Source: Micavibrio aeruginosavorus (GTDB lineage Bacteria; Pseudomonadota; Alphaproteobacteria; Micavibrionales; Micavibrionaceae). From it: DNA of 64,000 nucleotides. A model generated the notes under the pieces. It had not been told where the DNA came from and did not search any database. It was given only the letters and a program-made list of their open reading frames with translations. Below, one piece after another: positions 1 through 64,000 of this stretch (positions are counted from its first letter, which is position 1; every line of letters starts with the position of its first letter). A program made the translations under genes and the position numbers. The stretch covers positions 4,645-68,644 of the forward strand of contig QFOT01000001.1 of NCBI GenBank assembly GCA_003241285.1, in the 5' to 3' direction.

Positions 1-1506
1 CGACACGTTGCGGGAAATTTCCTGCGTTGCCGATCCCTGTTCTTCGACGGCAGACGCGATAGTCGTCGAGATCGCATTGATGCGCTCAATTGTTTTTGAA
101 ATATCCGAGATCGATGTCACGGCCTGTGACGTGGCCGACCTGACCGAATTGATCTGATTGGTGATATCTTCTGTCGCCTGGCTGGTCTGCGTGGCAAGAT
201 TTTTAACTTCGTTGGCGACAACGGCAAAACCTTTGCCCGCTTCACCCGCCCGCGCCGCTTCGATCGTCGCGTTCAGCGCCAGCAGGTTGGTCTGGCTCGC
301 GATCTGGTTGATCATATCGACGACTTCGCCGATGCGTTCTGCGGCTTTGGATAATTCATTGACCTGTTCCGTTGTCTTGCGGCTTTCTTCTGTCGCAGAG
401 CCGACGACATTCGTTGCTTCGGACATCTGGCGGGAGATTTCAGTGACGGACGAACTAAGCTCTTCGGTTGCGGCAACGATAAGCTGAATGCTTTGAGAAG
501 ATTCTTCGGATGCCTGAGCCACTTTCTCCGCCCTCGCAGACGTAGCATCTGATTGAATTGTCATTTCGGCGGCATTTTCGTCGAGCTTTTGAACGGCTTG
601 TAAAACTGTTGCCAGGACATCCCCGACATTATGGTCGAATTCGCGCGAGAGGCGCTCGATTTCCAAAGCACGCTTTTCTTTTGCTTTTCTTTCTTCTTCT
701 TGAGAAAGGCTGAGCGCATCGGCCCGCTCAAGTGTCAGCCGTAATTCGTCAAGCGCGCGCGCCATGTCGCCGATCTCGTCCTTCCGGCTGATGCCGGCGA
801 CAGCCACGTTGAATTTCTTATTGCGAAGATCCTGCAAGGTAGAAGAAGTAACCTTGATCGGCGCTGCAATCTCGCGGCGGGCAATGAAGACAGAGATCGC
901 GATACCTGTAACCAGACCTGCAACCACGATAATAATACTCAGCCAGAAGCGCGTGTCATAAAATTTTTGTAATGAAGCCGAAGCATCGGCGATGTCTTTA
1001 TTGTTTAGATCGGCAAACTCGACGATTGATTTGTTAAACGCCTTGCGGTTATTGCGGTTAGCATCGTTGTCACCGAAAATGCGGGCAGCCGGTGCGCCTT
1101 CGACGCGGGCCAGCCTGACCGTTTCAGTTCTCGCCGTGACGAAATCTTTCGCGTCTTTCTCCATGATATCGAATTGCGGCTGCTGCTCTGGTGGCAGCAA
1201 AGCTTCCCATTCAGCCAATCGCTCTTGCAATTTACCAAGATTTTCCAAAAGCGGCTTGCCGAATTTCTCAACATCCTCGGCAGAGCTTGACATGTAAATG
1301 CCGCGTGAATCCATGACGACGGCGAGCACCAGCCCGTTGACCCGTTCTCCGAGAACCGCCCGTGCCGACGCCTGCTCTATTTCAGAAACACGTTGATTGA
1401 ATGTGCGAATACTGTCTATGCCGATCATGGCGACAACGGCTGTAACCACGGCCATAACAACGACGATAAGACTGATTTTCGTAATGATTTTTGCATTCTG
1501 CAACAT
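1..1506 (-). CDS. methyl-accepting chemotaxis protein (3' end runs off the window)
   Basis: Absent from the ORF track because it is open at the window edge. My minus-strand translation from ATG at 1506 gives [21 protein letters not shown]... (502 codons in frame to position 1). It shows an N-terminal TM, a second TM plus HAMP-like segment, and the conserved MCP signalling hairpin [39 protein letters not shown]. Confidence 0.9.
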
Positions 1507-1591
1507 AAAGCGGCTCCTTGTTTCCGATTACGAGTGTATTCGGAAATGTTTAAGAAATTTCAACGACATTATAGAAACAAAAAAGCTCTAA

Positions 1592-2665
1592 TCAGAAATC
1601 GACAAGTATGCCAACCACAGCGCTTGTCGCATCAAATTCTTCACCGCCCGCAACATCTATTTTGTACTGCGACATGGATGATCTGAACTGCACGCCGGGA
1701 GATAGAGTATAGGAAAGTCCGCCAGTGTAGCGGTCGGTATCGATCTCGGTCCCGACATCGTCTTCCTTGTGATAATAGGAAAGCCCCAGCGTTAACTTAT
1801 CGATTTTATAATTACCGCCCACCGCCAGATAACTGACATCGTCATCCTCGCTGCCCTCGTCATCCACCTGATAGCTTACGCCGATACTGAAAGCGTCATA
1901 TCCCAGCACAAGACCCGCATTCCATGCATCGCGGTCTTCGGCACCACCTGTTTCCGCTGTCGCATGGGTATATCCTGCGCCGGTTGTGATTTTTACATCC
2001 TCGATAGTGCTTTGATACCTGAGCGCCATATCCCAGATGTCGCTGGTCGGTGCGGCGTCATCGCCGTCTATCGAATTACCGTTATTGCCGCGGGATGCGT
2101 CGAGCTCCGGCGTATAGGAAACTCCTGCCTGCAAGCCGCTATATAAGGGGGTTAAATAAGTAATCTTGTCATTCTTGGCGGATATATTATGATCGTAATC
2201 GGTTTCGCCGACCGGAACACCCAAAGCGGTGGTGTTTATCGGAACGATCTGCTGGCGAACGCCATCTATATCACGGTCGGCAGACGGCGCGGCGGTCTGG
2301 AGCAGGAAAGCCGCACCATCTTTTCCGCCGAAATTGATCTGCCCCCAATCACCGGACGCATACAGGAAGGTTTCATCCGTATCGAAATCGTCACCTGCAT
2401 CGGCCTGTCCCTCGACATGAACTCCGATCTTCAAACCGTTTTCGAGTGTCTTTTCGGCATTAAAGTGAATTTCCGAGGATCTCAATATACCTGTCTTATT
2501 AACACCGGGACCGGCAGATGCACTGTCCTGATCCGTGTAATTGCCATAGACCTTCATATATCCGCCCAGCTCTATATCAAAACCGTTTTCATTTTCGGCG
2601 GCGTGAGCAGGGATCGCAAAAATGGCTGCGCACAGGCAGGTTAATATAGAAGCTTGAAATTTCAT
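1592..2665 (-). CDS. outer-membrane general porin, paralog 1 of 3
   Basis: ORF 1592..2677 with a likely ATG (MKFQ) at 2665. Signal peptide ends AHA/AE and the C-terminus is ...GILVDF. Collinear with the ORFs at 60568 and 61791 (shared DKITYLTP.YSG.QAGVSYTP, GNNGNS and DRYTGG motifs). Confidence 0.85.
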   Translation of the reverse strand: MKFQASILTCLCAAIFAIPAHAAENENGFDIELGGYMKVYGNYTDQDSASAGPGVNKTGILRSSEIHFNAEKTLENGLKIGVHVEGQADAGDDFDTDETFLYASGDWGQINFGGKDGAAFLLQTAAPSADRDIDGVRQQIVPINTTALGVPVGETDYDHNISAKNDKITYLTPLYSGLQAGVSYTPELDASRGNNGNSIDGDDAAPTSDIWDMALRYQSTIEDVKITTGAGYTHATAETGGAEDRDAWNAGLVLGYDAFSIGVSYQVDDEGSEDDDVSYLAVGGNYKIDKLTLGLSYYHKEDDVGTEIDTDRYTGGLSYTLSPGVQFRSSMSQYKIDVAGGEEFDATSAVVGILVDF

Positions 2666-2748
2666 GGCGGAGCCCAAATAAAAATAGGAATAAGATTGCA
2701 GAAAATCCTATCTATTTTTCAATGGAATGCAAATCTATTTGTAGAAAC

Positions 2749-3453
2749 TTATTTGATCAGGTCAAAAATAGTCTGCTGCAACGCCTCAATACCGGTTTTT
2801 TCGCGTGAGCTTACCGGGTGGATGAGCGGAAAGGCTGCCGGTGACTTTTTAAGATAAGTCTCAACAAAATCAGTGACCTGCTCTAGATCCTTTTTCTTAA
2901 CCTCGTCGATTTTGGTCAGAATGACGCGATAGGAAACAGCCGCCTCGTCCAGCATTTTCATCATCTGCCGGTCCGTATCCTTAAGCCCGTGACGAGAGTC
3001 GACCAGCACAAAGGCCGATCTTAAATTAGGTCTGCCGCGAAGATAATCTTTTATCAGCAGATCCCAGGTCGCCTGCATCTGCTTGGAAACCTTGGCGTAA
3101 CCATAGCCGGGCATATCGACGAGATGGAATTTATCACCTGTGTTGAAAAAATTAAGCTGCTGCGTCCGGCCGGGCGTTTTTGATACATGCGCGATATCGC
3201 GCCCCATGATCGCATTGATCAGCGATGATTTCCCGACATTGGACCTTCCGGCAAAAGCCACTTCCGGCAGTGAGAAATCGGGTAATTGCCCGAGCTGGGC
3301 AACGCCGAAAACGAAATCGCATTTCCCGCCGAAAAGTTTTCGAAGATGTTCAGGCGGCAAACTCACTTTACTTATCTTCCGTTTTCTTGCTGTCTTTTCC
3401 TTCAGCGGCATCGAGAAGTCTATCTTCGGCATCGAACAAAGCTTCTTCAACAT
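2749..3453 (-). CDS. engB: ribosome-biogenesis GTPase EngB/YsxC/YihA
   Basis: G1 motif GRSNVGKSSLINA, G3 DMPGYGY, G4-like TKID. Lies directly downstream of yidC. The 5' end overlaps the yidC 3' end, so the true start may be an internal Met (3432 or 3411). Confidence 0.9.
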   Translation of the reverse strand: MLKKLCSMPKIDFSMPLKEKTARKRKISKVSLPPEHLRKLFGGKCDFVFGVAQLGQLPDFSLPEVAFAGRSNVGKSSLINAIMGRDIAHVSKTPGRTQQLNFFNTGDKFHLVDMPGYGYAKVSKQMQATWDLLIKDYLRGRPNLRSAFVLVDSRHGLKDTDRQMMKMLDEAAVSYRVILTKIDEVKKKDLEQVTDFVETYLKKSPAAFPLIHPVSSREKTGIEALQQTIFDLIK

Positions 3454-5284
3454 CGATTACTTTATGCTTCAGATATTCCTTCTCGGCTTTGGCCTTGGTC
3501 ACGACATCTTCCAATGCCGTTTTATGGCTTGCCGCATGAGCCAGCGCCTCGTCCTTTTCAAACAGATATACCGGCACGCCCATTTTCTTCATGATCGCAT
3601 ATTGCTGGATGAAAGAAATCAGGTTTGAAAATGTCCAGTAAATCACAAGACCTGACGGGAATTTCGACAGGACGAAAGTCATAACCCATGGCATAAAACG
3701 CATCATGTCTTTCTGGATCGCATCTGTCGGCGGCGGGTTGAGTTTTTGCTGCAGGAGCATCAGGATCAGCATGGCAATCGACCATGGCCCGATATGCAGA
3801 ACTCCCGGCACTTCAAAAGGCAACAACCCGAAAAGATTGAACACGCTTAAAGGATCCTGCTCGGACAAATCCTTGATCCAGCCAAAGAACGGCGCATGGC
3901 GCATTTCAATGGCGATAGAGATAACCTTGTATACCGCAAAGAAGATCGGAATCTGCAGGAGAAGCGGGAAACATCCGGCCATCGGATTGACGCGCTCGGT
4001 TTCATACAGCTTGATCAGCTCCTGCTGCAATTTCGGTTTGTCGTTTGCGTATTTGACGCGAAGCTCCGCCATGCGCGGCGCAACGACTTTCATTTTGGCG
4101 AAAGATTTATAGGAGGCGTTCGCCAGCGGGAAAACAGCCAGGCGCACAAGACAGGTCAAAAGGATAATCGCGATCCCGAAATTTCCGACCCATGAATTGA
4201 ACAGCGTCAGGAAGAAATACATCGGGCGTGTCAGGAAATACAGAATGCCGAAATCGACCGCGAGGTCCAGATGCTTGACGCCTATTTTGGATTCATAGGT
4301 ATCGAGAATATCTATTTTCTTGGCACCGACAAAAATATGGGCTTTGTCTTCGCCAATGCCGTCTTTTCCTATATTCACAGCCTCGCCGCGTATATCGACC
4401 TGGAACAATGTCTGCTCTTCCGGTTCAGCCGGAACGGAGGTAAAGCGGTAAGTATGCTTAGCTGTTTGCTCTGGGATTACCGACGACATCCAGTATTTCT
4501 CGCCAAAACCGATCCATCCGTTCGTTCCCTCGAAGGACTGGTTCGGTTCTTTGATCAGCTTGGCATATTTAATCTCATGCAGGTCTTCGCCGACATAGCC
4601 AATAGGCCCTTCATAACCAACGGTTGAGCTGTGATGCGGAATGCCTTTGCGTGTAATCGATGAATACGGATAAAGCGTGACGGCCTTGCCTGAAGCGTTC
4701 GTTACTTTCTGCGTAACCGTAAACATGAAATTATCGTCGATCTCGATCCGGCGCTCAAAAACCAGACCGGCGCCGTTATCCCATTGCAAAATAAGTGGAG
4801 ATTTTGGTGTCAACTCTTCTTCGCCGGAAACTTTTTTCCAGACGGATGTTTTGCTTGGCACCGCGATCGAAGCATCATCGGCGATCCAGCCATTCTCCGC
4901 ATAATAAGGATTGGCCGTGCCGAGCGGTGAATACATAGTCACCGGTTCGTTGCCATTTAAAGTCGTAAAATAATTTTTTAGTTGAACGTCATCGATACGC
5001 GCGCCGGTCAAGGAAATCGTGCCTTCGATTTGCGGGGAGCTGAATTTTACGCGGCCTTCTTCGGAAACGATTTCGAAGCGCGGGCGAACGACATTGGTTT
5101 CTGCGGTGGCAGTCGGCGCCGGTTTTGCCGCAGCCGCTATGGCCGCTTGCTGGCGGGCAGCTTCTACTTTTGGCTTCATGACAAAATGATCGAAACCGAA
5201 CCACAGCACGATGGCGCAGGCAAGGAAGATGATCAGGTTGCGGATATCCTGAGGATGCATGCCGTTTTGGTTATTGTCGTTCAT
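3368..5284 (-). CDS. yidC: membrane protein insertase YidC
   Basis: 638 aa with an N-terminal TM, a large periplasmic domain and a C-terminal multi-TM core (…FFGWIKDLSEQDP…). Synteny is rpmH-rnpA-yidD-yidC. Confidence 0.95.
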   Translation of the reverse strand: MNDNNQNGMHPQDIRNLIIFLACAIVLWFGFDHFVMKPKVEAARQQAAIAAAAKPAPTATAETNVVRPRFEIVSEEGRVKFSSPQIEGTISLTGARIDDVQLKNYFTTLNGNEPVTMYSPLGTANPYYAENGWIADDASIAVPSKTSVWKKVSGEEELTPKSPLILQWDNGAGLVFERRIEIDDNFMFTVTQKVTNASGKAVTLYPYSSITRKGIPHHSSTVGYEGPIGYVGEDLHEIKYAKLIKEPNQSFEGTNGWIGFGEKYWMSSVIPEQTAKHTYRFTSVPAEPEEQTLFQVDIRGEAVNIGKDGIGEDKAHIFVGAKKIDILDTYESKIGVKHLDLAVDFGILYFLTRPMYFFLTLFNSWVGNFGIAIILLTCLVRLAVFPLANASYKSFAKMKVVAPRMAELRVKYANDKPKLQQELIKLYETERVNPMAGCFPLLLQIPIFFAVYKVISIAIEMRHAPFFGWIKDLSEQDPLSVFNLFGLLPFEVPGVLHIGPWSIAMLILMLLQQKLNPPPTDAIQKDMMRFMPWVMTFVLSKFPSGLVIYWTFSNLISFIQQYAIMKKMGVPVYLFEKDEALAHAASHKTALEDVVTKAKAEKEYLKHKVIDVEEALFDAEDRLLDAAEGKDSKKTEDK

Positions 5285-5296
5285 TTTACTTAGCCT

Positions 5297-5590
5297 TTAA
5301 TTTTGATTTTTGGTCTTATAGCCCAATAGGTTGCGCCACGCAAACCGCTCCGGCACCGGGTCGATCCATGGTGTTTTAATCCATGGATTGCATTTCACGA
5401 TACGGATCAGGCCCAAAGTTAACCCTTTGGCGGCCCCGTGCTTTTCCAGCGCCTCATGCATATAGCACGAACAGGTTGGAGAAAAACGGCATTGATTGCC
5501 CATAAAGGGCGATAGTGTCTTTTGGTAAATCAGGACGAAAAACTGCAGAAGTCTTTTCATCCTTTCAGAAGCTCCAGTTTTTTCAGGCAC
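5297..5590 (-). CDS. yidD: membrane protein insertion efficiency factor YidD
   Basis: 97 aa with the CRFSPTCSCY motif. Positioned between rnpA and yidC. Confidence 0.9.
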   Translation of the reverse strand: MPEKTGASERMKRLLQFFVLIYQKTLSPFMGNQCRFSPTCSCYMHEALEKHGAAKGLTLGLIRIVKCNPWIKTPWIDPVPERFAWRNLLGYKTKNQN

Positions 5591-5943
5591 CAGATCAGGT
5601 CTCTTTTTAACTGCTCGAAATCCCGGTCAGCCGTGCCAAATCTTCCCGTTACCATATAATCCATATTTTCAACGGCTTGGCTGGGCAAAACCTCACATGC
5701 CGCCGCTTTCAATCTCCGCTTGATACGATTGCGATCATGGGCACGTTTAGCGGTTTTTTTGCTGCAGGAAATGCACAGCCCGTAAGGCTCCGGTCCTTTC
5801 CGCTTATTTTCAAAGCGCGGCAAGGCTTGTAAAACAAGGCCTTCCGCCGTCCAGCGTTTTTCGCGGGATTTGCGCAGAACGTCAAAAGCCGCCTGAGGTC
5901 CCAGACGGCTGATGTTGTTCATTTGCTCTTTAGAAGCCTGCAT
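5557..5943 (-). CDS. rnpA: RNase P protein component
   Basis: 128-aa basic protein immediately downstream of rpmH. Contains the KRAHDRNRIKRRLK (RNR-type) motif. Confidence 0.85.
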   Translation of the reverse strand: MQASKEQMNNISRLGPQAAFDVLRKSREKRWTAEGLVLQALPRFENKRKGPEPYGLCISCSKKTAKRAHDRNRIKRRLKAAACEVLPSQAVENMDYMVTGRFGTADRDFEQLKRDLIWCLKKLELLKG

Positions 5944-5969
5944 TTGGGCCTCCTATATATAAAGAGTAA

Positions 5970-6110
5970 TTAGGCGCTTAAAACTTTGCGGCCTTTGGCG
6001 CGGCGGCGAGCCAAAACTTTTTGACCGTTGGCAGTTGCCATGCGTGAGCGGAAACCGTGGCGGCGAGCGCGAACAAGGTTGGATGGTTGATAGGTGCGTT
6101 TGGTAGCCAT
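5970..6110 (-). CDS. rpmH: 50S ribosomal protein L34
   Basis: Too short for the ORF track. My translation is [46 protein letters not shown], a textbook L34. The track ORF 5978..6196 is a different frame across the same DNA. Confidence 0.95.
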
Positions 6111-6173
6111 AGTTGTATCTCCGTAAAAATTCTATGCCGTGTATAAAGGATCGGAGCTTTAAGAGTCAACCAT

Positions 6174-6182
6174 TTATCCACA
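6174..6182 (+). promoter_or_regulatory. perfect DnaA-box 9-mer (TTATCCACA)
   Basis: Exact consensus 9-mer in the AT-rich divergent intergenic region between rpmH (-) and ORF 6299 (+). Confidence 0.35.
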
Positions 6183-6298
6183 AATAAGGATTGCATTCTT
6201 TATTTATTATGTAATATAAATTTATTTCGATTATGTCTTTTTTATTAACCATCAATGGCTTAATCTCTTGGCACGAATAACTCGAGGAATTCTTATAC

Positions 6299-6919
6299 AT
6301 GTACGAAGACAATAACTGGGCTGCCGTCACCGGCGAAGAACTTGACGGATTTTTGAGCCAGATTGGCCAGATCGACGGTAAATACTCCACTTCCGGCCAA
6401 TCCACCGAAGTTTCCTACCGTATGCTTCCTTTCTATGACAATGTCGCGCTGATCCGCCTGAAAGACCGCTCTTGGGGCAAGCCGAAGCTGGCTATCTATT
6501 ACCTGACCATGGAAGGCAATCTGTTCCGCCTGAACGGCACCTCCCCGCCGATCCATGAAGTAAACGCCAAGGCACCTGTCAAAATCACGGATGATAACGT
6601 GCTCGAATATTTACGCTTTTTCTGCTTTTTCGTTCGCGGCGAGGAAGGCCCGTTCCTGATTGCCGAAACAATGGATGACCCGTATATCCCGGCTAATCTC
6701 GACCCGAAAACTAAAGCGGTTATCGAAGGCACGGTTCGCGCCGCATCCTACGAAGGCAAGAACGAGCAAGGCTATTTCATGTGCGATGCTGTCGTTTATT
6801 ATTCCAACGCGCTTTTTATCGCGAATTTCGCTGTTCAGCCGTCAGGCATGATCGAAATGCTCGACGATGAGCCGATTGCCGCTGATCTCGGCGTTAAGGT
6901 CGACGCACCTGTAACCTGA
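6299..6919 (+). CDS. conserved hypothetical protein, unknown family, paralog of 26723..27334
   Basis: 206 aa with no signal peptide. Shares a collinear core with the 203-aa ORF at 26723..27334: NAKAPVKITDDNVLEYLRFFCFFVRGEEGPFLIAETMDD versus NENAPVALNEKTVIDYARFFFSFVRGRHGRFIIIESVDD. Confidence 0.7.
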   Translation: MYEDNNWAAVTGEELDGFLSQIGQIDGKYSTSGQSTEVSYRMLPFYDNVALIRLKDRSWGKPKLAIYYLTMEGNLFRLNGTSPPIHEVNAKAPVKITDDNVLEYLRFFCFFVRGEEGPFLIAETMDDPYIPANLDPKTKAVIEGTVRAASYEGKNEQGYFMCDAVVYYSNALFIANFAVQPSGMIEMLDDEPIAADLGVKVDAPVT

Positions 6920-6920
6920 T

Positions 6921-6946
6921 GTCATCCCTGCGAAAGCAGGGATCTC
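6921..6946 (+). repeat. type-A palindromic REP/MITE-like element (gtcatccctgcgaaagcagggatctc)
   Basis: 26-nt unit containing the hairpin ccctgc-gaaa-gcaggg. One of about 10 copies in the window. It creates the spurious N-terminal extension MSSLRKQGS of track ORF 6919. Confidence 0.9.
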
Positions 6947-6981
6947 TTTGCAAAATCTGCAAAGCCGCCTATGTTCCCCAT

Positions 6982-8196
6982 ATGGCGAAATCTAAAAACA
7001 ACTATGACATCATCATTGTCGGCGGCGGCCTTTCAGGCCTTACGCTTGCCTGCCTTTTAGGCACGCATAATTTTTCGGTTCTCTGCCTCGACCGCGACGT
7101 GCCCGCGAATAACAATGCCAATGCCCGCGCTACGGTTTTATCGCACGGCACGAGCCTTGTTTTGAAAGAAGCCGGGCTTTGGGACAAGATCGAGCCCCTC
7201 GCCTGCCCTATTTACAAAATCGATATTCTCGATGGAAATTCACCTGTGCTGATGGATTTTCTGTCAAGCGATGTCGGCGGCAAAGCCTTCGGCCATAACA
7301 TTGAAAATTCTCTTCTGCTAAACCTGCTCGAGCAAAAAATTAAAAAACTCAAAACAGTAAATCATCTAACGTCGACAGAAATTGCCGACATCCGGACAGA
7401 TGACGCCGCCGCTTATATCACGACAAAAGACAAGAAAAAATATTCCGCGCCGCTTCTGATTGGCGCGGATGGCCGCAATTCCTTTATCCGGAAATTTTTA
7501 AATATCACGACACATGGCTGGAACTATGAGCAGACGGCGATCGTCGCCATTTTGGAACATAAAAATCCGCACAACAATGTAGCCATCGAACATTTCAGAA
7601 GCGAAGGTCCGTTGGCAATTCTTCCATTGAGCAATGACGCGACAGGCAATCACCGCTCGACTCTCGTCTGGACGGTTGAGACGCGCAACGCAAAATCTTT
7701 TCTCGATATGGACGAAGATGTTTTTAATACTGCAATCGCCGCCCGCATTCCGCATTCCTATGGCAGAATTACACTTGTCTCGAAGCGCATGTCGTATCCG
7801 CTATCCCTGCAACACGCGCATCACTATATCGGAAACCGCATTGCCTTGATCGCTGACGCTGCACATGGTATGCACCCGATTGCAGGGCAGGGCCTCAACA
7901 TGGGTATGCGTGATATAAAATCATTATCCGATATTCTGATCGATGCGCGAAATACCAAAAAAGACTTCGGCTCTGACAGCATTTTAACAAAATACCAGCG
8001 CGCGCGTCATTTCGACAATATGACGATGATGGCGGCGACCGATGCGCTGAACAAACTTTTTTCGAACGACCTTCCCTTCGTCGGACATCTGCGCCGCATC
8101 GGCGTTGCCGCGATCAACAAAATTCCACCCGCCAAGCGTTTCTTTATGCATCAGGCTATGGGTCTAAAAAGCCGCCGTCATTGCGAGAAGCGTTAG
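6982..8196 (+). CDS. FAD-dependent ubiquinone-biosynthesis hydroxylase, UbiH/UbiF/VisC/COQ6 family
   Basis: Likely start is MAKSKNNYDIIIVGGGLSGL (GxGxxG). Also GADGRNSFIRK and ALIADAAHGMHPIAGQGLNMGMRD motifs. The last codons (RRHCEKR-stop) lie inside repeat element B1. Confidence 0.85.
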   Translation: MAKSKNNYDIIIVGGGLSGLTLACLLGTHNFSVLCLDRDVPANNNANARATVLSHGTSLVLKEAGLWDKIEPLACPIYKIDILDGNSPVLMDFLSSDVGGKAFGHNIENSLLLNLLEQKIKKLKTVNHLTSTEIADIRTDDAAAYITTKDKKKYSAPLLIGADGRNSFIRKFLNITTHGWNYEQTAIVAILEHKNPHNNVAIEHFRSEGPLAILPLSNDATGNHRSTLVWTVETRNAKSFLDMDEDVFNTAIAARIPHSYGRITLVSKRMSYPLSLQHAHHYIGNRIALIADAAHGMHPIAGQGLNMGMRDIKSLSDILIDARNTKKDFGSDSILTKYQRARHFDNMTMMAATDALNKLFSNDLPFVGHLRRIGVAAINKIPPAKRFFMHQAMGLKSRRHCEKR

Positions 8197-8263
8197 CGAC
8201 GCGGCAATCCAGATTTAGCAGTTTTGAAATATTCTGGATTGCTTCGCTTGCGCTCGCAATGAC
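8177..8263. repeat. type-B inverted-repeat element (gtcattgcgag...gcaatccag / ctggattgc...ctcgcaatgac)
   Basis: Two ~30-36-nt arms in inverted orientation around a ~21-nt spacer. A second copy with the same architecture lies at 41978..42072. Confidence 0.85.
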
Positions 8264-8307
8264 AACGAAGACTTTGCAAAGCAACATAAGAGGCCTATGT
8301 TGATTAA

Positions 8308-9405
8308 ATGACCAAAACTCCTGAAAAAAAGAAAATCAATCTCGCACTTCAAGGCGGCGGTAGCCACGGCGCGTTCACATGGGGTGTGCTTGATGAAATC
8401 CTTCGCGATGGGCGCCTTGATTTTGACTCCATCACCGCAACTTCCGCCGGCTCGATGAACGCCGCTATTATGCTCTACGGCCTGCATAAAGGCGGCAATG
8501 AGGGTGCGCGCGAACTCCTGGAAACTTTCTGGCGACGCACCTCCGAGGCAGGCTCATGTTTCAATCCGCTCTCGCAAGTTAACAGCAACTATCTTGAAAA
8601 ATTCTTTCCATGGATCCCCAAGCCTTTTTTGAATAACGCCGCAGGCCTTAATTATCTGGAGAATGTCGGACAGACGATTTCCCCCTACCGCTCCAATCCG
8701 CTCAATCTCAATCCGTTGCGCGACATTCTGGCCTCGCTGATCGATTTCGACAATCTGCCGGAAACATCCCGGTGGAAAGTTTTTATTTCCGCGACCAATG
8801 TCCGCATCGGTGAATCGCGCGTCTTTAAAAACGAAGAGATCACGCTCGACGTCTTGATGGCTTCTGCCGCCCTGCCTTATTTGTTTCAGGCGGTCGAGAT
8901 CGACGGCGATTTCTACTGGGATGGCGGCTATACGGGTAATCCTTCTCTCTGGCCGCTTTTCTATGAATCCGAAACGCGGGATCTGTTGATCGTCCACGTC
9001 AATCCTCTCAAGCGGCCCGAATTGCCCAAGGAAGCTTATGAGATTGAAAACCGCCTGAACGAGATCACGTTCAACTCCTCGCTGCTCGATGAGCTTCGCG
9101 CCATCCAGTTTGTTCAAAAACTGCTTGAGAAGGACATGCTCAAGGACGAATTCAAGGACCGCTATAAGGATATCCGCCTGCATGCCATACGCTCCGAGGA
9201 AACCATGCGGGAATTTGGCGTTTCATCTAAATACGACACGAGCTGGCATTTCCTGACCAGTCTTCGGGATGCCGGCCGCGACGTCGCCAGGACGTGGCTC
9301 AAAAACCATTTCAAGGATATCGGGGAAACCGGCACGGTCGATATCCAGCGGGACTATCTTTCACCCGAAAAAGAGCTGAACCAGAAAATGGTCAGGAAGA
9401 AATAA
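8308..9405 (+). CDS. patatin-like phospholipase
   Basis: Oxyanion-hole motif GGGSHGAFTWGVLD, nucleophile elbow ATSAGS (GxSxG-like) and catalytic Asp motif WDGGYTGNPS. Confidence 0.85.
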   Translation: MTKTPEKKKINLALQGGGSHGAFTWGVLDEILRDGRLDFDSITATSAGSMNAAIMLYGLHKGGNEGARELLETFWRRTSEAGSCFNPLSQVNSNYLEKFFPWIPKPFLNNAAGLNYLENVGQTISPYRSNPLNLNPLRDILASLIDFDNLPETSRWKVFISATNVRIGESRVFKNEEITLDVLMASAALPYLFQAVEIDGDFYWDGGYTGNPSLWPLFYESETRDLLIVHVNPLKRPELPKEAYEIENRLNEITFNSSLLDELRAIQFVQKLLEKDMLKDEFKDRYKDIRLHAIRSEETMREFGVSSKYDTSWHFLTSLRDAGRDVARTWLKNHFKDIGETGTVDIQRDYLSPEKELNQKMVRKK

Positions 9406-9420
9406 ATCTTCCCTTGAGCT

Positions 9421-9446
9421 GTCATCCCCGCGCAGGCGGGGATCTC
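9421..9446 (+). repeat. type-A element variant (gtcatccccgcgcaggcggggatctc)
   Basis: Same flanks (gtcat...gatctc) as type A, with a compensated stem ccccgc/gcgggg. Confidence 0.8.
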
Positions 9447-9470
9447 TCTCCCTTAATAAATACTTAAAAT

Positions 9471-9499
9471 TTGAGATATATGCTTATTTGCACTATACT
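9471..9499 (+). promoter_or_regulatory. putative sigma70-type promoter (TTGAGA-17-TATACT)
   Basis: Hexamers with 17-nt spacing about 30 nt upstream of ORF 9529. Sequence match only. Confidence 0.35.
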
Positions 9500-9528
9500 C
9501 ATGAGAAGAAGAAAAAGGGTGTGCAATA

Positions 9529-9957
9529 GTGCTGAATACGGAAACTATGGACCGGCCAGTCGATCCTAAAATCGCCGATGAAGACGATATCGACGTCTTC
9601 GCCGCCCGTGAGGGAGATAATTCAAAATATGTGATCGCCGCCGATGCACCCGTGCTGCCCTCTTTGGCCAGCCGCTGCAATACCGAGCTCGTGGTCAAGG
9701 ATGACGGATCGTCCATGGTGCTGTTCGATGCGCCGATGCCCGATGCCGTTCACTGGGTCGAATATGATATGGATCTTGACAGTCTGACCTTTGTCACATG
9801 GCGCGGGGCGATTTTCTCGCTCGGCATGAAAATCCACAAACCGTTTAGAAAATACTTAAGCAAAAAATTTGAAATTTACCTGGTCGAAATGGGCGAAGGC
9901 AAAGAGATGCGGATGATGGATATCGTCCCGCTGATCGTCCGTAGAATCGGGATATAG
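9529..9957 (+). CDS. hypothetical protein (142 aa)
   Basis: ORF only, with GTG at 9529 or ATG at 9547. Ends 11 nt before the next gene, so it is probably co-transcribed. No motif recognised. Confidence 0.5.
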   Translation: MLNTETMDRPVDPKIADEDDIDVFAAREGDNSKYVIAADAPVLPSLASRCNTELVVKDDGSSMVLFDAPMPDAVHWVEYDMDLDSLTFVTWRGAIFSLGMKIHKPFRKYLSKKFEIYLVEMGEGKEMRMMDIVPLIVRRIGI

Positions 9958-9968
9958 AGGAGAGAAAC

Positions 9969-11690
9969 ATGGTTGACGCCAGAAAAGGTGCGATAGTAGC
10001 AGTTACAACCACAACTATTGGTGCTTGGGATGCTAGTAATTTTGCCGATGCCTTATTAAAGCATGAGAAATTGCTTATGCCTCAGGGCGGCCCCTCTATG
10101 TCAGTTCTGGAGCAGGTGACCAAGCTTAAAAACAACGCGCCTCATTTACAGAGAATTGCCTCTGCTTGGGAAAATAACAACGGCGTGCTTGATGGCTTCG
10201 CCAATGCTCTCAACAGAAATCCGGAGATGTTGAAAAAATTTCGGGAGATTGCTGTCAGGGATGGGGCTGACGGCCAAATGAACACTACGACCGGAATATT
10301 CAGCCGCTATTCGCAAGGCGGCGCTCAGGAATTGCAAAAAGCCATTAATGTTCAGCATCGCCAGTATTATCCAAATCAATATCAGGCAAATCCTGCCCCT
10401 GCTGCAAAATCTGCCCCTGCTGACGATCCATCTCCGTCAAGAGACAAAACGCCAGCCACGCCGAAACGAACGGCAGATACTGAACCTGCTGCCAGAAGAA
10501 CCGCTCCCGGCAGCGAAACCAAAGTTGCTCCTCCCGTAGCCGCCACTCCTGCAGGAGCGGCACCTGATACGCAGCCCGCAGCCGTTGCAGCCAGGCCTGA
10601 GAAGATTACTCAATTCGATGGAGATACGGCCAATATCGTTTTTCAGTCAGCGATTGGAACAGCCAGCACTATCTTTGGCACTGAGTTTAAACAGCAAGAA
10701 GATGATTTAACAAAAAGGTTAAACGAAGACCCCGCACTTCGCAACAAATTGGCTGATGCTATTAACCGCGACCCAGAATTACTAAAACAGCTTAGCAGTA
10801 AAGATGGCGGCGCAGGCGGATTTGATCAATTGGCCGAAGGCTTTGACAAACGTTCACCTGAACAGCAGGAAGCAATTCGCAATGCCTTCCGTGAACCCTA
10901 TAAACAACTTCTTCAGGATCCGACATTAATCGGCGATTCTTCATTCCGTACAGATATCGCCAAATCCGCGATCGGCGCGGTTCCTATTACTACTGCCATG
11001 GTAGGCAGAGAAGGCGGCCTTGTTGACCAGATAGGCGAAAAACTTCATAAAATGTATCCGGATCTTGAAAACGAAATAAATACTTTCAAGAACCAGATTA
11101 AGGGTGACCCGAAGCTGCAACAGCAAATCGCTGATAATCTGAATAACAATCCGGAATTTGTCGCGCAAATGATGAGTTTTGACGGCGAAGATAGTTCCGG
11201 CTTCATGGGCAGCATCAAGAAGATGTTTGGCAAAAGCACTATTCAAGACCTTCTTGCCAACCCGGCGAAACTTGCCAACGATAGTTATGTCGACAGCCTT
11301 TCCAGCAAGTTAAGCGGCGAAGGCGGTTTTATGGGCAGCATCATGAAATTCGTTCAGGGCCTTCTGGACATGATCGCGCCGATGTTCCAAAAAGGCGCAG
11401 CAGCGTTAAGCATGGGTAATGGCAGGGATCTTTTGGGTGATCTCGGCGGCTGGGCCAAGGATAATTTAGGCTTAGATTTCGGCACCGCGGATAACGTTAC
11501 GAAAGTTGATCATGCTAACGGACAAATTGTCGATCCGAATTCACCGAAGCCAAGGACCGACGATCCACAGCGTCCGCTTCAAGCTCCGGCGCAAAACGCT
11601 CAGATGGCAGATGTCGGAAAAACAATCCAGAACCTCCAACATCAGGCCCCTGCCACCGGGCCAAGTGGTGGCGGTGTCGTAGGTATTTAA
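9969..11690 (+). CDS. hypothetical repeat-containing protein with a Pro/Ala-rich linker (573 aa)
   Basis: Strong SD (gaggagag) 5 nt upstream of the ATG. Contains a low-complexity PAPAAKSAPADDPSPS...PAGAAPDTQPAAVAARP segment. Recurring motifs are NRNPEMLKKF / NRDPELLKQL / NNNPEFVAQM and GGFMGSI / SGFMGSI. No signal peptide. Confidence 0.7.
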   Translation: MVDARKGAIVAVTTTTIGAWDASNFADALLKHEKLLMPQGGPSMSVLEQVTKLKNNAPHLQRIASAWENNNGVLDGFANALNRNPEMLKKFREIAVRDGADGQMNTTTGIFSRYSQGGAQELQKAINVQHRQYYPNQYQANPAPAAKSAPADDPSPSRDKTPATPKRTADTEPAARRTAPGSETKVAPPVAATPAGAAPDTQPAAVAARPEKITQFDGDTANIVFQSAIGTASTIFGTEFKQQEDDLTKRLNEDPALRNKLADAINRDPELLKQLSSKDGGAGGFDQLAEGFDKRSPEQQEAIRNAFREPYKQLLQDPTLIGDSSFRTDIAKSAIGAVPITTAMVGREGGLVDQIGEKLHKMYPDLENEINTFKNQIKGDPKLQQQIADNLNNNPEFVAQMMSFDGEDSSGFMGSIKKMFGKSTIQDLLANPAKLANDSYVDSLSSKLSGEGGFMGSIMKFVQGLLDMIAPMFQKGAAALSMGNGRDLLGDLGGWAKDNLGLDFGTADNVTKVDHANGQIVDPNSPKPRTDDPQRPLQAPAQNAQMADVGKTIQNLQHQAPATGPSGGGVVGI

Positions 11691-11693
11691 TCA

Positions 11694-11726
11694 AAAACCC
11701 GGCCCTTGCGCCGGGTTTTATTTTAT
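11694..11726 (+). terminator. rho-independent terminator
   Basis: aaaacccggc-ccttgc-gccgggtttt hairpin followed by a T-rich run, directly after the stop of ORF 9969..11690. Confidence 0.8.
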
Positions 11727-11739
11727 TTAGATTACATCC

Positions 11740-12378
11740 ATGACTCTCGTAAAAATATGCGGCCTAAAAACGCCGGAAGCCATTGACGCCGCTGTGCAAG
11801 CCGGCGCGACTTTCCTTGGCTTTGTGTTCTTTGAAAAAAGCCCGCGCAATGTAACACCGGAAGAAGCGGCAACGCTGGTCGAGCGCGTGCCGGGCCATGT
11901 TAAAACCGTCGGCCTGTTCGTCGATCCATCAGACGAAGAAATATCCCGCGTTCTAAAAATCGCCAAGCTGGATATAATTCAGCTTCACGGCTCTGAAACG
12001 CCCCAGCGTAACGCCGAGATCAAATCCCGTTATAATCTGCCGATCATCAAGGCTGTTAAAATCTCCGCGCCGGAAGATCTGATCACGCTCGGCCCTGCGC
12101 AGGCCGTCGCCGACTGGGTTTTGTTTGACGCCAAGGCGCATGAAAAATCAGAGCTCCCCGGAGGTAACGGCATTGTTTTTGACTGGCAGTTACTTAAAGG
12201 CCTGAAAGTCACCAAGCCATGGATGCTATCGGGCGGGCTGCATGCCGAAAATATTAAAATCGCACTTGATGCCCTCTCGCCAGACGCGGTCGATGTATCC
12301 TCCGGTGTCGAAGACCTCCCCGGCTTTAAAAATCCGGCCAAAATCCGTGAATTTATCGAATTGGTTAAATCCCAATAA
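11740..12378 (+). CDS. trpF: phosphoribosylanthranilate isomerase
   Basis: 212 aa, KICGL start motif. Lies upstream of trpB/trpA in the alphaproteobacterial trpFBA arrangement. Confidence 0.9.
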   Translation: MTLVKICGLKTPEAIDAAVQAGATFLGFVFFEKSPRNVTPEEAATLVERVPGHVKTVGLFVDPSDEEISRVLKIAKLDIIQLHGSETPQRNAEIKSRYNLPIIKAVKISAPEDLITLGPAQAVADWVLFDAKAHEKSELPGGNGIVFDWQLLKGLKVTKPWMLSGGLHAENIKIALDALSPDAVDVSSGVEDLPGFKNPAKIREFIELVKSQ

Positions 12379-12381
12379 TTT

Positions 12382-12445
12382 GTCATTCCTGCGAAAGCAG
12401 GAATCTCTTTTTTATTAGACAGACCCCTGCCTCCGCAGGGGTGAC
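12382..12445. repeat. type-A element pair in inverted orientation
   Basis: Forward unit at 12382..12407 (gtcattcctgcgaaagcaggaatctc). Reverse variant at 12421..12445 (agacccctgcctccgcaggggtgac). Confidence 0.85.
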
Positions 12446-12488
12446 AAGAAGGGTTGTGCCCTTGTGCCATTGTGGTTAAAACAATTCC

Positions 12489-13694
12489 ATGACCTTAAAT
12501 TCCTATAAAAACCAACCCGACGAGCGCGGCCATTTCGGCCAATTCGGCGGACGCTATGTCGCCGAAACCCTGATGCCGCTTATTCTTCAAGTCGAGGAAG
12601 CTTATAATGCTGCTAAATCGGATGAAGATTTCTGGAAGCAATTTCACCTTCTCGCCCGCGATTTTATCGGTCGCCCATCGCCTCTTTTCTTTGCCGGAAG
12701 TTCTACACGTGAATTTGGCGGCGCCAAAATCTATCTGAAACGCGAAGACCTCAACCATACCGGGGCGCATAAAATCAACAACTGCCTCGGCCAGATCCTG
12801 CTCGCCAAGCGCATGGGCAAAACCCGCATCATTGCCGAAACCGGCGCGGGCCAGCACGGCGTCGCCACCGCCACTGTTTGCGCGCTGTTTAAAATGCCCT
12901 GCACGATTTTCATGGGCGCGACCGATATCGAACGCCAGAAACCGAATGTGTTCCGCATGAAACTTCTCGGCGCGGAAGTAAAAGCCGTGACATCGGGCGC
13001 CGGTACGTTGAAAGATGCAATGAACGAAGCGCTTCGTTACTGGGTCGCCAATGTTGACGACACGTTCTATATCATCGGCACGGCGGCGGGTCCGCACCCT
13101 TATCCCGCCATGGTGCGCGACTTCCAGACGATCATCGGCAAGGAAACGCGCGAACAAATCATGCAGCATGAAGGTAAATTACCGACGGCGCTGGTTGCCT
13201 GTATCGGCGGCGGCTCGAATGCGATTGGCATGTTCCATCCGTTTCTCGACGATCCGGATGTGCAGATGATAGGCGTCGAAGCGGGTGGTTACGGCCTTGA
13301 TAGCCTGCATGCCGCCTCCCTGACCGGCGGCAAACCCGGCGTACTTCACGGCAATAAAACCTATCTCCTGCAGAACGAAGACGGCCAGATCGAGGAAGCG
13401 CATTCAATCTCCGCCGGCCTCGATTATCCGGGCATCGGCCCTGAGCATTCATGGCTCTATGACGAAAAAAGGGTGCAATACGTATCCATCACTGACACGG
13501 AAGCAGTCGAGGGTTTTCAGCTCATGACGAAAATGGAAGGCATCATCCCGGCACTGGAATCGTCCCATGCCTATGCCCACATCCAGAAAATCGCCAGGAA
13601 CTACAAAAGCGATGATGTGATCGTCATGTGCCTGTCAGGCCGCGGCGATAAGGATATCTATACGATCGCCGAGAAACTGGGGATGGATTTATAA
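12489..13694 (+). CDS. trpB: tryptophan synthase beta chain
   Basis: 401 aa with the PLP-lysine motif [11 protein letters not shown] and GGGSNAIG. Confidence 0.97.
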
Positions 13695-13727
13695 GGCGCT
13701 TTTAAATAGCGGCGAATTATTTATACT

Positions 13728-14414
13728 TTGTCGCAGATGAAGCTGTGTTCCCCCGTCTCCTTTCTTCGTAAACATCACATTCTGCTGCAGACAGATTTAT
13801 GCCGCGCGGATCTCGGTATCGTTTTCGGCAATAAATATATCGTGCAGGAGCTGGCAGTTGATGCGGCACGCCTCTACCATAAGGGGTTCTTTCCTAAAAT
13901 TCTGGTGACGGGCGGCGTTGAAACTGCGGCGGGGTGCTGCGAGGCGGAGGCGACAGCTCATGCCCTTTTAAGCCTCGGCGTGAAACGCGAGGATATTCTG
14001 CTCGAAAGCGCCTCTACCCATACAGGCGAAAATGTCGCTTTTTCCCTTCCGCTAATCGATACGCATATAGGCCTTGAGAATATACATTCGGTCATCGGCT
14101 TCGGCCATTTTTGCGCCGGGCCGCGCTTTTTGATGACACTGGCACGCCACTGCCCTGATCTCCATGCCATGCATAAATCGGTTTTTCCGGCAGGGTGTAA
14201 CGAGACAAACTGGCACCTCGATCCTGTTCTCCTCGAACGCGCCATGCTGGAGAGGCGGAAAATCCCTGACTATATAGCGGCGGGCTTTATCGCCCCGGTC
14301 AGCATTCCGGCGATAAATGAAAAAACCGCTTCTTTGCGCCATCATCAGCTTTATGCGCCGCCTTATCCGAAATTGAATTCAAGCGGGCTGGACAGGACGC
14401 CCCTTCCGTTTTAA
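13728..14414 (+). CDS. DUF218/YdcF-like (ElyC/SanA-type) domain protein
   Basis: 228 aa, TTG at 13728 or ATG at 13737. Motifs KILVTGG...EAEA...STHTGENV are typical of YdcF-like proteins. Inserted between trpB and trpA. Confidence 0.6.
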   Translation: MSQMKLCSPVSFLRKHHILLQTDLCRADLGIVFGNKYIVQELAVDAARLYHKGFFPKILVTGGVETAAGCCEAEATAHALLSLGVKREDILLESASTHTGENVAFSLPLIDTHIGLENIHSVIGFGHFCAGPRFLMTLARHCPDLHAMHKSVFPAGCNETNWHLDPVLLERAMLERRKIPDYIAAGFIAPVSIPAINEKTASLRHHQLYAPPYPKLNSSGLDRTPLPF

Positions 14415-14424
14415 GCAATAGGGT

Positions 14425-15204
14425 ATGACCTCACGCATTTCCTCGATTTTCGCTTCTAATATAGCGGGCGGCAAAAAAGCCCTTGTCACCTATATCGTCG
14501 CCGGCGATCCTGATCTGGCGGCCTCGCAAGAAATTCTCGAAAGCCTGCCGGAAGCCGGGGCCGATATTATAGAGCTTGGCATTCCCTTCACCGATCCCAT
14601 GGCAGACGGTCCGGTTATCCAGGATGCCGCGCTCCGCGCCCTCGCCAACGGCATGACCATAGCCAAACTTTTCCAGATGGTGCGCGATTTCCGGATCAAG
14701 AATGACACAACGCCGATTGTCCTGATGGGCTATTTCAATTCCGTCTTTGCCTATGGCGCGGAAAAATTCGCCCTTGATGCGAAATCCGCCGGTGTTGATG
14801 GATTGTTGATCGTCGATCTCCCGAGCGAAGAAGAAGATGAACTGGTTATCCCGTGTAAAGAGCATGGGCTCGATTTTATCCGTCTTGCCACGCCAACCAC
14901 CGATGTCAAACGCCTTCCCAGCGTTTTGAAAAACGCTTCCGGTTTTCTTTATTATGTAGCTGTGGCGGGTATCACGGGAACGACCTCGGCCTCTGCTGAC
15001 AATCTCAAACCAGCCCTCGATGAAATCCGCAAACACACGAAACTCCCGATTTGCGTCGGCTTCGGCATTAAAACGCCGGAAGACGCGAAAGCCATGGCGG
15101 AAATTGCCGATGGCGTCGTTGTAGGCTCTGCCTTGGTAGATTTAATCAGCAAAAAAGCCGATCACTCGGCCTTTATTAAGTCATTAAAATCTTCGATTAT
15201 GTGA
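14425..15204 (+). CDS. trpA: tryptophan synthase alpha chain
   Basis: 259 aa with the ELGIPFTDPMADGPVIQ motif. Confidence 0.95.
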   Translation: MTSRISSIFASNIAGGKKALVTYIVAGDPDLAASQEILESLPEAGADIIELGIPFTDPMADGPVIQDAALRALANGMTIAKLFQMVRDFRIKNDTTPIVLMGYFNSVFAYGAEKFALDAKSAGVDGLLIVDLPSEEEDELVIPCKEHGLDFIRLATPTTDVKRLPSVLKNASGFLYYVAVAGITGTTSASADNLKPALDEIRKHTKLPICVGFGIKTPEDAKAMAEIADGVVVGSALVDLISKKADHSAFIKSLKSSIM

Positions 15205-15287
15205 AAATAAGCTTCCCTTCCCTTGACTTCCCACCCCCCATTTCCTGTATAGTCGGCCTTTCGTTTTGAATACTTAAGGAAACGCTT

Positions 15288-16295
15288 ATGAACTGGCTGA
15301 CCAACACCATCCTGCCGAAAATCCGCAACATTGTCGGCGCGAAAGAAGCGCCTGATAATCTGTGGCAGAAATGCCCCGGTTGTTCCGGCATGCTGTTCTC
15401 CAAGGACCTGGCCGAGAATTTGAATGTCTGCACGCATTGCGGCCATCACCTGAAAATGCCGGTCGAGGACCGTTTGAAAAACCTGTTCGATAAAGGCAGC
15501 TTTACCCGCGTCAAAGTGCCGGAAGTCGCCGCCGATCCTTTGAAATTCCGCGACAAGAAAAAATATGCCGATCGCCTGAAGGAAGCGCAGATCAAAACCG
15601 GCGAGCGTGACGGTATCATGGTCGGCGAAGGCACGATGGGTGATATTCCGGTCGTTATCGCCGCTTTCAATTTTGATTTCATGGGCGGCTCGATGGGGGC
15701 TGGCGTTGGCGAAGGCCTGGTAAAAGCCGCCGAAACCGCGATTGCCAAACGCGCAGCCTTGATCGCTATTCCCGCCTCGGGCGGCGCCCGCATGCAGGAA
15801 GGTATGTTCTCTCTGATGCAAATGCCAAGAACGACGATTGCCGTGCAGATGGTACAGGATGCAGGCCTTCCGTATTTCGTTCTGCTGACCGATCCGACCA
15901 CAGGCGGCGTTTCCGCTTCCTTCGCGATGCTCGGCGACATTCATATTTCCGAACCCGGCGCGATGATCGGCTTTGCCGGCAAGCGCGTGATCGAGGAAAC
16001 CATTCGCGAACAATTGCCGCCGGGTTTCCAGACAGCCGAATACTTAAAAGAACATGGCATGGTCGATATGGTGACGCACCGCAAGGATTTGCGCGACACC
16101 ATTATTCGACTGCTTGATCTCTTGATGCGCAAAGACCGCGCTGCAAAAGTTTCCGGCACGCCGGTTGCCGCAAAGCCTGATCTTAAGCCGTCAGGTCGCG
16201 GCGTCTTTACAGCCGACAGTTTCAAAGCACCGAAAGCGAAACTGAAAACGCCGGCTAATGAAGAAAAGCCCGCCGTTAAAGTGGTGAAGAAATAA
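15288..16295 (+). CDS. accD: acetyl-CoA carboxylase carboxyltransferase beta subunit
   Basis: N-terminal zinc ribbon CPGC...CTHCGHH and a carboxyltransferase core (GGSMGA..., GGARMQEG). Lys/Ala/Pro-rich C-terminal tail. Confidence 0.95.
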   Translation: MNWLTNTILPKIRNIVGAKEAPDNLWQKCPGCSGMLFSKDLAENLNVCTHCGHHLKMPVEDRLKNLFDKGSFTRVKVPEVAADPLKFRDKKKYADRLKEAQIKTGERDGIMVGEGTMGDIPVVIAAFNFDFMGGSMGAGVGEGLVKAAETAIAKRAALIAIPASGGARMQEGMFSLMQMPRTTIAVQMVQDAGLPYFVLLTDPTTGGVSASFAMLGDIHISEPGAMIGFAGKRVIEETIREQLPPGFQTAEYLKEHGMVDMVTHRKDLRDTIIRLLDLLMRKDRAAKVSGTPVAAKPDLKPSGRGVFTADSFKAPKAKLKTPANEEKPAVKVVKK

Positions 16296-16304
16296 TTGTC
16301 TTTT

Positions 16305-16369
16305 GTCATCCCTGCGAAAGCAGGGATCTCATTTATCCCGGGAAAGATTCCCGCCTTCGCATGAACGAC
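16305..16369. repeat. type-A element pair (forward copy plus degenerate reverse copy)
   Basis: Forward copy at 16305..16330 (gtcatccctgcgaaagcagggatctc). Degenerate reverse copy at 16345..16369 (agattcccgccttcgcatgaacgac). Confidence 0.75.
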
Positions 16370-16388
16370 ATATTTGTTTATATAGTTT

Positions 16389-17648
16389 ATGCCTGAAGAT
16401 ATTCTCGATCGCCTGACCAGACTCTATCCCAAAGCCATCGAGCCCGGCCTTGAGCGCACCTGTCGCATTTTGCACGATATTGGCGACCCGCATTTAAAAC
16501 TGCCGCCCGTCATTCACATCGCGGGCACCAATGGCAAAGGCTCGACGCTCGCTTTTATTCGCAGCCTTTTAGAGGACCACGGCAAGACATGTCATGTCAT
16601 GACCTCGCCGCATCTGGTTAAATTCAATGAACGGCTTGTCATTAGCGGAGAGGAAATTTCCGATGCCGAGCTTGAAAAACTATTGCTGCGCGTCGAAGCA
16701 TTGAACGCCGGAAAACCGGTTACGTTTTTTGAAATTACCACGGCGGCGGGAATGCTCGCCTTTGCTGAAAATCCTGCCGACTATACTTTGCTCGAAACCG
16801 GCATGGGCGGGCGGCTCGACTCGACCAATGTCATCGAGCATCCGCTTGTTACCATCATCACGAATATCTCGCTCGACCACATGCAGCATCTCGGCGACAG
16901 CCTTGCCAAGATCGCTTTTGAAAAAGCGGGGATCATGAAAAGCGGCGTTCCTTGTATTATCGGCCCCGGCAATGAAAGCGTCATGGACGTCTTCGAAAGC
17001 CGCGCCGCAGAATTAAACGCCCCGCTTTACCGGTATGGGCGGGAATGGGATTACGAAATTACGGATCGCGGTTTTACGCTGACCATTAACGGACAAGATT
17101 ACGAATGCCCGAAACCGAATCTGCTCGGCGATCATCAATACGCGAATGCGGCGACGGCTATAATGTCACTTCTGTCTCTGTCATTCCTGCGAAAGCAGGA
17201 ATCTCCTTTTCATGGCATTACGAAAGCCCTCTGGCCCGCCCGCCTGCAAAAACTCAACAGCGGGAAATTATTCGATCTCCTGCCGAAAGGCTGGGAGCTT
17301 TGGCTCGACGGCGGGCATAATGAGGCGGGCGGGAAAATCCTAGGCCATCAGGCGCGGCACTGGCAGGAAGAAGACGGCACCCCGCTGCATTTAATTCTTG
17401 GCATGCTGACCACCAAAGACCCCGCCCCGTTTTTCGATCATTTGAAACCCTATATCACCAGCGCCACCGCCATCCCGATCCCCGATGAAAAACTGGCTTT
17501 TTCTGCCCTTGATCTGGCGGATCGCCTGTCGATTCACTCGGCCCCGGCGCCCGACGCCGCCATCACAGACATCGTAAAAACGGCACCCTCCGGCCGCATT
17601 CTGATCACCGGATCTCTTTATCTGGCGGGGAGCATTCTAAAAAGTTAA
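16389..17648 (+). CDS. folC: bifunctional folylpolyglutamate synthase/dihydrofolate synthase
   Basis: 419 aa with P-loop HIAGTNGKGST. Lies downstream of accD as in many alphaproteobacteria. Carries an in-frame type-A repeat (residues SFLRKQES). Confidence 0.9.
   Translation: MPEDILDRLTRLYPKAIEPGLERTCRILHDIGDPHLKLPPVIHIAGTNGKGSTLAFIRSLLEDHGKTCHVMTSPHLVKFNERLVISGEEISDAELEKLLLRVEALNAGKPVTFFEITTAAGMLAFAENPADYTLLETGMGGRLDSTNVIEHPLVTIITNISLDHMQHLGDSLAKIAFEKAGIMKSGVPCIIGPGNESVMDVFESRAAELNAPLYRYGREWDYEITDRGFTLTINGQDYECPKPNLLGDHQYANAATAIMSLLSLSFLRKQESPFHGITKALWPARLQKLNSGKLFDLLPKGWELWLDGGHNEAGGKILGHQARHWQEEDGTPLHLILGMLTTKDPAPFFDHLKPYITSATAIPIPDEKLAFSALDLADRLSIHSAPAPDAAITDIVKTAPSGRILITGSLYLAGSILKS
17180..17205 (+). 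repeat. type-A element inside the folC reading frame
   Basis: gtcattcctgcgaaagcaggaatctc is identical to the intergenic copy at 12382. It is translated in frame as ...LSLSFLRKQESPFHG... Confidence 0.9.
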
Positions 17649-18631
17649 ACCATCCTCAATTCATGCACGGCCTGATGAGGAGCATCTAAAATTCTTTCTT
17701 GGATAATATGAGCTTTGAGTAAGCTTGACTGTTCATCCAGTTCAGATACAACGCGGCGCGTGTCCCTTACATTATCGGCTCTAAAACAGGCAACAGGAAG
17801 TCGCTCTCCCGCATCCATCATGATTGTAAGAGGACCGCGAACTTTTTCGGCGTCCACAATTTCTCTTGAAGTTGACGTAAAAAGGCCTATGCCTTTTTCT
17901 TCACAAAAATCTACAAATTCAGGGCGCAAGTCAAAGATAATGCAGTCAAATGCAAAACAGCCAACCTCTTCGTGAAACTTGCTTAATTTATCTAAGCCTT
18001 CTTTAGAATATGGAGTGTTCGGCTCTACTTTGAAGCCTGGCATTACTACGTTCTCTTTACCAAAAAGATCTGTAGTCCTTATAGCGGGCATTATTTTTAA
18101 CTCTGGTTCGTAGGCTTTTATCTCGCGCAAAGTTTCCCATTTAAAACTGTTAATGACAAAGCTGTCGAGAGGCAGTTTTCCTGCTGCTATATATCTGGAT
18201 ATTTCTTGATATACAGGATTGGCCGTATCTTCTCCCTTCAACTCAATATTGACCATAAGGTTTGAACCTGTACGAGCATGATACGATTTATTTTTCTCGA
18301 CGATTAAATCCAGAACATCGGTTAGCGAGGGAGTTTTATGCCCATTGCCGATATTAAGTTGCTGAAGTTCGTTCAAGGTATATTGAGAAACTAGGCCTAG
18401 ATCACTTGCCGATCTATCTGCTCCATATATTTTTTTATTTAATTCCTCGTCATGGATAACGGCTAATTGCTTATCGGCCGTCAGAAGAACGTCAAACTCT
18501 ACGCCATCGGCTCCTAGATCAATTGCATGCCGCAAGGCCGCCAATGAATTCTCAGGCAATGTTTCATTAAATATTCTAGTTAAAGTACTAGTTGGCCCCA
18601 TTCCACGATGGCCAATTACGCATACACTCAC
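17645..18631 (-). CDS. glycerophosphodiester phosphodiesterase (GDPD) family protein
   Basis: VIGHRGMGP...ENSLAALRHAIDLGADGVEFDVLLTADKQLAVIHDEEL, i.e. the HRG / E.D / HD motifs of the GDPD fold. No signal peptide. AT-richer than its neighbours. Confidence 0.8.
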   Translation of the reverse strand: MSVCVIGHRGMGPTSTLTRIFNETLPENSLAALRHAIDLGADGVEFDVLLTADKQLAVIHDEELNKKIYGADRSASDLGLVSQYTLNELQQLNIGNGHKTPSLTDVLDLIVEKNKSYHARTGSNLMVNIELKGEDTANPVYQEISRYIAAGKLPLDSFVINSFKWETLREIKAYEPELKIMPAIRTTDLFGKENVVMPGFKVEPNTPYSKEGLDKLSKFHEEVGCFAFDCIIFDLRPEFVDFCEEKGIGLFTSTSREIVDAEKVRGPLTIMMDAGERLPVACFRADNVRDTRRVVSELDEQSSLLKAHIIQERILDAPHQAVHELRMV

Positions 18632-18715
18632 TCAGTAACACCCTTAAATTAATTATGATTTTTTCATCATTTATTATTTATATATATTTAGTATAAAATA
18701 ATTACATAACCGTTA

Positions 18716-19642
18716 ATGGATTTCAAGAAAGTAACTATGCAGGGATTTAAAATTATTGGTCATCGCGGTTGGGGCCCGACTGATAACGGCCATGCGGATA
18801 TTTCTTATCCCGAAAACACTTTGCTGGCTTTTGATCATGCTGTGTCGGAAGGTGCCGATGGCATTGAATTCGACATTCTTCTTTCAAAAGATAAAATACC
18901 CGTCGTTATTCACGACAGGCATTTATATCGTCATGTAATTCCTGAAGAAATAAATATTGTCGCGGGTAGATTTGTAGCCGACTTTACTTTTGATGAATTA
19001 AAAAAATTCCACTTGGGCCAGGGACAGTCAATTCCATCTTTGGAAGAGCTTATGGACTTTATCCAAGCTAAGTATCCCGAAGCCCTTCTGAATATGGATG
19101 TTAAAGACCCTGAGCTTGTTTCTCCTTTAAGCAAAATAATTGCAGACAGGCCGAGGGAAAATATTATCATTTCTTCTTATGACTGGGATTTGCTTCGCCA
19201 GTTTCGGCATCACGATAATGATTTGAAACTTGTTCCCGCGATTAAATCTGCCTTGCTGTTTGGCGCTGATAATATCGAGCCTCATAATTTCATGCCCCTG
19301 ACAGATAAATATCTTCCTGAAGCAAAAGAAGATATTTTTGCCATCCAGCGTGAGCTAGGCGCTATTGCACTTGACTGCGCTGTTACGGATTTAAAGATGC
19401 CGCTCATTGAATGGGCTGCTGAATGTAATGTGGGTTTGCAGGTATCTACATCAAATGACCGTGTCGGTGCCAATGAAACCAATTATGAACTGCTCAGAAT
19501 GCTTCACGGTGCCGCGCAGGAAAAATTGCCTTTTGTCATTTGCAAGGTTGATGAACCGGGTCCGGTTAAATCTAATCTAGCTCGTTATTTGGAAAGCAGC
19601 GGTAACACTCGTAATCCCGTCAGGGCTTTCAATTTCTATTAA
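18716..19642 (+). CDS. glycerophosphodiester phosphodiesterase (GDPD) family protein, divergent paralog
   Basis: IIGHRGWGP...ENTLLAFDHAVSEGADGIEFDILLSKDKIPVVIHDRHL. The start may instead be MQGFK at 18737. AT-richer than its neighbours. Confidence 0.8.
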   Translation: MDFKKVTMQGFKIIGHRGWGPTDNGHADISYPENTLLAFDHAVSEGADGIEFDILLSKDKIPVVIHDRHLYRHVIPEEINIVAGRFVADFTFDELKKFHLGQGQSIPSLEELMDFIQAKYPEALLNMDVKDPELVSPLSKIIADRPRENIIISSYDWDLLRQFRHHDNDLKLVPAIKSALLFGADNIEPHNFMPLTDKYLPEAKEDIFAIQRELGAIALDCAVTDLKMPLIEWAAECNVGLQVSTSNDRVGANETNYELLRMLHGAAQEKLPFVICKVDEPGPVKSNLARYLESSGNTRNPVRAFNFY

Positions 19643-20347
19643 TCAAAGCCCTTGATAAATTTCTTCAATCGCCGCAGCAGGGTCCGGCGCTTCGGTAATC
19701 GGCCTGCCGATGACGAGATGCGTCGCCCCGAGATCCACCGCCTCTTTCGGTGTCATCATGCGCTTTTGATCATTCGCTGCCGCGCCTTCCGGGCGGATAC
19801 CCGGCGTGATCAATACGAACTGGCAGCCGATTTCCTCGCGCAAAGTTCTGATCTCATGAGAGGAACAGACAACACCCGCCATACCGGCTTCCTTGGCAAG
19901 TTTCGCCAGACGTAAAACCTGTTTTTCGATCGGCGTGTCTTGCCCGACGAGTTTCAATCCCTCTTCATCGAAGCTGGTCAGCACAGTTACCGCGATCACC
20001 TTCGCAGGCCGCAAGCCCAGTTTCTCCGCTTCATCATTAGCCGCCTCTGCCGCCGCTTTCATCATCTCGTATCCGCCGCCCGCATGGACATTGAGATAAT
20101 CCGGCTGGAGTTTCGCCAGCGCCCGCACGGATTTTGCCACCGTGTTCGGAATATCATGCAGTTTTAAATCGAGAAAAAACGGCAGATCAGGAAACGCATC
20201 GCGTATTTTGGTGACGCCTTGCGGTCCGTGCGTATTGAAAAATTCGAGGCCCAGCTTTACGCCCGCTTTGGTCGCGGCGATGATTTCGCAAAGCTTTTCC
20301 GCACGTGAAATATCCTGCGTATCGATGGCGCAGAAAATTCTCGGCAT
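19643..20347 (-). CDS. pyrF: orotidine 5'-phosphate decarboxylase
   Basis: 234 aa with the FLDLKLHDIPNT motif. Its start overlaps the stop of the upstream gene by 1 nt (TAATG). Confidence 0.95.
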   Translation of the reverse strand: MPRIFCAIDTQDISRAEKLCEIIAATKAGVKLGLEFFNTHGPQGVTKIRDAFPDLPFFLDLKLHDIPNTVAKSVRALAKLQPDYLNVHAGGGYEMMKAAAEAANDEAEKLGLRPAKVIAVTVLTSFDEEGLKLVGQDTPIEKQVLRLAKLAKEAGMAGVVCSSHEIRTLREEIGCQFVLITPGIRPEGAAANDQKRMMTPKEAVDLGATHLVIGRPITEAPDPAAAIEEIYQGL

Positions 20348-20745
20348 TACAAAATCTCCGGCACGGCAATGCGCGGTGTTGGCTGGGCTGTATTTGAAAT
20401 TCTTATCGTTTCATTCTTCGCGGCTTGCTTAAGAGCGGCTTGACGTTCGATCTCCATGCGCTGGAAATCGATCTGTTTTTCTAAAATTGCTATTTGCTTC
20501 TTTAAAGCCCGGCGCTCGGCGCGCAGCTCTAGCGTATTGCTCCATAAAATAAGACTGCCCCAGATAAAGCCTATTATACAGGTGACGAAAATAATAAGCG
20601 GCAGGGAGAGGGCCGCTGCTTCATGCAAAGGCGACCACGTCATATCAAGATAAACGCCGCGGTTAGACAGGGTGATAAAAAATAATGCCGCGATAACCGG
20701 AAGGGTAATCAGAACCTTGATAAACAGATTGAGGAATTTCATCAT
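20347..20745 (-). CDS. LapA-like (DUF1049) inner-membrane protein
   Basis: 132 aa with two TM helices followed by a coiled-coil tail. Positioned immediately downstream of ihfB, as is common in alphaproteobacteria. Confidence 0.6.
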   Translation of the reverse strand: MMKFLNLFIKVLITLPVIAALFFITLSNRGVYLDMTWSPLHEAAALSLPLIIFVTCIIGFIWGSLILWSNTLELRAERRALKKQIAILEKQIDFQRMEIERQAALKQAAKNETIRISNTAQPTPRIAVPEIL

Positions 20746-20777
20746 GATGTATCTCCGGTTCCTTGAATCGAAAGAAT

Positions 20778-21062
20778 TTATTCGGAAATATTCAGGCGCT
20801 CGCGAAGACCTTTTCCTGTTTTAAAGAAAGGCAATCTTTTCGCATCGACGGAAACGCTTTCGCCGGTGCGCGGATTACGCCCGGTGCGGGCCTGTCTTTC
20901 TTTCACGGAAAAAGCGCCAAAGCCCCTGAGCTCAACGCGGTCGCCTTTAATCAGTGCGGCGGTCACTTCTTCAAAAATCGTATCGATGATGGTTTCGACA
21001 TCGCGCAGATAGAGGTGCGGATTTTTTTCTGCCAGAATTTGAATAAGCTCTGATCTTGTCAT
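20778..21062 (-). CDS. ihfB: integration host factor beta subunit
   Basis: 94 aa, MTRSELI...[12 protein letters not shown] (HU/IHF arm). Confidence 0.95.
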
Positions 21063-21209
21063 TCAACTAATTCCCGTTTTCCCAAAAGTTTTAAAACATG
21101 GTTTAGAACATGGTTTAGAATGGTCTATCCTGCCCTTATTTTTGACCGCTCGTCAAGTAATGCCCTGATACTATTGGCAATTTTAACTATTTTGTTGATT
21201 ATGTAATCT

Positions 21210-24200
21210 TTATTGGGTGATGATGCCTTCAATGGCTTTTTCATCAAGCTCTTTTAAATCCTCCTCGCTCAAAGGATCGTCGATATTGGGCATAGCGCCT
21301 GCCGGCGCATTCAGCGCGTCTATATTACGCTGTCGCGCGCTGGATCCGGCAGAGGTCTGAACGGAGGCCGCCTGCTCGGTAGCTTTGGCCAGTTCATCAG
21401 TCGCCTCGACTTTCATTTCTTCTGGATCCTCAATGGACGCGTCAAGATCGACATTAAGGGACATGAACTCACGATCCGGCAGGCCGAAGGCGATTTTGTA
21501 ATTGCCGCCTTTGACCGCAGGGAAAATAAAATAGCCATCGGAATCCGTTTCGGTTTTTTCGACTTCTTTACCATCTATGCCGCTGACCAATCTAACCACG
21601 ACACCTTCAAGCCCGCGCTTCAGATGGGTTAGATAGCCCGCAATCTCTGACATTTTTACGAACGGGAAATCAATCACGGGCGTCGATCCCCGGCGCGGGA
21701 TCAAATCACGGTGATCGAATTTCGGCGCGAGATAGATGTCGGGAATGGATTCTGTTTGAACAATGATACGCGCAGGCGCCTCGCCAAGCCCTGTCAGGTA
21801 AGATACGCCTTCTTTATCCGTCGCCGCTTTTTCTGATCTGGTGCTGGATTTAAATTCGACACCTTCAATCGTTTTCTCGCCGTTATCATAAATTTCATTG
21901 TTGTTGTCGTCGATAAAAGCTCTTGCCCCTAATGACGCCAGACCGCCCGTTCTAGGGTCGACAAAATGGTAGTTATTCTTTTGATCCGGTTGCAATGCCA
22001 CTCTCAGACCTACCGTGAAGGCATAGTTGTTTTCGGTGTCGGCGTTGACATCGAAATCGAGGCCGTATTTATCAAAATCCCGACTTAGCCGCAGATTAAG
22101 ATTTTTTGTTTTGCTTTCAAAATCATGACTGCCTTCAAATCTGAAACTCGTCCGCGATGAAAGGCTTTTCTGGCCGCTAAAACTCAAACGCCTGTACTTT
22201 GACGGCGCATCTTCGTCGAGATCATACAACAAGGCGCTCCTCAATCGTATATTATAGAGGCTTGCCAGAGCTGATAACTCGCCTTCAAAATCATCTATGC
22301 TCTTACTTTTTGAAAAGGTTCGAACAAGGTCGTTGTTTATGCTAATGCCCAGAAATTTAAAGGAGGTGATCTGCTCAAAAATTCTGTCGTCTTCGCGATT
22401 TAGAAAATCCCTGTCCTCGACACGGAATGTGAGGTTGAGCCCGCCAAAATTTCTGCTTAGATTGACCTCGTTCCGGCTCTTTATGTCCTGATCTTCGGAA
22501 AGGAAATTCCGGTACGTGGTATGCGAAGCACCAAGATTGAATCCGAAAGGCTTCGTCGCTGCCGCCAGTTCATAGGCGCGACGACCGCTATCGGCGGCCA
22601 GGGCCTGGCCCTGCAGGTTGATGCCGCTGAATGACGTCGCTGCTGAAACGGCAGCGCCGCTCGCGCGAACCGAGTCCCGGTCATCGAAATTACTTCCGCT
22701 TTCAAATGAAGTGCTGGTAAAATTGCCGACATCGTTATTTATAGCATCCTGCGGGCCTGAATAAACGCTCGTGCCAAGAGTGAAGAATTTGCTGACGCCG
22801 TAGAAAATCTGCCCGCTCATGCCCGGCGTTCGGTTGCTCTGTGCATCTTCATCGAATGGCAGAAAATCTGATTCAGGCGTACCGGCAGCGAAATCATATT
22901 GGATTTCGCCGTCGCGCAGGAGTCTGGGGCCTCTTGCAATTTCACGCTTTATGCTGGTTTTCTGTCCTTGTGGTCCATAAAGTATAACTTCAAAATTATT
23001 AAATCCGGACGGAAGATTAACGTTTTCGAACACGAACCGGCCATCTGACCCGACCTGCTGGAAAGCGATAAAGGAACCGTTACGGTACAGTTCAGCATCC
23101 CATCCGACTGGCGCGTCGCCATCGAGGATAAAATTCTCGGAATTGGTTGCGTATCTTGAACCAAGCCTTGAATCTGAAGAAATTTCAATCCCCGCGCCCC
23201 GCTGTCCGCCTGCAAACAGGGGCACGCTTGGAAAAGACACGTCGCCGAATGAAATTCTTCCGGCTCGCAATGGACCCAAAAGATTATTCTGGTTGTCCCG
23301 CCGTTGGAATGTAAGGCGGGAATTTGAAATCTCGGAAGTTCCCCGGCTGTTATAGCGAGTGCCGATGGCATAGTCGGCCTCGAATTTTGCAATGTCCTGA
23401 TTTCCCTGCAATGTCGCAAGACCGAGAAAACTTTGACCGGAGCTGCTTTTTTGTATCCCGCCTGTGGTCGTGATATAGAGCGACGGATAAGAAAAATTTC
23501 TGTACGGGGCTAAAACGGCATTTTGGGGTTTTATTGCATCATAGCGAAAAGTCTTCATTCTCTTTTCGGCGTTTAGCAGACGTTTCATTCTTTCCTGGAA
23601 AGGCAAGTCGCTTCCGGTGTCGAGATCTAAAACCAGCGAGTTTATGTTGAGGGTCGCGGAAATGCCAAACCACTTTTTAAGCGATGACGCCCTGACAAAA
23701 ATATCATCTTCGATAATTTCAGCCTCACCGGCCTCAAGTTTCTCTTTCTTGCCATCGACAAGAACATCTCCGGAATTGAGATCAAGCTGAAACACATTGT
23801 CAGATGAAATAAAGAATCCTTCCGCCTTCTTGTCGCCTGTATTTACGGTAATAGCAAAAGTCAGTAATTCCGCCATCGAGCGAAGCGGAACCATAACGTC
23901 GCTGTAGCTCGCCCCGGCCGGCAAGAAGATGCTAAGACCCTCTTCTCTGATCATCCCATTGATATTGACGGCCACGAGTATTTCATCATTGCCGGAAAGC
24001 TCTATCTTATTTTCTGTTTCAGTATCGTTGATGACATTGGCGGGCGGAGAATCCTGGTTTAATTGTTGTGCCCCTTCCTCTTGCAACTGAATTTCAGGCG
24101 CAGGCATTCCTTCAGCGGCCTGCGCAAAAGCGCCGCTGTTCACGGTTAGGCAAAGACTCAAAACAATCGCCTTACATAAAGCGATTGATAGCGTTTTCAC
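21210..24200 (-). CDS. fimbrial usher-like outer-membrane protein with a C-terminal extension
   Basis: 996 aa, signal peptide ends AFA/QA. Usher-like barrel/plug stretch: GRISFGDVSFPSVPLFAGGQRGAGIEISSD...DAELYRNGSFIAFQQVGSDGRFVFENVNLPSGFNNFEVILYGPQGQ. C-terminal carboxypeptidase-regulatory-like segment DSDGYFIFPAVKGGNYKIAF followed by an acidic tail. Confidence 0.7.
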   Translation of the reverse strand: MKTLSIALCKAIVLSLCLTVNSGAFAQAAEGMPAPEIQLQEEGAQQLNQDSPPANVINDTETENKIELSGNDEILVAVNINGMIREEGLSIFLPAGASYSDVMVPLRSMAELLTFAITVNTGDKKAEGFFISSDNVFQLDLNSGDVLVDGKKEKLEAGEAEIIEDDIFVRASSLKKWFGISATLNINSLVLDLDTGSDLPFQERMKRLLNAEKRMKTFRYDAIKPQNAVLAPYRNFSYPSLYITTTGGIQKSSSGQSFLGLATLQGNQDIAKFEADYAIGTRYNSRGTSEISNSRLTFQRRDNQNNLLGPLRAGRISFGDVSFPSVPLFAGGQRGAGIEISSDSRLGSRYATNSENFILDGDAPVGWDAELYRNGSFIAFQQVGSDGRFVFENVNLPSGFNNFEVILYGPQGQKTSIKREIARGPRLLRDGEIQYDFAAGTPESDFLPFDEDAQSNRTPGMSGQIFYGVSKFFTLGTSVYSGPQDAINNDVGNFTSTSFESGSNFDDRDSVRASGAAVSAATSFSGINLQGQALAADSGRRAYELAAATKPFGFNLGASHTTYRNFLSEDQDIKSRNEVNLSRNFGGLNLTFRVEDRDFLNREDDRIFEQITSFKFLGISINNDLVRTFSKSKSIDDFEGELSALASLYNIRLRSALLYDLDEDAPSKYRRLSFSGQKSLSSRTSFRFEGSHDFESKTKNLNLRLSRDFDKYGLDFDVNADTENNYAFTVGLRVALQPDQKNNYHFVDPRTGGLASLGARAFIDDNNNEIYDNGEKTIEGVEFKSSTRSEKAATDKEGVSYLTGLGEAPARIIVQTESIPDIYLAPKFDHRDLIPRRGSTPVIDFPFVKMSEIAGYLTHLKRGLEGVVVRLVSGIDGKEVEKTETDSDGYFIFPAVKGGNYKIAFGLPDREFMSLNVDLDASIEDPEEMKVEATDELAKATEQAASVQTSAGSSARQRNIDALNAPAGAMPNIDDPLSEEDLKELDEKAIEGIITQ

Positions 24201-24265
24201 TTACATACAGTCTCCAAAAAGACGTGTTAAACGGAAATCCCGGGCAGGGATCTTCGGCTCCTTGG

Positions 24266-25099
24266 TTAAGGAATTGAGAGTGACGTTTCCTGAACGAGAT
24301 CGGGTTTTGATTTTTCTCCGGTCAGTAAACGCAATTGTATTTTTCCGCCCTGAATCCCCTCAGGCAGTTTAAAGTCGAACTTATAATCCCGCTTGTCGAT
24401 TTCCCGGTATATATAGGCTGTGCGGCGTTTGCCGATTTGCTTAGAGTCATATAAGACGTCAAAGAAGGCTACGCCCTGCCCGTTTCCGGAGCGGGTCAGC
24501 TGCATCGACACCGTATATGTTCCCGGCTGCGCGCCGGGCTTCACCGATTTCGAAATTTTAGGATCGATCCAGTTTACCGATGTTTCCACTTTTCCTTTGC
24601 TAAGGGTGACGGGCATCATGACCGAATACGCTAATGGTACGCTGGTCACAGCCTGACCACTTGCGACCGCCAAACCTTCCACTTCTGGCTTGCTTTGCTT
24701 AGTGCTGTCTTCAAGAAAATAGACATGCGAATGATACTGGCCGTCTGGCGTATCGGCTGGCATTTTGGCCATTATCCGGACAGATTGTTTTTGCCCTGCC
24801 GGGATTGTGAATTGACGTGGGAAAAAGCGAAGCATTTTCTTTGCCGAATAGTCAAAATTATCAACGGTCTGCGTTACACCCTTCTCCAGCATAATAATAT
24901 CCTTCACGCCGACAGTGTACGTCCGGTCCAAATTGGACATGTTGGTGACGTTCATAACCGCCACTTTGCTTTTTTCGCTAAGATTGACGCGCGTGGGGCT
25001 GACAAAGAGTATTTCCGACGCAAAAGCAGGAATAGCATAAAGTGCAGTCAGAATAATTTGCACCGCGAGGAGCGTTAGAAAATTTCTGTTTTTTTTCAT
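24266..25099 (-). CDS. PapD-like periplasmic fimbrial chaperone
   Basis: 277 aa, signal peptide ends AFA/SE. The N-terminal strands ILFVSPTRVNLSEKSKVAVMNVTN resemble the chaperone F1/G1 region with its conserved Arg. Sits between the subunit and usher genes. Confidence 0.65.
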   Translation of the reverse strand: MKKNRNFLTLLAVQIILTALYAIPAFASEILFVSPTRVNLSEKSKVAVMNVTNMSNLDRTYTVGVKDIIMLEKGVTQTVDNFDYSAKKMLRFFPRQFTIPAGQKQSVRIMAKMPADTPDGQYHSHVYFLEDSTKQSKPEVEGLAVASGQAVTSVPLAYSVMMPVTLSKGKVETSVNWIDPKISKSVKPGAQPGTYTVSMQLTRSGNGQGVAFFDVLYDSKQIGKRRTAYIYREIDKRDYKFDFKLPEGIQGGKIQLRLLTGEKSKPDLVQETSLSIP

Positions 25100-25115
25100 T
25101 GTCCAACCTTTTCCA

Positions 25116-25676
25116 TTATTGAAAAACTGCGCTAAGGGTTAAAGAAGCACCGCCGCCATTTGAGCTTGTGAAAGAGCTCTCGCCGCTTAAGGCGCCGGAA
25201 GAAATATTGAGCTTTCCACCAAAAAAGAGTTTCGGATTCGGCGAATTATCAAGATCAATGACAAGAGCATCAGGCGCGCCGCCGCCGGCTCCTTCGCATT
25301 CATCAGCGCTGCCAGGAGGCAATCCTGTATCTACCGCCACTTCGATATCGCTGATGGGAATAGGGGATCCGCTGCTGCTGGCCAACGCACCGGTATCGTC
25401 GCATCTGATTTCAACAATGCCGGTTGAGCCCGTGATCGAAATCTGGGCCGGGACCGCGCCACCTTGATAATATAGCCCGCTTCCGGTGAGATTAACGGCT
25501 CCGTTGGTTCCAAGTGTTAATTCGCCGCTGTGAAAAGATGAATATTCTATCAATCCGAAATTCATGTTGCTGTCGAGCGCCATTTGCACCGTCTGGGCAA
25601 ATGCCGGGGAGATCAACGAAAGCAAAAGAATTAATCCCGGCGATTTACAGAACGCGCCTTTGATTCGGGCATACAT
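25116..25676 (-). CDS. DUF4402-like secreted fimbrial subunit (second/minor)
   Basis: 186 aa, signal peptide ends AFA/QT. Contains MNFGLIEYSSFHSGELTLGTNGAV, one Cys pair and a C-terminal strand LTLSAVFQ. Confidence 0.6.
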   Translation of the reverse strand: MYARIKGAFCKSPGLILLLSLISPAFAQTVQMALDSNMNFGLIEYSSFHSGELTLGTNGAVNLTGSGLYYQGGAVPAQISITGSTGIVEIRCDDTGALASSSGSPIPISDIEVAVDTGLPPGSADECEGAGGGAPDALVIDLDNSPNPKLFFGGKLNISSGALSGESSFTSSNGGGASLTLSAVFQ

Positions 25677-25747
25677 ACCTCTAGATATATTGAAATTTGC
25701 CTTTAAAATATATGCTTAACGAAACTAGGGCAGGTTTAATACATTAA

Positions 25748-25756
25748 TTATCCACA
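25748..25756 (+). promoter_or_regulatory. perfect DnaA-box 9-mer (TTATCCACA)
   Basis: Exact 9-mer in the gap between the two subunit genes, next to the hairpin. The match may be fortuitous. Confidence 0.2.
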
Positions 25757-25760
25757 TATA

Positions 25761-25789
25761 AAAACCGCCGCTTTGGAAGCGGCGGTTTT
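25761..25789 (-). terminator. hairpin/attenuator after the first subunit gene
   Basis: On the minus strand: gaaaaccgccgc-ttccaaa-gcggcggttttt followed by T/A. Lies 17 nt downstream of the stop of 25806..26399. Confidence 0.65.
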
Positions 25790-25805
25790 CATGAATTCTT
25801 CGGGA

Positions 25806-26399
25806 TTATTGGTAAGTAACAGCCAGAGTGATCGTCGTACCGCCTGTACCTGTTGCGTAAACGCCATCGGTATCGAGCGGCGAAGCCGTCAGGTCAAGAG
25901 AGGCGCCGACAAGAATCGTATCATCTGTTGCCAGGTCCATTGTTTCGGATGTGGTTGTAGAGTCGACACAAGCATTCGCTGCTCCCGTGGCAACGCCAAT
26001 CGTATTGTCTGCCCCGGCAATAACTTCAATACCAACTATATTGAGCGTGTTACCGGCACCGTCGCCCATAGTTGCCGTGGCGTCACAGGCGATATCCACA
26101 TCGGAAGCGCCATCACCGGCAACGGTAATTTCACCGGCTCCTGGAGCCAGAGGTGTTGTATCAAAGGTTACCCCCGTACCTCCGGCAACAGCGTCGTTCG
26201 TTGCAAGTGTAACGGTACCGGAGTTAGCGGCCAGGTAATCGATTGTGCCGAAGCTCATGATAGCGGCTTCTGTAAGCTCAATCGCCGCACGGCCTTGAGC
26301 TGTTGCGTTAATTTCTAATTCTGTTGCTTTGGCGGAGTTTACTCCCCCTAACGCGACGGTTAAAGCAGTGGCAAGCAGCAATTTCTTTGCGGTTCTCAT
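25806..26399 (-). CDS. DUF4402-like secreted fimbrial subunit (first/major)
   Basis: 197 aa, signal peptide ends AKA/TE. Contains MSFGTIDYLAANSGTVTLATNDAV and is Thr/Gly/Ala/Asp-rich, with one Cys pair and a C-terminal strand ITLAVTYQ. SD aaaggga lies upstream. Confidence 0.65.
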   Translation of the reverse strand: MRTAKKLLLATALTVALGGVNSAKATELEINATAQGRAAIELTEAAIMSFGTIDYLAANSGTVTLATNDAVAGGTGVTFDTTPLAPGAGEITVAGDGASDVDIACDATATMGDGAGNTLNIVGIEVIAGADNTIGVATGAANACVDSTTTSETMDLATDDTILVGASLDLTASPLDTDGVYATGTGGTTITLAVTYQ

Positions 26400-26722
26400 A
26401 ATAAATCCCTTTCTGAGGATGTGTGTTGCTAAAATAATATTACCTGTTCGTCGTTAAGTTCGATTTAAATAAAGATAAAATTCGATCTTTATTCAGACCT
26501 TCCTCGTCTATACTTAACAAAAAGTTCCTAATGAAAGCTTAAATGCACAGGCCGTGCCAGATCACGCCGATAAGCTCAAAACAGCTGAAAATAAATGATA
26601 AATTGATTGTGGATCATTTTTAGGGAAATTAGTTTACTTCTATCTCATGCAGAATTTGGTGAGATCGGCATATTTTCTTACCCGGTAAATTTTTCCAGCG
26701 CGGCAATAAATACCTTTAAATT

Positions 26723-27334
26723 TTACTGGCCGAGCGTATCGTCCACCACCGGAATATCCTCGATCAGGAGCGTTTCCTCCAGAATCTTGACCTGGCCGCC
26801 GGGCGCGATATCGACAATCGACTTAAACAGGGAATCCTTGAACATCATATGGATGCCAAGGCGGTAGACCCCGTTCTCCGTGCTTTCCAGCTGTATCGGC
26901 GCCACCATTTTGCCGATCGCTTTGCGGGCGGCGGGCGGCGGCTCTTCCCGCCACTGGATATCGTCGACACTTTCGATAATGATAAATCGTCCATGGCGCC
27001 CCCGGACGAAGGAAAAGAAAAACCGCGCGTAATCGATCACGGTTTTTTCGTTCAGCGCTACAGGGGCATTTTCGTTCAGGCCATAAATCGGCGCGTTGGT
27101 AAAATCTAGGATGGTCGCCTGATCACCCAGCATGACGACGAAGCGGCGGGCGGGCGGCATATTCTTATGGTCAGCTATATCGAAAAACTTTGAATTTTTA
27201 TAAAAAGGAAGCTCGCGCGCCATAATGACCGTAGAAGCCGGGTCGAACTGGCTGCCGTCAAAATCGCTTTTCAGCTTTTCGACGAGATCTTTGGTTTGCG
27301 CTTTGTCGAGTTTGACATAGGAGTCTTGGAACAT
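26723..27334 (-). CDS. conserved hypothetical protein, paralog of 6299..6919
   Basis: 203 aa with the shared core described at 6299. Lies 51 nt downstream of the TPR/FkbM gene and upstream of the fimbrial operon, on the same strand. Confidence 0.7.
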   Translation of the reverse strand: MFQDSYVKLDKAQTKDLVEKLKSDFDGSQFDPASTVIMARELPFYKNSKFFDIADHKNMPPARRFVVMLGDQATILDFTNAPIYGLNENAPVALNEKTVIDYARFFFSFVRGRHGRFIIIESVDDIQWREEPPPAARKAIGKMVAPIQLESTENGVYRLGIHMMFKDSLFKSIVDIAPGGQVKILEETLLIEDIPVVDDTLGQ

Positions 27335-27385
27335 GAGGAGCCCTTAATTTTTACTTATATATATAGTGTAATTCTTAAAAGCTTC

Positions 27386-29515
27386 TTACCGCTCATGTAA
27401 TTCCTTGATTTCGAGGGCTTTGGCCCTTGATTGGTCTTTTTCGGTAACGGCCAGATACATGGGGTCGTTAGGGGTGGCAAAGTCATATATTTTATAGCCG
27501 AAATCTTTCAGGTAAGAAGCTATTTCCATGACGCTGTCACCATGCGCTTCGAAATAGATCATTGGTTTTAAGTGGGTCAGAATTTCTGTGGCGCCTTTCA
27601 GGGCCTCCAGCTCCATACCCTCTATATCCATCTTGATCAGTTTGCATTCTTTCAGCTTGAGCGAATCCAGTGGCCGCACGGCGACTTCATGTTCACCTTG
27701 CCGGGCCTTGGGCTGAAATCCGCCGAAATTCTGGAATTTGGTCGGATCGAGTTCCTGAACTTTAAGAATGCCTTCTTTTTCACCGCAAGCCTGATTCAGT
27801 GTATAGACATTCGTCAGGCTGTTATTTGCGATATTGGCGCACAGGCTTTGAAATAATATGCGCTGGGGCTCCATGGCATATAGACGCCCTGACGCGCCGA
27901 TGATTTTGGCGATAGGTAATGTATGGGAACCTATATTTGATCCAAGCTCGACGACGGTATCGCCGAAATCCAGCAAGGATTTCATGAAACCTATTTCATG
28001 GTCGCACCAGCTGCCGCCAGAGATCAGGCTCCGCCCTATATATTCGTCGTTTCTGTTGGCGACCACGGTTCCATATTTGCCTTTTACGAGAATATTCCAT
28101 TCCTGCGTCAACCCGTATGTCGACATCAGGCGTACGCGCTCGCTGTTCATGGGATTATTCATGACCTTTTCATCATTTGTGAAAGTCCAGAAGATGGAGC
28201 CTTCTTTATGCTGCAGGTCTTTGCCAAAAAGCTCGTCACCGGAAATCGTGTCGATAGTTACTTTTTTAGAATAATTACTATTCATGTCGAACAAGGCAAC
28301 CTGGTCGATAAACCAGAATTCTTTCCGGCTGGCTATGTTTTTAAGAATAATATTGCTCATGTAAGAAAGAGCGTCGAGCGCGCTATCGCTTTTGGAAAAA
28401 CTGACAAACCCGCCGGCAAACTTATCCCATAAAGGGGCTGCGGGATTATAGGTCAATAAAATATCTGCATTTTTAATTTTGTCGTTCTTGAACGGATCCT
28501 TGCGCAAAATGGCGTCCGCGTCTACCAGGGCCAGCCTCTCGGATAGGCTCGACTCTTTCAATATCTGCCATGCGCGGCAAAACCGCATAGTCGAATAATA
28601 GGTCGGCATGCCCGATACGACTTGGTATGAAATTTTTTCATAGGAATAGCTTAAATTCAGTTCGGGAAATTTTTCATCGTACATCTGTAAAAGTTCGAGA
28701 TCCACGCCCATCGGCGCGTATAGATGCACATGAATTCCAAAATCCCGATCTTTGATTTCCAGCGCCGACAGAATAAGCGTCGGTATAAATTCACGGAGAT
28801 AATTCGTTTCCGCCGCCGCCATTAAAATATTTTTTTGGCTCGGGGATTTCACCATGATGAGCTTCGGGAATTTTTCCAGAAGTTCTTCATTGAGCTGCGG
28901 GTGTTTGGCTAAATCGCCGGACAGATAAAGAGGGGACGGTTTTCTGTCCTTGATGGCTTCGCCTATGCTGATCAGGTTTAAAATGCGCTCCGGCAGCAAT
29001 TTACTTTTCGTTGCGGATAAATAAAGACTTTTCCATTGCTCGTCACCGGCTAGGTAATAGATAAGGAAAAGCAGCGACATCGACGGGGCGTGGTTTGGCT
29101 CTTTTTTCCGGGCGATTTTCAGCTCTTTTACAGCTTCGTTAAAATCACGGTTCTTTACATGCAGAAATGCTTTATCAAAATTTAAATACGCGCTGTCGGG
29201 ATAAGCTTCTACGAGCGATGAAAAATATTCGATCAGCTCGCTATTGGGAATTTTCTTCTGCCTCCAGTAAATGCAAATCTGCCAGGAGAGGAAAGCGTTT
29301 TGCGCTTCGGGCGGAAATTTTATCAGGCAATTTTCAGCAAAAGCCAGTGCTTCGTCATATCTGTTCTGTTCGATCATCTGGCTGATCTTGGTGATGGCTT
29401 CGCCTTCCTCCGTCGCCTCCTCATAATATTTTGGCATAATGAGAGTAAGATCCGGATTACTGTCAAAATAGTAACCGTTCACTTCTCTTAAAATATTGTA
29501 ATCTTTGTCTGCCAT
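27386..29515 (-). CDS. multidomain TPR / DxD glycosyltransferase-like / FkbM-family methyltransferase protein
   Basis: 709 aa. N-terminal TPR-like repeats (…YDEALAFAENCL…, …DFNEAVKELKIARKKEPNH…). Central region has LALVDADAILRKD (DxD). C-terminal FkbM-type SAM methyltransferase: VVELGSNIGSHTLPIAKI...RLYAMEPQ...IKMDIEGMELEALKGA. Confidence 0.7.
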   Translation of the reverse strand: MADKDYNILREVNGYYFDSNPDLTLIMPKYYEEATEEGEAITKISQMIEQNRYDEALAFAENCLIKFPPEAQNAFLSWQICIYWRQKKIPNSELIEYFSSLVEAYPDSAYLNFDKAFLHVKNRDFNEAVKELKIARKKEPNHAPSMSLLFLIYYLAGDEQWKSLYLSATKSKLLPERILNLISIGEAIKDRKPSPLYLSGDLAKHPQLNEELLEKFPKLIMVKSPSQKNILMAAAETNYLREFIPTLILSALEIKDRDFGIHVHLYAPMGVDLELLQMYDEKFPELNLSYSYEKISYQVVSGMPTYYSTMRFCRAWQILKESSLSERLALVDADAILRKDPFKNDKIKNADILLTYNPAAPLWDKFAGGFVSFSKSDSALDALSYMSNIILKNIASRKEFWFIDQVALFDMNSNYSKKVTIDTISGDELFGKDLQHKEGSIFWTFTNDEKVMNNPMNSERVRLMSTYGLTQEWNILVKGKYGTVVANRNDEYIGRSLISGGSWCDHEIGFMKSLLDFGDTVVELGSNIGSHTLPIAKIIGASGRLYAMEPQRILFQSLCANIANNSLTNVYTLNQACGEKEGILKVQELDPTKFQNFGGFQPKARQGEHEVAVRPLDSLKLKECKLIKMDIEGMELEALKGATEILTHLKPMIYFEAHGDSVMEIASYLKDFGYKIYDFATPNDPMYLAVTEKDQSRAKALEIKELHER

Positions 29516-29919
29516 AAGAACCCCGCAAATTAAAGCCAGTTAAATCTACGCCAGATTTATCTGCGCCAATAGAGGGAAAATCTTGGCCTTATTTTCGATA
29601 CGCCCTGATCGGGGGATCTCTGTGGATAGAAGGCTGATAAAGTAACGGATTATTCATGTATGAAGCTATCCAGATTCCGCGCTCAGCTTAAAAGAGATTC
29701 CGCCACCATGGAGAAACTTTATAAGCCGGCATTCTTGAATCGAGGATATCTCGTTTTGTTCACGGCAGATATTCGGGGACTCTCATATTTGCGGTATGAG
29801 TCCATAGCGTTTCGCATGTGGGTAAGACTCGGGACAGATTTTATCCCCATGACTCATGCCCCCTAATATCTATTACTACTGAATCTAAGATATATAATAT
29901 TTAAAGAAAGAGGAGTTTT

Positions 29920-30765
29920 TCAGTTTATCGACAGGCTTACATTCGGATGATCGTTGGTAAAATGGAAATGGGTTTCCCGAAGATTATCTTCGTTGATAAT
30001 GGCTTGTCTGATTTTTCCGATCTTTATGCTGATCTTAAAATGATCGCTATTGATTTGGCTTTGTGCGAAATTCGCATGGGACAGATAGGCGGCTATCGAG
30101 GTAAAGGGCATCGAAAATGATGATTCCAGAAGCTTATCGAGAAAATTTGGATCTGCTTTAATTTGCACATAGGTGTCCTTGATCCGCTCTCTTTCGTTTT
30201 CCCTGTAAAAATCAGCAGCATCTTTTTTTCTGCTTTCCGGAATGAGCAATTCAAGCTTGCTGACATCCAGAAGCGATTGGTCCGGCAGGCTAGGTAAAAC
30301 CGCGTTGGTCAGGTAATCGAGCATATCGATTTTGGATGGGGCGTAGAGGGAGTTCTCTTCCTTGATAGCCTGCCCGCGTGTCGGATTAGGTATTTCCTCC
30401 ATCAGGGAGAGAAAATGGTTAATCCGGGCTTCGATCCCTTTCAAAATCACTTTTTTCCTTGCTGGCGACATATCCCCCTGCTCGATCCCTGCTTTTGGCT
30501 CGAGGAACAGTGTTATCCCGCCCTTGGTCTCGCTGTCGTCGCAGCAAACCTGTATTTGATCAGCTGCCGTTCCGTAGGTACTGTGCAGAATATCATCCAC
30601 CAGGCTGGCGAGCTTGTATGAGGCCGACAAATTACGCGGCTCCGGTTTTTTATCCTCTTGTGAGGGGGTATAGGCACAAATCCGGAATAAATCCTTCAGG
30701 CTTTGGCGGGGCAGCTCTTGCAGGGTGGTCGGGATGGCAGTGGACCGGAATAATTCTTTACGCAT
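29920..30765 (-). CDS. hypothetical protein (281 aa), AT-rich orphan
   Basis: ORF only. No signal peptide, TM helix or recognisable motif. Confidence 0.5.
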   Translation of the reverse strand: MRKELFRSTAIPTTLQELPRQSLKDLFRICAYTPSQEDKKPEPRNLSASYKLASLVDDILHSTYGTAADQIQVCCDDSETKGGITLFLEPKAGIEQGDMSPARKKVILKGIEARINHFLSLMEEIPNPTRGQAIKEENSLYAPSKIDMLDYLTNAVLPSLPDQSLLDVSKLELLIPESRKKDAADFYRENERERIKDTYVQIKADPNFLDKLLESSFSMPFTSIAAYLSHANFAQSQINSDHFKISIKIGKIRQAIINEDNLRETHFHFTNDHPNVSLSIN

Positions 30766-30882
30766 GATATTTGCCGCTTATTTTCAATAATTTTCATTAT
30801 TTCTAGCCAAATTCCATAGCCGCTGTCCAGTTTTCCCGCATCTATCCCCTTTTTAACCCCCTGATATTTGATTCGAATCTGT

Positions 30883-31148
30883 TTGACAGAAATTTACGGG
30901 AAGGGTATATATTCTCCTGTCTTTAAGAACTTCCTGAAAAAATTAGAAGAATTGATCTGGCCGCGAGGTTCAAGATAAACAGGAAATTGAAACATTCGAA
31001 AGATAATATCGAATTCGAAGGCATCCCCCTAAAGAGATTAGTTGAAGAACATTTATTCCAATCAACCCCAATTATCTTGAGCGAATTAACCCCCTCCCGA
31101 TTATTTACCGGCTTTCAACGCCCTTAAAAAAACCCTTACGAGTTTCCA
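30883..31148 (+). promoter_or_regulatory. putative rho promoter (TTGACA-17-TATATA at 30883..30911) and long leader
   Basis: Near-consensus hexamers with 17-nt spacing. They would give a leader of about 235 nt whose 3' half is C-rich and G-poor (catccccc..., caacccc..., aaccccctccc..., caacgccc...). Confidence 0.4.
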
Positions 31149-32405
31149 ATGAATTTACAGGATTTAAAAACCCGCAGCCCTGCTGAACTGCTCGCCTTTG
31201 CCGAGGAGCTTGATATCGAAAACTGCGCCTCTATGCGCAAGCAGGACATGATGTTCGCTATTTTGAAACGCCTTGCCGAACAGGGAGTGCCGATCGCGGG
31301 CTCCGGCGTTCTGGAAGTCTTGCAGGACGGCTTCGGCTTCCTGCGCGCGCCCGAAGAAAACTATTTGCCGGGTCCGGATGATATTTACGTCTCCCCGTCC
31401 CAGGTTCGCCGTTTTGGTCTTCGCACAGGCGACAGCTTAGAGGGCGAGATCCGCGCCCCGAAAGATTCAGAGCGTTACTTCGCCCTTCTCAAAGTCGACA
31501 GCATCAACGGCGAAACGCCGGAGAAACTGCGTCACCGTATCAATTTCGATAACCTGACGCCTCTCTACCCGGAACGCAAGATCAAGCTCGAGCTTGACGA
31601 TCCGACAAAGAAAAACATGACCCAGCGCGTGATCGAGCTGACCTCGCCGATCGGTTTCGGCCAGCGGGCTTTGATCGTCGCCCCGCCGCGTGTCGGTAAA
31701 ACTGTTATGCTGCAGGATATCGCGGCTTCAATTGCGGCTAACCACCCGGATGCCTATCTCCTTGTTCTCCTGATCGATGAACGTCCCGAGGAAGTGACCG
31801 ACATGGCGCGCAGTGTGCGCGGCGAGGTTATCTCCTCGACCTTCGACGAACCGGCCTCGCGCCACGTTCAGGTCGCCGAAATGGTCATGGAAAAAGCTAA
31901 GCGTCTTGTCGAACACAAGCGCGACGTTATCGTTCTTCTCGACTCCATCACAAGACTTGCCAGGGCGTACAACACGGTTGTCCCGTCTTCGGGTAAGGTT
32001 TTGACGGGCGGTGTCGATGCCAACGCCCTCCAGCGCCCGAAACGCTTCTTCGGTGCGGCGCGTAATATCGAACAGGGCGGAAGCCTGACCATTATTGCGA
32101 CCGCCTTGATCGATACAGGTTCGCGCATGGACGAAGTTATCTTCGAAGAATTCAAAGGTACGGGTAACTCCGAGATCGTTCTTGATCGCAAGATCGCCGA
32201 CAAGCGCGTCTTCCCGGCCATCGATATTCAAAAATCCGGTACGCGGAAAGAAGAACTTCTTGTCGACAAACAGACTCTGCAAAAAATGTGGGTCCTTCGC
32301 CGTATTCTCAACCCGATGGGAACGGTCGATGCCATGGAATTCCTGCTTGATAAACTCAAGGACACCAAAGGCAATGACGATTTCTTCCAGTCAATGAACC
32401 AGTAA
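31149..32405 (+). CDS. rho: transcription termination factor Rho
   Basis: 418 aa with an N-terminal RNA-binding domain (GFGFLR) and Walker [12 protein letters not shown]. Confidence 0.97.
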
Positions 32406-32408
32406 TTT

Positions 32409-32434
32409 AAACCCCGCTTTAGCGGGGTTTTTTA
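32409..32434 (+). terminator. rho-independent terminator
   Basis: accccgc-ttta-gcggggt followed by tttttt, directly after the rho stop. Confidence 0.85.
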
Positions 32435-32474
32435 TCGAACAAGATCAAATTTTATTTAAAATTAAATCCGTGTT

Positions 32475-32495
32475 TAAAGTAACAATGTTACTTTA
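32475..32495. promoter_or_regulatory. perfect 21-bp palindrome (taaagtaaca-a-tgttacttta), candidate operator
   Basis: 10+1+10 perfect inverted repeat about 30-55 nt upstream of the first pilin-like gene. Confidence 0.4.
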
Positions 32496-32526
32496 GGTAA
32501 TACTTATAAAAAATGCTGCGACCGAA

Positions 32527-33318
32527 ATGTTAATTCGAAAGGAATTGAACATGGAAAACTGCAACCATAAATCAAGCCTGTCGCCATCTTGCGAAAGTGG
32601 CAACGTCCTTTTCCTTATCCTTATTGCCATCGTCTTGTTCGCCGCACTGGCTTATGCGGTGACGCAATCATCCCGCTCCGGTGGCACCGATGTAAATTCA
32701 GAGAAAGCGGATCTGGCGGCAGCGCAGATTGCCCAATACGGCGCACAGATTTCCACGGCTGTGATGCGGGTCAGAGTAGGCAATGGCTGCAGCGAAACCG
32801 AGATCAATTTTGAAAACCCCCTGATGACGCATCCGGATTATTGGGGCGGCAGCACGAATACGACAGCCCCGGCTGACGGAAGATGCAATATATTCGGGCC
32901 TAACGGCGGCGGGGCGGTATACTGGGATGCAAGAAAACAACTGCCCAACGATGATCCTGTTTATAATTACCTGACATTCACGACGAAAGTCGGTGTCAAG
33001 AATGTTGGTACCGATGCCAGTGAATTGATGATGTATTTCGTCATGGCGTCGAACGATCAGGCGAAAAAGATTTGCGAGGCCTATAATAAGCGCCTTGGCA
33101 TCACAGGCGATACGACATCGGGCACTACCCGCTCCCTGAACTGGGATATGGCAACGGGGGCCGGGTTGGCTTACGTAGCGGCCCCGTCGGATGTGAGTCT
33201 GATCGGCGAAGATCCCGTGCCTTCGGCTTTCTCTGGCCAGACGACAGGATGCCTGACCGGAGCCAGCTCGCATGATGCGGACAACCAGATTATTTATTAC
33301 GTTCTATCCGCGCGGTAA
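32527..33318 (+). CDS. pilin-like protein with an N-terminal hydrophobic helix, tandem paralog 1
   Basis: 263 aa. A better SD (aaaggaa) precedes the internal ATG at 32551. Contains GNVLFLILIAIVLFAALAYAVTQSSRSGG followed by a globular domain with 4 conserved Cys. Collinear with the next gene. Confidence 0.7.
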   Translation: MLIRKELNMENCNHKSSLSPSCESGNVLFLILIAIVLFAALAYAVTQSSRSGGTDVNSEKADLAAAQIAQYGAQISTAVMRVRVGNGCSETEINFENPLMTHPDYWGGSTNTTAPADGRCNIFGPNGGGAVYWDARKQLPNDDPVYNYLTFTTKVGVKNVGTDASELMMYFVMASNDQAKKICEAYNKRLGITGDTTSGTTRSLNWDMATGAGLAYVAAPSDVSLIGEDPVPSAFSGQTTGCLTGASSHDADNQIIYYVLSAR

Positions 33319-33373
33319 AAGCCTATGATAAGATAATATCAAAAAATTAAGCATAACCTCAATTAACCATGCT

Positions 33374-34153
33374 ATGGTCATAAACATGAAATTCAGAACG
33401 ATTTATGTAGTCAGAAACAGCAATGCTGAAAAAGGGAATGTTCTTTTCCTTATCCTGATAGCCGTTGCTCTCTTTGCAGCGCTTTCTTACGCGGTGACGC
33501 AATCATCCCGCTCCGGCGGAACGAGCGCTACTTCAGAAAAAGCCGATTTGGCGGCTGCCCAGTTTTCGCAATATGGTGCGCAAATTGCTATGGCGATAAT
33601 GAGATTAAAAGTCAGCAATGGCTGCAGCGAAACGCAGATCAGTTTTGAAAACCCCATAATGTCTCATCCGGATTACTGGGGTGGCAGCGCAAACACGACG
33701 GCTCCATCAGACGGGAGATGTAACGTGTTCGGGCCTAACGGCGGCGGCGTTGTCTATTGGGACATCAGAAAACAATTTCCTAATGAAGATCCCGTTTATA
33801 ATTACCTGAATTTTACTCCCCGTCTTGGCATAAAAGACGTTGGAACGGGGGCAAGTGAGCTTGTCATGTATTTCAGAATGGATTGGAGTGATCAGGCAAA
33901 GAAGATTTGTTCATCCTATAATAATAAAATGGGCATTACAGGTGATACGACTTCTGGCACAACCAACACGAATGACTGGCATTTTGCCATGGGCAATGGG
34001 CTGAGTTACGAAGCGGCGCCTATTGATACTTTAACGATAGGGGATGACCCGACCCCATCGGCCTTTGCAGGGCAAACCACAGGATGCCTCACTGGGTCCA
34101 GCTCTCATAACGGCGATAGCCAGATGCTGTATTATGTAGTTATGGCGCGCTAA
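33374..34153 (+). CDS. pilin-like protein with an N-terminal hydrophobic helix, tandem paralog 2
   Basis: 259 aa with GNVLFLILIAVALFAALSYAVTQSSRSGG. Gap-free alignment by eye to paralog 1, with the majority of positions identical. Confidence 0.7.
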   Translation: MVINMKFRTIYVVRNSNAEKGNVLFLILIAVALFAALSYAVTQSSRSGGTSATSEKADLAAAQFSQYGAQIAMAIMRLKVSNGCSETQISFENPIMSHPDYWGGSANTTAPSDGRCNVFGPNGGGVVYWDIRKQFPNEDPVYNYLNFTPRLGIKDVGTGASELVMYFRMDWSDQAKKICSSYNNKMGITGDTTSGTTNTNDWHFAMGNGLSYEAAPIDTLTIGDDPTPSAFAGQTTGCLTGSSSHNGDSQMLYYVVMAR

Positions 34154-34214
34154 AAGCCTTTATTGCAGGCTGATTTAAATCCTGCTTAAATCCTCTTTTT
34201 TAAGGGGATACTCA

Positions 34215-35099
34215 ATGAAACATCACCTGACCACCGTCGCCATAGCTGCCATTGTGGCTTTCGGCATTGGCTATCTGCCTAAATCTACCAACGAACATAA
34301 AATACCGTCTGAAAAAATTCAGGCCGATAAAAAAATCGAATCCGCTTACCAAAGGGTCCTTCGTACAGGTACGCTTCGCTGCGGCTATGCCCTCTATGCG
34401 CCGATGCTGTCCAAAGACCCAAACACAGGAGAGATGTCCGGCATTGCCGCCGATGTCATCAATGCCGTGGCGAAATCGCTCGACCTTAAAGTTGAATGGA
34501 CGGCAGAATTTGGTTTCGCGACATCGATATCAGATTTGGAATCCGATCGCTTTGACCTGACCTGTATCGGGTTCTGGCGACTGCCGCTCGAAGCAAAACG
34601 CCTCACCTACACGGTGCCCTTCCTCTATAGCCAGATGAACCCTTATATCCGCGCCGACGATACGCGTTTTGATGGGGACTATTCAAAAATCAATGAGGCT
34701 TCCATCAGGATTATTTCAGCTGATGGCCAGATGTCATCGAGCGTAGCCCGCACGGAATTCCCAAAGGCGCAATTGATAGAGCTTCCGAACATGGCGTCAA
34801 TCTCCCAGCAAATGGAAGAGGTCGCATCAGGAAAAGCCGATATCGTTCTCGATGAACCGGCTGCTGCAGAAGATTACATGATTAAAAATCCGGGTAAGCT
34901 CCGCAAGGTTGAAGCCGCATATCCTCTGCGTGTCTTTCAAAATACTTTCGCGATGAAAATGGGCGAGAACGATTTAAAGACGATGCTAGACAGCGCTTTG
35001 ATCGACGTCATCGAAAACGGCGAGATGGATAAAATTCTTGCAAAATACGACCCCGATAACAAAATCTTCAAGAAAGTCGCGAAAGGCTACCAGCCGTGA
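34215..35099 (+). CDS. ABC transporter substrate-binding protein (family 3, polar amino acid type)
   Basis: 294 aa with an N-terminal anchor/signal. Lies upstream of the cognate permease and ATPase genes. General SBP-3 pattern seen (GTLRCGY...). Confidence 0.7.
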   Translation: MKHHLTTVAIAAIVAFGIGYLPKSTNEHKIPSEKIQADKKIESAYQRVLRTGTLRCGYALYAPMLSKDPNTGEMSGIAADVINAVAKSLDLKVEWTAEFGFATSISDLESDRFDLTCIGFWRLPLEAKRLTYTVPFLYSQMNPYIRADDTRFDGDYSKINEASIRIISADGQMSSSVARTEFPKAQLIELPNMASISQQMEEVASGKADIVLDEPAAAEDYMIKNPGKLRKVEAAYPLRVFQNTFAMKMGENDLKTMLDSALIDVIENGEMDKILAKYDPDNKIFKKVAKGYQP

Positions 35100-35434
35100 A
35101 AACTATCCTTCTCCTGATCGGCTCCAATATCTTCATGACCTTTGCGTGGTACGGTCATTTGAAGGACCTGAACAATAAGCCTCTCTATATCGCTATCCTC
35201 GTCAGCTGGGGGATCGCGTTTTTTGAATATGTTTTGCAAGTCCCTGCGAACCGCGCAGGGTACGGCATGTTCACCCTGGGCCAGCTCAAGATCATTCAGG
35301 AGATTATCACCATGGTCGTCTTCGCAGGCTTTGCGTACTGGTACATGGATAAACCCCTCACCCTCAACTATCTCTGGGCGGGGCTGTGTATGATCGGGGC
35401 TGCGTATTTTATTTTCAGGGATCAGGCGGCATGA
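35096..35434 (+). CDS. small DMT-superfamily membrane protein (DUF486-like)
   Basis: 112 aa with 4 predicted TM helices: MKTILLLIGSNIFMTFAWYGHLK...FTLGQLKIIQE. Its start overlaps the SBP stop (GTGA). Confidence 0.65.
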   Translation: MKTILLLIGSNIFMTFAWYGHLKDLNNKPLYIAILVSWGIAFFEYVLQVPANRAGYGMFTLGQLKIIQEIITMVVFAGFAYWYMDKPLTLNYLWAGLCMIGAAYFIFRDQAA

Positions 35435-35447
35435 GCAAGAAAAAACT

Positions 35448-35513
35448 GTCATCCCTGCGAAAGCAGGGATCTGATCCAAATAACTATTAGATTCCTGCCT
35501 GCGCAGGAATGAC
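35448..35513. repeat. type-A element pair in inverted orientation
   Basis: Forward unit at 35448..35472 (gtcatccctgcgaaagcagggatct). Reverse unit at 35489..35513 (agattcctgcctgcgcaggaatgac). Generates the spurious ORF 35087..35515 (MSFLRRQES...). Confidence 0.9.
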
Positions 35514-35528
35514 ATACAAGGTTATAAA

Positions 35529-36194
35529 ATGAACGTCTTAGACATTCTTATCAAATACTACCCCGCTTTTCTGCAAGGGCTGAAAGTCACGCTGGAAATG
35601 TCGGCGATTATCTGGACGCTCGGTATTATCCTAGGCACGGCGCTCGGCGTTGCGGCTTCACGCTTTCCTAAAGCGGTTGGGATGCCGACACGCCTTGTTT
35701 CTTTTCTGCTGGCCGGTGTGCCGATCCTCGTCTTTTTGTTCTGGCTGCATTACCCGGCGCAGGCGATGATGGATGTCGTGATCGATCCTTTTTATACCGC
35801 GACTTTCACGTTTACGATTTTGAATATTTTCGGCGTGGCCGATCTGGTCGCCACCGCGCTCAATGAATTCCCGAAGCAATATATTACCGCTGCCCGCGTG
35901 ACAGGCCTCACCGCGAAACAAACCATTTTAAAAATAGAGCTGCCCCTGATCGCCCGCGCCGTGACGCCTGCCCTTCTTATGCTGCAAGTGACCATGCTCC
36001 ACGTCACGCTATTTTCTTCCCTCATTTCGGTCGAGGAAATCTTCCGCGTCGCCCAGCGCATCAATGCGCAGATTTACCGCCCGGTCGAAATCTACACGGC
36101 GCTCGGTGTGTTCTTTTTGGCGGTCTGCGTCCCAGTTAATATGATCGCGCTATATTTGAAAACCAAATTCACCCGCGATACATCGGAGAGATAA
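35529..36194 (+). CDS. amino-acid ABC transporter permease
   Basis: 221 aa, multi-TM, with an EAA-like loop ITAARVTGLTAKQTILKIELP. Confidence 0.85.
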   Translation: MNVLDILIKYYPAFLQGLKVTLEMSAIIWTLGIILGTALGVAASRFPKAVGMPTRLVSFLLAGVPILVFLFWLHYPAQAMMDVVIDPFYTATFTFTILNIFGVADLVATALNEFPKQYITAARVTGLTAKQTILKIELPLIARAVTPALLMLQVTMLHVTLFSSLISVEEIFRVAQRINAQIYRPVEIYTALGVFFLAVCVPVNMIALYLKTKFTRDTSER

Positions 36195-36199
36195 AGCCC

Positions 36200-36922
36200 T
36201 TGTCCCTGACCGCCACAAACATCCAAAAATCCTACGGCTCTCATAATGTTTTGAAAGGCATTGATTTTACGCTCGAGCCGGGAAAGATCACCTGCCTGAT
36301 CGGACCCTCCGGCAGTGGAAAAACGACGCTGCTTAAATGCCTGTCATTGGTAGAGCAACCAGATAGCGGAAGCATTAGGATCGACGATATAAATTATCCC
36401 TTTCCGCCTACTGCCGGCCGCCTGCCATCGCCCTACCCGTCAATGACGGTCGTGTTTCAGTCATTATTCCTGTGGCCGCATCTGACCTTGCGGGAGAATA
36501 TTTTACTGCCCGCGCGCAACGTCAATGCTAACGCTGAAAAAGATATCGAAGGTTTGGTAAAGCTTTTCGAGATGGAAAACTTTATCGACCGTTATCCGAA
36601 CGAAGCCTCCGGCGGTCAGCGCCAGCGCGTGGCCCTCGCCCGCGCCTTGATTTTGAATCCGCGTTATATCCTGCTTGATGAAATCACCTCAGCTCTCGAT
36701 GTCGAGCAAACGGCAAAAATTCTTACCAAGCTTACGCATTTGAAAGACCGCGATATCGGCACGCTGCTGATCACGCATCATTTGAATTTCGCGCGTCATG
36801 CGGCGGATAAAATCGTCTTTATGGCTGACGGGGAAATCATCGAAGAAGGCACTTCATCTATTCTGGAGAAACCGCAATCTGCGCGCCTTCAGCAATTCCT
36901 TAATCTGGCGGAATCCGTTTAA
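36200..36922 (+). CDS. amino-acid ABC transporter ATP-binding protein
   Basis: Walker A GPSGSGKTT, signature ASGGQRQRVALARAL, Walker B ILLDEITSALD. TTG start. Confidence 0.95.
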   Translation: MSLTATNIQKSYGSHNVLKGIDFTLEPGKITCLIGPSGSGKTTLLKCLSLVEQPDSGSIRIDDINYPFPPTAGRLPSPYPSMTVVFQSLFLWPHLTLRENILLPARNVNANAEKDIEGLVKLFEMENFIDRYPNEASGGQRQRVALARALILNPRYILLDEITSALDVEQTAKILTKLTHLKDRDIGTLLITHHLNFARHAADKIVFMADGEIIEEGTSSILEKPQSARLQQFLNLAESV

Positions 36923-37062
36923 CCTTTTGTTAAGCCTTATCTCACTGTAACAATTCGTCACTAAATTTATCGAAATCCGAAACGATTGCTGTTGAAAACA
37001 CCCCTTCTCCCGTGTTGCAATAAATAAAGGCGTTCAGTGAAACGCCATAAATAGAACAGGTT

Positions 37063-37386
37063 TTGGGTATCATCATGATTATTAAATCTTGGCTGGCGCT
37101 TGCCGGCATTCTCACTGTCTTGTCTTTTTCTTCTCAGGCGCACGCGGTTGATCAATTGCCGTTGCCGGAAGCCGGCGTGTCGCCGGTTCAGGCGGAAGTG
37201 ATTGAGTTCGCCAGCGTCGACGATCATAAATCTTCTGCCGATCCTTGCGCAAAAATTCTGAGCTTGCCCCGGTATAGCAATGAAAAAATCAGGGCGATCA
37301 AGGCTTACCGCCAATGCCGCGCCGAGCGCGCGCTTTCCCAACTGGCTGTCTGGCGTTGGCAGAATAACAACCAGAATTACCAATAG
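37063..37386 (+). CDS. small secreted hypothetical protein
   Basis: 107 aa with signal peptide ...SFSSQAHA/VD and two Cys. Confidence 0.5.
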   Translation: MGIIMIIKSWLALAGILTVLSFSSQAHAVDQLPLPEAGVSPVQAEVIEFASVDDHKSSADPCAKILSLPRYSNEKIRAIKAYRQCRAERALSQLAVWRWQNNNQNYQ

Positions 37387-37536
37387 CGGTTATCAAACTT
37401 TCCCTCGTACTAAAAGAAATACCATTGACCGTCCGGAAATCCCCCTCTTTCCGGGCGGTATTTTTGAGTTCCTCCAAAATTTGCATAATTTTAAAACCAT
37501 CAGTATGGTGCTCATAAATCAAGGGAAGGATTTTTT

Positions 37537-37974
37537 ATGAGTAAGTTTGGTAAATCGCTGGCGGCTTTATTTTTAATGGCAGATGCTTCATCCGCCTCGG
37601 CCCAGACCTATTGGACAAAATTGCGCAGCGAATGCGCCGCCGCTTCGGAAATGCCGGATGGGAAAAAGAGCCAGAGCCGATTTTCGATTACTTTTCTGGC
37701 TGACGAATACTGGAACGTGAAAAGCCTTGAATTGCGCGGAACCATATCTCCCGAACTTGAGCGCATAAACAGGTTTTGCTTTGATGGCAGCCTGAGATGC
37801 GCGGATCAATTCAGGAAAGGCGTTTATTATTACAGGACGCAAGTCGGCCGCGTGGAGATGGATACTACGAACGGCCTTTACAAGGGTTATATCAGGGATG
37901 ATGAAACCGGAATTGAAACGAAAGTGACAGACGGGTTCTGCCAGACTTATTTTGTAAAGAATGAGATTCACTAA
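37537..37974 (+). CDS. small secreted hypothetical protein
   Basis: 145 aa with signal peptide ...ASSASA/QT and several Cys. Confidence 0.55.
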   Translation: MSKFGKSLAALFLMADASSASAQTYWTKLRSECAAASEMPDGKKSQSRFSITFLADEYWNVKSLELRGTISPELERINRFCFDGSLRCADQFRKGVYYYRTQVGRVEMDTTNGLYKGYIRDDETGIETKVTDGFCQTYFVKNEIH

Positions 37975-39578
37975 TCCTGAATAAGGCCTAGAAAAAGTCC
38001 TGCCGTTATCAGCAGCGAGAGTGCAAACGCCGCCCATAATGTCCAGCCCATTTTAGGCAGAATTTTTTTCATCGTCGCGGGCGAAGCAAGCCCCGCCAAG
38101 GATTGGCGCAGCGCCTTTCCGGCAAAGATTTGTGACGACATCACGATCACAAACGTGCCGAGCAGGCATAGAACAACGTCACATAAAATACTCGACAGCG
38201 CCGGATCGATCGGTAACGCGGCAAGATGCTTGGCGATCTCTGCGCGCATCAGCATAAAATACAAAGAGGCTATTGCGGCAAAAGTGATCGTTCCTAAACC
38301 AAGCCCGATCAAACGTGGTTTGTGCGTGATAGCCTGCATCGCCTGACCGGCTTGCATGATAAAGCGCAGCAGCTTGTCTGACGAAATGCCGACTGGATAT
38401 TTTTGCAAAAGCTTTGACAGCGCTTTGCGTGTCGGCAACTGGCTTGCGGCAATGATCGTCGCTTCGCGCAGGATTCTGTATTTCGCGGCATCACGCAGGG
38501 ACGCGCCGACATTGCCCTGCCCGCTTGCGGCTTTTGCCAGCAAGCCTTGCCCTTTCTTCGTGATGTCGTCGAGAAATTCCGGGCCTTTGATGATCTCACC
38601 GTTCCATCCGAGAATGATACAGGTCGCTTTTCGTTTGCCGAGATTGAAGGTCACTTCACCATAAGGAACCCGCACATTATAAATGATCGGGATATTTTCC
38701 GGCGGCTCGTTCTCCTGCCATTCGGGTGTTTCGATGCCGAGATCGATATCGCCTTTCTCGATATAGCGGAGGGAGAAAGCGTCGAGCAATTTTGTCAGCT
38801 CTATGGGCAGGCCTTGGCGGTCGTAATTGAAATGCAAATGAGCGATCATTTCTACTTTCGCCATATGGGAGATAAAGCCGCTGCCTTTGCACGATGTGCA
38901 GGCCGCCTTCCCTGCCCCGTTGCAGCCTTTACATTTGATTTGGCCGTTGCCGTGACAGGAGGAGCATTGAACGCGCCTTCTCCCTCGGCATCTTGCGCAG
39001 GGCATGACCTTGCCGCTTTGATTGACCGTGCCGTTGCCGCGGCAATTCGGGCATAGAATATGCTGTCGCCCATGACATGTCTGGCACACCGTCATTTTCT
39101 GACCGCCGCATTTCGGGCATGTCATCTGGCCGGTTTGAGTACAGGTGGCACAGGCTTCGTGACTGACATATTCCTTGGCCAGCGCATCGAGCTTGAAAGA
39201 CTGGTCCTTGGCCCCGTATCCTTTATCAGGCCGCGCCATGATTGTTTTAACGATGGTATCGCGCTTGCCCGGGTCTCGCTGGGCCTGAACGGGAAACTGG
39301 CGCAAAGCCGCTTCGAAAGCCTCAGGCGATCCGATAGCTTCTCCTTTTTCGATCTTGCCCGGCAGGCTGCGGCTGGAATACTCTGTCGCGAGGCGGATAA
39401 AGCCTTCAGCCTTGAAGCTTAACAGTTGCGCCGCCACTTGATCGATGGAAACCTTTTCGGCTTTGAGGCCATTCCCCTTGACCAGCGCTTTCATTTTCTC
39501 AAGCGCCCGCGCCTGTACCGTCGCATCGATGGTCGGCAGTGGCGGCGGGGCTTCGTGAAAGGTGGGAGGTTTCAGCAT
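37971..39578 (-). CDS. membrane-anchored protein with eight CxxC zinc-knuckle motifs (DnaJ-CR-like)
   Basis: 535 aa. Cys-rich stretch CATC..CPKCGG..CQTCHG..CPNCRGNG..CARCRG..CSSCHGNG..CKGCNGAG..CTSCKGSG, and a C-terminal region with 3-4 predicted TM helices. Confidence 0.75.
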   Translation of the reverse strand: MLKPPTFHEAPPPLPTIDATVQARALEKMKALVKGNGLKAEKVSIDQVAAQLLSFKAEGFIRLATEYSSRSLPGKIEKGEAIGSPEAFEAALRQFPVQAQRDPGKRDTIVKTIMARPDKGYGAKDQSFKLDALAKEYVSHEACATCTQTGQMTCPKCGGQKMTVCQTCHGRQHILCPNCRGNGTVNQSGKVMPCARCRGRRRVQCSSCHGNGQIKCKGCNGAGKAACTSCKGSGFISHMAKVEMIAHLHFNYDRQGLPIELTKLLDAFSLRYIEKGDIDLGIETPEWQENEPPENIPIIYNVRVPYGEVTFNLGKRKATCIILGWNGEIIKGPEFLDDITKKGQGLLAKAASGQGNVGASLRDAAKYRILREATIIAASQLPTRKALSKLLQKYPVGISSDKLLRFIMQAGQAMQAITHKPRLIGLGLGTITFAAIASLYFMLMRAEIAKHLAALPIDPALSSILCDVVLCLLGTFVIVMSSQIFAGKALRQSLAGLASPATMKKILPKMGWTLWAAFALSLLITAGLFLGLIQD

Positions 39579-39658
39579 GCAGGGTTATTTATCATATAGT
39601 TGATGACGTATCAAAGCTTGTGGCGTTGTTCTAATCACTTTAAATAGATGGAACACCT

Positions 39659-39937
39659 ATGGAGGTAAATATCATGAGATTTCAGATCAATATCGACTGC
39701 ACGCCTGAAGAAGCCCGTAAATTTTTTGGCGTACCGGACATGCTGCCCATGCAGCAGGCTATGATGGACCAGTTGAATTCCCATCTTATGGATAAAATGA
39801 AAATGGATCCTGAAGGCTTTACCGAAACATGGATGCCGACATTGTGGAAATGGACTGAAATGCAGCAGAATTTCTGGAAACAAATGGGCACGATGTCCAA
39901 TGTGAATATCAATCCGGACGGCTCCAAGAAAAAATAA
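39659..39937 (+). CDS. small conserved hypothetical protein upstream of mnmE
   Basis: 92-aa ORF. A likely start is MRFQINIDCTPEEARKFFGVPDM at 39674. No motif recognised. Confidence 0.55.
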   Translation: MEVNIMRFQINIDCTPEEARKFFGVPDMLPMQQAMMDQLNSHLMDKMKMDPEGFTETWMPTLWKWTEMQQNFWKQMGTMSNVNINPDGSKKK

Positions 39938-39945
39938 CCCGGCAA

Positions 39946-41274
39946 ATGAGCGTTATAGATACAATCTACGCCCTTTCCACCCCGCCCGGCAAAAGCGCCG
40001 TGGCCGTTATCCGCGTATCCGGCCCTTTTGCGCATTTAAGCCTGATGAAGCTCGCGCCCCAGCAGCGCCTGCCAAAGCCGCGCCAGTCTTGTGTGCGCAG
40101 CATTTTTGATCAGCAAGGCAATAAGATCGATGAAGCTCTGGTGCTTCTTTTTGCTGCACCAAATAGCTTTACCGGAGAGAATATCGTTGAATATCAAGTG
40201 CATGGCGGATGGTCGGTGGTGCAATCTTTGCTGCAGCAATTATCGCAGCAAGAAAATCATCGCATGGCCCTGCCCGGCGAATTTACCCGCCGCGCTTTTG
40301 AAAATGGGAAGCTCGATCTGACCGAGGCGGAGGCGATTGCCGATCTCATTGATGCGGAAACCCAGTTGCAGAGATTACAAGCTCTTGGCCAGTTATCCGG
40401 CTCGCTTGAGCGTATCTATGAACGCTGGAAGATCCGCCTGTCCCATGTCTTGGCCCTTATGGAAGCCGATCTGGATTTTTCCGATCAGGATTTGCCTGAG
40501 GATATTTTATTGCAGGTACAGCCTGATATTTCGGATTTGGCCGAAGAAATTGCCTCTCATCTGGATGATAACCGCAGAGGCGAGCGCTTGCGCAATGGTT
40601 TCCAGCTTGTCATTTTAGGAGCGCCCAATGCGGGCAAGTCCTCTCTTTTAAACGCGCTGTCACAGCGTGATGTCGCGATTGTGTCCTCAATGGCGGGAAC
40701 GACGCGGGACATTCTTGAAACCCATCTCGATATTGGCGGCTATCCTGTTATTTTGGCTGACACGGCGGGGCTTCGCTCTGATTCAGTGCCTCAGGATGAG
40801 CAGGGCCAGATCGAACAGCAAGGAATAGAGCGGGCAAGGTCGAGAGCCAGAGAAGCCGATATAAAAATTCTTTTATTTGACGCCGCCAGTGGCCGTGACC
40901 ATGAAACCTATAATCTGAAAGACGATAATTCTATCGTCGTTTATAACAAAACCGATCTGGCGCAAGCTCCTGATGACGGTATCGCCATTTCAGCTTTGAG
41001 CGGGCAGGGCATCGATAAATTGCTGCAGGCCGTTGTGCACAAGATCGAAGCGGTTATGGGTGGACGCTCGGCACCGGCTCTGACGAGAGCGCGCCACCGT
41101 GAATCCCTGACAAAGGCTAACGAAGCTTTGCTTCGCTGCGCTATGGCGGGATTGCCTGAACTTGCGGCTGAGGATTTGCGGCTGGCTATTCGTCACTTGG
41201 GCACGATTACGGGCCGCGTCGATGTTGAGGATTTACTGGATATGATTTTCCGGGATTTCTGCATCGGGAAATAG
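39946..41274 (+). CDS. mnmE: tRNA modification GTPase MnmE
   Basis: 442 aa with G1 GAPNAGKSSLLNAL, DTAG and the C-terminal FCIGK motif. Confidence 0.97.
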   Translation: MSVIDTIYALSTPPGKSAVAVIRVSGPFAHLSLMKLAPQQRLPKPRQSCVRSIFDQQGNKIDEALVLLFAAPNSFTGENIVEYQVHGGWSVVQSLLQQLSQQENHRMALPGEFTRRAFENGKLDLTEAEAIADLIDAETQLQRLQALGQLSGSLERIYERWKIRLSHVLALMEADLDFSDQDLPEDILLQVQPDISDLAEEIASHLDDNRRGERLRNGFQLVILGAPNAGKSSLLNALSQRDVAIVSSMAGTTRDILETHLDIGGYPVILADTAGLRSDSVPQDEQGQIEQQGIERARSRAREADIKILLFDAASGRDHETYNLKDDNSIVVYNKTDLAQAPDDGIAISALSGQGIDKLLQAVVHKIEAVMGGRSAPALTRARHRESLTKANEALLRCAMAGLPELAAEDLRLAIRHLGTITGRVDVEDLLDMIFRDFCIGK

Positions 41275-41315
41275 ATAATAGATTAAATATTTGGTTTTCC
41301 TGCAAATGCGGAAAT

Positions 41316-41480
41316 CTATTTTTTCGCAACCGCCATATTATCGACTAGATTGGGGTAGGGGCGCCCGGCCTTTTTTGCCCGGGCCTTAGCTTCGGTTTTC
41401 TGTGCCGGAGTTAGCTTTTTGGACGTACCGGATTTCTTTTTGGGATTGGATTTTTTCCAGGGCGGCGCTTTATCAGTCAT
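41316..41480 (-). CDS. small basic hypothetical protein (54 aa)
   Basis: Below the ORF-track cutoff. My translation is MTDKAPPWKKSNPKKKSGTSKKLTPAQKTEAKARAKKAGRPYPNLVDNMAVAKK. A weak SD (aggt) lies upstream. Confidence 0.45.
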   Translation of the reverse strand: MTDKAPPWKKSNPKKKSGTSKKLTPAQKTEAKARAKKAGRPYPNLVDNMAVAKK

Positions 41481-41525
41481 GTCATTACCTACAAAAACTC
41501 AAGCTTAAAGTTCCCGCCGGGTTAG

Positions 41526-41612
41526 TCAGCCGATCGCGATAATCCCGTTGACGAAAATCATTGTTATGCTCACCAAAGCCATTATCGTCGCGCCATAAGC
41601 AAAATCTGTCAT
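41526..41612 (-). CDS. putative 28-aa hydrophobic peptide
   Basis: MTDFAYGATIMALVSITMIFVNGIIAIG, with SD aaggaa 6 nt upstream. Shares an M.D.AY..T.M start with the ORF at 41699. Confidence 0.3.
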   Translation of the reverse strand: MTDFAYGATIMALVSITMIFVNGIIAIG

Positions 41613-41698
41613 TAAAATTCCTTGGAGTTGGTTGTTTGATCTCATGGAGAAAGTCATGCAATCTCCATGCCGTTTTCATAAGGTTTATGGGCGATTGT

Positions 41699-41782
41699 CT
41701 ACGAGACCATCGGGCCGATCAAAAGCAGGATAAAGATACTTCCGCGGATCATCAGTGTCGTTTTATATGCAGCGTCGAGCAT
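41699..41782 (-). CDS. putative 27-aa hydrophobic peptide
   Basis: MLDAAYKTTLMIRGSIFILLLIGPMVS, with SD-like aaagaaagg upstream. Confidence 0.3.
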   Translation of the reverse strand: MLDAAYKTTLMIRGSIFILLLIGPMVS

Positions 41783-41977
41783 TTGAATAACCTTTCTTTG
41801 TTGATTGGAAAAGGTAATGCAGGGATTGTGCCAATATTTACATATCGATGATAAATCCGATCAGGGCATTTTCTGCCTTTATTAATCAGGCAGCGCATAC
41901 ATTTTGCCGTTCTAAGGAAAGCGCCTGTATAATTCGAATTCTTTTTTTCCGGCATGAGAGAAAATGGCAAGATCAAT

Positions 41978-42072
41978 GTCATTGCGAGCGTGAGCGAAGC
42001 AATCCAGACGATGGTAAAAAAACCTAAAATATTTCTGGATCGCCGCGTTCGCTGACGCTTCCTTGCAAAGAC
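41978..42072. repeat. type-B inverted-repeat element, second copy
   Basis: Forward arm at 41978..42007 (gtcattgcgagcgtgagcgaagcaatccag). Reverse arm at 42035..42072 (ctggatcgccgcgttcgctgacgcttccttgcaaagac). Confidence 0.8.
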
Positions 42073-42167
42073 ATTGTGCCGTTATAACGCTGTGGTAAAA
42101 ACTTCATTGAATTCCCGCTTATTAATTAAAGCGGCAAATCTTTAGACTGGAGAAAATTGCCGGTACT

Positions 42168-43025
42168 TTATGCAGGAAGGGCTTGCAACCCAAAGTCATC
42201 GAATAATTTATCGGCCTCGTGATAGCCTCGATTATAGGGGAGAGGCAGCGGGGTATTTTTTTCAGTTTGTCCGATAACAACACGACCTGTCTGGCAATCC
42301 ACAATGACGTCATGGGGAGCGTTATAAAAACGGTGATCCTGACTTTCTTCTATGCGAGCAAAATCTAGGGCCGATTTGTAGAAGGCATCGCCAAGCCACC
42401 GCGACACTTGCGATGCCATGTACAAACCGGTTTTATTATATGGTTCTTGATTTAATTCTCTATAAGGTGCATCGAGCATGTCACTGAGCTTTTTCTGCAT
42501 GCTGTAAAGTTGTAATGAATCTTCCAAATTTAATTCGCTGATTTTATCGCGCTTGTTTAAATCCAGAATACTGGCCTGGAGCTGTTGGGTTTCGCGGCTG
42601 TTTTCAATCGCTGTATACTCTTTTTCAGCAATTTCAGCTTTCATCATATATGCATCGATCGCTTTCCATCCGGGGAATTTTGAACTTACACTTGAAAAAC
42701 TGTCACGCCCGCCGAAGGCGGTTGCCTTAAAAGTAATACAGTCCGGCAGGATGTTCTCGAATTTATGCCATGCAAATCTGGCATGTTCTTCAACCTGCTG
42801 ACGCCCTTGTACATAAAATTTCATATCCGAATAAATATGTGTAAGTGCACAAGCCTCATCGGAAACCAGAGCTAAGCCAGAACAAACATTCGTATGCGAG
42901 GTGACAAGATATCGCGAAGGAGAATTTGTAGTTAGCACCGCGCCGCAATTGACGGACACCAATACGACTTCTTCAGGCGGCGGAGAAAATTCATACGTTG
43001 CAGCTGTTTCGAAAATGCTTTTCAT
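42168..43025 (-). CDS. hypothetical protein (285 aa), AT-rich orphan between mnmE and parB
   Basis: ORF only. The N-terminal segment TNVCSGLALVSDEACALTHIYSD has a Cys...His spacing reminiscent of CheD-type deamidases (weak). The C-terminal half is predicted helical. Confidence 0.5.
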   Translation of the reverse strand: MKSIFETAATYEFSPPPEEVVLVSVNCGAVLTTNSPSRYLVTSHTNVCSGLALVSDEACALTHIYSDMKFYVQGRQQVEEHARFAWHKFENILPDCITFKATAFGGRDSFSSVSSKFPGWKAIDAYMMKAEIAEKEYTAIENSRETQQLQASILDLNKRDKISELNLEDSLQLYSMQKKLSDMLDAPYRELNQEPYNKTGLYMASQVSRWLGDAFYKSALDFARIEESQDHRFYNAPHDVIVDCQTGRVVIGQTEKNTPLPLPYNRGYHEADKLFDDFGLQALPA

Positions 43026-43066
43026 ACAAAATCAAAATAGCCAATCAGGTATATTATGTCAAACAA

Positions 43067-44047
43067 TTATCCTTTGATGGCCAATCGGCCTGGATTGTGG
43101 GAGAGGCGGTGGAGAACCTCATCCAGTTGATCGAGATTTCTAAACGAGATCGACAGCGATCCGGCTTGCTGATCAAGCATATCGATGCTGACATTCATGC
43201 CGACGACATTTGAAATCTCGCGCTCAAGTGAAAGGGTATTGATATCCTTTTCGCCTGCTGCGCCTTTCTCGATTTTCTTACCGAGATTATCCATCTTCTT
43301 TTTGCCGACAGAAGAGGGGCTTTTATGTTCGGCGGCAAGTTTTTCCGCCTGGCGGACATTCATATGTCCTTTGGCGATGCGCTTGGCAAGTTCGAGTTGG
43401 GTGCGATCATCTAGTCCCAGCAAGGCTCTTGCATGGCCTGCCGTGATTTCACCATCCTCTACCATGCCGACAACTTCCGCAGAAAGTTCGGAGAGGCGAA
43501 GCATGTTGGCGACATAGGGACGCGATTTGCCGACTTTTTCAGCGACCTGGTCCTGGCTGTAATTAAACGTATCGATCAATTGCTTGAGCGCGCGGCTCTC
43601 ATCGATCGGGTTTAAATCTTCACGCTGGAGATTTTCAACAAGGCCGATTTCAAGTGCGGTCTTATCATCCATTTCACGGATGATGGCAGGGATCTGGTGG
43701 ATCTGGGCTTTCTGCGCGGCGCGCCATCTGCGTTCACCGGAGATCAGCTCATATGTGCCGTCATTCAAAGAGCGCACGACAATGGGCTGAATCAATCCAT
43801 GTTCGGCAATCGAGGCTGCCAGTTCTTTAATCGTAGCATCGTCGAACGTATGGCGAGGCTGGTATTTTCCCGGCACGATTTGCGCGACGTTTAAAACACG
43901 TCTGCCATCCGAAGTTTTTAAAGTTCCTTCTTCCGCTTTCGCTTCGGCTTTTATACCCGGCGCGGCTCCCGGCGTATCGCCTTCATCATCACCGAAAAGG
44001 GCGTTTAATCCGCGTCCAAGGCCGCGTGGTTTTTCTGCTGCTGACAT
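43067..44047 (-). CDS. parB: chromosome partitioning protein ParB
   Basis: 326 aa with GLGRGLNALF, HGLIQPIVVR and GERRWRAA motifs and an HTH region. Confidence 0.97.
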   Translation of the reverse strand: MSAAEKPRGLGRGLNALFGDDEGDTPGAAPGIKAEAKAEEGTLKTSDGRRVLNVAQIVPGKYQPRHTFDDATIKELAASIAEHGLIQPIVVRSLNDGTYELISGERRWRAAQKAQIHQIPAIIREMDDKTALEIGLVENLQREDLNPIDESRALKQLIDTFNYSQDQVAEKVGKSRPYVANMLRLSELSAEVVGMVEDGEITAGHARALLGLDDRTQLELAKRIAKGHMNVRQAEKLAAEHKSPSSVGKKKMDNLGKKIEKGAAGEKDINTLSLEREISNVVGMNVSIDMLDQQAGSLSISFRNLDQLDEVLHRLSHNPGRLAIKG

Positions 44048-44943
44048 TACGCGACCTGCTCTGCTGGAATAGAATTGGAAGGGGTTACCAGATTGCGTTC
44101 GCGGCGAATGATTTCACTGGCGAACTGGATATAGGCCTGGGAACCGACGCATTTCATATCGTAGACAATTGCCGGAAGGCCGTAAGAGGGAGCTTCTGAT
44201 AACCTGACATTACGCGGAATAACAGTCTTATATACTTTGTCACCGAAGAATTCGCGGACATCATCGGCAACGGCGCTGGACAGGCGGTTTCTAGGATCGA
44301 ACATCGTAAGTAAGACGCCGTGAATATCAAGTGAAGGATTGAATGCTGATTTGACGCGATCAATTGTTTTTACCAGATGGGACAGGCCCTCGAGCGCATA
44401 GAATTCACATTGTAGCGGGACTATAATCGCATCTGCAGCCACCAGCGCATTCAACGTCAAAAGCGACAGCGATGGCGGGCAATCGATTAAAACATAATCA
44501 TAAGGCATTGGCCGGCGCAGGGCTTCACGAAGGCGGTATTCCCGGCGCTTTGTCGTCACTAATTCTATTTCCGCACCGGACAAGTGAATAGAAGAAGGTA
44601 GCACGAAAAGGTTCGGAACCTTGGTCGTAACAGCCAGCTCAGCCGGGTTCAAATCTTCTTCGAAAATAAGATCATACGCGCTTTTGCGGATATTGGAGCG
44701 TTTAACGCCAAGACCTGTACTGGCATTTCCCTGTGGATCGAGATCTATCAGTAAAACCCGCTTACCGACAGCCGCCAAAGCTGTTGCCACGTTTACGGTG
44801 GTTGTTGTTTTACCAACGCCGCCTTTTTGGTTGCAAACGGCTAGAAGACGCGGAATCTGGCCTTTTATGCTCTTGGGAACATCTTTTTTTAAAGAAACAG
44901 GCTGGCGAGGAGCTGCATTGGCAGCGTCAAGAGCTGAAATCAT
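44047..44943 (-). CDS. parA: chromosome partitioning ATPase ParA
   Basis: 298 aa with the deviant Walker A NQKGGVGKTTT. Its stop overlaps the parB start by 1 nt. Confidence 0.97.
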   Translation of the reverse strand: MISALDAANAAPRQPVSLKKDVPKSIKGQIPRLLAVCNQKGGVGKTTTTVNVATALAAVGKRVLLIDLDPQGNASTGLGVKRSNIRKSAYDLIFEEDLNPAELAVTTKVPNLFVLPSSIHLSGAEIELVTTKRREYRLREALRRPMPYDYVLIDCPPSLSLLTLNALVAADAIIVPLQCEFYALEGLSHLVKTIDRVKSAFNPSLDIHGVLLTMFDPRNRLSSAVADDVREFFGDKVYKTVIPRNVRLSEAPSYGLPAIVYDMKCVGSQAYIQFASEIIRRERNLVTPSNSIPAEQVA

Positions 44944-44973
44944 AGAACACCTTTTGTTTGGGAGAATTTGACC

Positions 44974-45576
44974 TTACGGGATTCGGGCAATATCGGTCAA
45001 TATAATTATGCGGCCATTTTCATCGGTTTTACTCTGATAAAGACTATAATCGAAACTATACTCCTTTTGAGCCTCTAAAATCTCGTTTTCGATTTGAAAA
45101 CCCTTGAGAAAAATTAAATTTATTTTTTTATTTTCCGTCCACCATTTCTCTGTCCATTCGAGTAATTTTTCTAATGATGCTAAAGCTCTCGCCGTTAATA
45201 TATCTGGTGCAGGGATATTCACAGCCTCTACACGAGCATTGTGGATAGTAACGGGGATATTTGTTTCACGTGAAACAGTTTTTAGAAATTGGCACTTCCT
45301 TTGATCCGACTCGATCAAATGGACTTGAATGCCAGTAATGGCCAATACTAGCCCTGGGAAGCCTGCACCTGAGCCGATATCATATATAAGGCTATCCTTT
45401 GGTATCAATTCCGTGATTTGCAAAGAATCATCAAAATGTCTTATCTGGGCCTGAGGCAAGGTGGAGGGGGCCACCAGATTAATGGTTTTCTGCCATTTTT
45501 CTAATAAGGATTTGTATATATCGATTTTCTCATATGTTTCACGTGAAACATTGATTTCAGGCAATTCAAGCAGCAT
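44974..45576 (-). CDS. rsmG: 16S rRNA (guanine527-N7)-methyltransferase RsmG (GidB)
   Basis: 200 aa with SAM motif [15 protein letters not shown]. Lies between mnmG and parA. Confidence 0.93.
45262..45277. promoter_or_regulatory. parS centromere site (perfect TGTTTCACGTGAAACA)
   Basis: Exact 16-bp palindromic consensus inside rsmG. It encodes VSRET at residues 101-105. Confidence 0.85.
45535..45550. promoter_or_regulatory. parS centromere site (perfect TGTTTCACGTGAAACA)
   Basis: Exact 16-bp consensus inside the rsmG 5' end. It encodes VSRET at residues 10-14. Confidence 0.85.
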
Positions 45577-47443
45577 TGCGTTGTTTTTGCTTCACGTGGC
45601 GGAGCAGGGCGGTAAGGGCTGCGGGCGTTACTCCCGGAATTCTAGAAGCGGCGCCGAGGGTTTCGGGGCGAACATGGTCCAGTTTTTGACGGATTTCCAC
45701 GGAAAGACTGCCAATTAAAGAATAGTCCAAATCCAGCGGAAGTAGTAGGGATTCATCCTTTTTAAAGGCCAAAACATCGGAATCCTGACGATCCATATAG
45801 CCGGCATAGGTAGCGTCAATTTCGATTTGTTCCCGAATTGGCGCGGAAATATTATTCATTACAGGCCAGATTTTGGCCAAATCGGCCCATTCAATATTCG
45901 GATACCTCAGTAAATCAAAAGCAGACCGGCGCTGGCCGTCCATCGTGATCTGGAGGCCTAATTTCAATAGTTCGTTTGGCGTCATTTTAAGCGATGACAT
46001 CAATTCCCGCGCGGTTTCAAGCTTAGTTCGTTTGTCTAGCCAAATGCCGATTCTTTCTTCGCCAACGCAGCCAATTTGAGTGCCGAGATCAGTCAGGCGC
46101 TGATCGGCATTATCCGCCCGCAGGCGAAGACGATATTCAGCCCGGCTGGTGAACATCCGGTAAGGCTCCGGGGCGCCGCGCGTAATAAGGTCATCGATCA
46201 AAACGCCGATATAGGCGGTGGCGCGGTCCAGAGTAAAAGTTTCACCGGGGCGCAGGACGGACAGGGCGGCATTAATACCGGCCATGATGCCTTGCGCTCC
46301 GGCTTCTTCATAGCCAGTGGTGCCATTGATCTGACCCGCGAGGAAAAGCCCGTTTTGCCGCTTCGACTCAAGTGTGGATTTAAGATCACGCGGATCGCAG
46401 TAATCATATTCGACGGCATAGCCGTACTCGATAACTTTGGTGTTTTCCAAGCCTGGAATAGTGCGCAAAATGGCGTCCTGAACATCTTCGGGCAGGGAGG
46501 TGGAAATACCGTTCGGGTAGACCGTATGATCGTCAAGCCCTTCAGGCTCAAGGAAAATCTGGTGACGGTCCTTACCGGCAAAACGCATGATCTTGTCTTC
46601 GATGGACGGGCAATAACGCGGCCCCTTGCTCTGGATCTGGCCCGAATACATCGGCGCCCGCTGTATATTATCGCGGATAACCTGATGGGTTTTCTCGGAT
46701 GTATAGGTCATATAACAGGAAATTTGCGGGACGGTAATCCTATCCGTCATAAAAGAAAACGGCACCGGGTTTTCGTCGGATTTCTGTTCTTCCAGGATCG
46801 ACCAGTTTATAGTGCGCCCGTCCAGCCGCGCCGGGGTCCCGGTTTTCAGGCGTCCCAGTGGCAGACCCATTTTTTCCAATGTGAGCGCCAGCCCGACGGA
46901 CGGCCCTTCGCCAACCCGGCCAGCCGGGATCTGGGTTTCGCCGCGATGGATAATCCCGCGCAAGAATGTACCGGAGGTAATGATGACAGCTTTGGCCCCC
47001 AGCCTGTCGCCAGTTTGAAGCGTTACGCCCCGAATCTCGCTATTTTCTATAATCAAATCCTCGGCAGAGCCCTCGACAATCGATAAATTGTCATAATCAT
47101 TGAGGATCGATTGCATCGCCTCGCGGTAGAGCTTGCGGTCGGCCTGCGCCCGGGGTCCGCGCACGGCGGGACCTTTGGAGGCGTTGAGCATGCGAAACTG
47201 GATTCCGGCCCGGTCGATAACCCGGCCCATCAGCCCGTCGAGCGCATCGATCTCGCGGACCAGATGGCCCTTGCCCAGGCCGCCGATAGCGGGGTTGCAC
47301 GACATGACGCCGATCGTCGATTTCTTGTGAGTGAGCAGCGCGGTTTTCGCGCCCATACGCGCCGAAGCCGCCGCCGCTTCACAGCCGGCATGCCCGCCGC
47401 CAATCACGATGACATCGAAAAGCGCATCAGATGAAATTTCCAT
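45566..47443 (-). CDS. mnmG: tRNA uridine 5-carboxymethylaminomethyl modification enzyme MnmG (GidA)
   Basis: 625 aa with the FAD motif [14 protein letters not shown]. Confidence 0.97.
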
Positions 47444-47464
47444 GGGTGAAGTGATACATCAGCC

Positions 47465-47473
47465 TGTGGATAA
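47465..47473 (-). promoter_or_regulatory. perfect DnaA-box 9-mer (TTATCCACA on the minus strand)
   Basis: tgtggataa lies 22 nt upstream of the mnmG start codon. Confidence 0.35.
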
Positions 47474-47697
47474 ATTGCAATGAAAACCAGCCCGTCCTTA
47501 CCCGGCCCGTATCGATCTTGGGGACGGCTGGAGAAAAAGAAACGCAAGGCTAAGCGCAATGACATTTTAGATGGAATAAGGCTGTAAAAATTTTTCGGAG
47601 CGTTTTCAATCCGCTCATGCCCTTCGCGGTGAATGATTAAGGGATGCTGTTATCCCGGACCGCGGCGTAAAGAATTCTCACGCCGCGCCTTGTGCAA

Positions 47698-47809
47698 AAA
47701 TCAAGTTCTCAACCGACAGTATAATAATGAATCAAGATTTCGCGTTAGGGATTGAAGAAGATAATATTGTAACGCATCATTTCAAAAAATTATCAGGGGA
47801 GATTCGATG
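47698..47809 (+). repeat. ~112-nt promoter/leader cassette, copy 1
   Basis: About 90% identical by eye to 48832..48944. Contains TATAAT (47720..47725), a 27-codon uORF (47727..47810) and SD aggggag before the ATG at 47807. Confidence 0.85.
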
Positions 47810-48055
47810 AATATATTTAAGTATGTGTTATTTGTTTTATTTATCTTAATTCCATTAAGTTCTGCCCTCTCTGCCTCAGAAGACACGAAGGAGCCTTTCA
47901 CTCAATGCAATGAGGGGCAACATATTCAGCTCGAACTAGGCAAGCAGCATATAAAATTTTCTATCCCGGAAAAATATTTCTCTCCAAGGGATATTTACAA
48001 GAAAGTTCAAGATCCAGCTGAGCTAATTAGTGTTCAGCTAAAAAAACCGATATGA
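47807..48055 (+). CDS. secreted hypothetical protein, N-terminal part of a probably split gene
   Basis: 82 aa with signal peptide ...SSALSA/SE. Ends in an ATGA overlap with the next ORF, immediately after an A7 tract (48040..48046). Confidence 0.5.
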   Translation: MNIFKYVLFVLFILIPLSSALSASEDTKEPFTQCNEGQHIQLELGKQHIKFSIPEKYFSPRDIYKKVQDPAELISVQLKKPI

Positions 48056-48483
48056 CGCAAAACTGTCATGAAGGGTTTTCAACCAATAAAATATCAAGTC
48101 AGTTTTACAAGGTAACAATTCACCCCTATGGGGGCAATGTAATACCTAATGCGATTAAATTTGAGTTACGCTGGCAGCCTATTGACAAAGGGATTGTGTC
48201 AAATGAATTTCAATTATTTACGAATGAATACAAAGAAGAAAGGCAATGGGAAAGAACAGATTTGCTTATACCTGTAGACAAAAAACAATCTAAAATTCTA
48301 TTTTTAAAATGTTTGTATTCATTACCTTCAGTTACACCCACCAAAATGACAGGTTGCGGCGTTACCTCAGACTTCGAGGGAAGAATGTATTTGAGATATA
48401 GCATAAAGCCTGAAGAAATCGGGAATTATAAAGAAATTGATCAAAAAATTAAATCCAAGCTTTCTGAGTTTATGGTCGAATAA
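48052..48483 (+). CDS. hypothetical protein, C-terminal part of a probably split gene
   Basis: 143 aa. Its C-terminal region aligns with the C-terminus of ORF 50028..51287 (MYLRYSIKPEEIGNYKEIDQKIKSKLSEF versus DYDIRYTFDKRSIENYPAINREIKNFIAKY). Confidence 0.5.
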   Translation: MTQNCHEGFSTNKISSQFYKVTIHPYGGNVIPNAIKFELRWQPIDKGIVSNEFQLFTNEYKEERQWERTDLLIPVDKKQSKILFLKCLYSLPSVTPTKMTGCGVTSDFEGRMYLRYSIKPEEIGNYKEIDQKIKSKLSEFMVE

Positions 48484-48513
48484 TTTGAAAAAATATTCAG
48501 GAGAGATTCGATG
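48484..48513 (+). repeat. partial (3' end) copy of the leader cassette
   Basis: tttgaaaaaatattcaggagagattcgatg matches the last ~30 nt of the cassette, including the SD and ATG. Confidence 0.7.
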
Positions 48514-48663
48514 AAGAGATTATCCAAAAAACAGAAGGTTATTATCGCTGCTTGCTGCTTGCTCTTTGCTGCTTGCTGTTTATTGCTTTCTATTAACTCT
48601 GAAAATAATTCCCATACGATTAGTCAGCCAAGATTGCGAGTTAATGAGTTCCGAACAAAATAA
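48511..48663 (+). CDS. putative 50-aa lipoprotein/secreted peptide
   Basis: MKRLSKKQKVIIAACCLLFAACCLLLSINSENNSHTISQPRLRVNEFRTK, with SD aggagag. Has a lipobox-like IAAC. Below the ORF-track cutoff. Confidence 0.4.
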   Translation: MKRLSKKQKVIIAACCLLFAACCLLLSINSENNSHTISQPRLRVNEFRTK

Positions 48664-48681
48664 ACTGTAAAGGAGCAAACT

Positions 48682-48831
48682 ATGACATCTTATCATGACT
48701 ATGAAGAGCTGTTACTAACCCACAATTTTATTGGCGGTGCAGGCCAATTTCAGATTACAAATCTTTCTAATGATGCGCGTGCAAAAGTCGATGAAGATAT
48801 AAACGGATTTTATCAATCTGGTCTTTCATAA
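48682..48831 (+). CDS. putative 49-aa protein
   Basis: MTSYHDYEELLLTHNFIGGAGQFQITNLSNDARAKVDEDINGFYQSGLS, with a strong SD (aaaggag) 7 nt upstream. Confidence 0.4.
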   Translation: MTSYHDYEELLLTHNFIGGAGQFQITNLSNDARAKVDEDINGFYQSGLS

Positions 48832-48944
48832 AAATCAAATTCTCAGCCGACAGTATAATAATGAATCAAGATTTTGCGTTAGAGATTGACGAAGATAATA
48901 TTGTGACGAATCATTTCAAAAAAATATTCAGGGGAGATTCGATG
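48832..48944 (+). repeat. ~113-nt promoter/leader cassette, copy 2 (full length)
   Basis: Same cassette as 47698..47809 with one extra A in the A-run. The extra base puts the uORF in frame with the downstream ORF, which is why the track shows a 114-aa ORF from 48861. Confidence 0.85.
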
Positions 48945-49205
48945 AAGAAGTTATCAAAAAGAAAAATTATAGTTTTCAATACTGCGCTTTTCACTCTTTT
49001 ATTAATATTCATTCTTATTAATCAGAAAGATATTAGACAAGACCTTTGTACAAAAGAAATAACTTGCTTTGGGTTTCATACGAATCCTCAAAGCGGCTGC
49101 GCTATGACAGAATTAGGAGAATGCATTAGTCCAAAGTACAAAAGACTTAACTCAGGTTGCACAAGAGATGCAAACGGAGAATGTTTCAAGCAAATTGAAT
49201 TTTAA
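48942..49205 (+). CDS. small Cys-rich membrane-anchored/secreted protein (87 aa)
   Basis: MKKLSKRKIIVFNTALFTLLLIFILINQ... followed by 6 Cys (CTKEITC...GC...GEC...GC...GEC). SD aggggag lies upstream. Confidence 0.5.
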   Translation: MKKLSKRKIIVFNTALFTLLLIFILINQKDIRQDLCTKEITCFGFHTNPQSGCAMTELGECISPKYKRLNSGCTRDANGECFKQIEF

Positions 49206-49259
49206 GGTTTAAAATTGCCTGATTAAATTCATCATTCATGTCGCGGCTTGCCATTTAGT

Positions 49260-49997
49260 TTAATCGCCGTCTTTTTCGGGTTCGAAATCGCCGCTCATGG
49301 TCGTGGAGGTCAGGTCAAAAAAACTTCGATCGATGAAAACTTCGTCGTCACGGTATCTCACGTTCAGGGAGACCTGACCGCCCCATCTTTTTTCGAGGCA
49401 ATTGTTGAAAAACTCCAAAAAGCGGTCGAAGCGTTTTATCATCCGTGTAATCTGCAAAGGTGAGAGGTTGAAGAGATCGCCGATTTCCTTTTTCGCGTCT
49501 TCGAAAGCCAGGATCATCACGTTGCGGTAAAAATCACGCTGGCCCATATCCAGGTTGATGCGCCTGGCTTCGTTCACTTCAATCTGGTCGGCATGTAAGT
49601 CGCAAAACGCATCGATCCCAACAGGCTCGAACTTGCTGTCTTTTATTTCGCGCATACGCTCCCGGCTTTTCGCAATTAATTCCCGGTCGAATTCGGCCTT
49701 ATCCTTGTCCGGCCCTTGAACGGCCAAATGCAAATACAGATTGGCGTCGCGCATAACGTCCTGATTGACCGACATGCAGGTTTTCGGAACGGGCGTCACC
49801 TGCAGATAGAGAATGCTATAAACAAAACGAAGCGCGATTGTGGAATCGTCTTCAGGCACGTAATTGCAATAACGGTCGCGGTTAAAATGTGACATCGCAT
49901 CCCGCAGGGCGAGGGAATAGAAATGAATACGGGCATCGGGGGTGAGGAGGCTTAATTCCTCCGCAAATGCCGGGTGAAAGTAAGCCGTTCTCTTCAT
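49260..49997 (-). CDS. hypothetical protein (245 aa)
   Basis: ORF only. The segment IGDLFNLSPLQITRMIKRF is weakly HTH-like. Divergent from the 50028 gene. Confidence 0.5.
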   Translation of the reverse strand: MKRTAYFHPAFAEELSLLTPDARIHFYSLALRDAMSHFNRDRYCNYVPEDDSTIALRFVYSILYLQVTPVPKTCMSVNQDVMRDANLYLHLAVQGPDKDKAEFDRELIAKSRERMREIKDSKFEPVGIDAFCDLHADQIEVNEARRINLDMGQRDFYRNVMILAFEDAKKEIGDLFNLSPLQITRMIKRFDRFLEFFNNCLEKRWGGQVSLNVRYRDDEVFIDRSFFDLTSTTMSGDFEPEKDGD

Positions 49998-50027
49998 AAG
50001 AAAAAAGATAAATCAGGCGGGCAAATA

Positions 50028-51287
50028 ATGTCAAGGATTAAAATCCTAATACACACATTGAACACTCTTGTGTGCATGGATTTTAAGATCTTCCGTGATA
50101 GATTTATTCATATGCCCACTCATTTCCTCTCGCGCGCGGCTAAATCCCTGTCCTGGTGGACGGGGGTTTTGTATCTTTCGGCCTTCGTTCTCAATACCGG
50201 CCTGCTCTGGTTTTTAATCCGCAAGGCGGGGGCGTGCAGTTTCTACGATGTCGGGATTATCCTTGTCCGCTGCGGCGAGGGGGATCTGGCGAGGTTCCTC
50301 GATGTCTTCCTGCTGTATTTCTCGCCGCTCGTGGCGCCGGTCATCGCCCTGAACTGGAGAATGTTTTTCTTCGAACCTTTCCTCGCCAGTGAATTCCAGT
50401 ACCGCCTGCTGTTTATCTTTTTCTTCGTTTCATTCTTCGTCATTTTCTCTTCGCTCTTTGTGCTGCGAAAAATGGTGAAAGGATTCCTGATCCGCCGCCA
50501 CGACCGCGAGGCGGGAAAACACGCCTGGATTATACTGGCGATTATTCTCATCCCGGCGCTGCTGAGTTTTTCCTACCGGCTTTATCTTTTGCCGCCCAAC
50601 TGGTCCGGCATGACGATGCATGTCGATTTCTGGCATGGGCAATTCGACGTGCCGCGCGGCGAGATGACGGACTGGAACGTCCTGCCGCGCCCAAGGCCCG
50701 AGCGAAAACCGGCTGAATATGCCGGGAAACTGACGCGCTGGTGGAAGGTCGTGCCCTATATCAATTTCAATTATCCGATCACTCCCGCCATCGGCGATAA
50801 CGCGCCGGATGAAACGGTGCAGGTGCAGGTCAATCCGCATCACGAAGCCAGAAGCCGGGAGATGATGCAGGCGGAGCGGGAGAAATTTCTTGCTTATCGG
50901 CTGAGCCTGAAAAGCGAAAAAGACGATCTGCCGATCTATCCTGCAGAGCCTCTTCGCGAGAATGGCTGGGAAATATATAAGGCAAATTATTTTTATGAAG
51001 ATGTGTTTCAGGACATATATGTAGCGCGCAAAAACGGCACTATCGAAAATTTGCTGTATTGCACGCCTTCGCATGCCTGCGCGGTAAAGACCAGATTTTC
51101 CTGGGCATCCTATCCGTGCGAGGCGACGAAAGATTGCGGCTCATGCAAAAAAATATGCATGGATGTGTCGCAAGGAACGGGGGATTACGACATCCGCTAT
51201 ACGTTCGATAAAAGAAGCATCGAGAATTATCCGGCGATCAATCGAGAGATAAAGAATTTCATCGCCAAGTATTACACGGCGTACTAA
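50028..51287 (+). CDS. hypothetical integral membrane protein with an extracytoplasmic C-terminal domain
   Basis: Track ORF is 49974..51287; the start is uncertain (50028, 50076 or 50112). Has 4-5 TM helices followed by a soluble Cys-containing domain homologous to 47807..48483. Confidence 0.6.
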   Translation: MSRIKILIHTLNTLVCMDFKIFRDRFIHMPTHFLSRAAKSLSWWTGVLYLSAFVLNTGLLWFLIRKAGACSFYDVGIILVRCGEGDLARFLDVFLLYFSPLVAPVIALNWRMFFFEPFLASEFQYRLLFIFFFVSFFVIFSSLFVLRKMVKGFLIRRHDREAGKHAWIILAIILIPALLSFSYRLYLLPPNWSGMTMHVDFWHGQFDVPRGEMTDWNVLPRPRPERKPAEYAGKLTRWWKVVPYINFNYPITPAIGDNAPDETVQVQVNPHHEARSREMMQAEREKFLAYRLSLKSEKDDLPIYPAEPLRENGWEIYKANYFYEDVFQDIYVARKNGTIENLLYCTPSHACAVKTRFSWASYPCEATKDCGSCKKICMDVSQGTGDYDIRYTFDKRSIENYPAINREIKNFIAKYYTAY

Positions 51288-51298
51288 AGGGGAAGAGT

Positions 51299-52225
51299 GT
51301 GATGAAGAAAATAATTTTGTCCGTGATTCTGTGCGTCCTGTCTTTTCAGGCGCAGGCAAACACATTGCGCGATATCTCCTATGGCCCGCAAAAAGAGCAG
51401 AAGATCGATGTCTATCTTCCCTCTGCACCCAAAGCGGCCCCTGTCATCTTCATGGTACATGGCGGCGGCTGGAAAAACGGCGATAAGGAAATGAGCCGCG
51501 TCGTTGAGAACAAGGCGGCGCGCTGGGTAGGTGCGGGATTTATTTTTATCTCGGTCAATTATCCGATGCTGCCCGACAGCAGCGTTTCGCAGCAAACGGA
51601 TAATATTGCCAAGGCGCTGGCTTTCTCGCAGCAAGAGGCAGGCAAATGGGGCGGCGACAAAAATAAATTCATCCTAATGGGCCATTCGGCAGGCGGGCAT
51701 TTAGTATCGCTTCTCAATGCCAATCCGGACCCCGTCTATAAGATGGGTGCCAGTGAATGGCTTGGCACCGTATCGCTCGATAGCGCCGGGATGGATATCG
51801 TCAAGGCGATGAAGATGCCGCATTTTAAATTATATGATGAAGTTTTCGGCAGTATGAATGAGGAAGGCTGGGCGAGCCTGTCGCCCTATCATCAATTATC
51901 AAACACGACGCGGCCATGGCTCGGTGTCTGTTCTTCGACACGCAAAATTTCCTGCCCGCAAAATGAGGACTATGCTGCCAAGGCAAAATCCTTGGGTGTC
52001 AGGGCGCAGGTTTTGCCCATAGCGCTGAAACATGGCGAGATCAACGAGCAACTCGGACTGGAGAATGACTATACAAAACAGGTTGAGGAATTTATGGCTT
52101 CTCTCGATCCGGCGGTCGCCGCGCTTTTAAGCAATAGCAAAGCAACTCCGGCCTCTACATCCTCGCCAGACAAACGAGAAGGCCCGTTGCGCAGATATCT
52201 CCGCGAACGGGCCAGTCATCGCTAA
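51299..52225 (+). CDS. secreted alpha/beta-hydrolase (esterase/lipase-type)
   Basis: Signal peptide MKKIILSVILCVLSFQAQA, oxyanion motif HGGGWKNGDK and nucleophile elbow GHSAGGH. Confidence 0.8.
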   Translation: MMKKIILSVILCVLSFQAQANTLRDISYGPQKEQKIDVYLPSAPKAAPVIFMVHGGGWKNGDKEMSRVVENKAARWVGAGFIFISVNYPMLPDSSVSQQTDNIAKALAFSQQEAGKWGGDKNKFILMGHSAGGHLVSLLNANPDPVYKMGASEWLGTVSLDSAGMDIVKAMKMPHFKLYDEVFGSMNEEGWASLSPYHQLSNTTRPWLGVCSSTRKISCPQNEDYAAKAKSLGVRAQVLPIALKHGEINEQLGLENDYTKQVEEFMASLDPAVAALLSNSKATPASTSSPDKREGPLRRYLRERASHR

Positions 52226-52238
52226 TTGAATGAAATTT

Positions 52239-52751
52239 CTAAGACGCGAGGCGCACGGTTTTATTTTCACCGGCCTCAGGCGGCTCGCCTGTCAGTTTCG
52301 CCTTCACATAGCCATAGGCATGGACGAATTTTGAAGACGGCGCATCCCAATACTCCGCCGTTTCAGGCTTGAATTTAATCAGGCAGATATTCGGATCACT
52401 CTTGCCCTGCGGGAACCAGACGGAGAGCGCATCGCTCCAAAGCTCATCGATCTTATTCCGGTCGTCTGTAATTTGCGCCGTGCCGCTTAAGGACACGTAG
52501 TTATTGCTGGCCGGATCGGAGTAGCTCACCAGCATCGACGAATCCGCTTTTATCTCGGCGACTTTCGGTGAATCTTTCGAGGTGAAATACCAAAGCTCGT
52601 TGCGGCTATCGGTGCTGTCCTTCTGCTGCGCGGCCATCGGGCGTGAATACATGCGGCCTTCCCGGTCCTGCGTTACCATCATCGCAAATTTGATGTCCTT
52701 GATCAGGTCAAATACTTTATTGCGCGCTTCCATGTCATTATCTGCGGTCAT
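52239..52751 (-). CDS. pyridoxamine 5'-phosphate oxidase-family protein (general stress protein 26-like)
   Basis: 170 aa: ...IKFAMMVTQDREGRMYSRPM...LWYFTSKDSPK...AEYWD. Confidence 0.7.
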   Translation of the reverse strand: MTADNDMEARNKVFDLIKDIKFAMMVTQDREGRMYSRPMAAQQKDSTDSRNELWYFTSKDSPKVAEIKADSSMLVSYSDPASNNYVSLSGTAQITDDRNKIDELWSDALSVWFPQGKSDPNICLIKFKPETAEYWDAPSSKFVHAYGYVKAKLTGEPPEAGENKTVRLAS

Positions 52752-52802
52752 CTTGTCCTCTTTCGTTTGATTGCAAACAAATCAGGAGCAAGAAGGGTTC
52801 CG

Positions 52803-54278
52803 TCAGGATATGACAGGCTGTAATTCCGGCGCTGGAAAAAGGCGTCTATGCTCTTCCTGCATCAGGCGCATATAAGTGCCCAGATGCCATGGCGAGGGTT
52901 TGAACGGTTCGATCGTTTTTATATTCCAGCCATCTGGCATTTCGGTGAGGCCATGGATCGTAAAATGACCGTCATATTTTAATCGGGCTTCCTCGATCCG
53001 TTTCTGGAAGTAAGGATTTAGAAATTTTCCATTGGAGGGCGTCGCATAAACCATATCCTCTGTGGTCGCTATGCGCACAAGCTGGTCGATAACCACCACC
53101 GTCCCGTTCATGTGAAAATCGACCGGGTCGCAAATCTTCACGGTGTTGGCGAAACCATCGCTCTCATGGCGGCAGGGAATGACATCGGCTCCCGCTATAT
53201 TGCCGTTCTCATCTTTAAAAAGATTCCAGACGATGCCGCGGTCAGACAAGCCCGGAGAGAAGGGGGAGGGAATAACCAGAATGTTCCCGCGCTTGAGCTG
53301 GAAGTTCTCAAAGGAAGTATCGCAAAAATTTTCGCTCAACGTATTTTCGATGACCGGCCTGGCTGAAGATTTTTTTGCAGGAAGCGCGGCAGGTTTGGCG
53401 ACATCCGCCTGCGCCTCTGCGCCGGCACGTTTTATTTCTATGCCATTAAAAAGGCTGGTTAGGGCGGATAGATCGGCTATCACATTTTCCGGACGTTCCG
53501 GTTTAATCTTCTTCTTTGCAGGTTGCGTAAAATTGGCTTCCTCGATCAATTTTGCCAGAAGCTCTGGATTTTGTTTCCACCAAGGTTCGGTTTTTGAAAT
53601 CTCCGCCACGGGCATGACGTCTTCGGCAATCGTTTCCGCTTTAAGAGCCTCTTCCGTAGCCTGTATAAAAGCGGGCTTGGTTGAAGCGCTCAGCATAAAA
53701 TCCTTATGCAATTGTCTGGACTTTTCCATCATCTGCCGGGAACGCTCATACAGGGCCAATTCATAATCTCTGTACTGCGAGCCGGATATCATTCCCGGAA
53801 ACCACGCGGGCTTGGAATCTTTCGTGCTCCGGCTTAGCAGAATGTCATCCGGGCCCAGTTCAAGAAAAAGACTGTTTTCCGCCTGGTGACCTTTTAGTCC
53901 TTTCTCAAGCGCTTTTGAAACGTCATGCCAAAAAGAACTATCCTGAACATAGGCAATCTTTTTCAGGGAAGGTGTAAAGAACTCCTCATAAAGGGGAATG
54001 ATATCTATCCGGTTTGTACGCAACATAAGATTTTTTTCGTTCAGACGGGCGATAACAGGCTGATCTGCGACGGGGAAAACAATATCATGCTGAAGAATTT
54101 TTGCCGTGTTGTAGGAGAAACGCGAAGCGGCAATAGCGTGAGGCTCTGCCTCTCCTTTTTTGAATACAAAGCCATGGATGAGAAGGCTGCGCGGCCAGAG
54201 ATCCGTTTCACCGCTATGAGGAATAAAGGCGCGGACGATGCTGCCCCGGCGAATGGCTGGATTGATATGAATACTCAT
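52803..54278 (-). CDS. hypothetical protein (491 aa) with possible duplicated terminal modules
   Basis: ORF only. The N-terminal RRGSIVRAFIPHSG and C-terminal KRGNILVIPSPFSPG openings look related. The central region is charged and Ala/Lys/Pro-rich. Confidence 0.55.
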   Translation of the reverse strand: MSIHINPAIRRGSIVRAFIPHSGETDLWPRSLLIHGFVFKKGEAEPHAIAASRFSYNTAKILQHDIVFPVADQPVIARLNEKNLMLRTNRIDIIPLYEEFFTPSLKKIAYVQDSSFWHDVSKALEKGLKGHQAENSLFLELGPDDILLSRSTKDSKPAWFPGMISGSQYRDYELALYERSRQMMEKSRQLHKDFMLSASTKPAFIQATEEALKAETIAEDVMPVAEISKTEPWWKQNPELLAKLIEEANFTQPAKKKIKPERPENVIADLSALTSLFNGIEIKRAGAEAQADVAKPAALPAKKSSARPVIENTLSENFCDTSFENFQLKRGNILVIPSPFSPGLSDRGIVWNLFKDENGNIAGADVIPCRHESDGFANTVKICDPVDFHMNGTVVVIDQLVRIATTEDMVYATPSNGKFLNPYFQKRIEEARLKYDGHFTIHGLTEMPDGWNIKTIEPFKPSPWHLGTYMRLMQEEHRRLFPAPELQPVIS

Positions 54279-54350
54279 TACGGCTTCCCTTTACGCAAAA
54301 TAACGGCGAACCTTATCGGCAAAGGGCAAAATTTGTCAAATTTGGCGGCG

Positions 54351-55364
54351 TTAGCCCGCCGCGCTTAAAATCAATTGATTAAGGAGGGTATCGACCGGCG
54401 TGCCTGTTTGCTTGGTGCGGGCTTCGACATCGGCAAGCTTGACTAAAAGATTGCGGGATTTTTTAGCCGGCCAGCGACCCAGCTGGGCCCGGAACATATC
54501 GGCGCTTTTGAAGAACAAAGGCGGTTGCAAGGATTTCATCGCTTCGTCTGCAGACTGGCCGTGAATTTCCATGAGGGATTTCGCCAGATGAAAACGCTGG
54601 ATATGATTTTGCAGCGTGCGCAAGATAACGATCGGCTCCGAGCCTTCATCCATAAGCGTACGCACCGATTTCATCGCCAGTTCGCGGTTGCCGCCGGTAA
54701 AGGCAAAGGCAAAATCATCGAGGGAATATAAACCGATATCGCCGCAGGATTGCTGTACGTCATGCAAGCTTACGTTTTTTTCAGCGCCCATATAAAGGGA
54801 GAGTTTCTCGATCTCCATACGCGCTCTGGCCCGGTCGCCTTTCACGGCGGAAGCCAGATAGGTGACGGCATCACTTGAGATGGTCAAACCCGTTTCGCGC
54901 AGCGCGTCCTTGATCAATACGCCAAGAGCCCGTTCATCCTCGACATAGCAAGGCAGGGCGGCGGCGTTGCTTTCCGCCTCGCAAAGTTTGCGCAGCGAAT
55001 CCTTCGGTTTTAAATCCCCCGCCTCCAGAATAACCAGAGTGTCGGGCGAGGGATTATTCTTCAGCCATAATTTGAGCGGCGCGGTCACTTCGTTTCCGGC
55101 GTCTGTAATGCGCAAGAGCCGCTTGCCGCCCATAAGCGATCCGGCATTGGCTTCGTCAGATAGTCGCGCCGGGTCGTTCTCAATGATATCGCCGGTCAGA
55201 TGCGCGGCGTTGAACGGATCGTTGATATCGGCGACTTGTCCCTGGCAGAGAATTTTACTGCGTTCTTTGACAAGGCCGCTATCGGGTCCATAAACCAGGA
55301 TAGCCCGAACACCCTTATCCGGTGATTTTATAAAACCATCGATCTGTTTTGTCTGAAGCTTCAT
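54351..55364 (-). CDS. holA: DNA polymerase III delta subunit
   Basis: 337 aa. The order leuS-lptE-holA and the N-terminal ILVYGPDSGLV pattern support the call. Confidence 0.85.
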   Translation of the reverse strand: MKLQTKQIDGFIKSPDKGVRAILVYGPDSGLVKERSKILCQGQVADINDPFNAAHLTGDIIENDPARLSDEANAGSLMGGKRLLRITDAGNEVTAPLKLWLKNNPSPDTLVILEAGDLKPKDSLRKLCEAESNAAALPCYVEDERALGVLIKDALRETGLTISSDAVTYLASAVKGDRARARMEIEKLSLYMGAEKNVSLHDVQQSCGDIGLYSLDDFAFAFTGGNRELAMKSVRTLMDEGSEPIVILRTLQNHIQRFHLAKSLMEIHGQSADEAMKSLQPPLFFKSADMFRAQLGRWPAKKSRNLLVKLADVEARTKQTGTPVDTLLNQLILSAAG

Positions 55365-55876
55365 CGATTAAAATAAAGCGATAATTGAAGCTGGGCCTGA
55401 CGTGCCAGATCTCTCAGCGCGTTTTCCGTGGCATCCTGTTCGGTGACGTTCGTTGCGAATTCCGACGGCAGAATATTATAACTGGAAATGCTGCGCAGCG
55501 AGCGACTTAAAACTGTTTCATTCGTTTTGCGGTCAGTCAGGCTGATCGTAATCTGGGCAATGATCTGCGCGCGCGTCGCTTCCGAGCTTTTCGTCAGGTC
55601 AAGCTCGCGGTCCGTGATATCCAGCTTTGAAAAGCTGAGCGTGTAAGCGGGGTTTTGCGACGCGCCTCTTGGCTGGAGCATGTCTATCAGCTCATTGCGT
55701 AGAAATTGTCCTTCGCGGTCTTCGATATAGGCGATCTCGATATCCGCCATCGATTTCCCGGCTTCTGATTTTTCCTGAGATGCCGAATGCGAGCCGTACA
55801 TCGGCTGGAAGCCGCATCCAGTAAGGAGTAGGCAGTAAGTTGTAACGAGTAAGGAGAAAGAGAGAAGTTTATGCAT
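55361..55876 (-). CDS. lptE: LPS-assembly lipoprotein LptE
   Basis: 171 aa with lipobox LLTGC followed by GFQPMYG. Lies immediately downstream of leuS. Confidence 0.85.
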   Translation of the reverse strand: MHKLLSFSLLVTTYCLLLTGCGFQPMYGSHSASQEKSEAGKSMADIEIAYIEDREGQFLRNELIDMLQPRGASQNPAYTLSFSKLDITDRELDLTKSSEATRAQIIAQITISLTDRKTNETVLSRSLRSISSYNILPSEFATNVTEQDATENALRDLARQAQLQLSLYFNR

Positions 55877-55878
55877 GA

Positions 55879-58431
55879 CTAACCTATGACGACGTTGACG
55901 ATTCTACCCGGCACAACGATGACTTTTTTAATTTCCTTGCCTACTAAAGCCTTGGCGACATCGTCATTGGCGAAAGCCAGTTCCTGTGTCGTTTTCTGGT
56001 CGGCATTGAACGGCACGATGATCTCGGTTTTGCGTTTGCCGTTAAGCTGAACGACGACGGTCACGGTGTCATTGACCAGATATTTGGGCTCGGCTTTCGG
56101 CCATTCCATGCCGGCCAGCAATTCAGTATGGCCAAAGCCTGCCCATAATTCCTCGGTGATATGCGGGATCATCGGGTTGAAACCGCGGATCAGGAATTCG
56201 AGCGTCTGGCGCAGGGCTGCTTTATCGCCGTCGCTTTGCGGTTTGAAGCTCTCCGCCATATTCGACAATTCGCGCAAACGCGCGACAGCCTTGTTCATAT
56301 GGAAGGCTTCAATGTCTTTGGCGACGGCATCCATCGTCTGATGGGCTTTTTGTAGAAGTTTTTCCGCATCGCCGGAAATATCTTTCGTCTCGGTTTTCGG
56401 CAGATCGAGATTCTCACTGACCAGACGGTGCAGGCGGTTGATATAGCGCCATGCGCCCTCTAAGCCCGATACCGTCCATTCCAGATCGCGGTCCGGAGGC
56501 GAGTCGGAGAGAATAAATAAACGCGCAGCGTCTGCGCCGTAGGAATCCAGAATATCCTGCGGGTCGATCGTGTTGCGTTTCGATTTCGACATTTTCTCTA
56601 CGCGGCCTTGTACGACTGGCGAGCCATCATCGAGCTTGATCCATTTTCCGCCCTCTTGCGTGACTTCGGTTGGATAGAGCCATTTACCATCCTTGTCTTT
56701 ATACGTCGCGTGATTGACCATGCCTTGCGTGTAAAGACCTAGGAAGGGCTCGCGGCTTAAAACCGGATAGCCGCAATCCTGAAGCGCGCGCGTGAAAAAG
56801 CGGGAATAGAGAAGATGGAGGACCGCATGTTCGACGCCGCCGATATATTGATCGACCGCGCCCCAGTAATGCGCCGCGTCTTTCGAGAAGGCTTCGTTTT
56901 CGTTTCGAGCATCGAGATAGCGCAGGAAATACCAGCTTGAATCGACGAAGGTATCCATCGTGTCGGTTTCACGGGTCGCTTTACCGTTACAGGTAGGACA
57001 GGTCGTGTATTTCCATGTCGGGTGACGCTCAAGCGGATTTCCCGGTTTGTCGTAGCTGATATCTTTCGGCAGTTCGACAGGCAGCATGCTTTCCGGCAAC
57101 GGCACAACGCCGCACGCATCGCAGTGAACGAAGGGGATCGGCGCACCCCAGTAACGCTGGCGAACAGCGCCCCAGTCACGCAGGCGGTATTGCGTCACGC
57201 CCTCGCCTTTGCCGAGCGATTCAATTTTTGCAATCGCGGCGGCCTTGGCGTCATTGGTCGAGAGGCCATCGAGGAATTGCGAATTGGTGATGATGCCCGG
57301 GCCTGTATAGGCTTCTTTGGATAAATCGGCATCACCGTTTTCCGCCGCCACAACCTGCTTGACCGGCAATTTATATTTCGTTGCGAAATCGAAGTCGCGT
57401 TGGTCATGCGCCGGACAGCCGAAGACCGCGCCGGTGCCGTAATCCATCAACACGAAATTCGCGACATAAACCGGAAGCTGCCAGCTCGCATCGAAAGGAT
57501 GGGAAACTTTATGCCCCGTGTCGAAACCGATTTTTTCTGCCTGCTCGATAGCGGCTTCGGACGTGCCGCCTGCCTGACATTCCTTGATGAATTCGTCAAA
57601 GCCTTGCTTCTCGCCGGCAAGTTTTTTCGCCAGCGGATGATCGGGGGCAATGGCGATAAAACTTGCGCCAAAAAGCGTATCGGGCCGCGTTGTAAAAACA
57701 TCTATCTTGTCACCTGTTCCGGCGACATCCCATGTAACGCGCGCGCCCTGCGACCTGTTGATCCAGTTCTCCTGCATCAGGCGGACTTTTTCCGGCCAAC
57801 GCTCGAGTGTCGGAATAGCGTCTAAAAGTTCATCGGCATATTTGGTGATGCGGAAGAACCATTGATTGAGTTTGCGGCGCTCGACGGCTGCGCCCGTTCT
57901 CCAGCCCTTGCCGTCGATCACCTGTTCATTGGCGAGCACGGTATTATCGACCGGGTCCCAGTTGACCATCGACTCTTTGCGGTAGGCGAGATCGTTTTTG
58001 TAGAGATCCAAGAACATCTTTTGCTGATGCTTGTAATAACCCGGATGACAGGTCGCAACCTCGCGGCTCCAGTCAATCGCAAGTCCCATCGATAAAAGCT
58101 GGGACTTCATTTGCGCGATATTGGAATAGGTCCAGTCGGACGGGTGAAGATTTCGCTCGATCGCGGCGTTCTCCGCCGGCAAACCAAAAGCGTCCCATCC
58201 CATCGGATTTAAAACGTTATAACCTTTGGCTTTGCGGTAACGGGCGACGACGTCGGAGAGGGAATAATTGCGCACATGGCCGATATGAATGCGGCCCGAC
58301 GGATAGGGCAGCATGGCAAGAACGTAATATTTCGGCTTCGATTTATCTTCGGTGACCTTGAACGTATTTTGCTCGTCCCAGATCCTGCGCCATTTTTCTT
58401 CCGTCTCGCGGATATTATACCGTTCAGTCAT
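55879..58431 (-). CDS. leuS: leucine--tRNA ligase
   Basis: Track ORF extends to 58479; the likely start is MTERYN at 58431. HIGH motif HIGHVRNY and KMSKS motif present. Confidence 0.97.
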
Positions 58432-58564
58432 TTTACTCTTATTCCATTCAATGAGGCCTCTAATTAAGCACCAAGACACGGAAAAAGAAAGAGTTTAACC
58501 GTGGCTTTACAGCTAAGTGGAATTTTAAAGCTATTGAAATGTTGGTCATCAAAGGAGATTTCAA

Positions 58565-58720
58565 ATGACCAAGAATCCGAATAAAGATGCCAATAATATG
58601 GGCGGGCCAAGTTTTCACCCGGAGCTAAAGGATAAAACCCCTAAGCGCGATACGATGGACAAAAATCAGGCGGGCAAAAATGGCGAAATACTCGCCGAGG
58701 ATCAGGTGCCGCCGCTTTAA
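58565..58720 (+). CDS. putative 51-aa hydrophilic protein
   Basis: MTKNPNKDANNMGGPSFHPELKDKTPKRDTMDKNQAGKNGEILAEDQVPPL, with a strong SD (aaaggag) 7 nt upstream. Confidence 0.35.
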   Translation: MTKNPNKDANNMGGPSFHPELKDKTPKRDTMDKNQAGKNGEILAEDQVPPL

Positions 58721-58723
58721 CAC

Positions 58724-58749
58724 GAGATTCCTGCTTTCGCAGGAATGAC
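58724..58749 (-). repeat. type-A element, reverse orientation
   Basis: gagattcctgctttcgcaggaatgac is the exact reverse complement of the unit at 12382. Confidence 0.9.
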
Positions 58750-58765
58750 ATGGATTAAAGATTGA

Positions 58766-59311
58766 TTAGAACAGGCCGCCTTCTTCCTTGGCGACGCGCA
58801 TCTGGCGAGCCCGGGTTAGAATGGCGTCTTCAAGCTTGCGGGATGTATCGGCTGCAACAGGCGCATCGACCCAGCCGCCACTGCGCTTGACCTGACGGAA
58901 CGCTTTGACCTTTACGCCATCCGCTTTGAGCTCGCGGCCTAATATAAAGACATTCAGTTTTGTCCGCTCAGATGGTGAGGAAGGATCTGTATACCAGTCG
59001 GTAATGATCGTGCCGCCAAACGGGTCAGCCGAGGCAAGCGGCATAAAGGAAATCGTATCGAGCGACGCGCGCCATAGATAAGAGTTAACATCGATCCCGT
59101 TATCGCCGCGGCTATTATCGCGGCCGCGCGAGCCGCCAAGCAAGCCGTCTTTTCCAAACACGCCCTGCGGCTTGTCGTAAATATTGGCATCGCCTGCCAT
59201 GGTACGGTCCATACCGGTTGGATATTTGGCTTCGCCTTTACCTAAAATACCGCAGCCGCTGAGGCCGAGAACGGTGAATGCCATAAGGGCGAATTTTGAG
59301 GAATTATCCAT
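58766..59311 (-). CDS. DUF3576-like lipoprotein
   Basis: 181 aa with lipobox LGLSGC and motif NSYLWRASLDTISFMPLASADPFGGTIITDWY. Adjacent to leuS, as I recall for this family in alphaproteobacteria. Confidence 0.6.
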   Translation of the reverse strand: MDNSSKFALMAFTVLGLSGCGILGKGEAKYPTGMDRTMAGDANIYDKPQGVFGKDGLLGGSRGRDNSRGDNGIDVNSYLWRASLDTISFMPLASADPFGGTIITDWYTDPSSPSERTKLNVFILGRELKADGVKVKAFRQVKRSGGWVDAPVAADTSRKLEDAILTRARQMRVAKEEGGLF

Positions 59312-59554
59312 GCGAGCCTCTCTAAAAATATTCGATTATAAGGACTTAGCATGCTGCAGGCCCATCCTCAAGGGGGCAGGAGACAAAGAGAATATAAATA
59401 TGACAGGGCAATTTAGTTGCGAAAATACCACATGGAGGGGATATTTAAGATAGCTCAAAACTCGGAGATTGCTTTTATCGGGGTGCCTCCACAAAATACC
59501 ATAAATCCAGCCCCGTTCGGGGACGATCTCCAGACCATTTTAAAGGATAAATTC

Positions 59555-60295
59555 ATGAACAAACTCATTGCCCTGTTTGCCGCTGCGCTTATTGCAGTTT
59601 CGGCGGCCCCTTTTGCGCAAGCGCAGGAAACAGAATCTTCTTTCCCTGGCGATTTTTCCGCCAATATCGCCATGACATCGGATTATACTTTCCGCGGTAT
59701 TTCCCAGTCCGATGAAGGCCCGGCGATTCAGGGCGGCTTCGATTACTCCTATAACGATGAAACAGATGCTTTTCCGGGCTTTTATGCAGGTATCTGGGGC
59801 TCGAACGTGGATTTCAATGACGGCGACGAGGCCTCGATGGAAATCGACGGTTATGCGGGCTTTCAGGGCACGATCGACCAGACCGGCACTGACTGGAAAC
59901 TCGGCGGTATTTACTATTGGTACCCGGGCGCTGATGATGATCTAAACTATGATTTCTGGGAAGTTGCGGGTTCTTTAACCCATGATTTCGGGCCTTTCGC
60001 CCTTTCCGGCGCGGTCAACTATTCGCCTGAATATTTCGGCGAAACCGGGGATGCCTGGTATTTCTCCTCAGCCGCTACCGTGCCCCTGCCATATGATCTT
60101 AGCCTGAATGCTCACCTGGGTTATCAGGATGTAGAAGACGCGGCAGACTATCTCGACTGGTCCGCAGGCCTCGGTTATTCATGGAACGGCTTTAATTTTG
60201 CCGTTAATTACATCGATACGGATCTGGACGAGCCTGAAGAATGTTTCGACGGTTGCTCAGAGCGCGTAGTGTTTACGGTTTCCAGAGCGTTCTAA
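59555..60295 (+). CDS. TorF-family putative outer-membrane porin
   Basis: Likely start is MNKLIALFAAALIAVSAAPFAQA (track ORF begins at 59417). Motif SANIAMTSDYTFRGISQSDEGPAIQGGFDYSY. C-terminal aromatic residue. Confidence 0.6.
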   Translation: MNKLIALFAAALIAVSAAPFAQAQETESSFPGDFSANIAMTSDYTFRGISQSDEGPAIQGGFDYSYNDETDAFPGFYAGIWGSNVDFNDGDEASMEIDGYAGFQGTIDQTGTDWKLGGIYYWYPGADDDLNYDFWEVAGSLTHDFGPFALSGAVNYSPEYFGETGDAWYFSSAATVPLPYDLSLNAHLGYQDVEDAADYLDWSAGLGYSWNGFNFAVNYIDTDLDEPEECFDGCSERVVFTVSRAF

Positions 60296-60310
60296 TTTAT
60301 CGATATCCCG

Positions 60311-60336
60311 AAAACCCGCCGGAAGGCGGGTTTTTT
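60311..60336 (+). terminator. rho-independent terminator
   Basis: cccgcc-ggaa-ggcggg followed by tttttt. Confidence 0.85.
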
Positions 60337-60567
60337 CGTTATATACCATAAATATCAATAACTTAGCAAAAATCGACCATACCTCTGTGCTCTTTTTGCC
60401 ACATGGCCTGATTAAATGTGGCTTATTTGCAGAGGGCCGATTGCTTTTACCCTCTTACAGGTAAATATTGGGGACGTGCCTGTCAGGACTTCTGTCGTCC
60501 TGTGGTCACACCACAACTATGTGGCCCAATACAGGCTGCGACTTTAAACTTTAAATTGGAGATACCC

Positions 60568-61674
60568 ATGAACAAACTATTGTTGAGCTCTGCTGTAGCA
60601 GTTCTCGCTTTGTCTGCCGCTCCTGCGTTCGCGCAAGACGACAGCACATTGAAGCTGAACCTCGGTGGTCACTTCAAAGGCTACGTTAACTACACAGATC
60701 AAGATGACGAGCTGATCGCTGGTTCCACATCAGGCACAAACGATTTCGACATCCTGCGTCAAACTGAAGTTCACTTCGGCGGCGAAACAACTCTGGACAA
60801 CGGTCTGACAGTTGGTGCGCAAATCGAAGCTATCGCTGACGGCGGTGAGTCTTTCGACCTTGATGAATCCTACGTGTACATGGCTGGTACATGGGGTCGC
60901 GTAAACTTCGGTGACGAAGACGGCGCTGCTTACTTGCTTCAAGTTGCCGCTCCATCAGGTGATGACAACATCGACGGTATCCGTCAGTTCATCAACCCAA
61001 TCAACTACGGTACAGCTGGTGCAGCTCTTTCCCCATTCTATGATGGCGGCATTGACTACGCTAACGATATCGCAGGTAACGCTGACAAAATCACATACTT
61101 GACACCAGTTTACTCTGGTTTCCAGGCTGGCGTTTCCTACACACCAACACTTGATACTGACGATGTAACAGTATCACGCGGCGGCAACGGTAACTCTCTG
61201 AACGACGCAACGTCGATCGACAACGTATGGGAAGCTGCTCTTCGTTACGAAGGTTCTTTCAACAATGTTGGCATGATCCTCGGCGGTGGTTACACATTTG
61301 CTGACTCCGATACATCACAATGGAACGTTGGCGGTGATTTCGACATCGGCGCATTCGGTCTTGGTGCAGTCTACACACAAACAGAAGCTTCTGTTGATGG
61401 CGCTGGCGCACTTCTCGGTCTGACAGACGCTGATACAGTCGTCGTCGGTGGTGACTACACAACTGGCCCATTCAAAGTTGGTGTATCTTACCTGACATCC
61501 GATCAAGACAACATTCTTGAAGTTGACCGTTACACCGGTGGTGTAATCTACACATACGGCCCAGGCATGTCCTTCCGCGGTTCTGTTTCTTACGCAGACT
61601 TCGATGACGCTCCAGGCGCAGCCGGTGATGCAGATGCAACATCCGTATTGCTTGGTACACAAATCAACTTCTAA
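60568..61674 (+). CDS. outer-membrane general porin, paralog 2 (probably the major porin)
   Basis: Start MNKLLLSSAVAVLALSAAPAFA with SD ggaga (track ORF begins at 60418). Ends ...GTQINF. Codon usage is strongly biased (ggt, aca, ctt, tac, gac) compared with its neighbours. Confidence 0.9.
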   Translation: MNKLLLSSAVAVLALSAAPAFAQDDSTLKLNLGGHFKGYVNYTDQDDELIAGSTSGTNDFDILRQTEVHFGGETTLDNGLTVGAQIEAIADGGESFDLDESYVYMAGTWGRVNFGDEDGAAYLLQVAAPSGDDNIDGIRQFINPINYGTAGAALSPFYDGGIDYANDIAGNADKITYLTPVYSGFQAGVSYTPTLDTDDVTVSRGGNGNSLNDATSIDNVWEAALRYEGSFNNVGMILGGGYTFADSDTSQWNVGGDFDIGAFGLGAVYTQTEASVDGAGALLGLTDADTVVVGGDYTTGPFKVGVSYLTSDQDNILEVDRYTGGVIYTYGPGMSFRGSVSYADFDDAPGAAGDADATSVLLGTQINF

Positions 61675-61697
61675 TTCTTTAGAAGTATAGAAATTAG

Positions 61698-61729
61698 AAA
61701 GGGTCCGGTTTTTTCCGGGCCCTTTTTTT
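61698..61729 (+). terminator. rho-independent terminator
   Basis: gggtccgg-tttttt-ccgggccc (one G-U pair) followed by ttttttt. Confidence 0.8.
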
Positions 61730-61790
61730 ATTTCCCGTTAATTTGTTTCGTTTAACTTTCTTCCGTATTTCAACAATCGAAAGAAATGTT

Positions 61791-62915
61791 ATGATTTCAG
61801 CCGTGAAAAGATTTTTGGCTCTTCCTTTATTACTCTGTGTATTTGGACATCAAGTTCATGCACAGGAAGATAATGCGCTCAAGCTCGGTATCACCGGACA
61901 TTTCAAGATGTACGGCAATTTCACCGATCAGGATGAGAATATAAATTCCGGCGTGCATAAATTCGATATCCTGCGCGATGTCGATATCGGCGTATCCGGC
62001 GAAACCGAACTGGATAATGGCTGGACGGTCGGCGCTGTGATCAATGCCGATGGCGATGCAGGGGACGGATTTAATCTTGAAGATGGCTTTGTTTATCTTT
62101 CAGGCGAGTACGGACGTTTCAGCTTTGGCCTTGAAGACAGTGCCAATTTTCAATTACAGGTTTCCGCCCCTTCGGCGGATGAAAATATTGACGGTCTTGA
62201 AACTTTTATAAATCCAGTCAACTGGTCGGCAACGACATTGGCAGGATCTAACTTCGAATCTTCCGCTTCCAATCTCGGCTTTGATTACGATAACGATTCA
62301 ACATCCGGCTATGACAAGATAACTTATTTTACACCTCTTGCCGGCGGATTGCAGGCAGGCGCATCCTATACGCCCGATGTTACGGACGGCTCCTCGCGCG
62401 GCGGTAACGGCAACTCACTGAGAAGTGATGACTTCTATGGTGACGCTTATGAAATCGGGACACGTTTCGAACGTGAGTTTCGAACATGGACGATGGCGCT
62501 GGGCGCCGGCTACACGCTGATCAATCTTGAAAATAACACAACGCCAGGGCTGGATGATTTCAAAGAATGGAACGGCGCAGCGAATATCGGAATAGACAAG
62601 TACAGTGTCGGGGCTGTCTATACGGAGAATAATGGCGGGTCCTCACTGCAGGCTGACCAGAAAACATTCGTGCTGGGGGCGGATTACACATTCGGGGATT
62701 ACCGTATCGGCGCGTCTTATTTAAACCGAAGCGTTGAAGAAAACGGTGCGGGAACGACAAAGGCGGATCGCTACACGGGCGGCCTCGTCTATGAATATGG
62801 GCCAGGTCTGAGCTTCCGCGGCAGTGTTTCGCATGTCAATGTGAGTGCGCCTGCCGCTATCTCTAGTGACGTTGAGAGCACATCCGTTTTGCTGGGCACG
62901 CAAATTCTCTTTTAG
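61791..62915 (+). CDS. outer-membrane general porin, paralog 3
   Basis: Start MISAVKRFLALPLLLCVFGHQVHA (track ORF begins at 61743). Ends ...GTQILF. Collinear with the other two porins. Confidence 0.85.
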   Translation: MISAVKRFLALPLLLCVFGHQVHAQEDNALKLGITGHFKMYGNFTDQDENINSGVHKFDILRDVDIGVSGETELDNGWTVGAVINADGDAGDGFNLEDGFVYLSGEYGRFSFGLEDSANFQLQVSAPSADENIDGLETFINPVNWSATTLAGSNFESSASNLGFDYDNDSTSGYDKITYFTPLAGGLQAGASYTPDVTDGSSRGGNGNSLRSDDFYGDAYEIGTRFEREFRTWTMALGAGYTLINLENNTTPGLDDFKEWNGAANIGIDKYSVGAVYTENNGGSSLQADQKTFVLGADYTFGDYRIGASYLNRSVEENGAGTTKADRYTGGLVYEYGPGLSFRGSVSHVNVSAPAAISSDVESTSVLLGTQILF

Positions 62916-62946
62916 ATGAAGGTGTTTTTGCCTTAGGATCAAGCGC

Positions 62947-63579
62947 ATGAGCATCGCAGATCGTTTTTCAGCCATCAGAAATAAAATAGCAGATCAGGCA
63001 AAACTTATTGCGGTCAGTAAAACGCAGAGCGCGGAGAAAATTCAAGCGGCGCTGGATTGCGGCCATCTCTTATTCGGTGAGAATCGCGTTCAGGAAGCAA
63101 AGCTGCATTGGAGTGAGCACAGGAAAAATCATACTGATCTTGAATTGCACTTGATCGGGCCATTGCAAACCAATAAGGCAAAAGAGGCTGTGGCTTTATT
63201 CGATATTATCCAAACAATAGATCGCAAAAATCTTGTCGATGCGCTGGCGAAAGAACAAGAAAAACAAAACCGGAATTTAAAATATTTCATTCAGGTCAAT
63301 ACCGGCGCGGAAGAGCAAAAAGCCGGTATCGGGATCGAGGAATTTCCAGCGCTTCTAAAATATGCGCAAGGCAAGGGCTTAAACATTATCGGCCTGATGT
63401 GCATTCCACCCGTCGATGAGAACCCGCAGCCGCATTTCGATCTTTTGAGAAAGCTTGCCGGTGAAAATAATTTAAAAGAGCTAAGCATGGGGATGAGCGA
63501 TGATTTTGAAACGGCGATTAATTGCGGCGCGACTTATGTCAGGATTGGCTCTGCTTTATTCGGGGCGAGAGAAGCCTAA
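62947..63579 (+). CDS. yggS: YggS-family pyridoxal-phosphate homeostasis protein
   Basis: 210 aa with AVSKTQS (PLP lysine), FGENRVQE and IGSALFG motifs. Confidence 0.9.
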   Translation: MSIADRFSAIRNKIADQAKLIAVSKTQSAEKIQAALDCGHLLFGENRVQEAKLHWSEHRKNHTDLELHLIGPLQTNKAKEAVALFDIIQTIDRKNLVDALAKEQEKQNRNLKYFIQVNTGAEEQKAGIGIEEFPALLKYAQGKGLNIIGLMCIPPVDENPQPHFDLLRKLAGENNLKELSMGMSDDFETAINCGATYVRIGSALFGAREA

Positions 63580-64000
63580 TTTATTTGAAGGCTATGAAGG
63601 AAAATAAGCCTTCCGCTCGAGCTCTGCTTAAAACAAAAACTGGATTTACCCTTGATCGCCGCAAGGCTCGCCGCAGCACCAGAAGGTTGTGAAACAGAAG
63701 ATGGGATGCTCGTCGTACCATCATAGTCAATACCGTTCATATTCACTGTAGGGATAATGACGAGACCGAATTTTTTATTCAACGCAAGGCAGATATCATT
63801 GGGCAGGTCATGAACGAGAATGCTTGGATCAGCAACGCTCGTGCCGTTCTCCTGCACATTCTCCCAGTATAAAACCGAATGCCCGGGCGAAGTGCTACCT
63901 GAACCACATGATGCACAAGGGAAGGAGATGCCTGTAAAGGAAATGGGGGTTATACTGCCGCCCTTTGGGTGGAAAACATAAAGAGAGGGATCGCTTGGGG
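63576..64000 (-). CDS. hypothetical protein, 5' end beyond the window
   Basis: Track ORF 63576..63857 uses an internal GTG. I followed the same frame and it stays open to position 64000 (...GISFPCASCGSGSTSPGHSVLYWENVQENG...). No motif recognised. Confidence 0.4.
   Translation of the reverse strand, partial: PSDPSLYVFHPKGGSITPISFTGISFPCASCGSGSTSPGHSVLYWENVQENGTSVADPSILVHDLPNDICLALNKKFGLVIIPTVNMNGIDYDGTTSIPSSVSQPSGAAASLAAIKGKSSFCFKQSSSGRLIFLHSLQIN

Follow-up and report, generated by a model that had tools for sequence, protein, structure and literature searches.

The window analyzed here, a 64,000-nt stretch of a Micavibrio aeruginosavorus contig, carries at 21210-26399 an intact set of four genes on the minus strand, which raises the question of whether they encode a complete surface-fibre assembly system and, if so, how it relates to known chaperone-usher pili. 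An initial sequence-only reading had proposed a self-contained fibre system of a poorly described type, a proposal supported by the predicted folds and the conserved gene order described below. In our judgement the locus is likely to be a chaperone-usher pilus operon that is complete in itself, comes from a deeply divergent lineage and works by the mechanism proposed in the last section. The system is real and probably functional, and the lineage probably both divergent and undescribed.

A conserved subunit-chaperone-usher operon

The open reading frames agree exactly with the four co-directional, closely spaced genes reported initially: two DUF4402 subunits (A and B), a 277-aa chaperone and a 996-aa usher, separated in operon order (A-B, B-chaperone, chaperone-usher) by 129, 16 and 65 nt (Table 1). 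As read from the sequence, all four proteins begin with a signal-peptide-like segment, within which AF2 predicted helices at usher residues 6-23 and chaperone residues 2-21. The NCBI model of the usher is 977 aa long; by arithmetic it begins about 19 residues in and would cut away most of the signal peptide. The 996-aa start is supported because homologues of 1000-1001 aa align over 100% of the query.

Table 1. Features of the locus in operon order, with positions in the window
Feature	Position	Strand	Length or residues	Description and basis
Subunit A	25806..26399	-	197 aa	ORF; C-terminus ITLAVTYQ
Subunit A signal peptide and N-terminal extension			extension of ~13 residues	Signal peptide ends NSAKA, mature protein begins TELE; extension TELEINATAQGR with alternating hydrophobic residues
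Intrinsic-terminator-like hairpin	25754..25783	-		ACCGCCGCUU-CCA-AAGCGGCGGU, then UUUUUAUAU; pattern scan
Subunit B	25116..25676	-	186 aa	ORF; C-terminus LTLSAVFQ
Subunit B signal peptide				Signal peptide ends SPAFA, mature protein begins QTVQ; lacks the N-terminal extension seen in subunit A
Predicted periplasmic chaperone	24266..25099	-	277 aa	ORF; contains ILFVSPTRVNL...VAVMNVTN
Predicted usher	21210..24200	-	996 aa including signal peptide	GTG start; stop codon 21210-21212
Acidic disordered linker		-	24-67	Precedes usher N-terminal domain; AF2
Usher N-terminal periplasmic domain	23616..23993	-	~70-195	Confident alpha/beta domain; AF2
Translocation barrel	21987..23483	-	strands 1-6, ~240-341; strands 7-24, ~433-738	Encloses the plug
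Plug domain	22932..23132	-	~357-423	Six-strand insertion after barrel strand 6; DSSP
C-terminal periplasmic beta domain 1	21696..21968	-	~745-835	Position of usher CTD1; AF2
C-terminal beta-sandwich 2	21405..21677	-	~842-932	SdrD_B / CarboxypepD_reg (prealbumin-like); position of classical CTD2
Acidic C-terminal tail	21213..21398	-	935-996	pLDDT 40-49

Related loci were found in at least 566 genomes, 80 of which were examined; 74 had enough flanking sequence to be informative. The gene order held in every one: one to four subunit genes are followed by chaperone and usher genes on a single strand (74/74), with only one subunit gene in 49 loci. The flanking genes vary from lineage to lineage, and in Polaromonas the module lies on a plasmid between two IS6 copies. 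Carriers are environmental Alpha-, Beta- and Gammaproteobacteria, including Micavibrio, Sphingomonadales, Pseudoalteromonas, Alcanivorax and the Polaromonas plasmids; the family is frequent among bacteria that are not predators. Because this order is kept throughout, the usher has hundreds of full-length homologues and the DUF4402 scores exceed the gathering cut-off (see below), the operon features are not chance open reading frames.

The 996-aa protein is predicted to be an usher with an unusual C-terminal sandwich

The AF2 model of the 996-aa protein (mean pLDDT = 81.9) returned FimD or PapC as all of its top 19 Foldseek matches in the PDB (E = 3e-29 to 2.5e-10). Structures of the translocation pore alone, from PapC and FimD (2vqi, 3fip and 3ohn), were matched at E = 1e-19 to 1e-15, with porins far lower in the list (E about 1e-6 to 1e-4). 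When the model was checked for a plugged beta-barrel, its strand order, counted on the one-dimensional DSSP string and not by 3-D inspection, was six barrel strands, a six-strand plug and 18 further barrel strands, and thus reads as a 24-strand barrel. These results support the proposed identification of the protein as an usher. The usher motif quoted in the sequence-only reading (GD...RG...SSD ... LYRNG ... DGRF.F.NV.LP.G.N...V.LYGPQGQ) is present, and the plug bears the family signature GDAPxGWDAELYRNG..DGRF.F.NV.L..G.N.F.IILYGPQGQ; residues 361-412, with invariant or near-invariant columns, form the most conserved stretch of the whole usher family. In hhalign this stretch fell on FimD residues 256-385 (E = 0.046, probability 1.1%), which we take to be the region holding the FimD plug.

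By sequence profile the relationship is distant. The Pfam Usher model scored 22.9 bits against a cut-off of 27.1 (E = 4.8e-5; 372 aligned residues, 337-708); it matched nine of 49 family members (best E = 2.8e-9) and missed the other 40 even at E ≤ 0.01. Neither PapC_N nor PapC_C matched the usher, and a family-profile sequence search of the PDB retrieved no usher chains. The same profile matched SdrD B domains in the PDB (E = 3.6e-13), and SdrD_B scored 44.9 bits on sandwich 2 (cut-off 29.7) and is present in 49/49 members, which bears out the CarboxypepD_reg-like C-terminal sandwich noted earlier. C-terminal beta domain 1 matched no Pfam family. The N-terminal domain matched Cu_amine_oxidN1 weakly (20.9 bits; 12/49 members, best E = 1.3e-7) and would be the docking site for chaperone-subunit complexes. 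Given this weak match and the missing PapC_N and PapC_C domains, docking could differ from that in classical ushers.

The description of the usher as over-long holds for its 996 aa, but its core (residues ~70-932) roughly equals a classical usher in size. The additional length, mostly disordered, consists of the acidic linker and the acidic tail, the latter a low-confidence segment. Variable length is a trait of the family: the 150 best representatives, which include a few proteins other than ushers, range from 841 to 1560 aa. In relatives, SPOR or LysM peptidoglycan-binding domains take the place of the tail and AMIN occurs at the N-terminus, as expected if both ends are periplasmic. RefSeq and UniRef name the usher “carboxypeptidase regulatory-like domain-containing protein”; databases routinely give the wrong label to the pore protein of this family.

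The 277-aa protein has the predicted fold of a pilus chaperone

In the AF2 model of the 277-aa protein (pLDDT = 88.7), residues ~31-130 and ~159-275 each form an Ig-like beta-sandwich domain; a 28-residue loop of low confidence (131-158, pLDDT 50-67) precedes the strand LAYSVMMPVTL. Foldseek matched the model to periplasmic pilus chaperones from all classes, namely Caf1M, CfaA, FimC, CsuC, SafB, DraB and EcpB (E about 1e-10 to 1e-8), with Caf1M the best pilus chaperone (4b0m_M, E = 4.4e-10). These matches support its assignment as a periplasmic pilus-type chaperone, in line with the PapD-type fold suggested from its first strands, and the check for an Ig-like fold was positive. The best single structural match was the Enterococcus WxL-interacting protein (WxLIP, DUF916/DUF3324) 9i25_C (E = 2.1e-10). 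WxLIP is, however, a Gram-positive cell-wall protein without an usher partner, whereas the chaperone gene here always lies next to an usher gene, and its TM-scores (0.36-0.39) are below those of the pilus chaperones (0.42-0.62). A WxL-interacting protein was also the sole PDB match of the chaperone family profile (E = 0.0033), which retrieved no pilus chaperone chains; in Pfam, PapD_N scored 15.5 bits, under its cut-off of 23, and WxLIP_PGBD matched at E = 0.009.

In hhalign, the SPTRV motif lined up with GATRV of FimC, and Arg37 within it is invariant across the family. Among the invariant columns there is no obvious counterpart of the classical second basic residue (Lys112 of PapD and FimC); an invariant Tyr122-His123-x-His125 cluster lies in the strand where it would fall.

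Two DUF4402 subunits differ in an N-terminal extension

Both subunits belong to DUF4402, as their motif had suggested (26.1 bits for A and 28.6 for B; gathering cut-off 25.2), and 37 of 42 related subunits match the same family at E ≤ 0.1. The further suggestion that DUF4402 resembles SCPU/Csu pilins found almost no support: one of the 42 matched SCPU (E = 0.029), below the model threshold, and none reached that threshold. Nor did the Fimbrial domain (PF00419) match any of the window's proteins or the 42 subunits. The DUF4402 profile matched no solved pilin in the PDB, and against FimA only the last 15 residues aligned (probability 1.5%). We found no mention of DUF4402, PF14352 or IPR025514 in the searched literature, which agrees with the earlier view that such systems are uncharacterised.

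As described initially, each mature subunit contains two Cys and ends in the C-terminal strand listed in Table 1. Of 106 family subunits, 89 have Tyr or Phe in the penultimate position, and most of the 106 end in Tyr or Phe followed by Gln, Asn, Leu or Pro. These proteins may have an incomplete Ig-like fold with a donor-strand groove. At the other end, the extension of subunit A stands opposite a gap in subunit B, and 34 residues separate the signal-peptide core from the FG motif in A, versus 17 in B. The long spacing of subunit A is that of all single-subunit loci; in the Micavibrio-type and Pseudoalteromonas loci the short-form subunit is always chaperone-proximal (12-24 versus 29-36 residues). 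Every sole subunit carries an extension with alternating hydrophobic residues, which is missing only from the chaperone-proximal second subunit. Subunit A thus appears to be the major, polymerising subunit, and subunit B, since it lacks the extension, is a candidate tip or initiator. The claim that the locus has no separate tip-adhesin gene therefore stands as far as a two-domain adhesin is concerned, but the second subunit is what would be expected of a tip or initiator.

A hairpin follows the extension-bearing subunit gene

About 20 nt past the stop codon of subunit A lies a strong terminator-like hairpin, and a fold of -31 kcal/mol (z = -2.9) was computed for the 129-nt RNA between the two subunit genes. 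By pattern scan, a hairpin with a T-run follows the extension-bearing subunit gene in 40 of 49 loci with a single subunit and in 11 of 21 with two; such elements were rare elsewhere in the operon, occurring between chaperone and usher in 2/79 and after the usher in 6/80. The hairpins of different loci are unrelated in sequence. The pap and fim operons have a terminator after the major-subunit gene. The hairpin here may act as an attenuator, by which subunit A would be made in greater amounts than the products of the downstream genes.

Relation to known systems and alternative explanations

The usher's best structural matches, as full-length complexes and as isolated pores, come from type 1 and P pili (FimA-I-C-D-F-G-H; Pap), which also share the alignment of the plug motif with FimD and of the chaperone TRV arginine with that of FimC; the subunit C-terminus ...V-x-Y-Q resembles ...KVQYQ of FimA. 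Identity is only 12-13%, however; the family lacks Fimbrial, PapC_N and PapC_C domains, its usher has a C-terminal domain 2 of another family and a weakly Cu_amine_oxidN1-like N-terminal domain, and the locus has no lectin-domain adhesin, adaptor or terminator subunits. That the 996-aa protein is instead a different type of barrel in the outer membrane, either a porin or a SusC/TonB-like transporter carrying CarboxypepD_reg, beside unrelated secreted proteins, is highly improbable. The database names, the porins in the Foldseek list and the CarboxypepD_reg/SdrD_B domain, the only one in this protein to clear curated thresholds, would fit such a barrel, but no other barrel comes within 20 orders of magnitude of the ushers in E-value, the strand order, with a plug inside the barrel, is typical of ushers, and the Pfam Usher alignment spans 372 residues. 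Moreover, the prealbumin-like domain is C-terminal here, whereas SusC-type transporters carry it at the N-terminus, and linkage to genes for a pilus-chaperone fold and pilin-like proteins is invariant.

A closer contender shares the chaperone-usher-like machinery and differs from the favoured explanation in fibre morphology only: the product could be a layer built from one repeated subunit, either amorphous and capsule-like or polyadhesive and very thin, as with Caf1 (F1 antigen) of Yersinia pestis, a reading that we regard as possible though somewhat doubtful. The Caf1/Caf1M/Caf1A, Saf and Afa/Dr systems share the minimal subunit-chaperone-usher layout seen in the 49 single-subunit relatives; Caf1M is the best pilus-chaperone match, no two-domain adhesin gene is present, and a long loop before the donor strand, as modelled here, characterises the Caf1M-type (FGL) chaperones, which assemble polymers of this kind. 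That loop length, however, comes from a low-confidence part of the model, and the extension-less second subunit, a difference from Caf1-type loci, implies a defined tip. Identity is only 12-14%, PapD_N stays under threshold, the subunits belong to another family, and the hosts are environmental bacteria, not enteric pathogens. It is rather unlikely that the family simply lies at the edge of the archaic (sigma, Csu/CupE/SCPU-type) chaperone-usher group instead of forming a separate lineage. The alphaproteobacterial host would suit that view: classical and alternative systems are confined to Beta- and Gammaproteobacteria, whereas archaic ones are widespread and alone are known from other classes (PMC9452303). 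According to the same source, only archaic pilins possess an A'-A''/B-B' twin hairpin. The Csu locus of Acinetobacter baumannii (CsuA/B-A-B-E, CsuC, CsuD) also has small secreted subunits followed by chaperone and usher; the chaperone model superposes on CsuC (6fqa, 5d6h, 6fq0, 6fjy; E about 1e-9, TM up to 0.60), the faint SCPU match points the same way, and donor-strand complementation and exchange are expected in both. Against this, the subunits match DUF4402 (37/42) and none reaches the SCPU threshold, CsuC is no better a match to the chaperone than Caf1M, CfaA and FimC are, and the usher largely escapes the Usher model, lacks PapC_N and PapC_C and ends in an SdrD_B/CarboxypepD_reg-type sandwich. 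Instead of a CsuE-like two-domain tip adhesin, the locus offers a single-domain subunit without extension as candidate tip. On these profile and structure matches, the family would stand apart from the archaic group.

Proposed assembly mechanism

For a divergent chaperone-usher pilus, the explanation we favour, the following pathway can be envisaged. All four proteins would be exported via Sec, and the two-domain chaperone would take up each DUF4402 subunit in the periplasm by donor-strand complementation, one of its beta strands filling the incomplete Ig-like fold of the subunit while Arg37 anchors the carboxylate of the conserved C-terminal ...V-x-Y/F-Q. The complexes would dock at the periplasmic N-terminal domain of the usher, whose 24-strand outer-membrane barrel would be gated by the plug. 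Subunit B, which could accept a strand and donate none, would enter first and occupy the distal tip; subunit A would polymerise behind it by donor-strand exchange, its extension TELEINATAQGR taking the place of the chaperone strand within the subunit ahead of it. Once unplugged, the barrel would let the growing fibre out, with the base of the fibre held by the two C-terminal usher domains, and the hairpin would ensure a large excess of subunit A over subunit B, chaperone and usher. The analysis shows the genes, the predicted usher and chaperone folds, the conserved gene order, which subunits carry the extension, and the terminator; donor-strand chemistry, incorporation order, fibre shape and biological role are inferred. 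A thin fibre serving adhesion or biofilm formation is the most likely product. Although the family is also common outside predators, such a fibre could aid an epibiotic predator in attaching to prey.

A conserved operon of subunit, chaperone and usher genes

Among the adhesive fibres of Gram-negative bacteria, chaperone-usher pili are the principal kind, and we consider it highly probable that the operon encodes a chaperone-usher assembly system. The ORF listing bore out the four co-directional genes proposed in the sequence-only reading, and the sequence motifs cited there were found in their products, all four of which begin with a signal-peptide-like segment. The intergenic gaps are 129, 16 and 65 nt in operon order, and the G+C content of 0.48 is compositionally ordinary (background ~0.49-0.50). 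DI586_00145, DI586_00150 and DI586_00155, from a M. aeruginosavorus metagenome-assembled genome, share 100% protein identity with the window. For the usher, the NCBI model (P0001) has 977 aa versus 996 aa in the ORF; by arithmetic it would begin ~19 residues in, losing most of the signal peptide. The longer form is supported by homologues of 1000-1001 aa whose alignments begin at residue 1. No second copy of the system was found in the window, and no promoter is claimed because a sigma-70 scan gave no excess over shuffled expectation.

Coordinates of the operon and neighbouring genes (window positions), of predicted usher regions, and of features in related proteins (P numbers, from the homologue search) and related loci (L numbers)
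Feature	Location	Strand	Size or detail	Source
Subunit A	25806-26399	-	197 aa	ORF listing
Subunit B	25116-25676	-	186 aa	ORF listing
Chaperone	24266-25099	-	277 aa	ORF listing
Usher	21210-24200	-	996 aa, GTG start	ORF listing
Protein with TPR repeats and FkbM-type methyltransferase domain	27386-29515	-	709 aa; FkbM-type domain 63.8 bits	
Protein without Pfam match	26723-27334	-	203 aa	
Disordered acidic linker (behind the signal peptide)	usher residues 24-67			AF2 model
α/β N-terminal domain	usher residues ~70-195			AF2 model
Helix	usher residues 200-215			AF2 model
Six long strands	usher residues 240-341			DSSP
Compact six-strand domain (plug)	usher residues 357-423			DSSP
Eighteen more long strands	usher residues 433-738			DSSP
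Two β-sandwich domains	usher residues ~745-835, ~842-932			AF2 model
Acidic low-confidence tail	usher residues 935-996			AF2 model
Peptidoglycan-binding modules	P0026 947-1019, P0027 927-1002, P0037 937-1013; also P0294, P0231			
SPOR, LysM	P0168 978-1057 (SPOR), 1310-1356 (LysM)			
AMIN	P0045 17-91			
C-R-L-C-type subunit	L054:3555-4079, L057:3397-3930, L079:3667-4200, L069:3380-4093, L075:3556-4080			

A genome scan with the plug motif [WY]DAELYRN, restricted to one genome per species, yielded at least 566 confirmed loci. We analysed 80 of these with HMMs built from our own alignments, and 74 of them had enough upstream sequence to be informative. The subunit, chaperone and usher genes are linked in one operon: all 74 loci carry one to four DUF4402-like genes, a chaperone gene and an usher gene, in that order on one strand (49 with a single subunit, 21 with two, 3 with three and 1 with four), and this gene content and synteny are shown here. 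Carriers include Micavibrio and related MAGs, Pseudoalteromonas, Alcanivorax and many Sphingomonadales (Parasphingorhabdus, Novosphingobium, Sphingomicrobium, Qipengyuania, Sphingopyxis), which supply most relatives among the 80 loci; a plasmid search added the betaproteobacterium Polaromonas. Searched against 50%-identity representatives, the usher profile matched 27,761 at E<=1e-3 and 4,508 at E<=1e-30, the latter including some SdrD_B-repeat proteins. The best 150 all had E<1e-200 and lengths of 841-1560 aa, a few of them being SdrD_B-repeat proteins and not ushers.

The genes flanking the module are unrelated from lineage to lineage. Those of the window (ihfB, lapA and pyrF downstream, the 203-aa and TPR-FkbM genes upstream) are common only to the closest Micavibrio genomes, and their absence from other carriers rules them out as parts of the system. 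In these three genomes the flanking products share 85-99% identity with those of the window, the exceptions being lapA (70-77%) and the TPR-FkbM protein (53-55% in two of the three); ihfB and pyrF are 87-99% identical between the related loci L001, L002, L003 and L008 and window 19643-29515. Between the same Micavibrio genomes, usher identity is 57-70% and that of subunit A falls to ~45% (L002). We conclude that the module stands on its own and that its genes diverge more quickly than most of the genes around it.

On plasmid 2 of Polaromonas sp. JS666 (locus L082; NC_007950.1, 834-8437), which is conjugative, a module of three subunit-region genes (two annotated as DUF4402), chaperone and usher is flanked by two IS6-family transposase genes, which suggests composite-transposon-like mobility.

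Profile searches and database names

Both subunits exceeded the Pfam gathering threshold for DUF4402 (PF14352; 26.1 bits for subunit A and 28.6 for subunit B, threshold 25.2), the family to which their sequence motif had pointed in the sequence-only reading. The 996-aa protein fell below the threshold for Usher (PF00577; 22.9 bits, E=4.8e-5, residues 337-708, threshold 27.1) and had no PapC_N or PapC_C match at E<=1. The sole Pfam threshold it passes is that of SdrD_B, in the C-terminal domain (44.9 bits), with CarboxypepD_reg slightly under. In the 277-aa protein, PapD_N reached 15.5 bits (E=0.018, threshold 23) and PapD_C gave no match. Across the usher family, 9 of 49 members matched the Usher model at E<=0.01. 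NCBIfam provided no useful or usher assignment for the operon proteins, the PefC/AfrB usher appearing only at E=0.048.

Single-sequence PDB searches with the usher, the chaperone and subunit A returned no usher, chaperone or pilin. Family profiles searched against the PDB gave SdrD/NOMO-type sandwiches and no usher for the usher, a sole weak WxLIP match and no pilus chaperone for the chaperone, and nothing credible and no solved relative for the subunits. Because these searches found no relatives, the interpretation would have stayed unproven by sequence methods alone. We also aligned the family profiles to single E. coli sequences with hhalign; the usher profile gave the expected plug alignment with FimD (probability 1.1%), the chaperone profile a TRV alignment with FimC (32%), and the subunit profile the C-terminal YQ of FimA only (1.5%). 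As these results are consistent but not significant, they serve residue correspondence only.

The weak sequence-level identification of usher and chaperone accounts for the names in RefSeq, where homologues of the large protein are called "carboxypeptidase regulatory-like domain-containing protein", "SdrD B-like domain-containing protein" or "MSCRAMM family protein". The subunits appear as "DUF4402 domain-containing protein", and the chaperone alone is sometimes correctly named ("fimbria/pilus periplasmic chaperone" or "molecular chaperone").

Predicted folds of the usher and the chaperone

The fold assignments of usher and chaperone come from structure prediction. AlphaFold2 modelled the 996-aa protein from a 49-sequence family alignment with a mean pLDDT of 81.9, and the layout and strand counts were taken from the DSSP string of this model. 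Ushers are built as a 24-strand barrel with a plug inserted after strand 6. The sequence-only reading had staked its usher assignment on such a plugged β-barrel, and the predicted protein has one, with six strands before and eighteen after the plug and periplasmic N- and C-terminal domains. The most conserved motif of the family, GDAPxGWDAELYRNG...DGRF.F..V.L..G.N.F.IILYGPQGQ, sits in the inserted six-strand domain. When the model was compared with the PDB using Foldseek, the 19 best matches were all FimD or PapC (E 3e-29 to 2.5e-10, 12-13% identity), among them structures of the translocation pore alone (2vqi, 3fip and 3ohn); porins and LptD followed more than 20 orders of magnitude behind. 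From this fold ranking and the synteny, we reject a reading of the protein as a porin or SusC-like transporter.

The ends of the protein differ from those of classical ushers at the profile level. An SdrD_B/CarboxypepD_reg-type sandwich occupies the position of CTD2 of classical ushers; because it occurs in 49 of 49 family members tested, with PapC_C and PapC_N matching none of them, we regard it as family-defining. The N-terminal domain yields a weak Cu_amine_oxidN1 signal and not PapC_N. The description of the usher as over-long reflects tails and accessory modules, and the folded core (~70-932) is of about normal usher size. Where relatives have a SPOR or LysM domain at their very C-terminal end, the window usher has its acidic disordered tail; AMIN occurs in relatives at the N-terminus. 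Modules of these types at the usher ends fit periplasmic termini and suggest that many ushers in the DUF4402-linked family are tethered to peptidoglycan. Ushers of classical systems are not known to be tethered to the cell wall.

The 277-aa protein, which had been read as a PapD-type chaperone from its first strands, was modelled (pLDDT 88.7) as two β-sandwich domains linked by a long low-confidence loop (131-158). Foldseek matched it to pilus chaperones from all classes (Caf1M, CfaA, YadV, FimC, CsuC, SafB, DraB, EcpB, SfaE and CupB2; E ~1e-10 to 1e-8). In the profile alignment, its invariant Arg37 (SPTRV) aligns with the arginine of FimC GATRV, which we take to be Arg8, the subunit-carboxylate anchor. 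The predicted structure thus combines two Ig-like domains with a conserved cleft arginine (Arg8 of PapD/FimC). No conserved counterpart of the second cleft residue, Lys112, was evident in the family alignment; the corresponding region holds the invariant strand Tyr122-His123-x-His125-x-x-Phe128-x-Glu130. Including this strand, the invariant motifs are G120-x-Y122-H123-x-H125-x-x-F128-x-E130, R203-x-G-N-G-Q-G209 and Y231-R-E233, which have no known counterpart in PapD-like chaperones. By profile and fold alike, the top match was a WxL-interacting protein of Enterococcus faecium (9i25/9i1y; E=0.0033 by profile, 2.1e-10 by fold; Pfam WxLIP_PGBD E=0.009), with TM-scores to the chaperone model that are lower than those of the pilus chaperones. 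These matches raise the possibility that pilus chaperones of Gram-negative bacteria are connected with proteins of the Gram-positive WxL system.

Subunit extensions and a terminator-like hairpin

Mature subunit A carries ~13 extra residues (TELEINATAQGR) ahead of the core that it shares with subunit B, which has no N-terminal extension (subunit alignment A3). Hydrophobic residues alternate in the extension, as they do in known donor strands. We gauged the extension as the distance from the hydrophobic core of the signal peptide to the conserved FG motif, which is 34 residues in subunit A and 17 in subunit B. This distance is 31-39 residues in every single-subunit locus; in all Micavibrio-type and Pseudoalteromonas loci it is 27-36 in upstream subunits and 12-24 in chaperone-proximal ones. 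The observed presence and absence of the extension follows the pattern that donor-strand exchange would predict, in which every polymerising subunit needs an extension and an extension-less subunit fits the distal end only. This makes subunit B a candidate tip subunit of the locus, a role towards which we lean. The earlier statement that no separate tip-adhesin gene is present stands as far as a two-domain adhesin is concerned, but not with respect to this candidate.

The C-terminal strand of the subunits is also conserved and ends in Y/F-Q, with Tyr (79/106) or Phe (10/106) as the penultimate residue and Gln (69/106) or Asn (13/106) as the last; FimA ends in ...KVQYQ. An aromatic penultimate residue beside the carboxylate is a classical chaperone-recognition feature of pilins. 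Together with the N-terminal extension and the extension-less second subunit, this would fit subunits whose incomplete Ig fold is filled in by a strand from the chaperone or from the N-terminal extension of the next subunit.

Sphingomonad two-subunit loci contain a different extra subunit type with a C-R-L-C motif directly after the signal peptide, a C-terminus of E/D-Y-L or E-Y-F and a retained long N-terminal region. In these loci the hairpin described below comes after the other (..DYQ) subunit, not after the C-R-L-C type.

About 20 nt past the stop codon of subunit A, at 25754-25783, the sequence can form a GC-rich hairpin of 10 bp, with UUUUUAUAU behind it. In related loci, where hairpins were defined by ΔG <= -12 kcal/mol and a T-run, we found one after the sole subunit gene in 40 of 49 loci, with sequences unrelated between loci and a reverse-strand control for this class of 25/49, which is not negligible and is likely so high because many hairpins also have an A-run flank. 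In two-subunit loci the hairpin follows the first subunit in 11 of 21 and the second in a further 5, the latter being Sphingomonad-type loci with an extension on both subunits. Hairpins were rare between chaperone and usher (2/79) and after the usher (6/80). The enrichment by operon position is clear, and the hairpin after the subunit A gene is a putative stoichiometry device.

Proposed assembly mechanism

We propose that the operon proteins would be exported by Sec and the subunits captured by the chaperone through donor-strand complementation, after which chaperone-subunit complexes would dock at the usher. Subunit B would enter the usher first, and subunit A would then polymerise by donor-strand exchange and be extruded via the unplugged barrel. 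We infer strand donation, the order of incorporation, the fibre morphology and a possible contribution to adhesion, biofilms or attachment to prey. Tip assignment aside, the core of this mechanism appears probable to us. Secretion almost certainly follows the familiar principle, and a new one is not indicated; the components belong to divergent families that are uncharacterised and that annotation systematically mislabels.

Relationship to known chaperone-usher systems

Chaperone-usher systems fall into three groups and six clades, of which the classical and alternative ones are stated to occur only in Beta- and Gammaproteobacteria and the archaic (sigma) ones to be widespread; the A'-A''/B-B' twin hairpin of the rod subunit is described as unique to archaic systems (PMC9452303). 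Unlike the hosts of classical and alternative pili, Micavibrio is an alphaproteobacterium. Classical (beta, gamma, kappa, pi) and alternative (alpha) pili are built from Fimbrial (PF00419) or CS1-type subunits, whereas neither the two window subunits nor 42 relatives had a Pfam match of either type.

The system may be a far-flung offshoot of the sigma clade. Given the alphaproteobacterial host, an archaic system would be expected by default. However, the SCPU domain (PF05229) that defines archaic pilins was found in neither window subunit, both of which are DUF4402 proteins, and in 1 of 42 family subunits at E=0.029; moreover, most usher-family members escape the general Usher model, and by Foldseek the chaperone is as close to Caf1M, CfaA and FimC as to CsuC. 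We give somewhat less than even odds to a separate, seventh lineage outside the six clades. Such a lineage would combine DUF4402 pilins with profile-escaping ushers that have a prealbumin-like (SdrD_B/CarboxypepD_reg) sandwich as their last folded domain and often carry SPOR, LysM or AMIN peptidoglycan-binding modules, and with chaperones whose closest solved sequence relatives are Gram-positive WxL-interacting proteins. It would be a wholly unstudied lineage that is common among environmental Alpha-, Beta- and Gammaproteobacteria. In agreement with the sequence-only reading, which knew of no characterised DUF4402 fibre, no paper in the literature searched named DUF4402, PF14352 or IPR025514, and nothing relevant turned up there on ushers or chaperone-usher systems of sphingomonads, Alphaproteobacteria (archaic) or Micavibrio.

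If the DUF4402 family works as a chaperone-usher system, annotation misses pili across many environmental bacteria; the usher takes its name from a small accessory domain, and the pilin has a DUF label. The carriers would include most Sphingomonadales sampled, predatory Micavibrio, marine Pseudoalteromonas and Alcanivorax, and Polaromonas plasmids. DUF4402 would gain a function and a systematic misannotation would be corrected; the family would also offer a distant outgroup with which to ask whether the N-terminal docking domain, C-terminal domain 2 and the Lys112-type chaperone residue are indispensable to the usher mechanism and, for an epibiotic predator, a candidate organelle of attachment.

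Other observations in the window

Two divergent paralogue-like genes (17645-18631, minus strand, and 18716-19642, plus strand) both start with an (I/V)IGHRG(M/W)GPT motif, and their products look like glycerophosphodiester-phosphodiesterase-type proteins. Local G+C dips to 0.43 at 18001-20000, 0.44 at 28001-30000 and 0.40 at 48001-50000.

Follow-up and report, generated by a model that had tools for sequence, protein, structure and literature searches.

Two adjacent genes in Micavibrio aeruginosavorus encode similar proteins in which a glycine is directly followed by a long hydrophobic segment, and the question arises whether these proteins are subunits of a type IV filament or surface proteins that are simply anchored by this segment. 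The initial annotation of the window, that is the whole stretch of 64,000 nucleotides analysed here, had put forward both options. Our results favour the pilin option through linkage to a machine cluster, a hyper-conserved N-terminus and the glycine at position -1, although the match to the pilin fold is weak. We consider it rather probable that the two genes are dispersed tandem members of a type IV pilin-like family with a non-canonical class III signal, the products of which are assembled by a machine. A divergent type IV filament system probably uses the family members as its substrates, and since one member adjoins a complete pilus-assembly machine in related genomes, the family probably represents a so far unrecognised class of putative pilus subunit.

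The tandem genes and their upstream region

Both genes are located on the forward strand. Gene 1 (32551..33318) encodes a pilin-like family member of 255 aa and is followed by its tandem paralog gene 2 (33374..34153, 259 aa; alternative start at 33386). The longest open reading frame for gene 1 spans 32527-33318 (263 aa). ATG 32551, and not 32527, is the most likely start because an AAGGA ribosome-binding site can be read 7 nt upstream and because the gene calls for the gene 1 protein (P0001) and for most of its closest homologs begin with MENC. The original description of two adjacent genes for mostly identical proteins of about 260 residues that align without gaps is borne out: BLASTP aligns the two proteins over 241 aa with 72% identity, 86% positives and 0 gaps (E 5e-140), and the four cysteines described for them (NGC, GRC, KIC, TGC) are present in both.

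It had also been put forward that the pair arose by recent tandem duplication and diversified under selection. Neither part withstood closer comparison. Nucleotide identity between the copies is 70% and their synonymous sites are saturated (pS 0.70), so the duplication is not recent. The calculation of dN/dS, which had been proposed as a check, gave ~0.10 between gene 1 and gene 2, a value that indicates purifying selection; between gene 1 and its orthologs it is ~0.055. A recent duplication with positive selection is rejected on these values. The closest relative is MAG CAZWGO01, whose rho is 98.8% identical at the amino acid level to that of the window. The MAGs of loci L001 and L003 have a single rho-linked copy, which is orthologous to gene 1 (85% aa identity), and gene 2 has no counterpart at the rho-linked locus in the closest relatives.

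The non-coding region upstream of gene 1 (32406..32550, forward strand) is ~98-100% identical to that of L003 and L001, whereas 50-70% of the synonymous sites in the flanking genes differ from those of the same two loci. This region presumably harbours promoter, operator and 5'UTR. A hairpin read directly from the sequence (CCCCGC-TTTA-GCGGGG followed by T6; 32412..32433, forward strand) is a probable intrinsic terminator of rho, so that gene 1 would need its own promoter. A scan for consensus promoters and terminators did not rise above background and did not call this hairpin, and Rfam returned only sub-threshold matches on 32300-34300, caused by the rho terminator hairpin. Approximately 57 bp before the start codon lies a perfect palindrome, AAAGTAACA-A-TGTTACTTT (= AAAGTAACAATGTTACTTT; 32476..32494, not strand-specific), the core of which is kept at the same position in L001 and L003. 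A dimeric regulator might use this palindrome as its operator.

Signal, conservation and predicted fold of the family

In both proteins a short polar leader with a terminal Gly precedes the stretch NVLFLILIA(I/V)xLFAALxYAVTQSSRSGG. The N-terminal hydrophobic motif behind a short leader was thereby recovered in both genes (ESGNVLFLILIAIVLFAALAYAVTQSSRSGG in gene 1, EKGNVLFLILIAVALFAALSYAVTQSSRSGG in gene 2), and six-frame translation confines it to these two genes within the window. The putative leader peptide of gene 1, MENCNHKSSLSPSCESG (32551..32601, forward strand), comprises 17 aa, the last of which is the near-invariant Gly; the hydrophobic tract of 21 residues, NVLFLILIAIVLFAALAYAVT (32602..32664, forward strand), is a putative alpha1N that lacks Glu at +5. 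The putative leader of gene 2 (33374..33436, forward strand; 17-21 aa) has its terminal Gly at 33434-33436 and is followed by the 21-residue tract NVLFLILIAVALFAALSYAVT (33437..33499, forward strand). The canonical Phe+1 and Glu+5 are missing from both proteins, as the initial annotation had pointed out.

The family to which the pair belongs comprises at least 4,692 clusters at 50% identity, nearly all of them from Micavibrio-like Alphaproteobacteria, and databases name its members hypothetical protein only. A genome contains at least 7-8 copies, which often stand in tandem arrays of 2-4, and the cultivable M. aeruginosavorus (locus L071) also has family members. Signal anatomy was counted on 137 diverse representatives, 133 of which bear the motif. 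Leaders have a median length of 12 aa and a net positive charge (on average 2.5 K+R versus 1.1 D+E) and follow an (E/Q)-x-G pattern family-wide, with E or Q at -3 in 116/133 of the motif-bearing representatives. Gly-1 does not vary in the family alignments A1 and A2, and its conservation in A4 is at least 90%. It is followed by Asn+1 in all 133 motif-bearing representatives, and a tract of 21 residues, NVLFLILIA(I/V)xLFAALxYAVT, characterises the family. Position +5 is occupied by Leu in 126/133 motif-bearing representatives, and 131/133 have no Asp or Glu between +1 and +22. Across the 28 motif columns the mean frequency of the top residue is 0.90, compared with 0.42-0.49 in the remaining protein.

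[quoted passage not shown] The leader, Gly-1 and 21-residue tract of the family agree with this definition. A conserved alpha1N combined with a variable head is the published pattern for pilins, and the conservation profile of the family agrees with it as well. The Glu at +5 expected of bacterial pilins is absent from the family. Glu5 is almost invariant in bacterial pilins, and pilins mutated at this position do not homopolymerise; in archaea, on the other hand, pilins often lack it.

The heads of family members are ~30% identical to one another. The Cys of KIC is the only one that is invariant in every family alignment, and its partner, the Cys of TGC, shows no variation among 35 members and reaches at least 90% conservation in larger sets. 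Cysteine counts of 2, 4 or 6 are found in 121/137 members, and these mostly even numbers together with the basic leader point to an extracytoplasmic location of the head. Searches of the window proteins against Pfam (including N_methyl) and NCBIfam at E values up to 10 returned only noise (DUF1385, Annexin), a Pfam scan of the 137 diverse members revealed neither a pilin family nor a known head domain, and the family profile retrieved no pilin from all PDB sequences, only one chance match (E 0.97).

A confident AlphaFold model (pLDDT 87-89, pTM 0.78-0.88) has a lollipop-like shape, in which a transmembrane helix (residues 19-40) is followed by a hinge, a 30-residue helix (48-77), a long loop and four beta-strands with an inserted helix. 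Alpha1 is predicted to be interrupted by the conserved SSRSGG hinge and is not one continuous helix. Foldseek searches of the PDB with the full-length and the head-only model found nothing at E 0.001 or better. In both searches the type IV pilin PilA1 of C. difficile occupied the top three ranks without reaching significance (E 0.088-0.7, TM 0.43-0.45, probability 0.35 at E ~0.09); GAPDH, a kinase and an antibody among the other matches are noise. In the lollipop fold of type IV pilins, the C-terminal half of a long alpha1 packs on an antiparallel beta-meander of four strands. The search for a pilin fold that the initial annotation had suggested is weakly positive at most: the architecture of helix-loop-helix plus four strands would fit, but the best structural match, PilA1, stays at E ~0.09.

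A machine cluster in related genomes and its possible use by the family

The absence of pilus assembly genes from the window, stated initially, was corroborated by tblastn with cluster proteins: the A24 peptidase, secretin, T2SSE ATPase and platform protein of locus L002 have no homolog there. Regex scans of the window likewise found no canonical prepilin or Flp motifs. The recommended search for such machinery, empty in the 64-kb window, succeeded in related genomes, where it is encoded beside family genes. Among 98 family genes on 81 fetched loci, 31 follow a conserved machine cluster on its downstream side, at a distance of less than 400 bp. It consists of genes for an A24 peptidase, a response regulator, a secretin, an Ig-like choice-of-anchor-D protein, an ATPase, a platform protein and two bitopic proteins, g319 and g176; then come the family gene and a second pilin-like gene. 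ATPase, platform, g319 and g176 occur together at 26 loci and the A24 peptidase at 21. The family is therefore encoded with peptidase, ATPase, platform and secretin, but not inside the window. MAG CAZWGO01 possesses both the rho-linked ortholog (locus L003) and the machine cluster (locus L075). In a tree built from the head domain only, the 31 cluster-linked copies form one clade, and the window genes fall outside it among dispersed paralogs.

Pfam assigns the cluster proteins to Peptidase_A24 (5e-19), secretin (6.5e-17), T2SSE (1.8e-78) and T2SSF (4.4e-4). The best PDB match of the ATPase is GspE/EpsE (5.9e-51), followed by PilF/PilB, and the GspE/PilB group is much closer (E 4e-69) than the TadA family (7e-17). 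The platform protein, named PulF or T2SS F family in the source annotations, shows 81-91% identity across the best 120 of 1,049 homologs. Both ATPase and platform score below the GspE and GspF equivalog cut-offs. The secretin is nearest to MshL (1e-25) and type IVb PilN (1.7e-20), with GspD weaker (3e-9). Profiles detected no GspC/L/M or GspG-K homologs in the cluster, which also contains neither a retraction ATPase nor a canonical prepilin gene. With 166 aa the A24 peptidase is short, and it has no methyltransferase domain. In 21 cluster peptidases the stretches D...LP, LGLGDVKL and PAGPGF are at least 95% conserved; the two Asp in D...LP and LGLGDVKL are presumably the PilD-type catalytic aspartates.

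Under the pilin reading, the precursor would insert into the inner membrane with its N-terminus inside and its C-terminus outside. The dedicated short A24 aspartyl prepilin peptidase would remove the basic leader after the near-invariant Gly, leaving a mature protein that begins at the conserved Asn1 and is held in the membrane by the near-invariant 21-residue helix. The GspE/PilB-type ATPase and the PulF-like platform would then extract the subunit, polymerise it via this helix and pass it through the secretin. The resulting filament, either a surface pilus or a short T2SS-like pseudopilus, would display a disulfide-stabilised head of ~200 aa that varies strongly between paralogs. As the N-terminal helix is the same in all paralogs, a single machine could work with many alternative subunits; the one serving the window genes would be encoded outside the 64-kb window. 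Several points count against the pilin reading, namely the missing Glu5, the lack of a pilin profile match, the hinge in alpha1, the non-significant Foldseek result, a window without machinery, the position of the window genes in a dispersed clade, and the sequence SYA|V, which as read is compatible with the -3/-1 rule for signal peptidase I as well.

A more far-reaching proposal, which we regard as possible but doubtful, is that Micavibrio-like epibiotic predators possess a distinct, so far unrecognised and Glu5-independent class of type IV filament that presents interchangeable heads on one highly conserved machine and serves the recognition or holding of different prey. Assembly would here rely on the near-invariant helix from Asn1 and the Gly-rich hinge behind it. 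The repertoire of heads would have arisen by expansion of the subunit gene to several or many paralogs in each genome and to thousands of sequence clusters, and the tandem pair would constitute two such alternatives, governed by a tightly conserved regulatory region of their own.

Three other explanations have to be weighed against the pilin reading. The 90% conservation over 28 residues in proteins with ~30% identical heads, and the near-invariant Gly-Asn at the cytoplasmic boundary, would be left unexplained if the proteins were uncleaved, signal-anchored (bitopic, N-in) components of periplasm or inner membrane with the helix serving as anchor or interaction helix. We consider such an arrangement quite unlikely, even though a single hydrophobic segment of transmembrane length behind a basic N-terminus, the lack of Glu5 and of a pilin profile match and the non-significant structural match to pilins all agree with it. 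The cluster already encodes other bitopic proteins, g319 and g176, and the machine-linked member might be an accessory assembly component in the manner of GspC, PilN or PilO. However, one would not expect a genome to carry a structural machine component in 7-8 or more copies that are arranged in tandem and have diversified heads. Moreover, the cluster encodes an A24 peptidase and no canonical prepilin, so that without the family no evident substrate would be encoded next to this dedicated enzyme. Cleavage by a different enzyme is envisaged if the segment is taken as a Sec (class I) signal peptide of unusual length: signal peptidase I would cut behind the conserved S-Y-A and set free a soluble periplasmic or secreted protein. 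The basic n-region, the hydrophobic core and the small residues at -3 and -1, as demanded by the rule for this peptidase, conform to such a signal. Nevertheless, we deem it very improbable: the core of ~21 residues has transmembrane length and exceeds typical h-regions, signal peptides are normally poorly conserved while the segment is here the most conserved part of the protein, conservation runs on beyond the putative site (VTQSSRSGG), and such a signal would not account for the genomic linkage with A24 peptidase and type IV filament machine.

The third explanation accepts the class III signal and surface display via the filament machine but not a long pilus, the proteins being either bindosome-like or periplasmic pseudopilins. 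This appears unlikely to us. It can draw on the many paralogs with large (~200 aa), diverse heads and one shared N-terminal helix, on an ATPase nearest to GspE, on source annotations that call the platform a T2SS protein, on a cluster without retraction ATPase and on the Sulfolobus bindosome as a published precedent. On the other hand, neither GspC/L/M nor GspH-K homologs were detected in the cluster, its secretin is nearest to MshL and type IVb PilN and not to GspD, and no ligand-binding domain was recognised in the heads.

Relation to known systems

Literature searches on pilins, secretins and type IV filaments of Micavibrio, on Micavibrionales, on Glu5-less pilins and on novel type IV filament systems yielded no account of the family or the cluster, and the reviews consulted refer to Micavibrio pili as barely characterised. 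Surveys of the type IV filament superfamily detect systems via pilin profiles, and one of them came to the conclusion that few new families are left to discover (Denise et al., 2019). Such surveys would probably miss the system of this family, because its subunits match no pilin profile. What emerges is a conserved machine across many Micavibrio-like genomes that is paired with a hyper-diverse subunit family. If the family proteins polymerise, they would be a bacterial exception to the rule that pilus assembly almost universally requires Glu5, and they would offer a concrete candidate for prey attachment by epibiotic predators.

Two well-defined systems were considered and rejected. T2SS pseudopilins form a five-member set (GspG-K) that is encoded together with GspC, D, E, F, L and M and has a GspG-type N-terminus with Glu5, whereas the cluster contains two pilin-like genes only and no matches to GspC/L/M or GspG-K; the MshL/PilN-like secretin and the scores of ATPase and platform below the GspE and GspF cut-offs also speak against this assignment. 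Tad/Flp pilins have ~50-80 aa and a G/xxxxEY motif, whereas the family proteins have ~255 aa and no EY motif. Furthermore, Tad systems employ a TadA ATPase and paired TadB/TadC, in contrast to the GspE/PilB-like ATPase and single platform gene of the cluster.

With bacterial type IV pilins and pseudopilins (PilA/PilE, GspG) the family shares a leader with terminal Gly, a tract of ~21 residues as the most conserved part, a variable disulfide-bonded head, a predicted N-terminal helix with four beta-strands, and genetic linkage to an A24 peptidase, a GspE/PilB-type ATPase, a PulF-type platform and a secretin. Unlike them, it lacks Glu5 and Phe/Met+1, has a conserved Asn+1, matches no N_methyl or pilin profile, is linked to a short peptidase of 166 aa without methyltransferase domain, has alpha1 split by the SSRSGG hinge and a head without significant structural match, and extends over at least 4,692 clusters at 50% identity. 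Minor pilins of the GspK/PilX type likewise combine a bacterial class III signal and a large head with the absence of Glu5. Each of them is a single subunit at the tip, however, and the other members of their sets keep Glu5, whereas here Glu5 is missing family-wide, in the machine-linked clade and in the second pilin-like family (GSALVYILIAIALLAAL...).

Archaeal type IV pilins resemble the family in the absence of Glu5, in a near-identical hydrophobic N-terminus combined with different heads across paralogs and in a short signal peptidase without methyltransferase domain. The PilA1-6 set of Haloferax volcanii, for example, reportedly has one conserved hydrophobic domain in common. No sequence homology of the family to archaeal pilins was detected; unlike these, it is bacterial (alphaproteobacterial, diderm) and associated with a secretin and an ATPase of the GspE/PilB clade, not the archaeal/Tad clade. 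In the Sulfolobus bindosome, class III-signal binding proteins are mounted on the envelope by the Bas machine. This system is archaeal and its sugar-binding heads are recognisable, whereas the heads of the family match no known domain; just as in the bindosome, many different globular proteins would be combined with one type of class III signal and one machine of the type IV filament type.

A tandem gene pair and its upstream region

The two adjacent paralogs described in the initial annotation, with their gap-free alignment, common N-terminus and four common cysteines, were recovered by ORF analysis and BLASTP. The longest ORF of gene 1 (32527-33318, 263 aa) lies on the same strand (+) as gene 2 (33374-34153, 259 aa), and, in a gap-free alignment of 241 residues, the products are 72% identical (86% positives). 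In both, a short polar leader is followed by G-NVLFLILIA(I/V)xLFAALxYAVTQSSRSGG and a head with four shared Cys; within the window, a six-frame scan places this N-terminal motif in these two genes only. The probable start codon of gene 1 is ATG 32551 (product 255 aa), since AAGGA is located 7 nt upstream and gene calls for its protein and most of the closest homologs begin with MENC. A Rho homolog (31149-32405) is encoded on one side of the pair and an amino-acid ABC transporter operon on the other. Two uncultured Micavibrio sp. MAGs share this gene order and have a Rho 98.8% identical to that of the window, which identifies the organism as a Micavibrio-like alphaproteobacterium.

A hairpin with a T-run (32412-32433), read by eye, looks like the rho terminator, in which case gene 1 would depend on a separate promoter. 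The 145 non-coding bp upstream of gene 1 (32406-32550) are ~98-100% identical to the orthologous regions in L001 and L003, loci from the closest relatives, whereas rho and the pilin-like gene have diverged from these same loci by 50-70% at synonymous sites. The region is probably a strongly constrained operator or promoter. It contains a perfect 9+1+9 palindrome (AAAGTAACA-A-TGTTACTTT, 32476-32494), the core of which, GTAACANTGTTAC, is confined within the loci to the two orthologous positions; no other copy of the palindrome was found in the window or the loci, and no Rfam family matched the region. In L001 (MAG CAYNRY01; 9347-9850), rho and the pilin-like gene are separated by an unrelated 155-aa ORF, after which the final rho codons (ATGAACCAGTAA) and the terminator are repeated; this suggests an insertion with target duplication.

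A widespread family with a conserved N-terminus

Pfam and NCBIfam hold no model for the gene 1 and gene 2 proteins, nor did a Pfam scan of 137 diverse family members match any relevant family. A word-indexed search returned 181 relatives, of which the named ones are all "hypothetical protein" and stem from Micavibrio, Rhodospirillaceae or Alphaproteobacteria MAGs, while a profile search against 1.84 billion representatives yielded, among clusters formed at 50% identity, 4,692 with E ≤1e-3 and 2,589 with E ≤1e-30. At least 378 stretches were confirmed in a genome scan, nearly all of them from Micavibrio-like MAGs and the complete genome of M. aeruginosavorus HCB189. Tandem arrays of two to four family genes are common (L007, L017, L024, L032, L041, L054, L070), L052 bears three dispersed copies, and at least 7-8 copies are present in single MAGs among the 80 loci kept. 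In Sphingomonas kyeonggiensis DSM 101806 (L040), an orphan member (9989-10744) resides within 7825-15264 among ORFs that, judged from their translations by eye, are relaxase-like with a small Mob-type partner, Fic-like and transposase-like; no machine genes were detected within 10 kb at E 1e-5. This arrangement suggests that a mobile element has carried the gene horizontally beyond the Micavibrio lineage.

N-terminal statistics were derived from 137 representatives, mostly ~30-40% identical to gene 1, 133 of which bear the motif. The mean top-residue frequency is 0.90 over the 28 columns from Gly to GG, 0.49 in the next helix and 0.42 in the remaining protein. Leaders are net basic, with a median of 12 aa. 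Relative to the expected cleavage site, position -3 is E or Q (116/133), -1 is Gly (without exception in alignments of 35 and 120 sequences), +1 is Asn in all 133, and +1 to +22 are devoid of acidic residues in 131. Every element of a class III signal peptide is thus present save Glu5, the absence of which had been pointed out for the pair and holds family-wide, with Leu at +5 in 126 of the 133. Most of the proteins have an even number of Cys (2, 4 or 6), as would be expected of a disulfide-bonded head outside the cytoplasm.

Linkage to a probable filament machine

A prepilin peptidase and filament machinery, for which the initial annotation had proposed a genome search, were sought in related genomes, and a conserved cluster was found beside family genes. 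In L002, P0066, a 37% identical homolog, is located at its end. The cluster comprises, in order, a divergently transcribed Peptidase_A24 (166 aa; Pfam A24 5e-19), a single-domain response regulator, a secretin (Pfam 6.5e-17; nearest in NCBIfam MshL, 1e-25, and type IVb PilN, 1.7e-20), a secreted 534-aa Ig-like choice-of-anchor-D protein with ASH/HYDIN-type domains (L002 3654-5258), a T2SSE ATPase (597 aa; Pfam T2SSE 1.8e-78; NCBIfam GspE 4e-69, PilB 1.5e-65), a polytopic platform (406 aa; L002 7096-8316; Pfam T2SSF 4.4e-4; NCBIfam GspF 6.7e-5), two bitopic proteins without recognised domain (g319, 319 aa, and g176, 176 aa), the family member as ninth gene and, as tenth, a second pilin-like protein (249 aa; L002 10724-11473) with the related N-terminus GSAL(V/I)YILIAIALLAALT..., all NCBIfam scores lying below equivalog cut-offs. 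The best solved relatives of the ATPase are EpsE/GspE (5.9e-51), then PilF/PilB. The platform has 1,049 homologs; the best 120 of these, which NCBI or JGI label PulF or type II secretion system (F family) protein, are 81-91% identical, an unusually high conservation. The pilin-like heads are only ~30% identical. The Ig-like protein is conserved between the secretin and ATPase genes and is a candidate periplasmic component or substrate.

Across 81 loci searched by tblastn, ATPase, platform, g319 and g176 genes stand directly upstream of a family gene at 26 and the A24 peptidase is present at 21; of the 98 family genes, 31 follow a g176 homolog at a distance of <400 bp. Conservation in 21 cluster peptidases reaches ≥95% in the stretches D...LP, LGLGDVKL and PAGPGF, and we take the two Asp in the first two to be the catalytic aspartates of the PilD family. 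The window itself contains no homolog of any machine component (tblastn) and no canonical prepilin or Flp motif, in line with the earlier observation that pilus assembly genes are absent from it. One relative, the CAZWGO01 MAG, carries both the 85% ortholog (L003) and the machine cluster (L075).

In ~30 loci the second pilin-like family occupies the same position directly after the machine-linked gene; its N-terminus, (E/Q)xGSAL(V/I)YILIAIALLAALTxSFMEPSSQQTSS, likewise lacks Glu5 and has Ser at +1, and it is a candidate minor subunit. In L049, a family member is directly followed, from 10957 onward, by a 421-aa ORF whose N-terminus (NGFSLIELAIWLVIIG) is that of a canonical prepilin, Glu5 included, and a second N-terminus of canonical type (GLSLVELSIVLIVVG) is found at 14824.

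A neighbour-joining tree restricted to the head domain unites the 31 machine-linked copies in one clade, whose one extra member comes from L077, a short contig where the family gene adjoins the second pilin-like gene. Genes 1 and 2 cluster with the L001 and L003 orthologs among dispersed paralogs. Gene 2 branches within the rho-linked subclade and L001 and L003 each have a single copy at this locus, which points to a lineage-specific duplication or to loss in the relatives. Gene 1 and gene 2 differ by a saturated pS of 0.70 and a dN of 0.20 (dN/dS ~0.10), indicating an old duplication with both copies under purifying selection; gene 1 and its orthologs give dS 1.7-1.8 and omega ~0.055, Rho dS ~0.85. 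The notion of a recent duplication diversifying under selection is therefore abandoned, and this coarse dN/dS measure gave no sign of positive selection between the two copies.

Probable divergent pilins and known systems

The best-supported explanation is that a divergent type IV filament machine uses the family proteins as substrates, most likely as its subunits. The motif and its conservation, the machine linkage, the phylogenetic split and a confident model of compatible architecture are direct results; cleavage, assembly, the choice between pilus and pseudopilus and any part in prey contact are inferences. The precursor would be inserted N-in and cut after Gly by the short A24 peptidase, whose lack of a methyltransferase domain probably leaves Asn1 unmethylated; the GspE/PilB-type ATPase and the platform would extract and polymerise the subunit via its invariant helix, and the filament, be it pilus or pseudopilus, would pass through the secretin and might serve in prey contact. 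Of the two readings offered initially, divergent pilin or signal anchor, motif conservation and machine linkage favour the former; an uncleaved signal anchor, or an accessory component, is a rival. Two further rivals are a bindosome-like or pseudopilus-like display other than a pilus and an unusually long Sec signal with cleavage behind SYA.

The predicted fold is compatible with a pilin without demonstrating one. A confident AlphaFold2 model from a 120-sequence alignment (pLDDT 87.3, pTM 0.78) has a helix 19-40, which is the hydrophobic tract, a hinge 41-47 (SSRSGGT), a helix 48-77 and a long loop, followed by strands 142-149 and 158-165, helix 169-181 and strands 232-236 and 246-253; a head-only model is similar (pLDDT 89.3, pTM 0.88). 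With both models, the top three Foldseek matches in the PDB were the C. difficile type IV pilin PilA1, below which there was only noise. The PilA1 matches reach no more than E 0.088-0.7, probability ≤0.35 and TM ~0.44.

We found no description of the family in the literature. For M. aeruginosavorus, the genome paper listed eight canonical prepilins, an Flp pilin and a T2SS for which GspC, G, H and K were missing from the genome annotation, and did not recognise the family. The superfamily survey of Denise et al. required a profile-detected major pilin and inferred that few novel families remain; a system with such subunits would probably escape this type of model. Elsewhere in the window (21210-26399, -) is a possible chaperone-usher-type fimbrial cluster, unrelated to the type IV filament family. 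It encodes a 996-aa protein that matches Usher weakly (E 4.8e-5) and also has an SdrD_B domain, a Fn3-like protein of 277 aa and two DUF4402 proteins, in the same order in L001.

The family would work like a type IV pilin but without Glu5, one classical defining feature, and without a pilin-profile match, and we file it as a variant within the type IV filament superfamily rather than under T4aP, T4bP, MSH, T2SS or Tad. Archaea possess sets of pilins that lack Glu5 and have one hydrophobic domain in common. These sets and the bindosome are the closest functional analogies.

Follow-up and report, generated by a model that had tools for sequence, protein, structure and literature searches.

Metzincin proteases that are co-transcribed with small counteracting partners have precedent (PMC4070987, PMC4334185). 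AprI is encoded beside aprA (PMC4070987), and bamI lies upstream of mep72 and encodes a product that neutralises the protease (PMC4334185). A different kind of control is documented for the opa genes of Neisseria, where CTCTT repeats lie within the leader-peptide codons (PMC3960869). In sequenced Micavibrio, RTX ('hemolysin-related') proteins form an expanded family that lies partly on islands, and this expansion has been ascribed to causes other than recent duplication (PMC3189940). Serralysin-like RTX genes are present in 28 of the 60 genomes that we sampled from Micavibrio's family.

We examined an islet within a 64,000-nucleotide stretch of Micavibrio aeruginosavorus DNA (the window). The islet adjoins mnmG and has a GC content of 0.31-0.37, compared with 0.483 genome-wide. 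A preliminary description reported two full, near-identical copies of a leader cassette and a third, 3'-partial copy, each closing with a strong Shine-Dalgarno (SD) sequence and an ATG. Both observations are borne out. Copies 1 and 2 (47696-47811 and 48830-48946) are 92.3% identical over 117 nt (blastn, E 1.5e-44), and 48477-48529 matches copy 2 at 87% identity, as a 3'-partial copy. AGGGGAG or AGGAGAG stands 5 nt upstream of each of the ATG starts at 47807, 48511 and 48942.

47696..47806, forward strand: cassette copy 1, full, between mnmG and the island, delimited by repeat and blastn comparison
48830..48941, forward strand: cassette copy 2, full, delimited by repeat and blastn comparison
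48477..48510, forward strand: cassette copy 3, truncated at its 5' end and keeping only the distal leader and the SD AGGAGAG (48499-48505)

The ORFs have the previously described sizes (A, 82 aa; B, 143 aa; C, 50 aa; D, 49 aa; E, 87 aa with six Cys). The start of E is set here to 48942, a correction to the earlier position.

Related cassettes occupy the same mnmG-adjoining site in three sister species of a Micavibrio-like genus (G003, G005 and G006). There they stand at the head of arrays encoding small proteins anchored in the membrane, which continue into genes for serralysin-type RTX metalloproteases; by Pfam, the downstream genes of these relatives carry Peptidase_M10_C and RTX repeats. 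Copy 1 of the window shares 70-74% identity with mnmG-proximal intergenic DNA in G003 and G006, and the flank is orthologous too. Cassette copies group by genome: those of one genome are 80-97% identical to each other, and the window copies share 53-68% with those of other genomes. In G003, a 1.25-kb unit comprising the cassette, a small ORF and protease residues 1-306 is present three times. Furthermore, G046, a genome of another genus, has six tandem ORFs ahead of the closest homolog of the protease, with a basic N-terminus and a single transmembrane (TM) segment. That array has its own duplicated leader, of 93 nt, and a second G046 locus shows the same arrangement of small ORFs before a protease.

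ORF D ties the window to these arrays. It was taken at first for a 49-aa cytoplasmic peptide, and homology identifies it instead as the N-terminal stump of a protease.

48682..48831, forward strand: ORF D, 49 aa, stump of a serralysin-type RTX metalloprotease (about its first 45 codons), with its own SD, AAGGAG

D is 44% identical over 45 residues to the N-terminus of the G006 protease (blastp, E 3.6e-9) and 59-62% identical to truncated copies in G003 and G005. Full-length relatives of D carry HETAHSLGLGH, Peptidase_M10_C (E 5e-15) and HemolysinCabind; D itself, spanning about 45 N-terminal residues, includes neither the HExxHxxGxxH site nor Peptidase_M10_C nor the RTX repeats. Peptidase_M10_C (PF08548) was not found in this assembly, which is 92.9% complete and in which an RTX gene runs off contig C169. 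A protease partner may still lie elsewhere in the genome. At the locus itself no intact one remains, and with no serralysin domain found in the assembly, the genes here are probably relics or otherwise employed. The dN/dS of D is 0.11-0.29, suggesting that D may not be a mere relic.

The end of D also points to how the second cassette arose.

48806..48835, forward strand: duplication junction, at which the coding sequence of the protease (…DINGFYQ) runs into the flank upstream of cassette 2

D's end abutting the flank of cassette 2 has the appearance of a scar of tandem segmental duplication. The equivalent junction of G003 reads ATAAACGG up to the breakpoint and CGTATTG… beyond it, followed by mnmG-proximal intergenic sequence. 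Between the window and G003, the breakpoints are about 12 nt apart in the protease part and about 35 nt apart in the cassette part. Judged from these sequences, one shared event plus a deletion and two separate events both fit and cannot be told apart. The duplications seen here are recent and local, include the promoter and leave truncated gene copies, unlike the RTX expansion described for Micavibrio (PMC3189940).

We considered what the islet had been, and we think it likely that it is the decayed remnant of a lineage-specific island which, in the sister species, holds serralysin-type RTX metalloprotease genes beside mnmG. The cassette would be the island's own promoter, with a short unstructured leader and a strong SD. 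The preliminary description proposed a modular, duplicating expression cassette for exported proteins. Its expression module stands and has been repeatedly duplicated here and in the three sister genomes, but a free-standing, mobile or modular element is not supported. Copy 1 would represent the ancestral promoter region beside mnmG. Copy 2 would be the product of a tandem segmental duplication that began shortly before the cassette and reached about codon 45 of a protease gene, an event that would leave ORF D as a stump, and copy 3 would have lost its 5' part. Each copy would drive one Sec-exported product: copy 1 A/B, copy 3 C and copy 2 E. Because only accessory genes and a 49-codon protease stump were kept, the history of the islet is mostly one of ordinary gene-family turnover.

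A repeated sequence at the starts of several genes in an AT-rich islet might also mark the end of an insertion sequence, prophage or integron-type element, spread by transposition or site-specific recombination. This origin is extremely improbable. Neither the islet nor its neighbours encode a transposase, an integrase or a phage family, and no tRNA lies within 10 kb. The preliminary description had proposed looking for further copies, and none exists in the 2.18-Mb assembly outside the islet; searches of plasmid, phage and viral collections with the cassette likewise gave no match. The same chromosomal site is filled in four species, and the junctions lie inside genes, with microhomology, rather than at element ends. 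The conserved blocks of the cassette, searched for in its own genome as a regulon signal, gave matches at chance level only. The sole match of a metagenome pattern scan (L036) lies ahead of an unrelated 722-aa protein and was rejected as chance.

We next consider the cassette itself. It had been said to contain a TATAAT, which is present in both full copies, and a 27-codon upstream ORF (uORF).

47720-47725, forward strand: TATAAT of copy 1, from sequence
48854-48859, forward strand: TATAAT of copy 2, from sequence
47752-47757 and 47775-47780, forward strand: promoter-like pair of copy 1, TTGAAG, 17 nt, CATCAT
48886-48891 and 48909-48914, forward strand: promoter-like pair of copy 2, TTGACG, 17 nt, AATCAT
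47784-47789, forward strand: A6 run of copy 1
48918-48924, forward strand: A7 run of copy 2
47795-47801, forward strand: SD AGGGGAG of copy 1
48930-48936, forward strand: SD AGGGGAG of copy 2
47727..47810, forward strand: 'uORF' of copy 1, 27 codons, judged spurious

TTGACA-17-CAYCAT occupies the same alignment columns in eight of the ten cassette copies and TATAAT is present in six of the ten. Neither candidate promoter is full consensus, the former having a weak -10 and the latter a weak -35. Going by the alignment, transcription most likely starts at the positionally conserved TTGACA-17-CAYCAT, which would give a leader of about 20 nt with predicted 5' ends near 47787 and 48921, and the TATAAT further upstream would be an alternative start signal, with a predicted 5' end near 47732. 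The cassettes also have a conserved GTTnnnAAC block, which may hold a repressor site.

The uORF ends in copy 1 with an ATGA that overlaps the start of A, and in copy 2 the extra A (A7 against A6) joins it to E in a 114-aa ORF (48861-49205), both as described before. As a component of the cassette it fails, with its start absent or stops in frame in all eight of the relatives' copies. No SD lies upstream of 47727 or 48861. The uORF ATG stands only 1 nt past the TATAAT hexamer, so that either candidate promoter would start transcription downstream of this ATG. We judge the uORF spurious, and the sequence does not bear out a regulatory uORF or leader peptide. Structure and covariation of the leader RNA had also been suggested as a check. 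Consensus folding shows no conserved structure (alifold, -0.71 kcal/mol with 5 weak pairs; fold z-scores -0.2 to +0.7), and the leaders of the window and its relatives have no Rfam match. A structured cis-regulatory RNA, such as a riboswitch or thermometer, was rejected on both counts. Together the data support a non-coding cassette in which promoter-like hexamers, a strong SD and a start codon head exported proteins.

The gene behind copy 1 is split. ORF A had been described as one of the short ORFs opened by the cassettes; alignment of A joined to B shows instead that it is the front half of a frameshifted gene of about 230 aa.

47807..48055, forward strand: ORF A, 82 aa, signal peptide and N-terminal half of an exported protein of about 230 aa
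48052..48483, forward strand: ORF B, 143 aa, C-terminal half of the same protein
48040..48046, forward strand: A7 tract, frameshift site of A/B, from sequence and homolog comparison

Joined A+B can be aligned over its full length with the homologs P0003-P0006 (215-237 aa) and has the marks of that family, namely four invariant Cys and the motifs F-IPE-Y and WER-D-L-P-D. B matches the family by phmmer with E 3.8e-15 (P0003; residues 19-142 of B to 108-231 of P0003) and 4.7e-12. The frame of A/B is not intact but split at the A7 tract, where the intact homolog P0003 has A8. In L059, 2 nt separate P0003 from a downstream RTX gene, whose product has at least 900 aa. A proposed paralogy of A/B with the C-terminal domain of a 437-aa membrane protein is weak (blastp, E 0.002-0.02 over 39 residues; hhalign, E 0.0016 and 16% probability), and AlphaFold2 models of the A/B family have a pLDDT of 36. 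Signal-peptide proteins of about 200 aa upstream of proteases in G003, G005, G018 and G047 have no detectable kinship with A/B or with one another.

The remaining two ORFs encode small membrane proteins whose N-terminus is conserved within their family and whose tails are hypervariable.

48511..48663, forward strand: ORF C, 50 aa, basic N-terminus and one TM segment, MKKLSKKQK family
48942..49205, forward strand: ORF E, 87 aa, small bitopic membrane protein with three Cys pairs in its tail

In both genes the repeat extends into the first codons of the signal anchor (MKKLSKKQK…). The first 27 codons of C show a dN/dS of 0.09-0.15 against G003 and G005. Two of the three Cys pairs in the tail of E fit the family motif C-x5-G-x-C, and in the AlphaFold2 model of E (mean pLDDT 65) a helix spans residues 6-34, along with two weak hairpins. 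This helix, the basic N-terminus and the hydrophobic segment suggest that C and E are exported by Sec. The small proteins would keep their N-terminus in the cytoplasm and expose a short tail, often closed into a disulfide loop, to the periplasm. Their position would make them partners of the protease, possibly restraining it as AprI or BamI does.

The relatives resemble AprA-AprI, PrtA-Inh/SmaPI and Mep72-BamI in that small genes, putatively Sec-targeted, lie directly 5' of a same-strand metzincin, and the order bamI-mep72 matches that in G003, G005, G006 and G046. The islet differs from Inh/AprI in several respects. Its proteins have no Pfam match to that family at E<=1 (A, B, C and E were compared with Pfam and NCBIfam, with no Inh-family match beyond noise); the partners are bitopic proteins of 50-90 aa, most without an obvious signal-peptidase site; and they often form arrays of 2-6 with hypervariable tails. 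Unlike in Inh/AprI and Mep72-BamI, the protease is gone in the window, and the adjacency is seen in G003, G005, G006 and G046. No homology in Pfam, NCBIfam or solved structures links the small proteins to any known inhibitor. Searches of all islet ORFs against Pfam, NCBIfam, PADLOC and PHROGs gave nothing useful, E and B, used as queries in word-indexed homology searches, retrieved nothing but themselves, and a sequence search of solved structures found no relative of E or of a 245-aa neighbour.

Small one-TM peptides with a basic N-terminus and Cys-bearing periplasmic tails, preceded by leader cassettes repeated in tandem, also call to mind type I toxin-antitoxin repeats of the hok/sok, ldr or ibs kind. 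C and E would then be membrane toxins controlled by a leader and an antisense RNA, with the uORF, which overlaps the main start, acting like mok; a minus-strand promoter-like TTGAAA-16-TATCTT is present in both window copies. We regard this as very unlikely. C and E do not match Hok/Gef, Ldr or Ibs at E<=1, nothing in the window or its relatives matches Rfam, and the leader has no stable or conserved fold, leaving an unstructured mRNA. The uORF is missing from the relatives, so there is no conserved overlapping frame, and the antisense promoter-like site does not occur in the G005 copies. Furthermore, the small genes are steadily tied to protease genes in two genera.

C had been called a lipoprotein-like peptide with CC doublets. 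We traced these doublets to a repeat in the DNA.

48547..48578, forward strand: degenerate (GCTGCTT) repeat, 4.6 copies, within the TM codons of C

The AACC doublets of C are the translation of (GCTGCTT)n, and their Cys fall inside the hydrophobic segment; a lipoprotein was rejected on these grounds. A period-7 repeat is found at the same position in three species. The window tract has 84% matches and only two consecutive perfect units, and paralogs in G003 and G005 have 5-6 imperfect units. In contrast to this degenerate tract, copy b of G003 has a perfect repeat of 6.4 units (L028, 9106-9150), and its ORF ends at 30 aa. With 5 or 8 units it would read to …VNGGCVSQGNGECLEFK, giving a predicted protein of 55 or 62 aa with the family Cys loop and a tail nearly that of the 53-aa protein of G005. 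This effect of unit number on the product applies to G003 copy b only. Across this 2.18-Mb genome, perfect repeats of a non-triplet unit that reach 4 units are otherwise nearly absent, with two cases. In one sister genome a perfect repeat appears to switch the ORF off, and as a sequence it resembles a phase-variation tract.

These observations raise the question of whether the locus is a phase-variable contingency family, in which a constant 5' module is shared, the tails diversify by recombination, and slippage at (GCTGCTT)n or A-tracts switches expression. The shared position of the repeat in three species, the tail that other unit numbers would restore in G003 copy b and the near absence of comparable repeats all favour it, as do the conserved N-terminus beside hypervariable tails, the homogenisation of cassette copies inside each genome, the off state of A/B at an A7 where the intact homolog has A8, and the opa precedent (PMC3960869). 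As in opa, a non-triplet repeat in export-signal codons sets the frame, and the genes are present in several copies that are conserved at the 5' end and variable in the mature part. Unlike in opa, the repeat has a heptamer unit, only one of the four tracts is perfect, that of a sister genome, the products are very small bitopic proteins rather than outer-membrane barrels, and switching is a prediction from sequence. The window tract itself is degenerate; the protease copy adjacent to G003 copy b is also broken, so that the OFF state there may be plain decay; and A7 or T7 runs are commonplace, with 733 in the genome. We consider such a contingency family unlikely. Still somewhat less likely is the fuller proposal that the MKKLSKKQK proteins are a phase-variable family of metalloprotease partners, combining a copied module, a heptamer switch and Cys-loop tails that would restrain or tune the protease. 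A decayed protease island remains the reading that we prefer.

The islet is a new instance of known processes, and by itself, as a relic, it changes little. For annotation, four 'orphan' ORFs find an explanation, as the stump of a protease, a gene that has been split and a pair from one small-protein family; a suggested uORF is removed; and the Cys doublets are traced to a microsatellite. Two leads for work on bacterial predators and type I secreted proteases follow from the relatives. In two genera, arrays of tiny membrane-anchored proteins that no database family describes regularly precede one subfamily of serralysin-like RTX proteases, and one such small-protein gene has a perfect heptanucleotide repeat setting its frame. 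If the phase-variable partner family is real, it would be a previously unrecognised family of predatory Micavibrio-like bacteria, and a bacterial predator, not a host-associated pathogen, would then carry the contingency locus. Should the small proteins turn out to be antidotes to the protease or modulators that can be switched, this would have a bearing on the way in which an epibiotic predator keeps its lytic enzymes under control.

The islet of the window holds a ~112-base cassette for which the preliminary description claimed two full copies and one 3'-partial copy. Region reading, a repeat search and blastn bear this out, and likewise the Shine-Dalgarno (SD) sequence and ATG closing each copy, the AT-richness of the islet (31-37% GC, against 48.3% for the genome) and its short ORFs. 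All three copies terminate in AGGGGAG or AGGAGAG, with an ATG 5 nt on (47807, 48511 and 48942). Copies 1 and 2 are 92.3% identical over 117 nt (blastn, E 1.5e-44). The islet is immediately adjoined by mnmG-rsmG-parA-parB. Immediately 5' of copy 1, at 47666-47688, is an inverted repeat rich in GC (GCGGCGT…ACGCCGC), of which the sister genomes G003 and G006 lack the same form.

Features of the islet (window positions)
47696-47811: cassette copy 1, full; blastn, region reading and repeat search
48830-48946: cassette copy 2, full; blastn, region reading and repeat search
48477-48529: cassette copy 3, distal leader, SD and first codons only
47727-47810: upstream ORF (uORF) of 27 codons in copy 1
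ORF lengths: A, 82 aa; B, 143 aa; C, 50 aa; D, 49 aa; E, 87 aa

Scanning the organism's own assembly (2.18 Mb in 212 contigs, 92.9% complete) for the cassette, its SD-start motif and the protein start MK[KR]LSK[KR] returned this islet only, so that the further copies sought elsewhere in the genome were not found; a looser protein-start pattern also fits one unrelated ORF on contig C138. Cassette blocks do not occur 5' of other genes of this genome above chance. Three of the six other genomes of the genus (G003, G005 and G006) carry the cassette, in several copies each at a single locus. The locus is the same in all four carriers, between mnmG and a divergent pair of genes for 245-aa and 437-aa proteins (window 49260-51287), which within the genus occurs only in these carriers; in the remaining members G001, G002 and G004 mnmG is adjoined by other genes. 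The pair had no match in 39 other genera of the family, and neither protein matched a family or a solved structure. The 245-aa protein could be a regulator of the island. That the cassette is the end of a mobile element, such as a known IS or prophage, fails on every available test: it is confined to the islet in its own assembly, nothing similar was found in phage, plasmid and viral collections, no transposase, integrase or phage family was detected in the islet or its neighbours, and there is no tRNA within 10 kb. A single metagenome match was a chance match.

Alignment of ten cassette copies from the four genomes reveals the conserved blocks AAAAATCAAGTTnnCAACC; (T)ATAAT; TCGCG; TTGACA … TTTGTnAyGCAyCAT; an A/T run; and GGGGAGATTCGATGAAG. 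A scan for sigma-70-like pairs placed TTGACA-17-CA(C/T)CAT at identical alignment columns in eight of the ten copies, and TATAAT with a poor -35 in six. As candidate promoters, the former would place the transcript 5' end within the A run, ~20 nt short of the ATG, and the latter ~5 nt downstream of the uORF ATG. Leader RNA structure and covariation, suggested earlier as a check, are not conserved: the consensus fold (-0.71 kcal/mol) consists of five weak pairs, with next to no covariation, single-sequence leader folds are no better than shuffles (z -0.2 to +0.7), and an Rfam search of the cassette returned nothing. Thus, what is conserved is the DNA sequence (promoter and SD), not an RNA structure. 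The proposed uORF does exist, and an A7 run in copy 2 (A6 in copy 1) fuses it to E, but on sequence comparison it is regarded as spurious. In all eight cassette copies of the relatives its start codon is absent or its frame closes within a few codons, one closing stop being the TGA inside the TTGACA block; furthermore, it has no SD and begins 1 nt after TATAAT.

The simplest form of the locus is seen in G006: mnmG, then a divergent single cassette, a 55-aa ORF (MKKLSKKQKIVILSV…) and a protease gene running off the contig. This gene and its G003 paralogs encode serralysin-type RTX metalloproteases, with Peptidase_M10_C (Pfam), RTX repeats and the zinc site HETAHSLGLGH. G003 has four to five cassettes, in the order: two small ORFs and a 50-aa protease stump; three 1.25-kb units (cassette, small ORF, protease residues 1-306) in differing states of decay; and a cassette driving a 203-aa signal-peptide protein, followed by a 1465-aa RTX protease. 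The triple tandem occupies L028 6686-9186 (G003:C2); its protease part ends …DLIDLRQ, and a frameshift splits one of the copies into ORFs of 96 and 221 aa. The G005 locus comprises three cassettes with small ORFs, along with a protease stump of 143 aa, a signal-peptide protein of 182 aa and a C-terminal remnant of the RTX protein (74 aa). Of 60 genomes sampled from the family, 28 contain serralysin-like RTX genes. In two further genera (G018 and G047) a ~200-aa signal-peptide protein likewise lies directly 5' of such a gene (L039 437-1036, L040 708-1346), the same position as in G003 and G005; compared with one another, these four proteins show no detectable sequence similarity.

ORF D, first taken for a 49-aa cytoplasmic peptide, matches the N-terminal 45 residues of these proteases: identity is 44% with the G006 enzyme (E 3.6e-9) and 59-62% with the G003 and G005 stumps. 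Its coding homology extends to ~48818 (…DINGFYQ), after which the sequence resembles the upstream flank of the cassette. Likewise, the G003 stump breaks at ATAAACGG|CGTATTG… beyond which copied mnmG-proximal intergenic DNA follows; the two sides share a few bases of microhomology. Such a junction is the scar expected from a tandem duplication whose segment would have begun just 5' of the cassette and ended near codon 45 of the protease. The window and G003 junctions differ slightly, and could stem from one old event plus a deletion or from two separate events. Copy 1, together with ~85 nt upstream, has its orthologous counterpart in the intergenic DNA next to mnmG in G003 and G006 (70-74% identity), indicating that copy 1 is the ancestral promoter region. 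Copies are 91% identical within the window and 80-97% within G003 and G005; window copies share 53-68% with those of the other three genomes, where mnmG DNA shares 77-81%. Such clustering by genome suggests recent duplication or gene conversion.

No Peptidase_M10_C signal was found anywhere in the 92.9%-complete own assembly, and the protease has probably been lost from this genome, with the caveat of one RTX gene cut off by the start of contig C169. That gene (G000:C169:3-6329) encodes at least 1095 aa, and the C-terminal secretion signal of its product shares 58% identity with the one in the G003 island protease; 3' of it, on the opposite strand, lie genes for 400-aa and 238-aa proteins, putatively YcaO- and TfuA-like. 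The cassette is real and is an expression module. Most probably it comprises the promoter and 5' end native to a family of accessory genes in a protease island, of which the window holds a decayed version without the protease. The "modular duplicating expression cassette" of the preliminary description stands as a multiplied expression module, reinterpreted as the native promoter of protease-island genes that local segmental duplication would have multiplied.

C and E belong to a set of nine small proteins from the four genomes that share MKKLSKKQK, ~20 hydrophobic residues and a short polar tail. Most lack a plausible signal-peptidase site and are thus probably bitopic, with a cytoplasmic N-terminus and a periplasmic tail. 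A C-x5-G-x-C loop, whose cysteines enclose seven residues, is present in five of the nine. Of the three Cys pairs in E, two fit this pattern; the AlphaFold2 model of E (mean pLDDT 65) shows a helix at residues 6-34 with confidence and, weakly, two hairpins. For the first 27 codons of C, dN/dS is 0.09-0.15 against G003 and G005, indicating real coding sequence. The family had no match in Pfam, NCBIfam, PADLOC, PHROGs or PDB, and none was found among 5.8 billion proteins. A type I toxin-antitoxin system would fit the way the peptides are built and the promoter-like site on the minus strand of the window copies, but this explanation fails given the missing family match and RNA structure, a uORF not conserved in relatives, and the linkage to a protease.

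ORF B matches the C-terminal halves of 215-237-aa proteins (exhaustive phmmer, E 3.8e-15 and 4.7e-12), and A and B joined align with them end to end, sharing four invariant Cys and the motifs F-IPE-Y and WER-D-L-P-D. The gene for the intact homolog P0003 is followed, after 2 nt, by one for an RTX protein of 900 aa or more. From this position and the alignment, A/B is an accessory gene of RTX-adjacent type, here frameshifted. The break falls at an A7 tract (48040-48046) where P0003 has A8; alternatively, it may reflect a phase-off state or a misassembly. A/B also resembles, though weakly, the C-terminal domain of the 437-aa membrane protein encoded nearby.

The CC doublets noted earlier in C are present, and are explained as the translation of a period-7 GCTGCTT array in its transmembrane codons (48547-48578, 4.6 copies, 84% matches, Tandem Repeats Finder), three units of which read AACCLLL. 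Orthologs or paralogs in G003 (6.0 units, imperfect) and G005 (5.1 units) contain the same array. In G003 copy b (L028 9106-9150, G003:C2) it is perfect, with 6.4 units in the signal-anchor codons, and a stop closes the ORF at 30 codons. With five or eight units, the product would instead be a 55-aa or 62-aa protein ending …VNGGCVSQGNGECLEFK, nearly the tail of the 53-aa G005 member. This follows the logic of opa-like phase variation, in which strands slip within leader-peptide codons (PMC3960869). Perfect non-triplet repeats of at least four units are otherwise almost absent from this genome, in keeping with such switching, but the window's own tract is degenerate and copy b adjoins a broken protease gene, so that simple decay is an equally good reading. 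Just one other heptanucleotide repeat in the genome is perfect, (AGTAATC)5 (G000:C48:11963-11997); it is intergenic, preceded by a 666-aa gene and followed by a hairpin and a 488-aa gene.

Judged from gene arrangement, the partnership of small proteins and protease extends beyond this genus. The closest protease homolog outside it (G046, 45% identical) has the same NFIGG N-terminus. Directly 5' of this 1048-aa serralysin-like RTX protease are six tandem ORFs of 46-70 aa (L057 6442-7738, G046:C19), each with a basic N-terminus and one transmembrane segment. Two carry a duplicated 93-nt leader (6780-6872 and 7466-7558, 83% identical), unrelated in sequence to the window cassette. A second G046 locus has the same arrangement; more distant serralysin-like genes are without such ORFs. 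The nearest working analogy is AprI (PMC4070987) and BamI-Mep72 (PMC4334185), in which a small co-transcribed partner counteracts a metzincin, although none of the defining features of those inhibitor families is shown for the islet proteins. The islet is a fresh instance of known processes; the partnership of small membrane proteins with a protease and the heptanucleotide tract are modest, testable leads.
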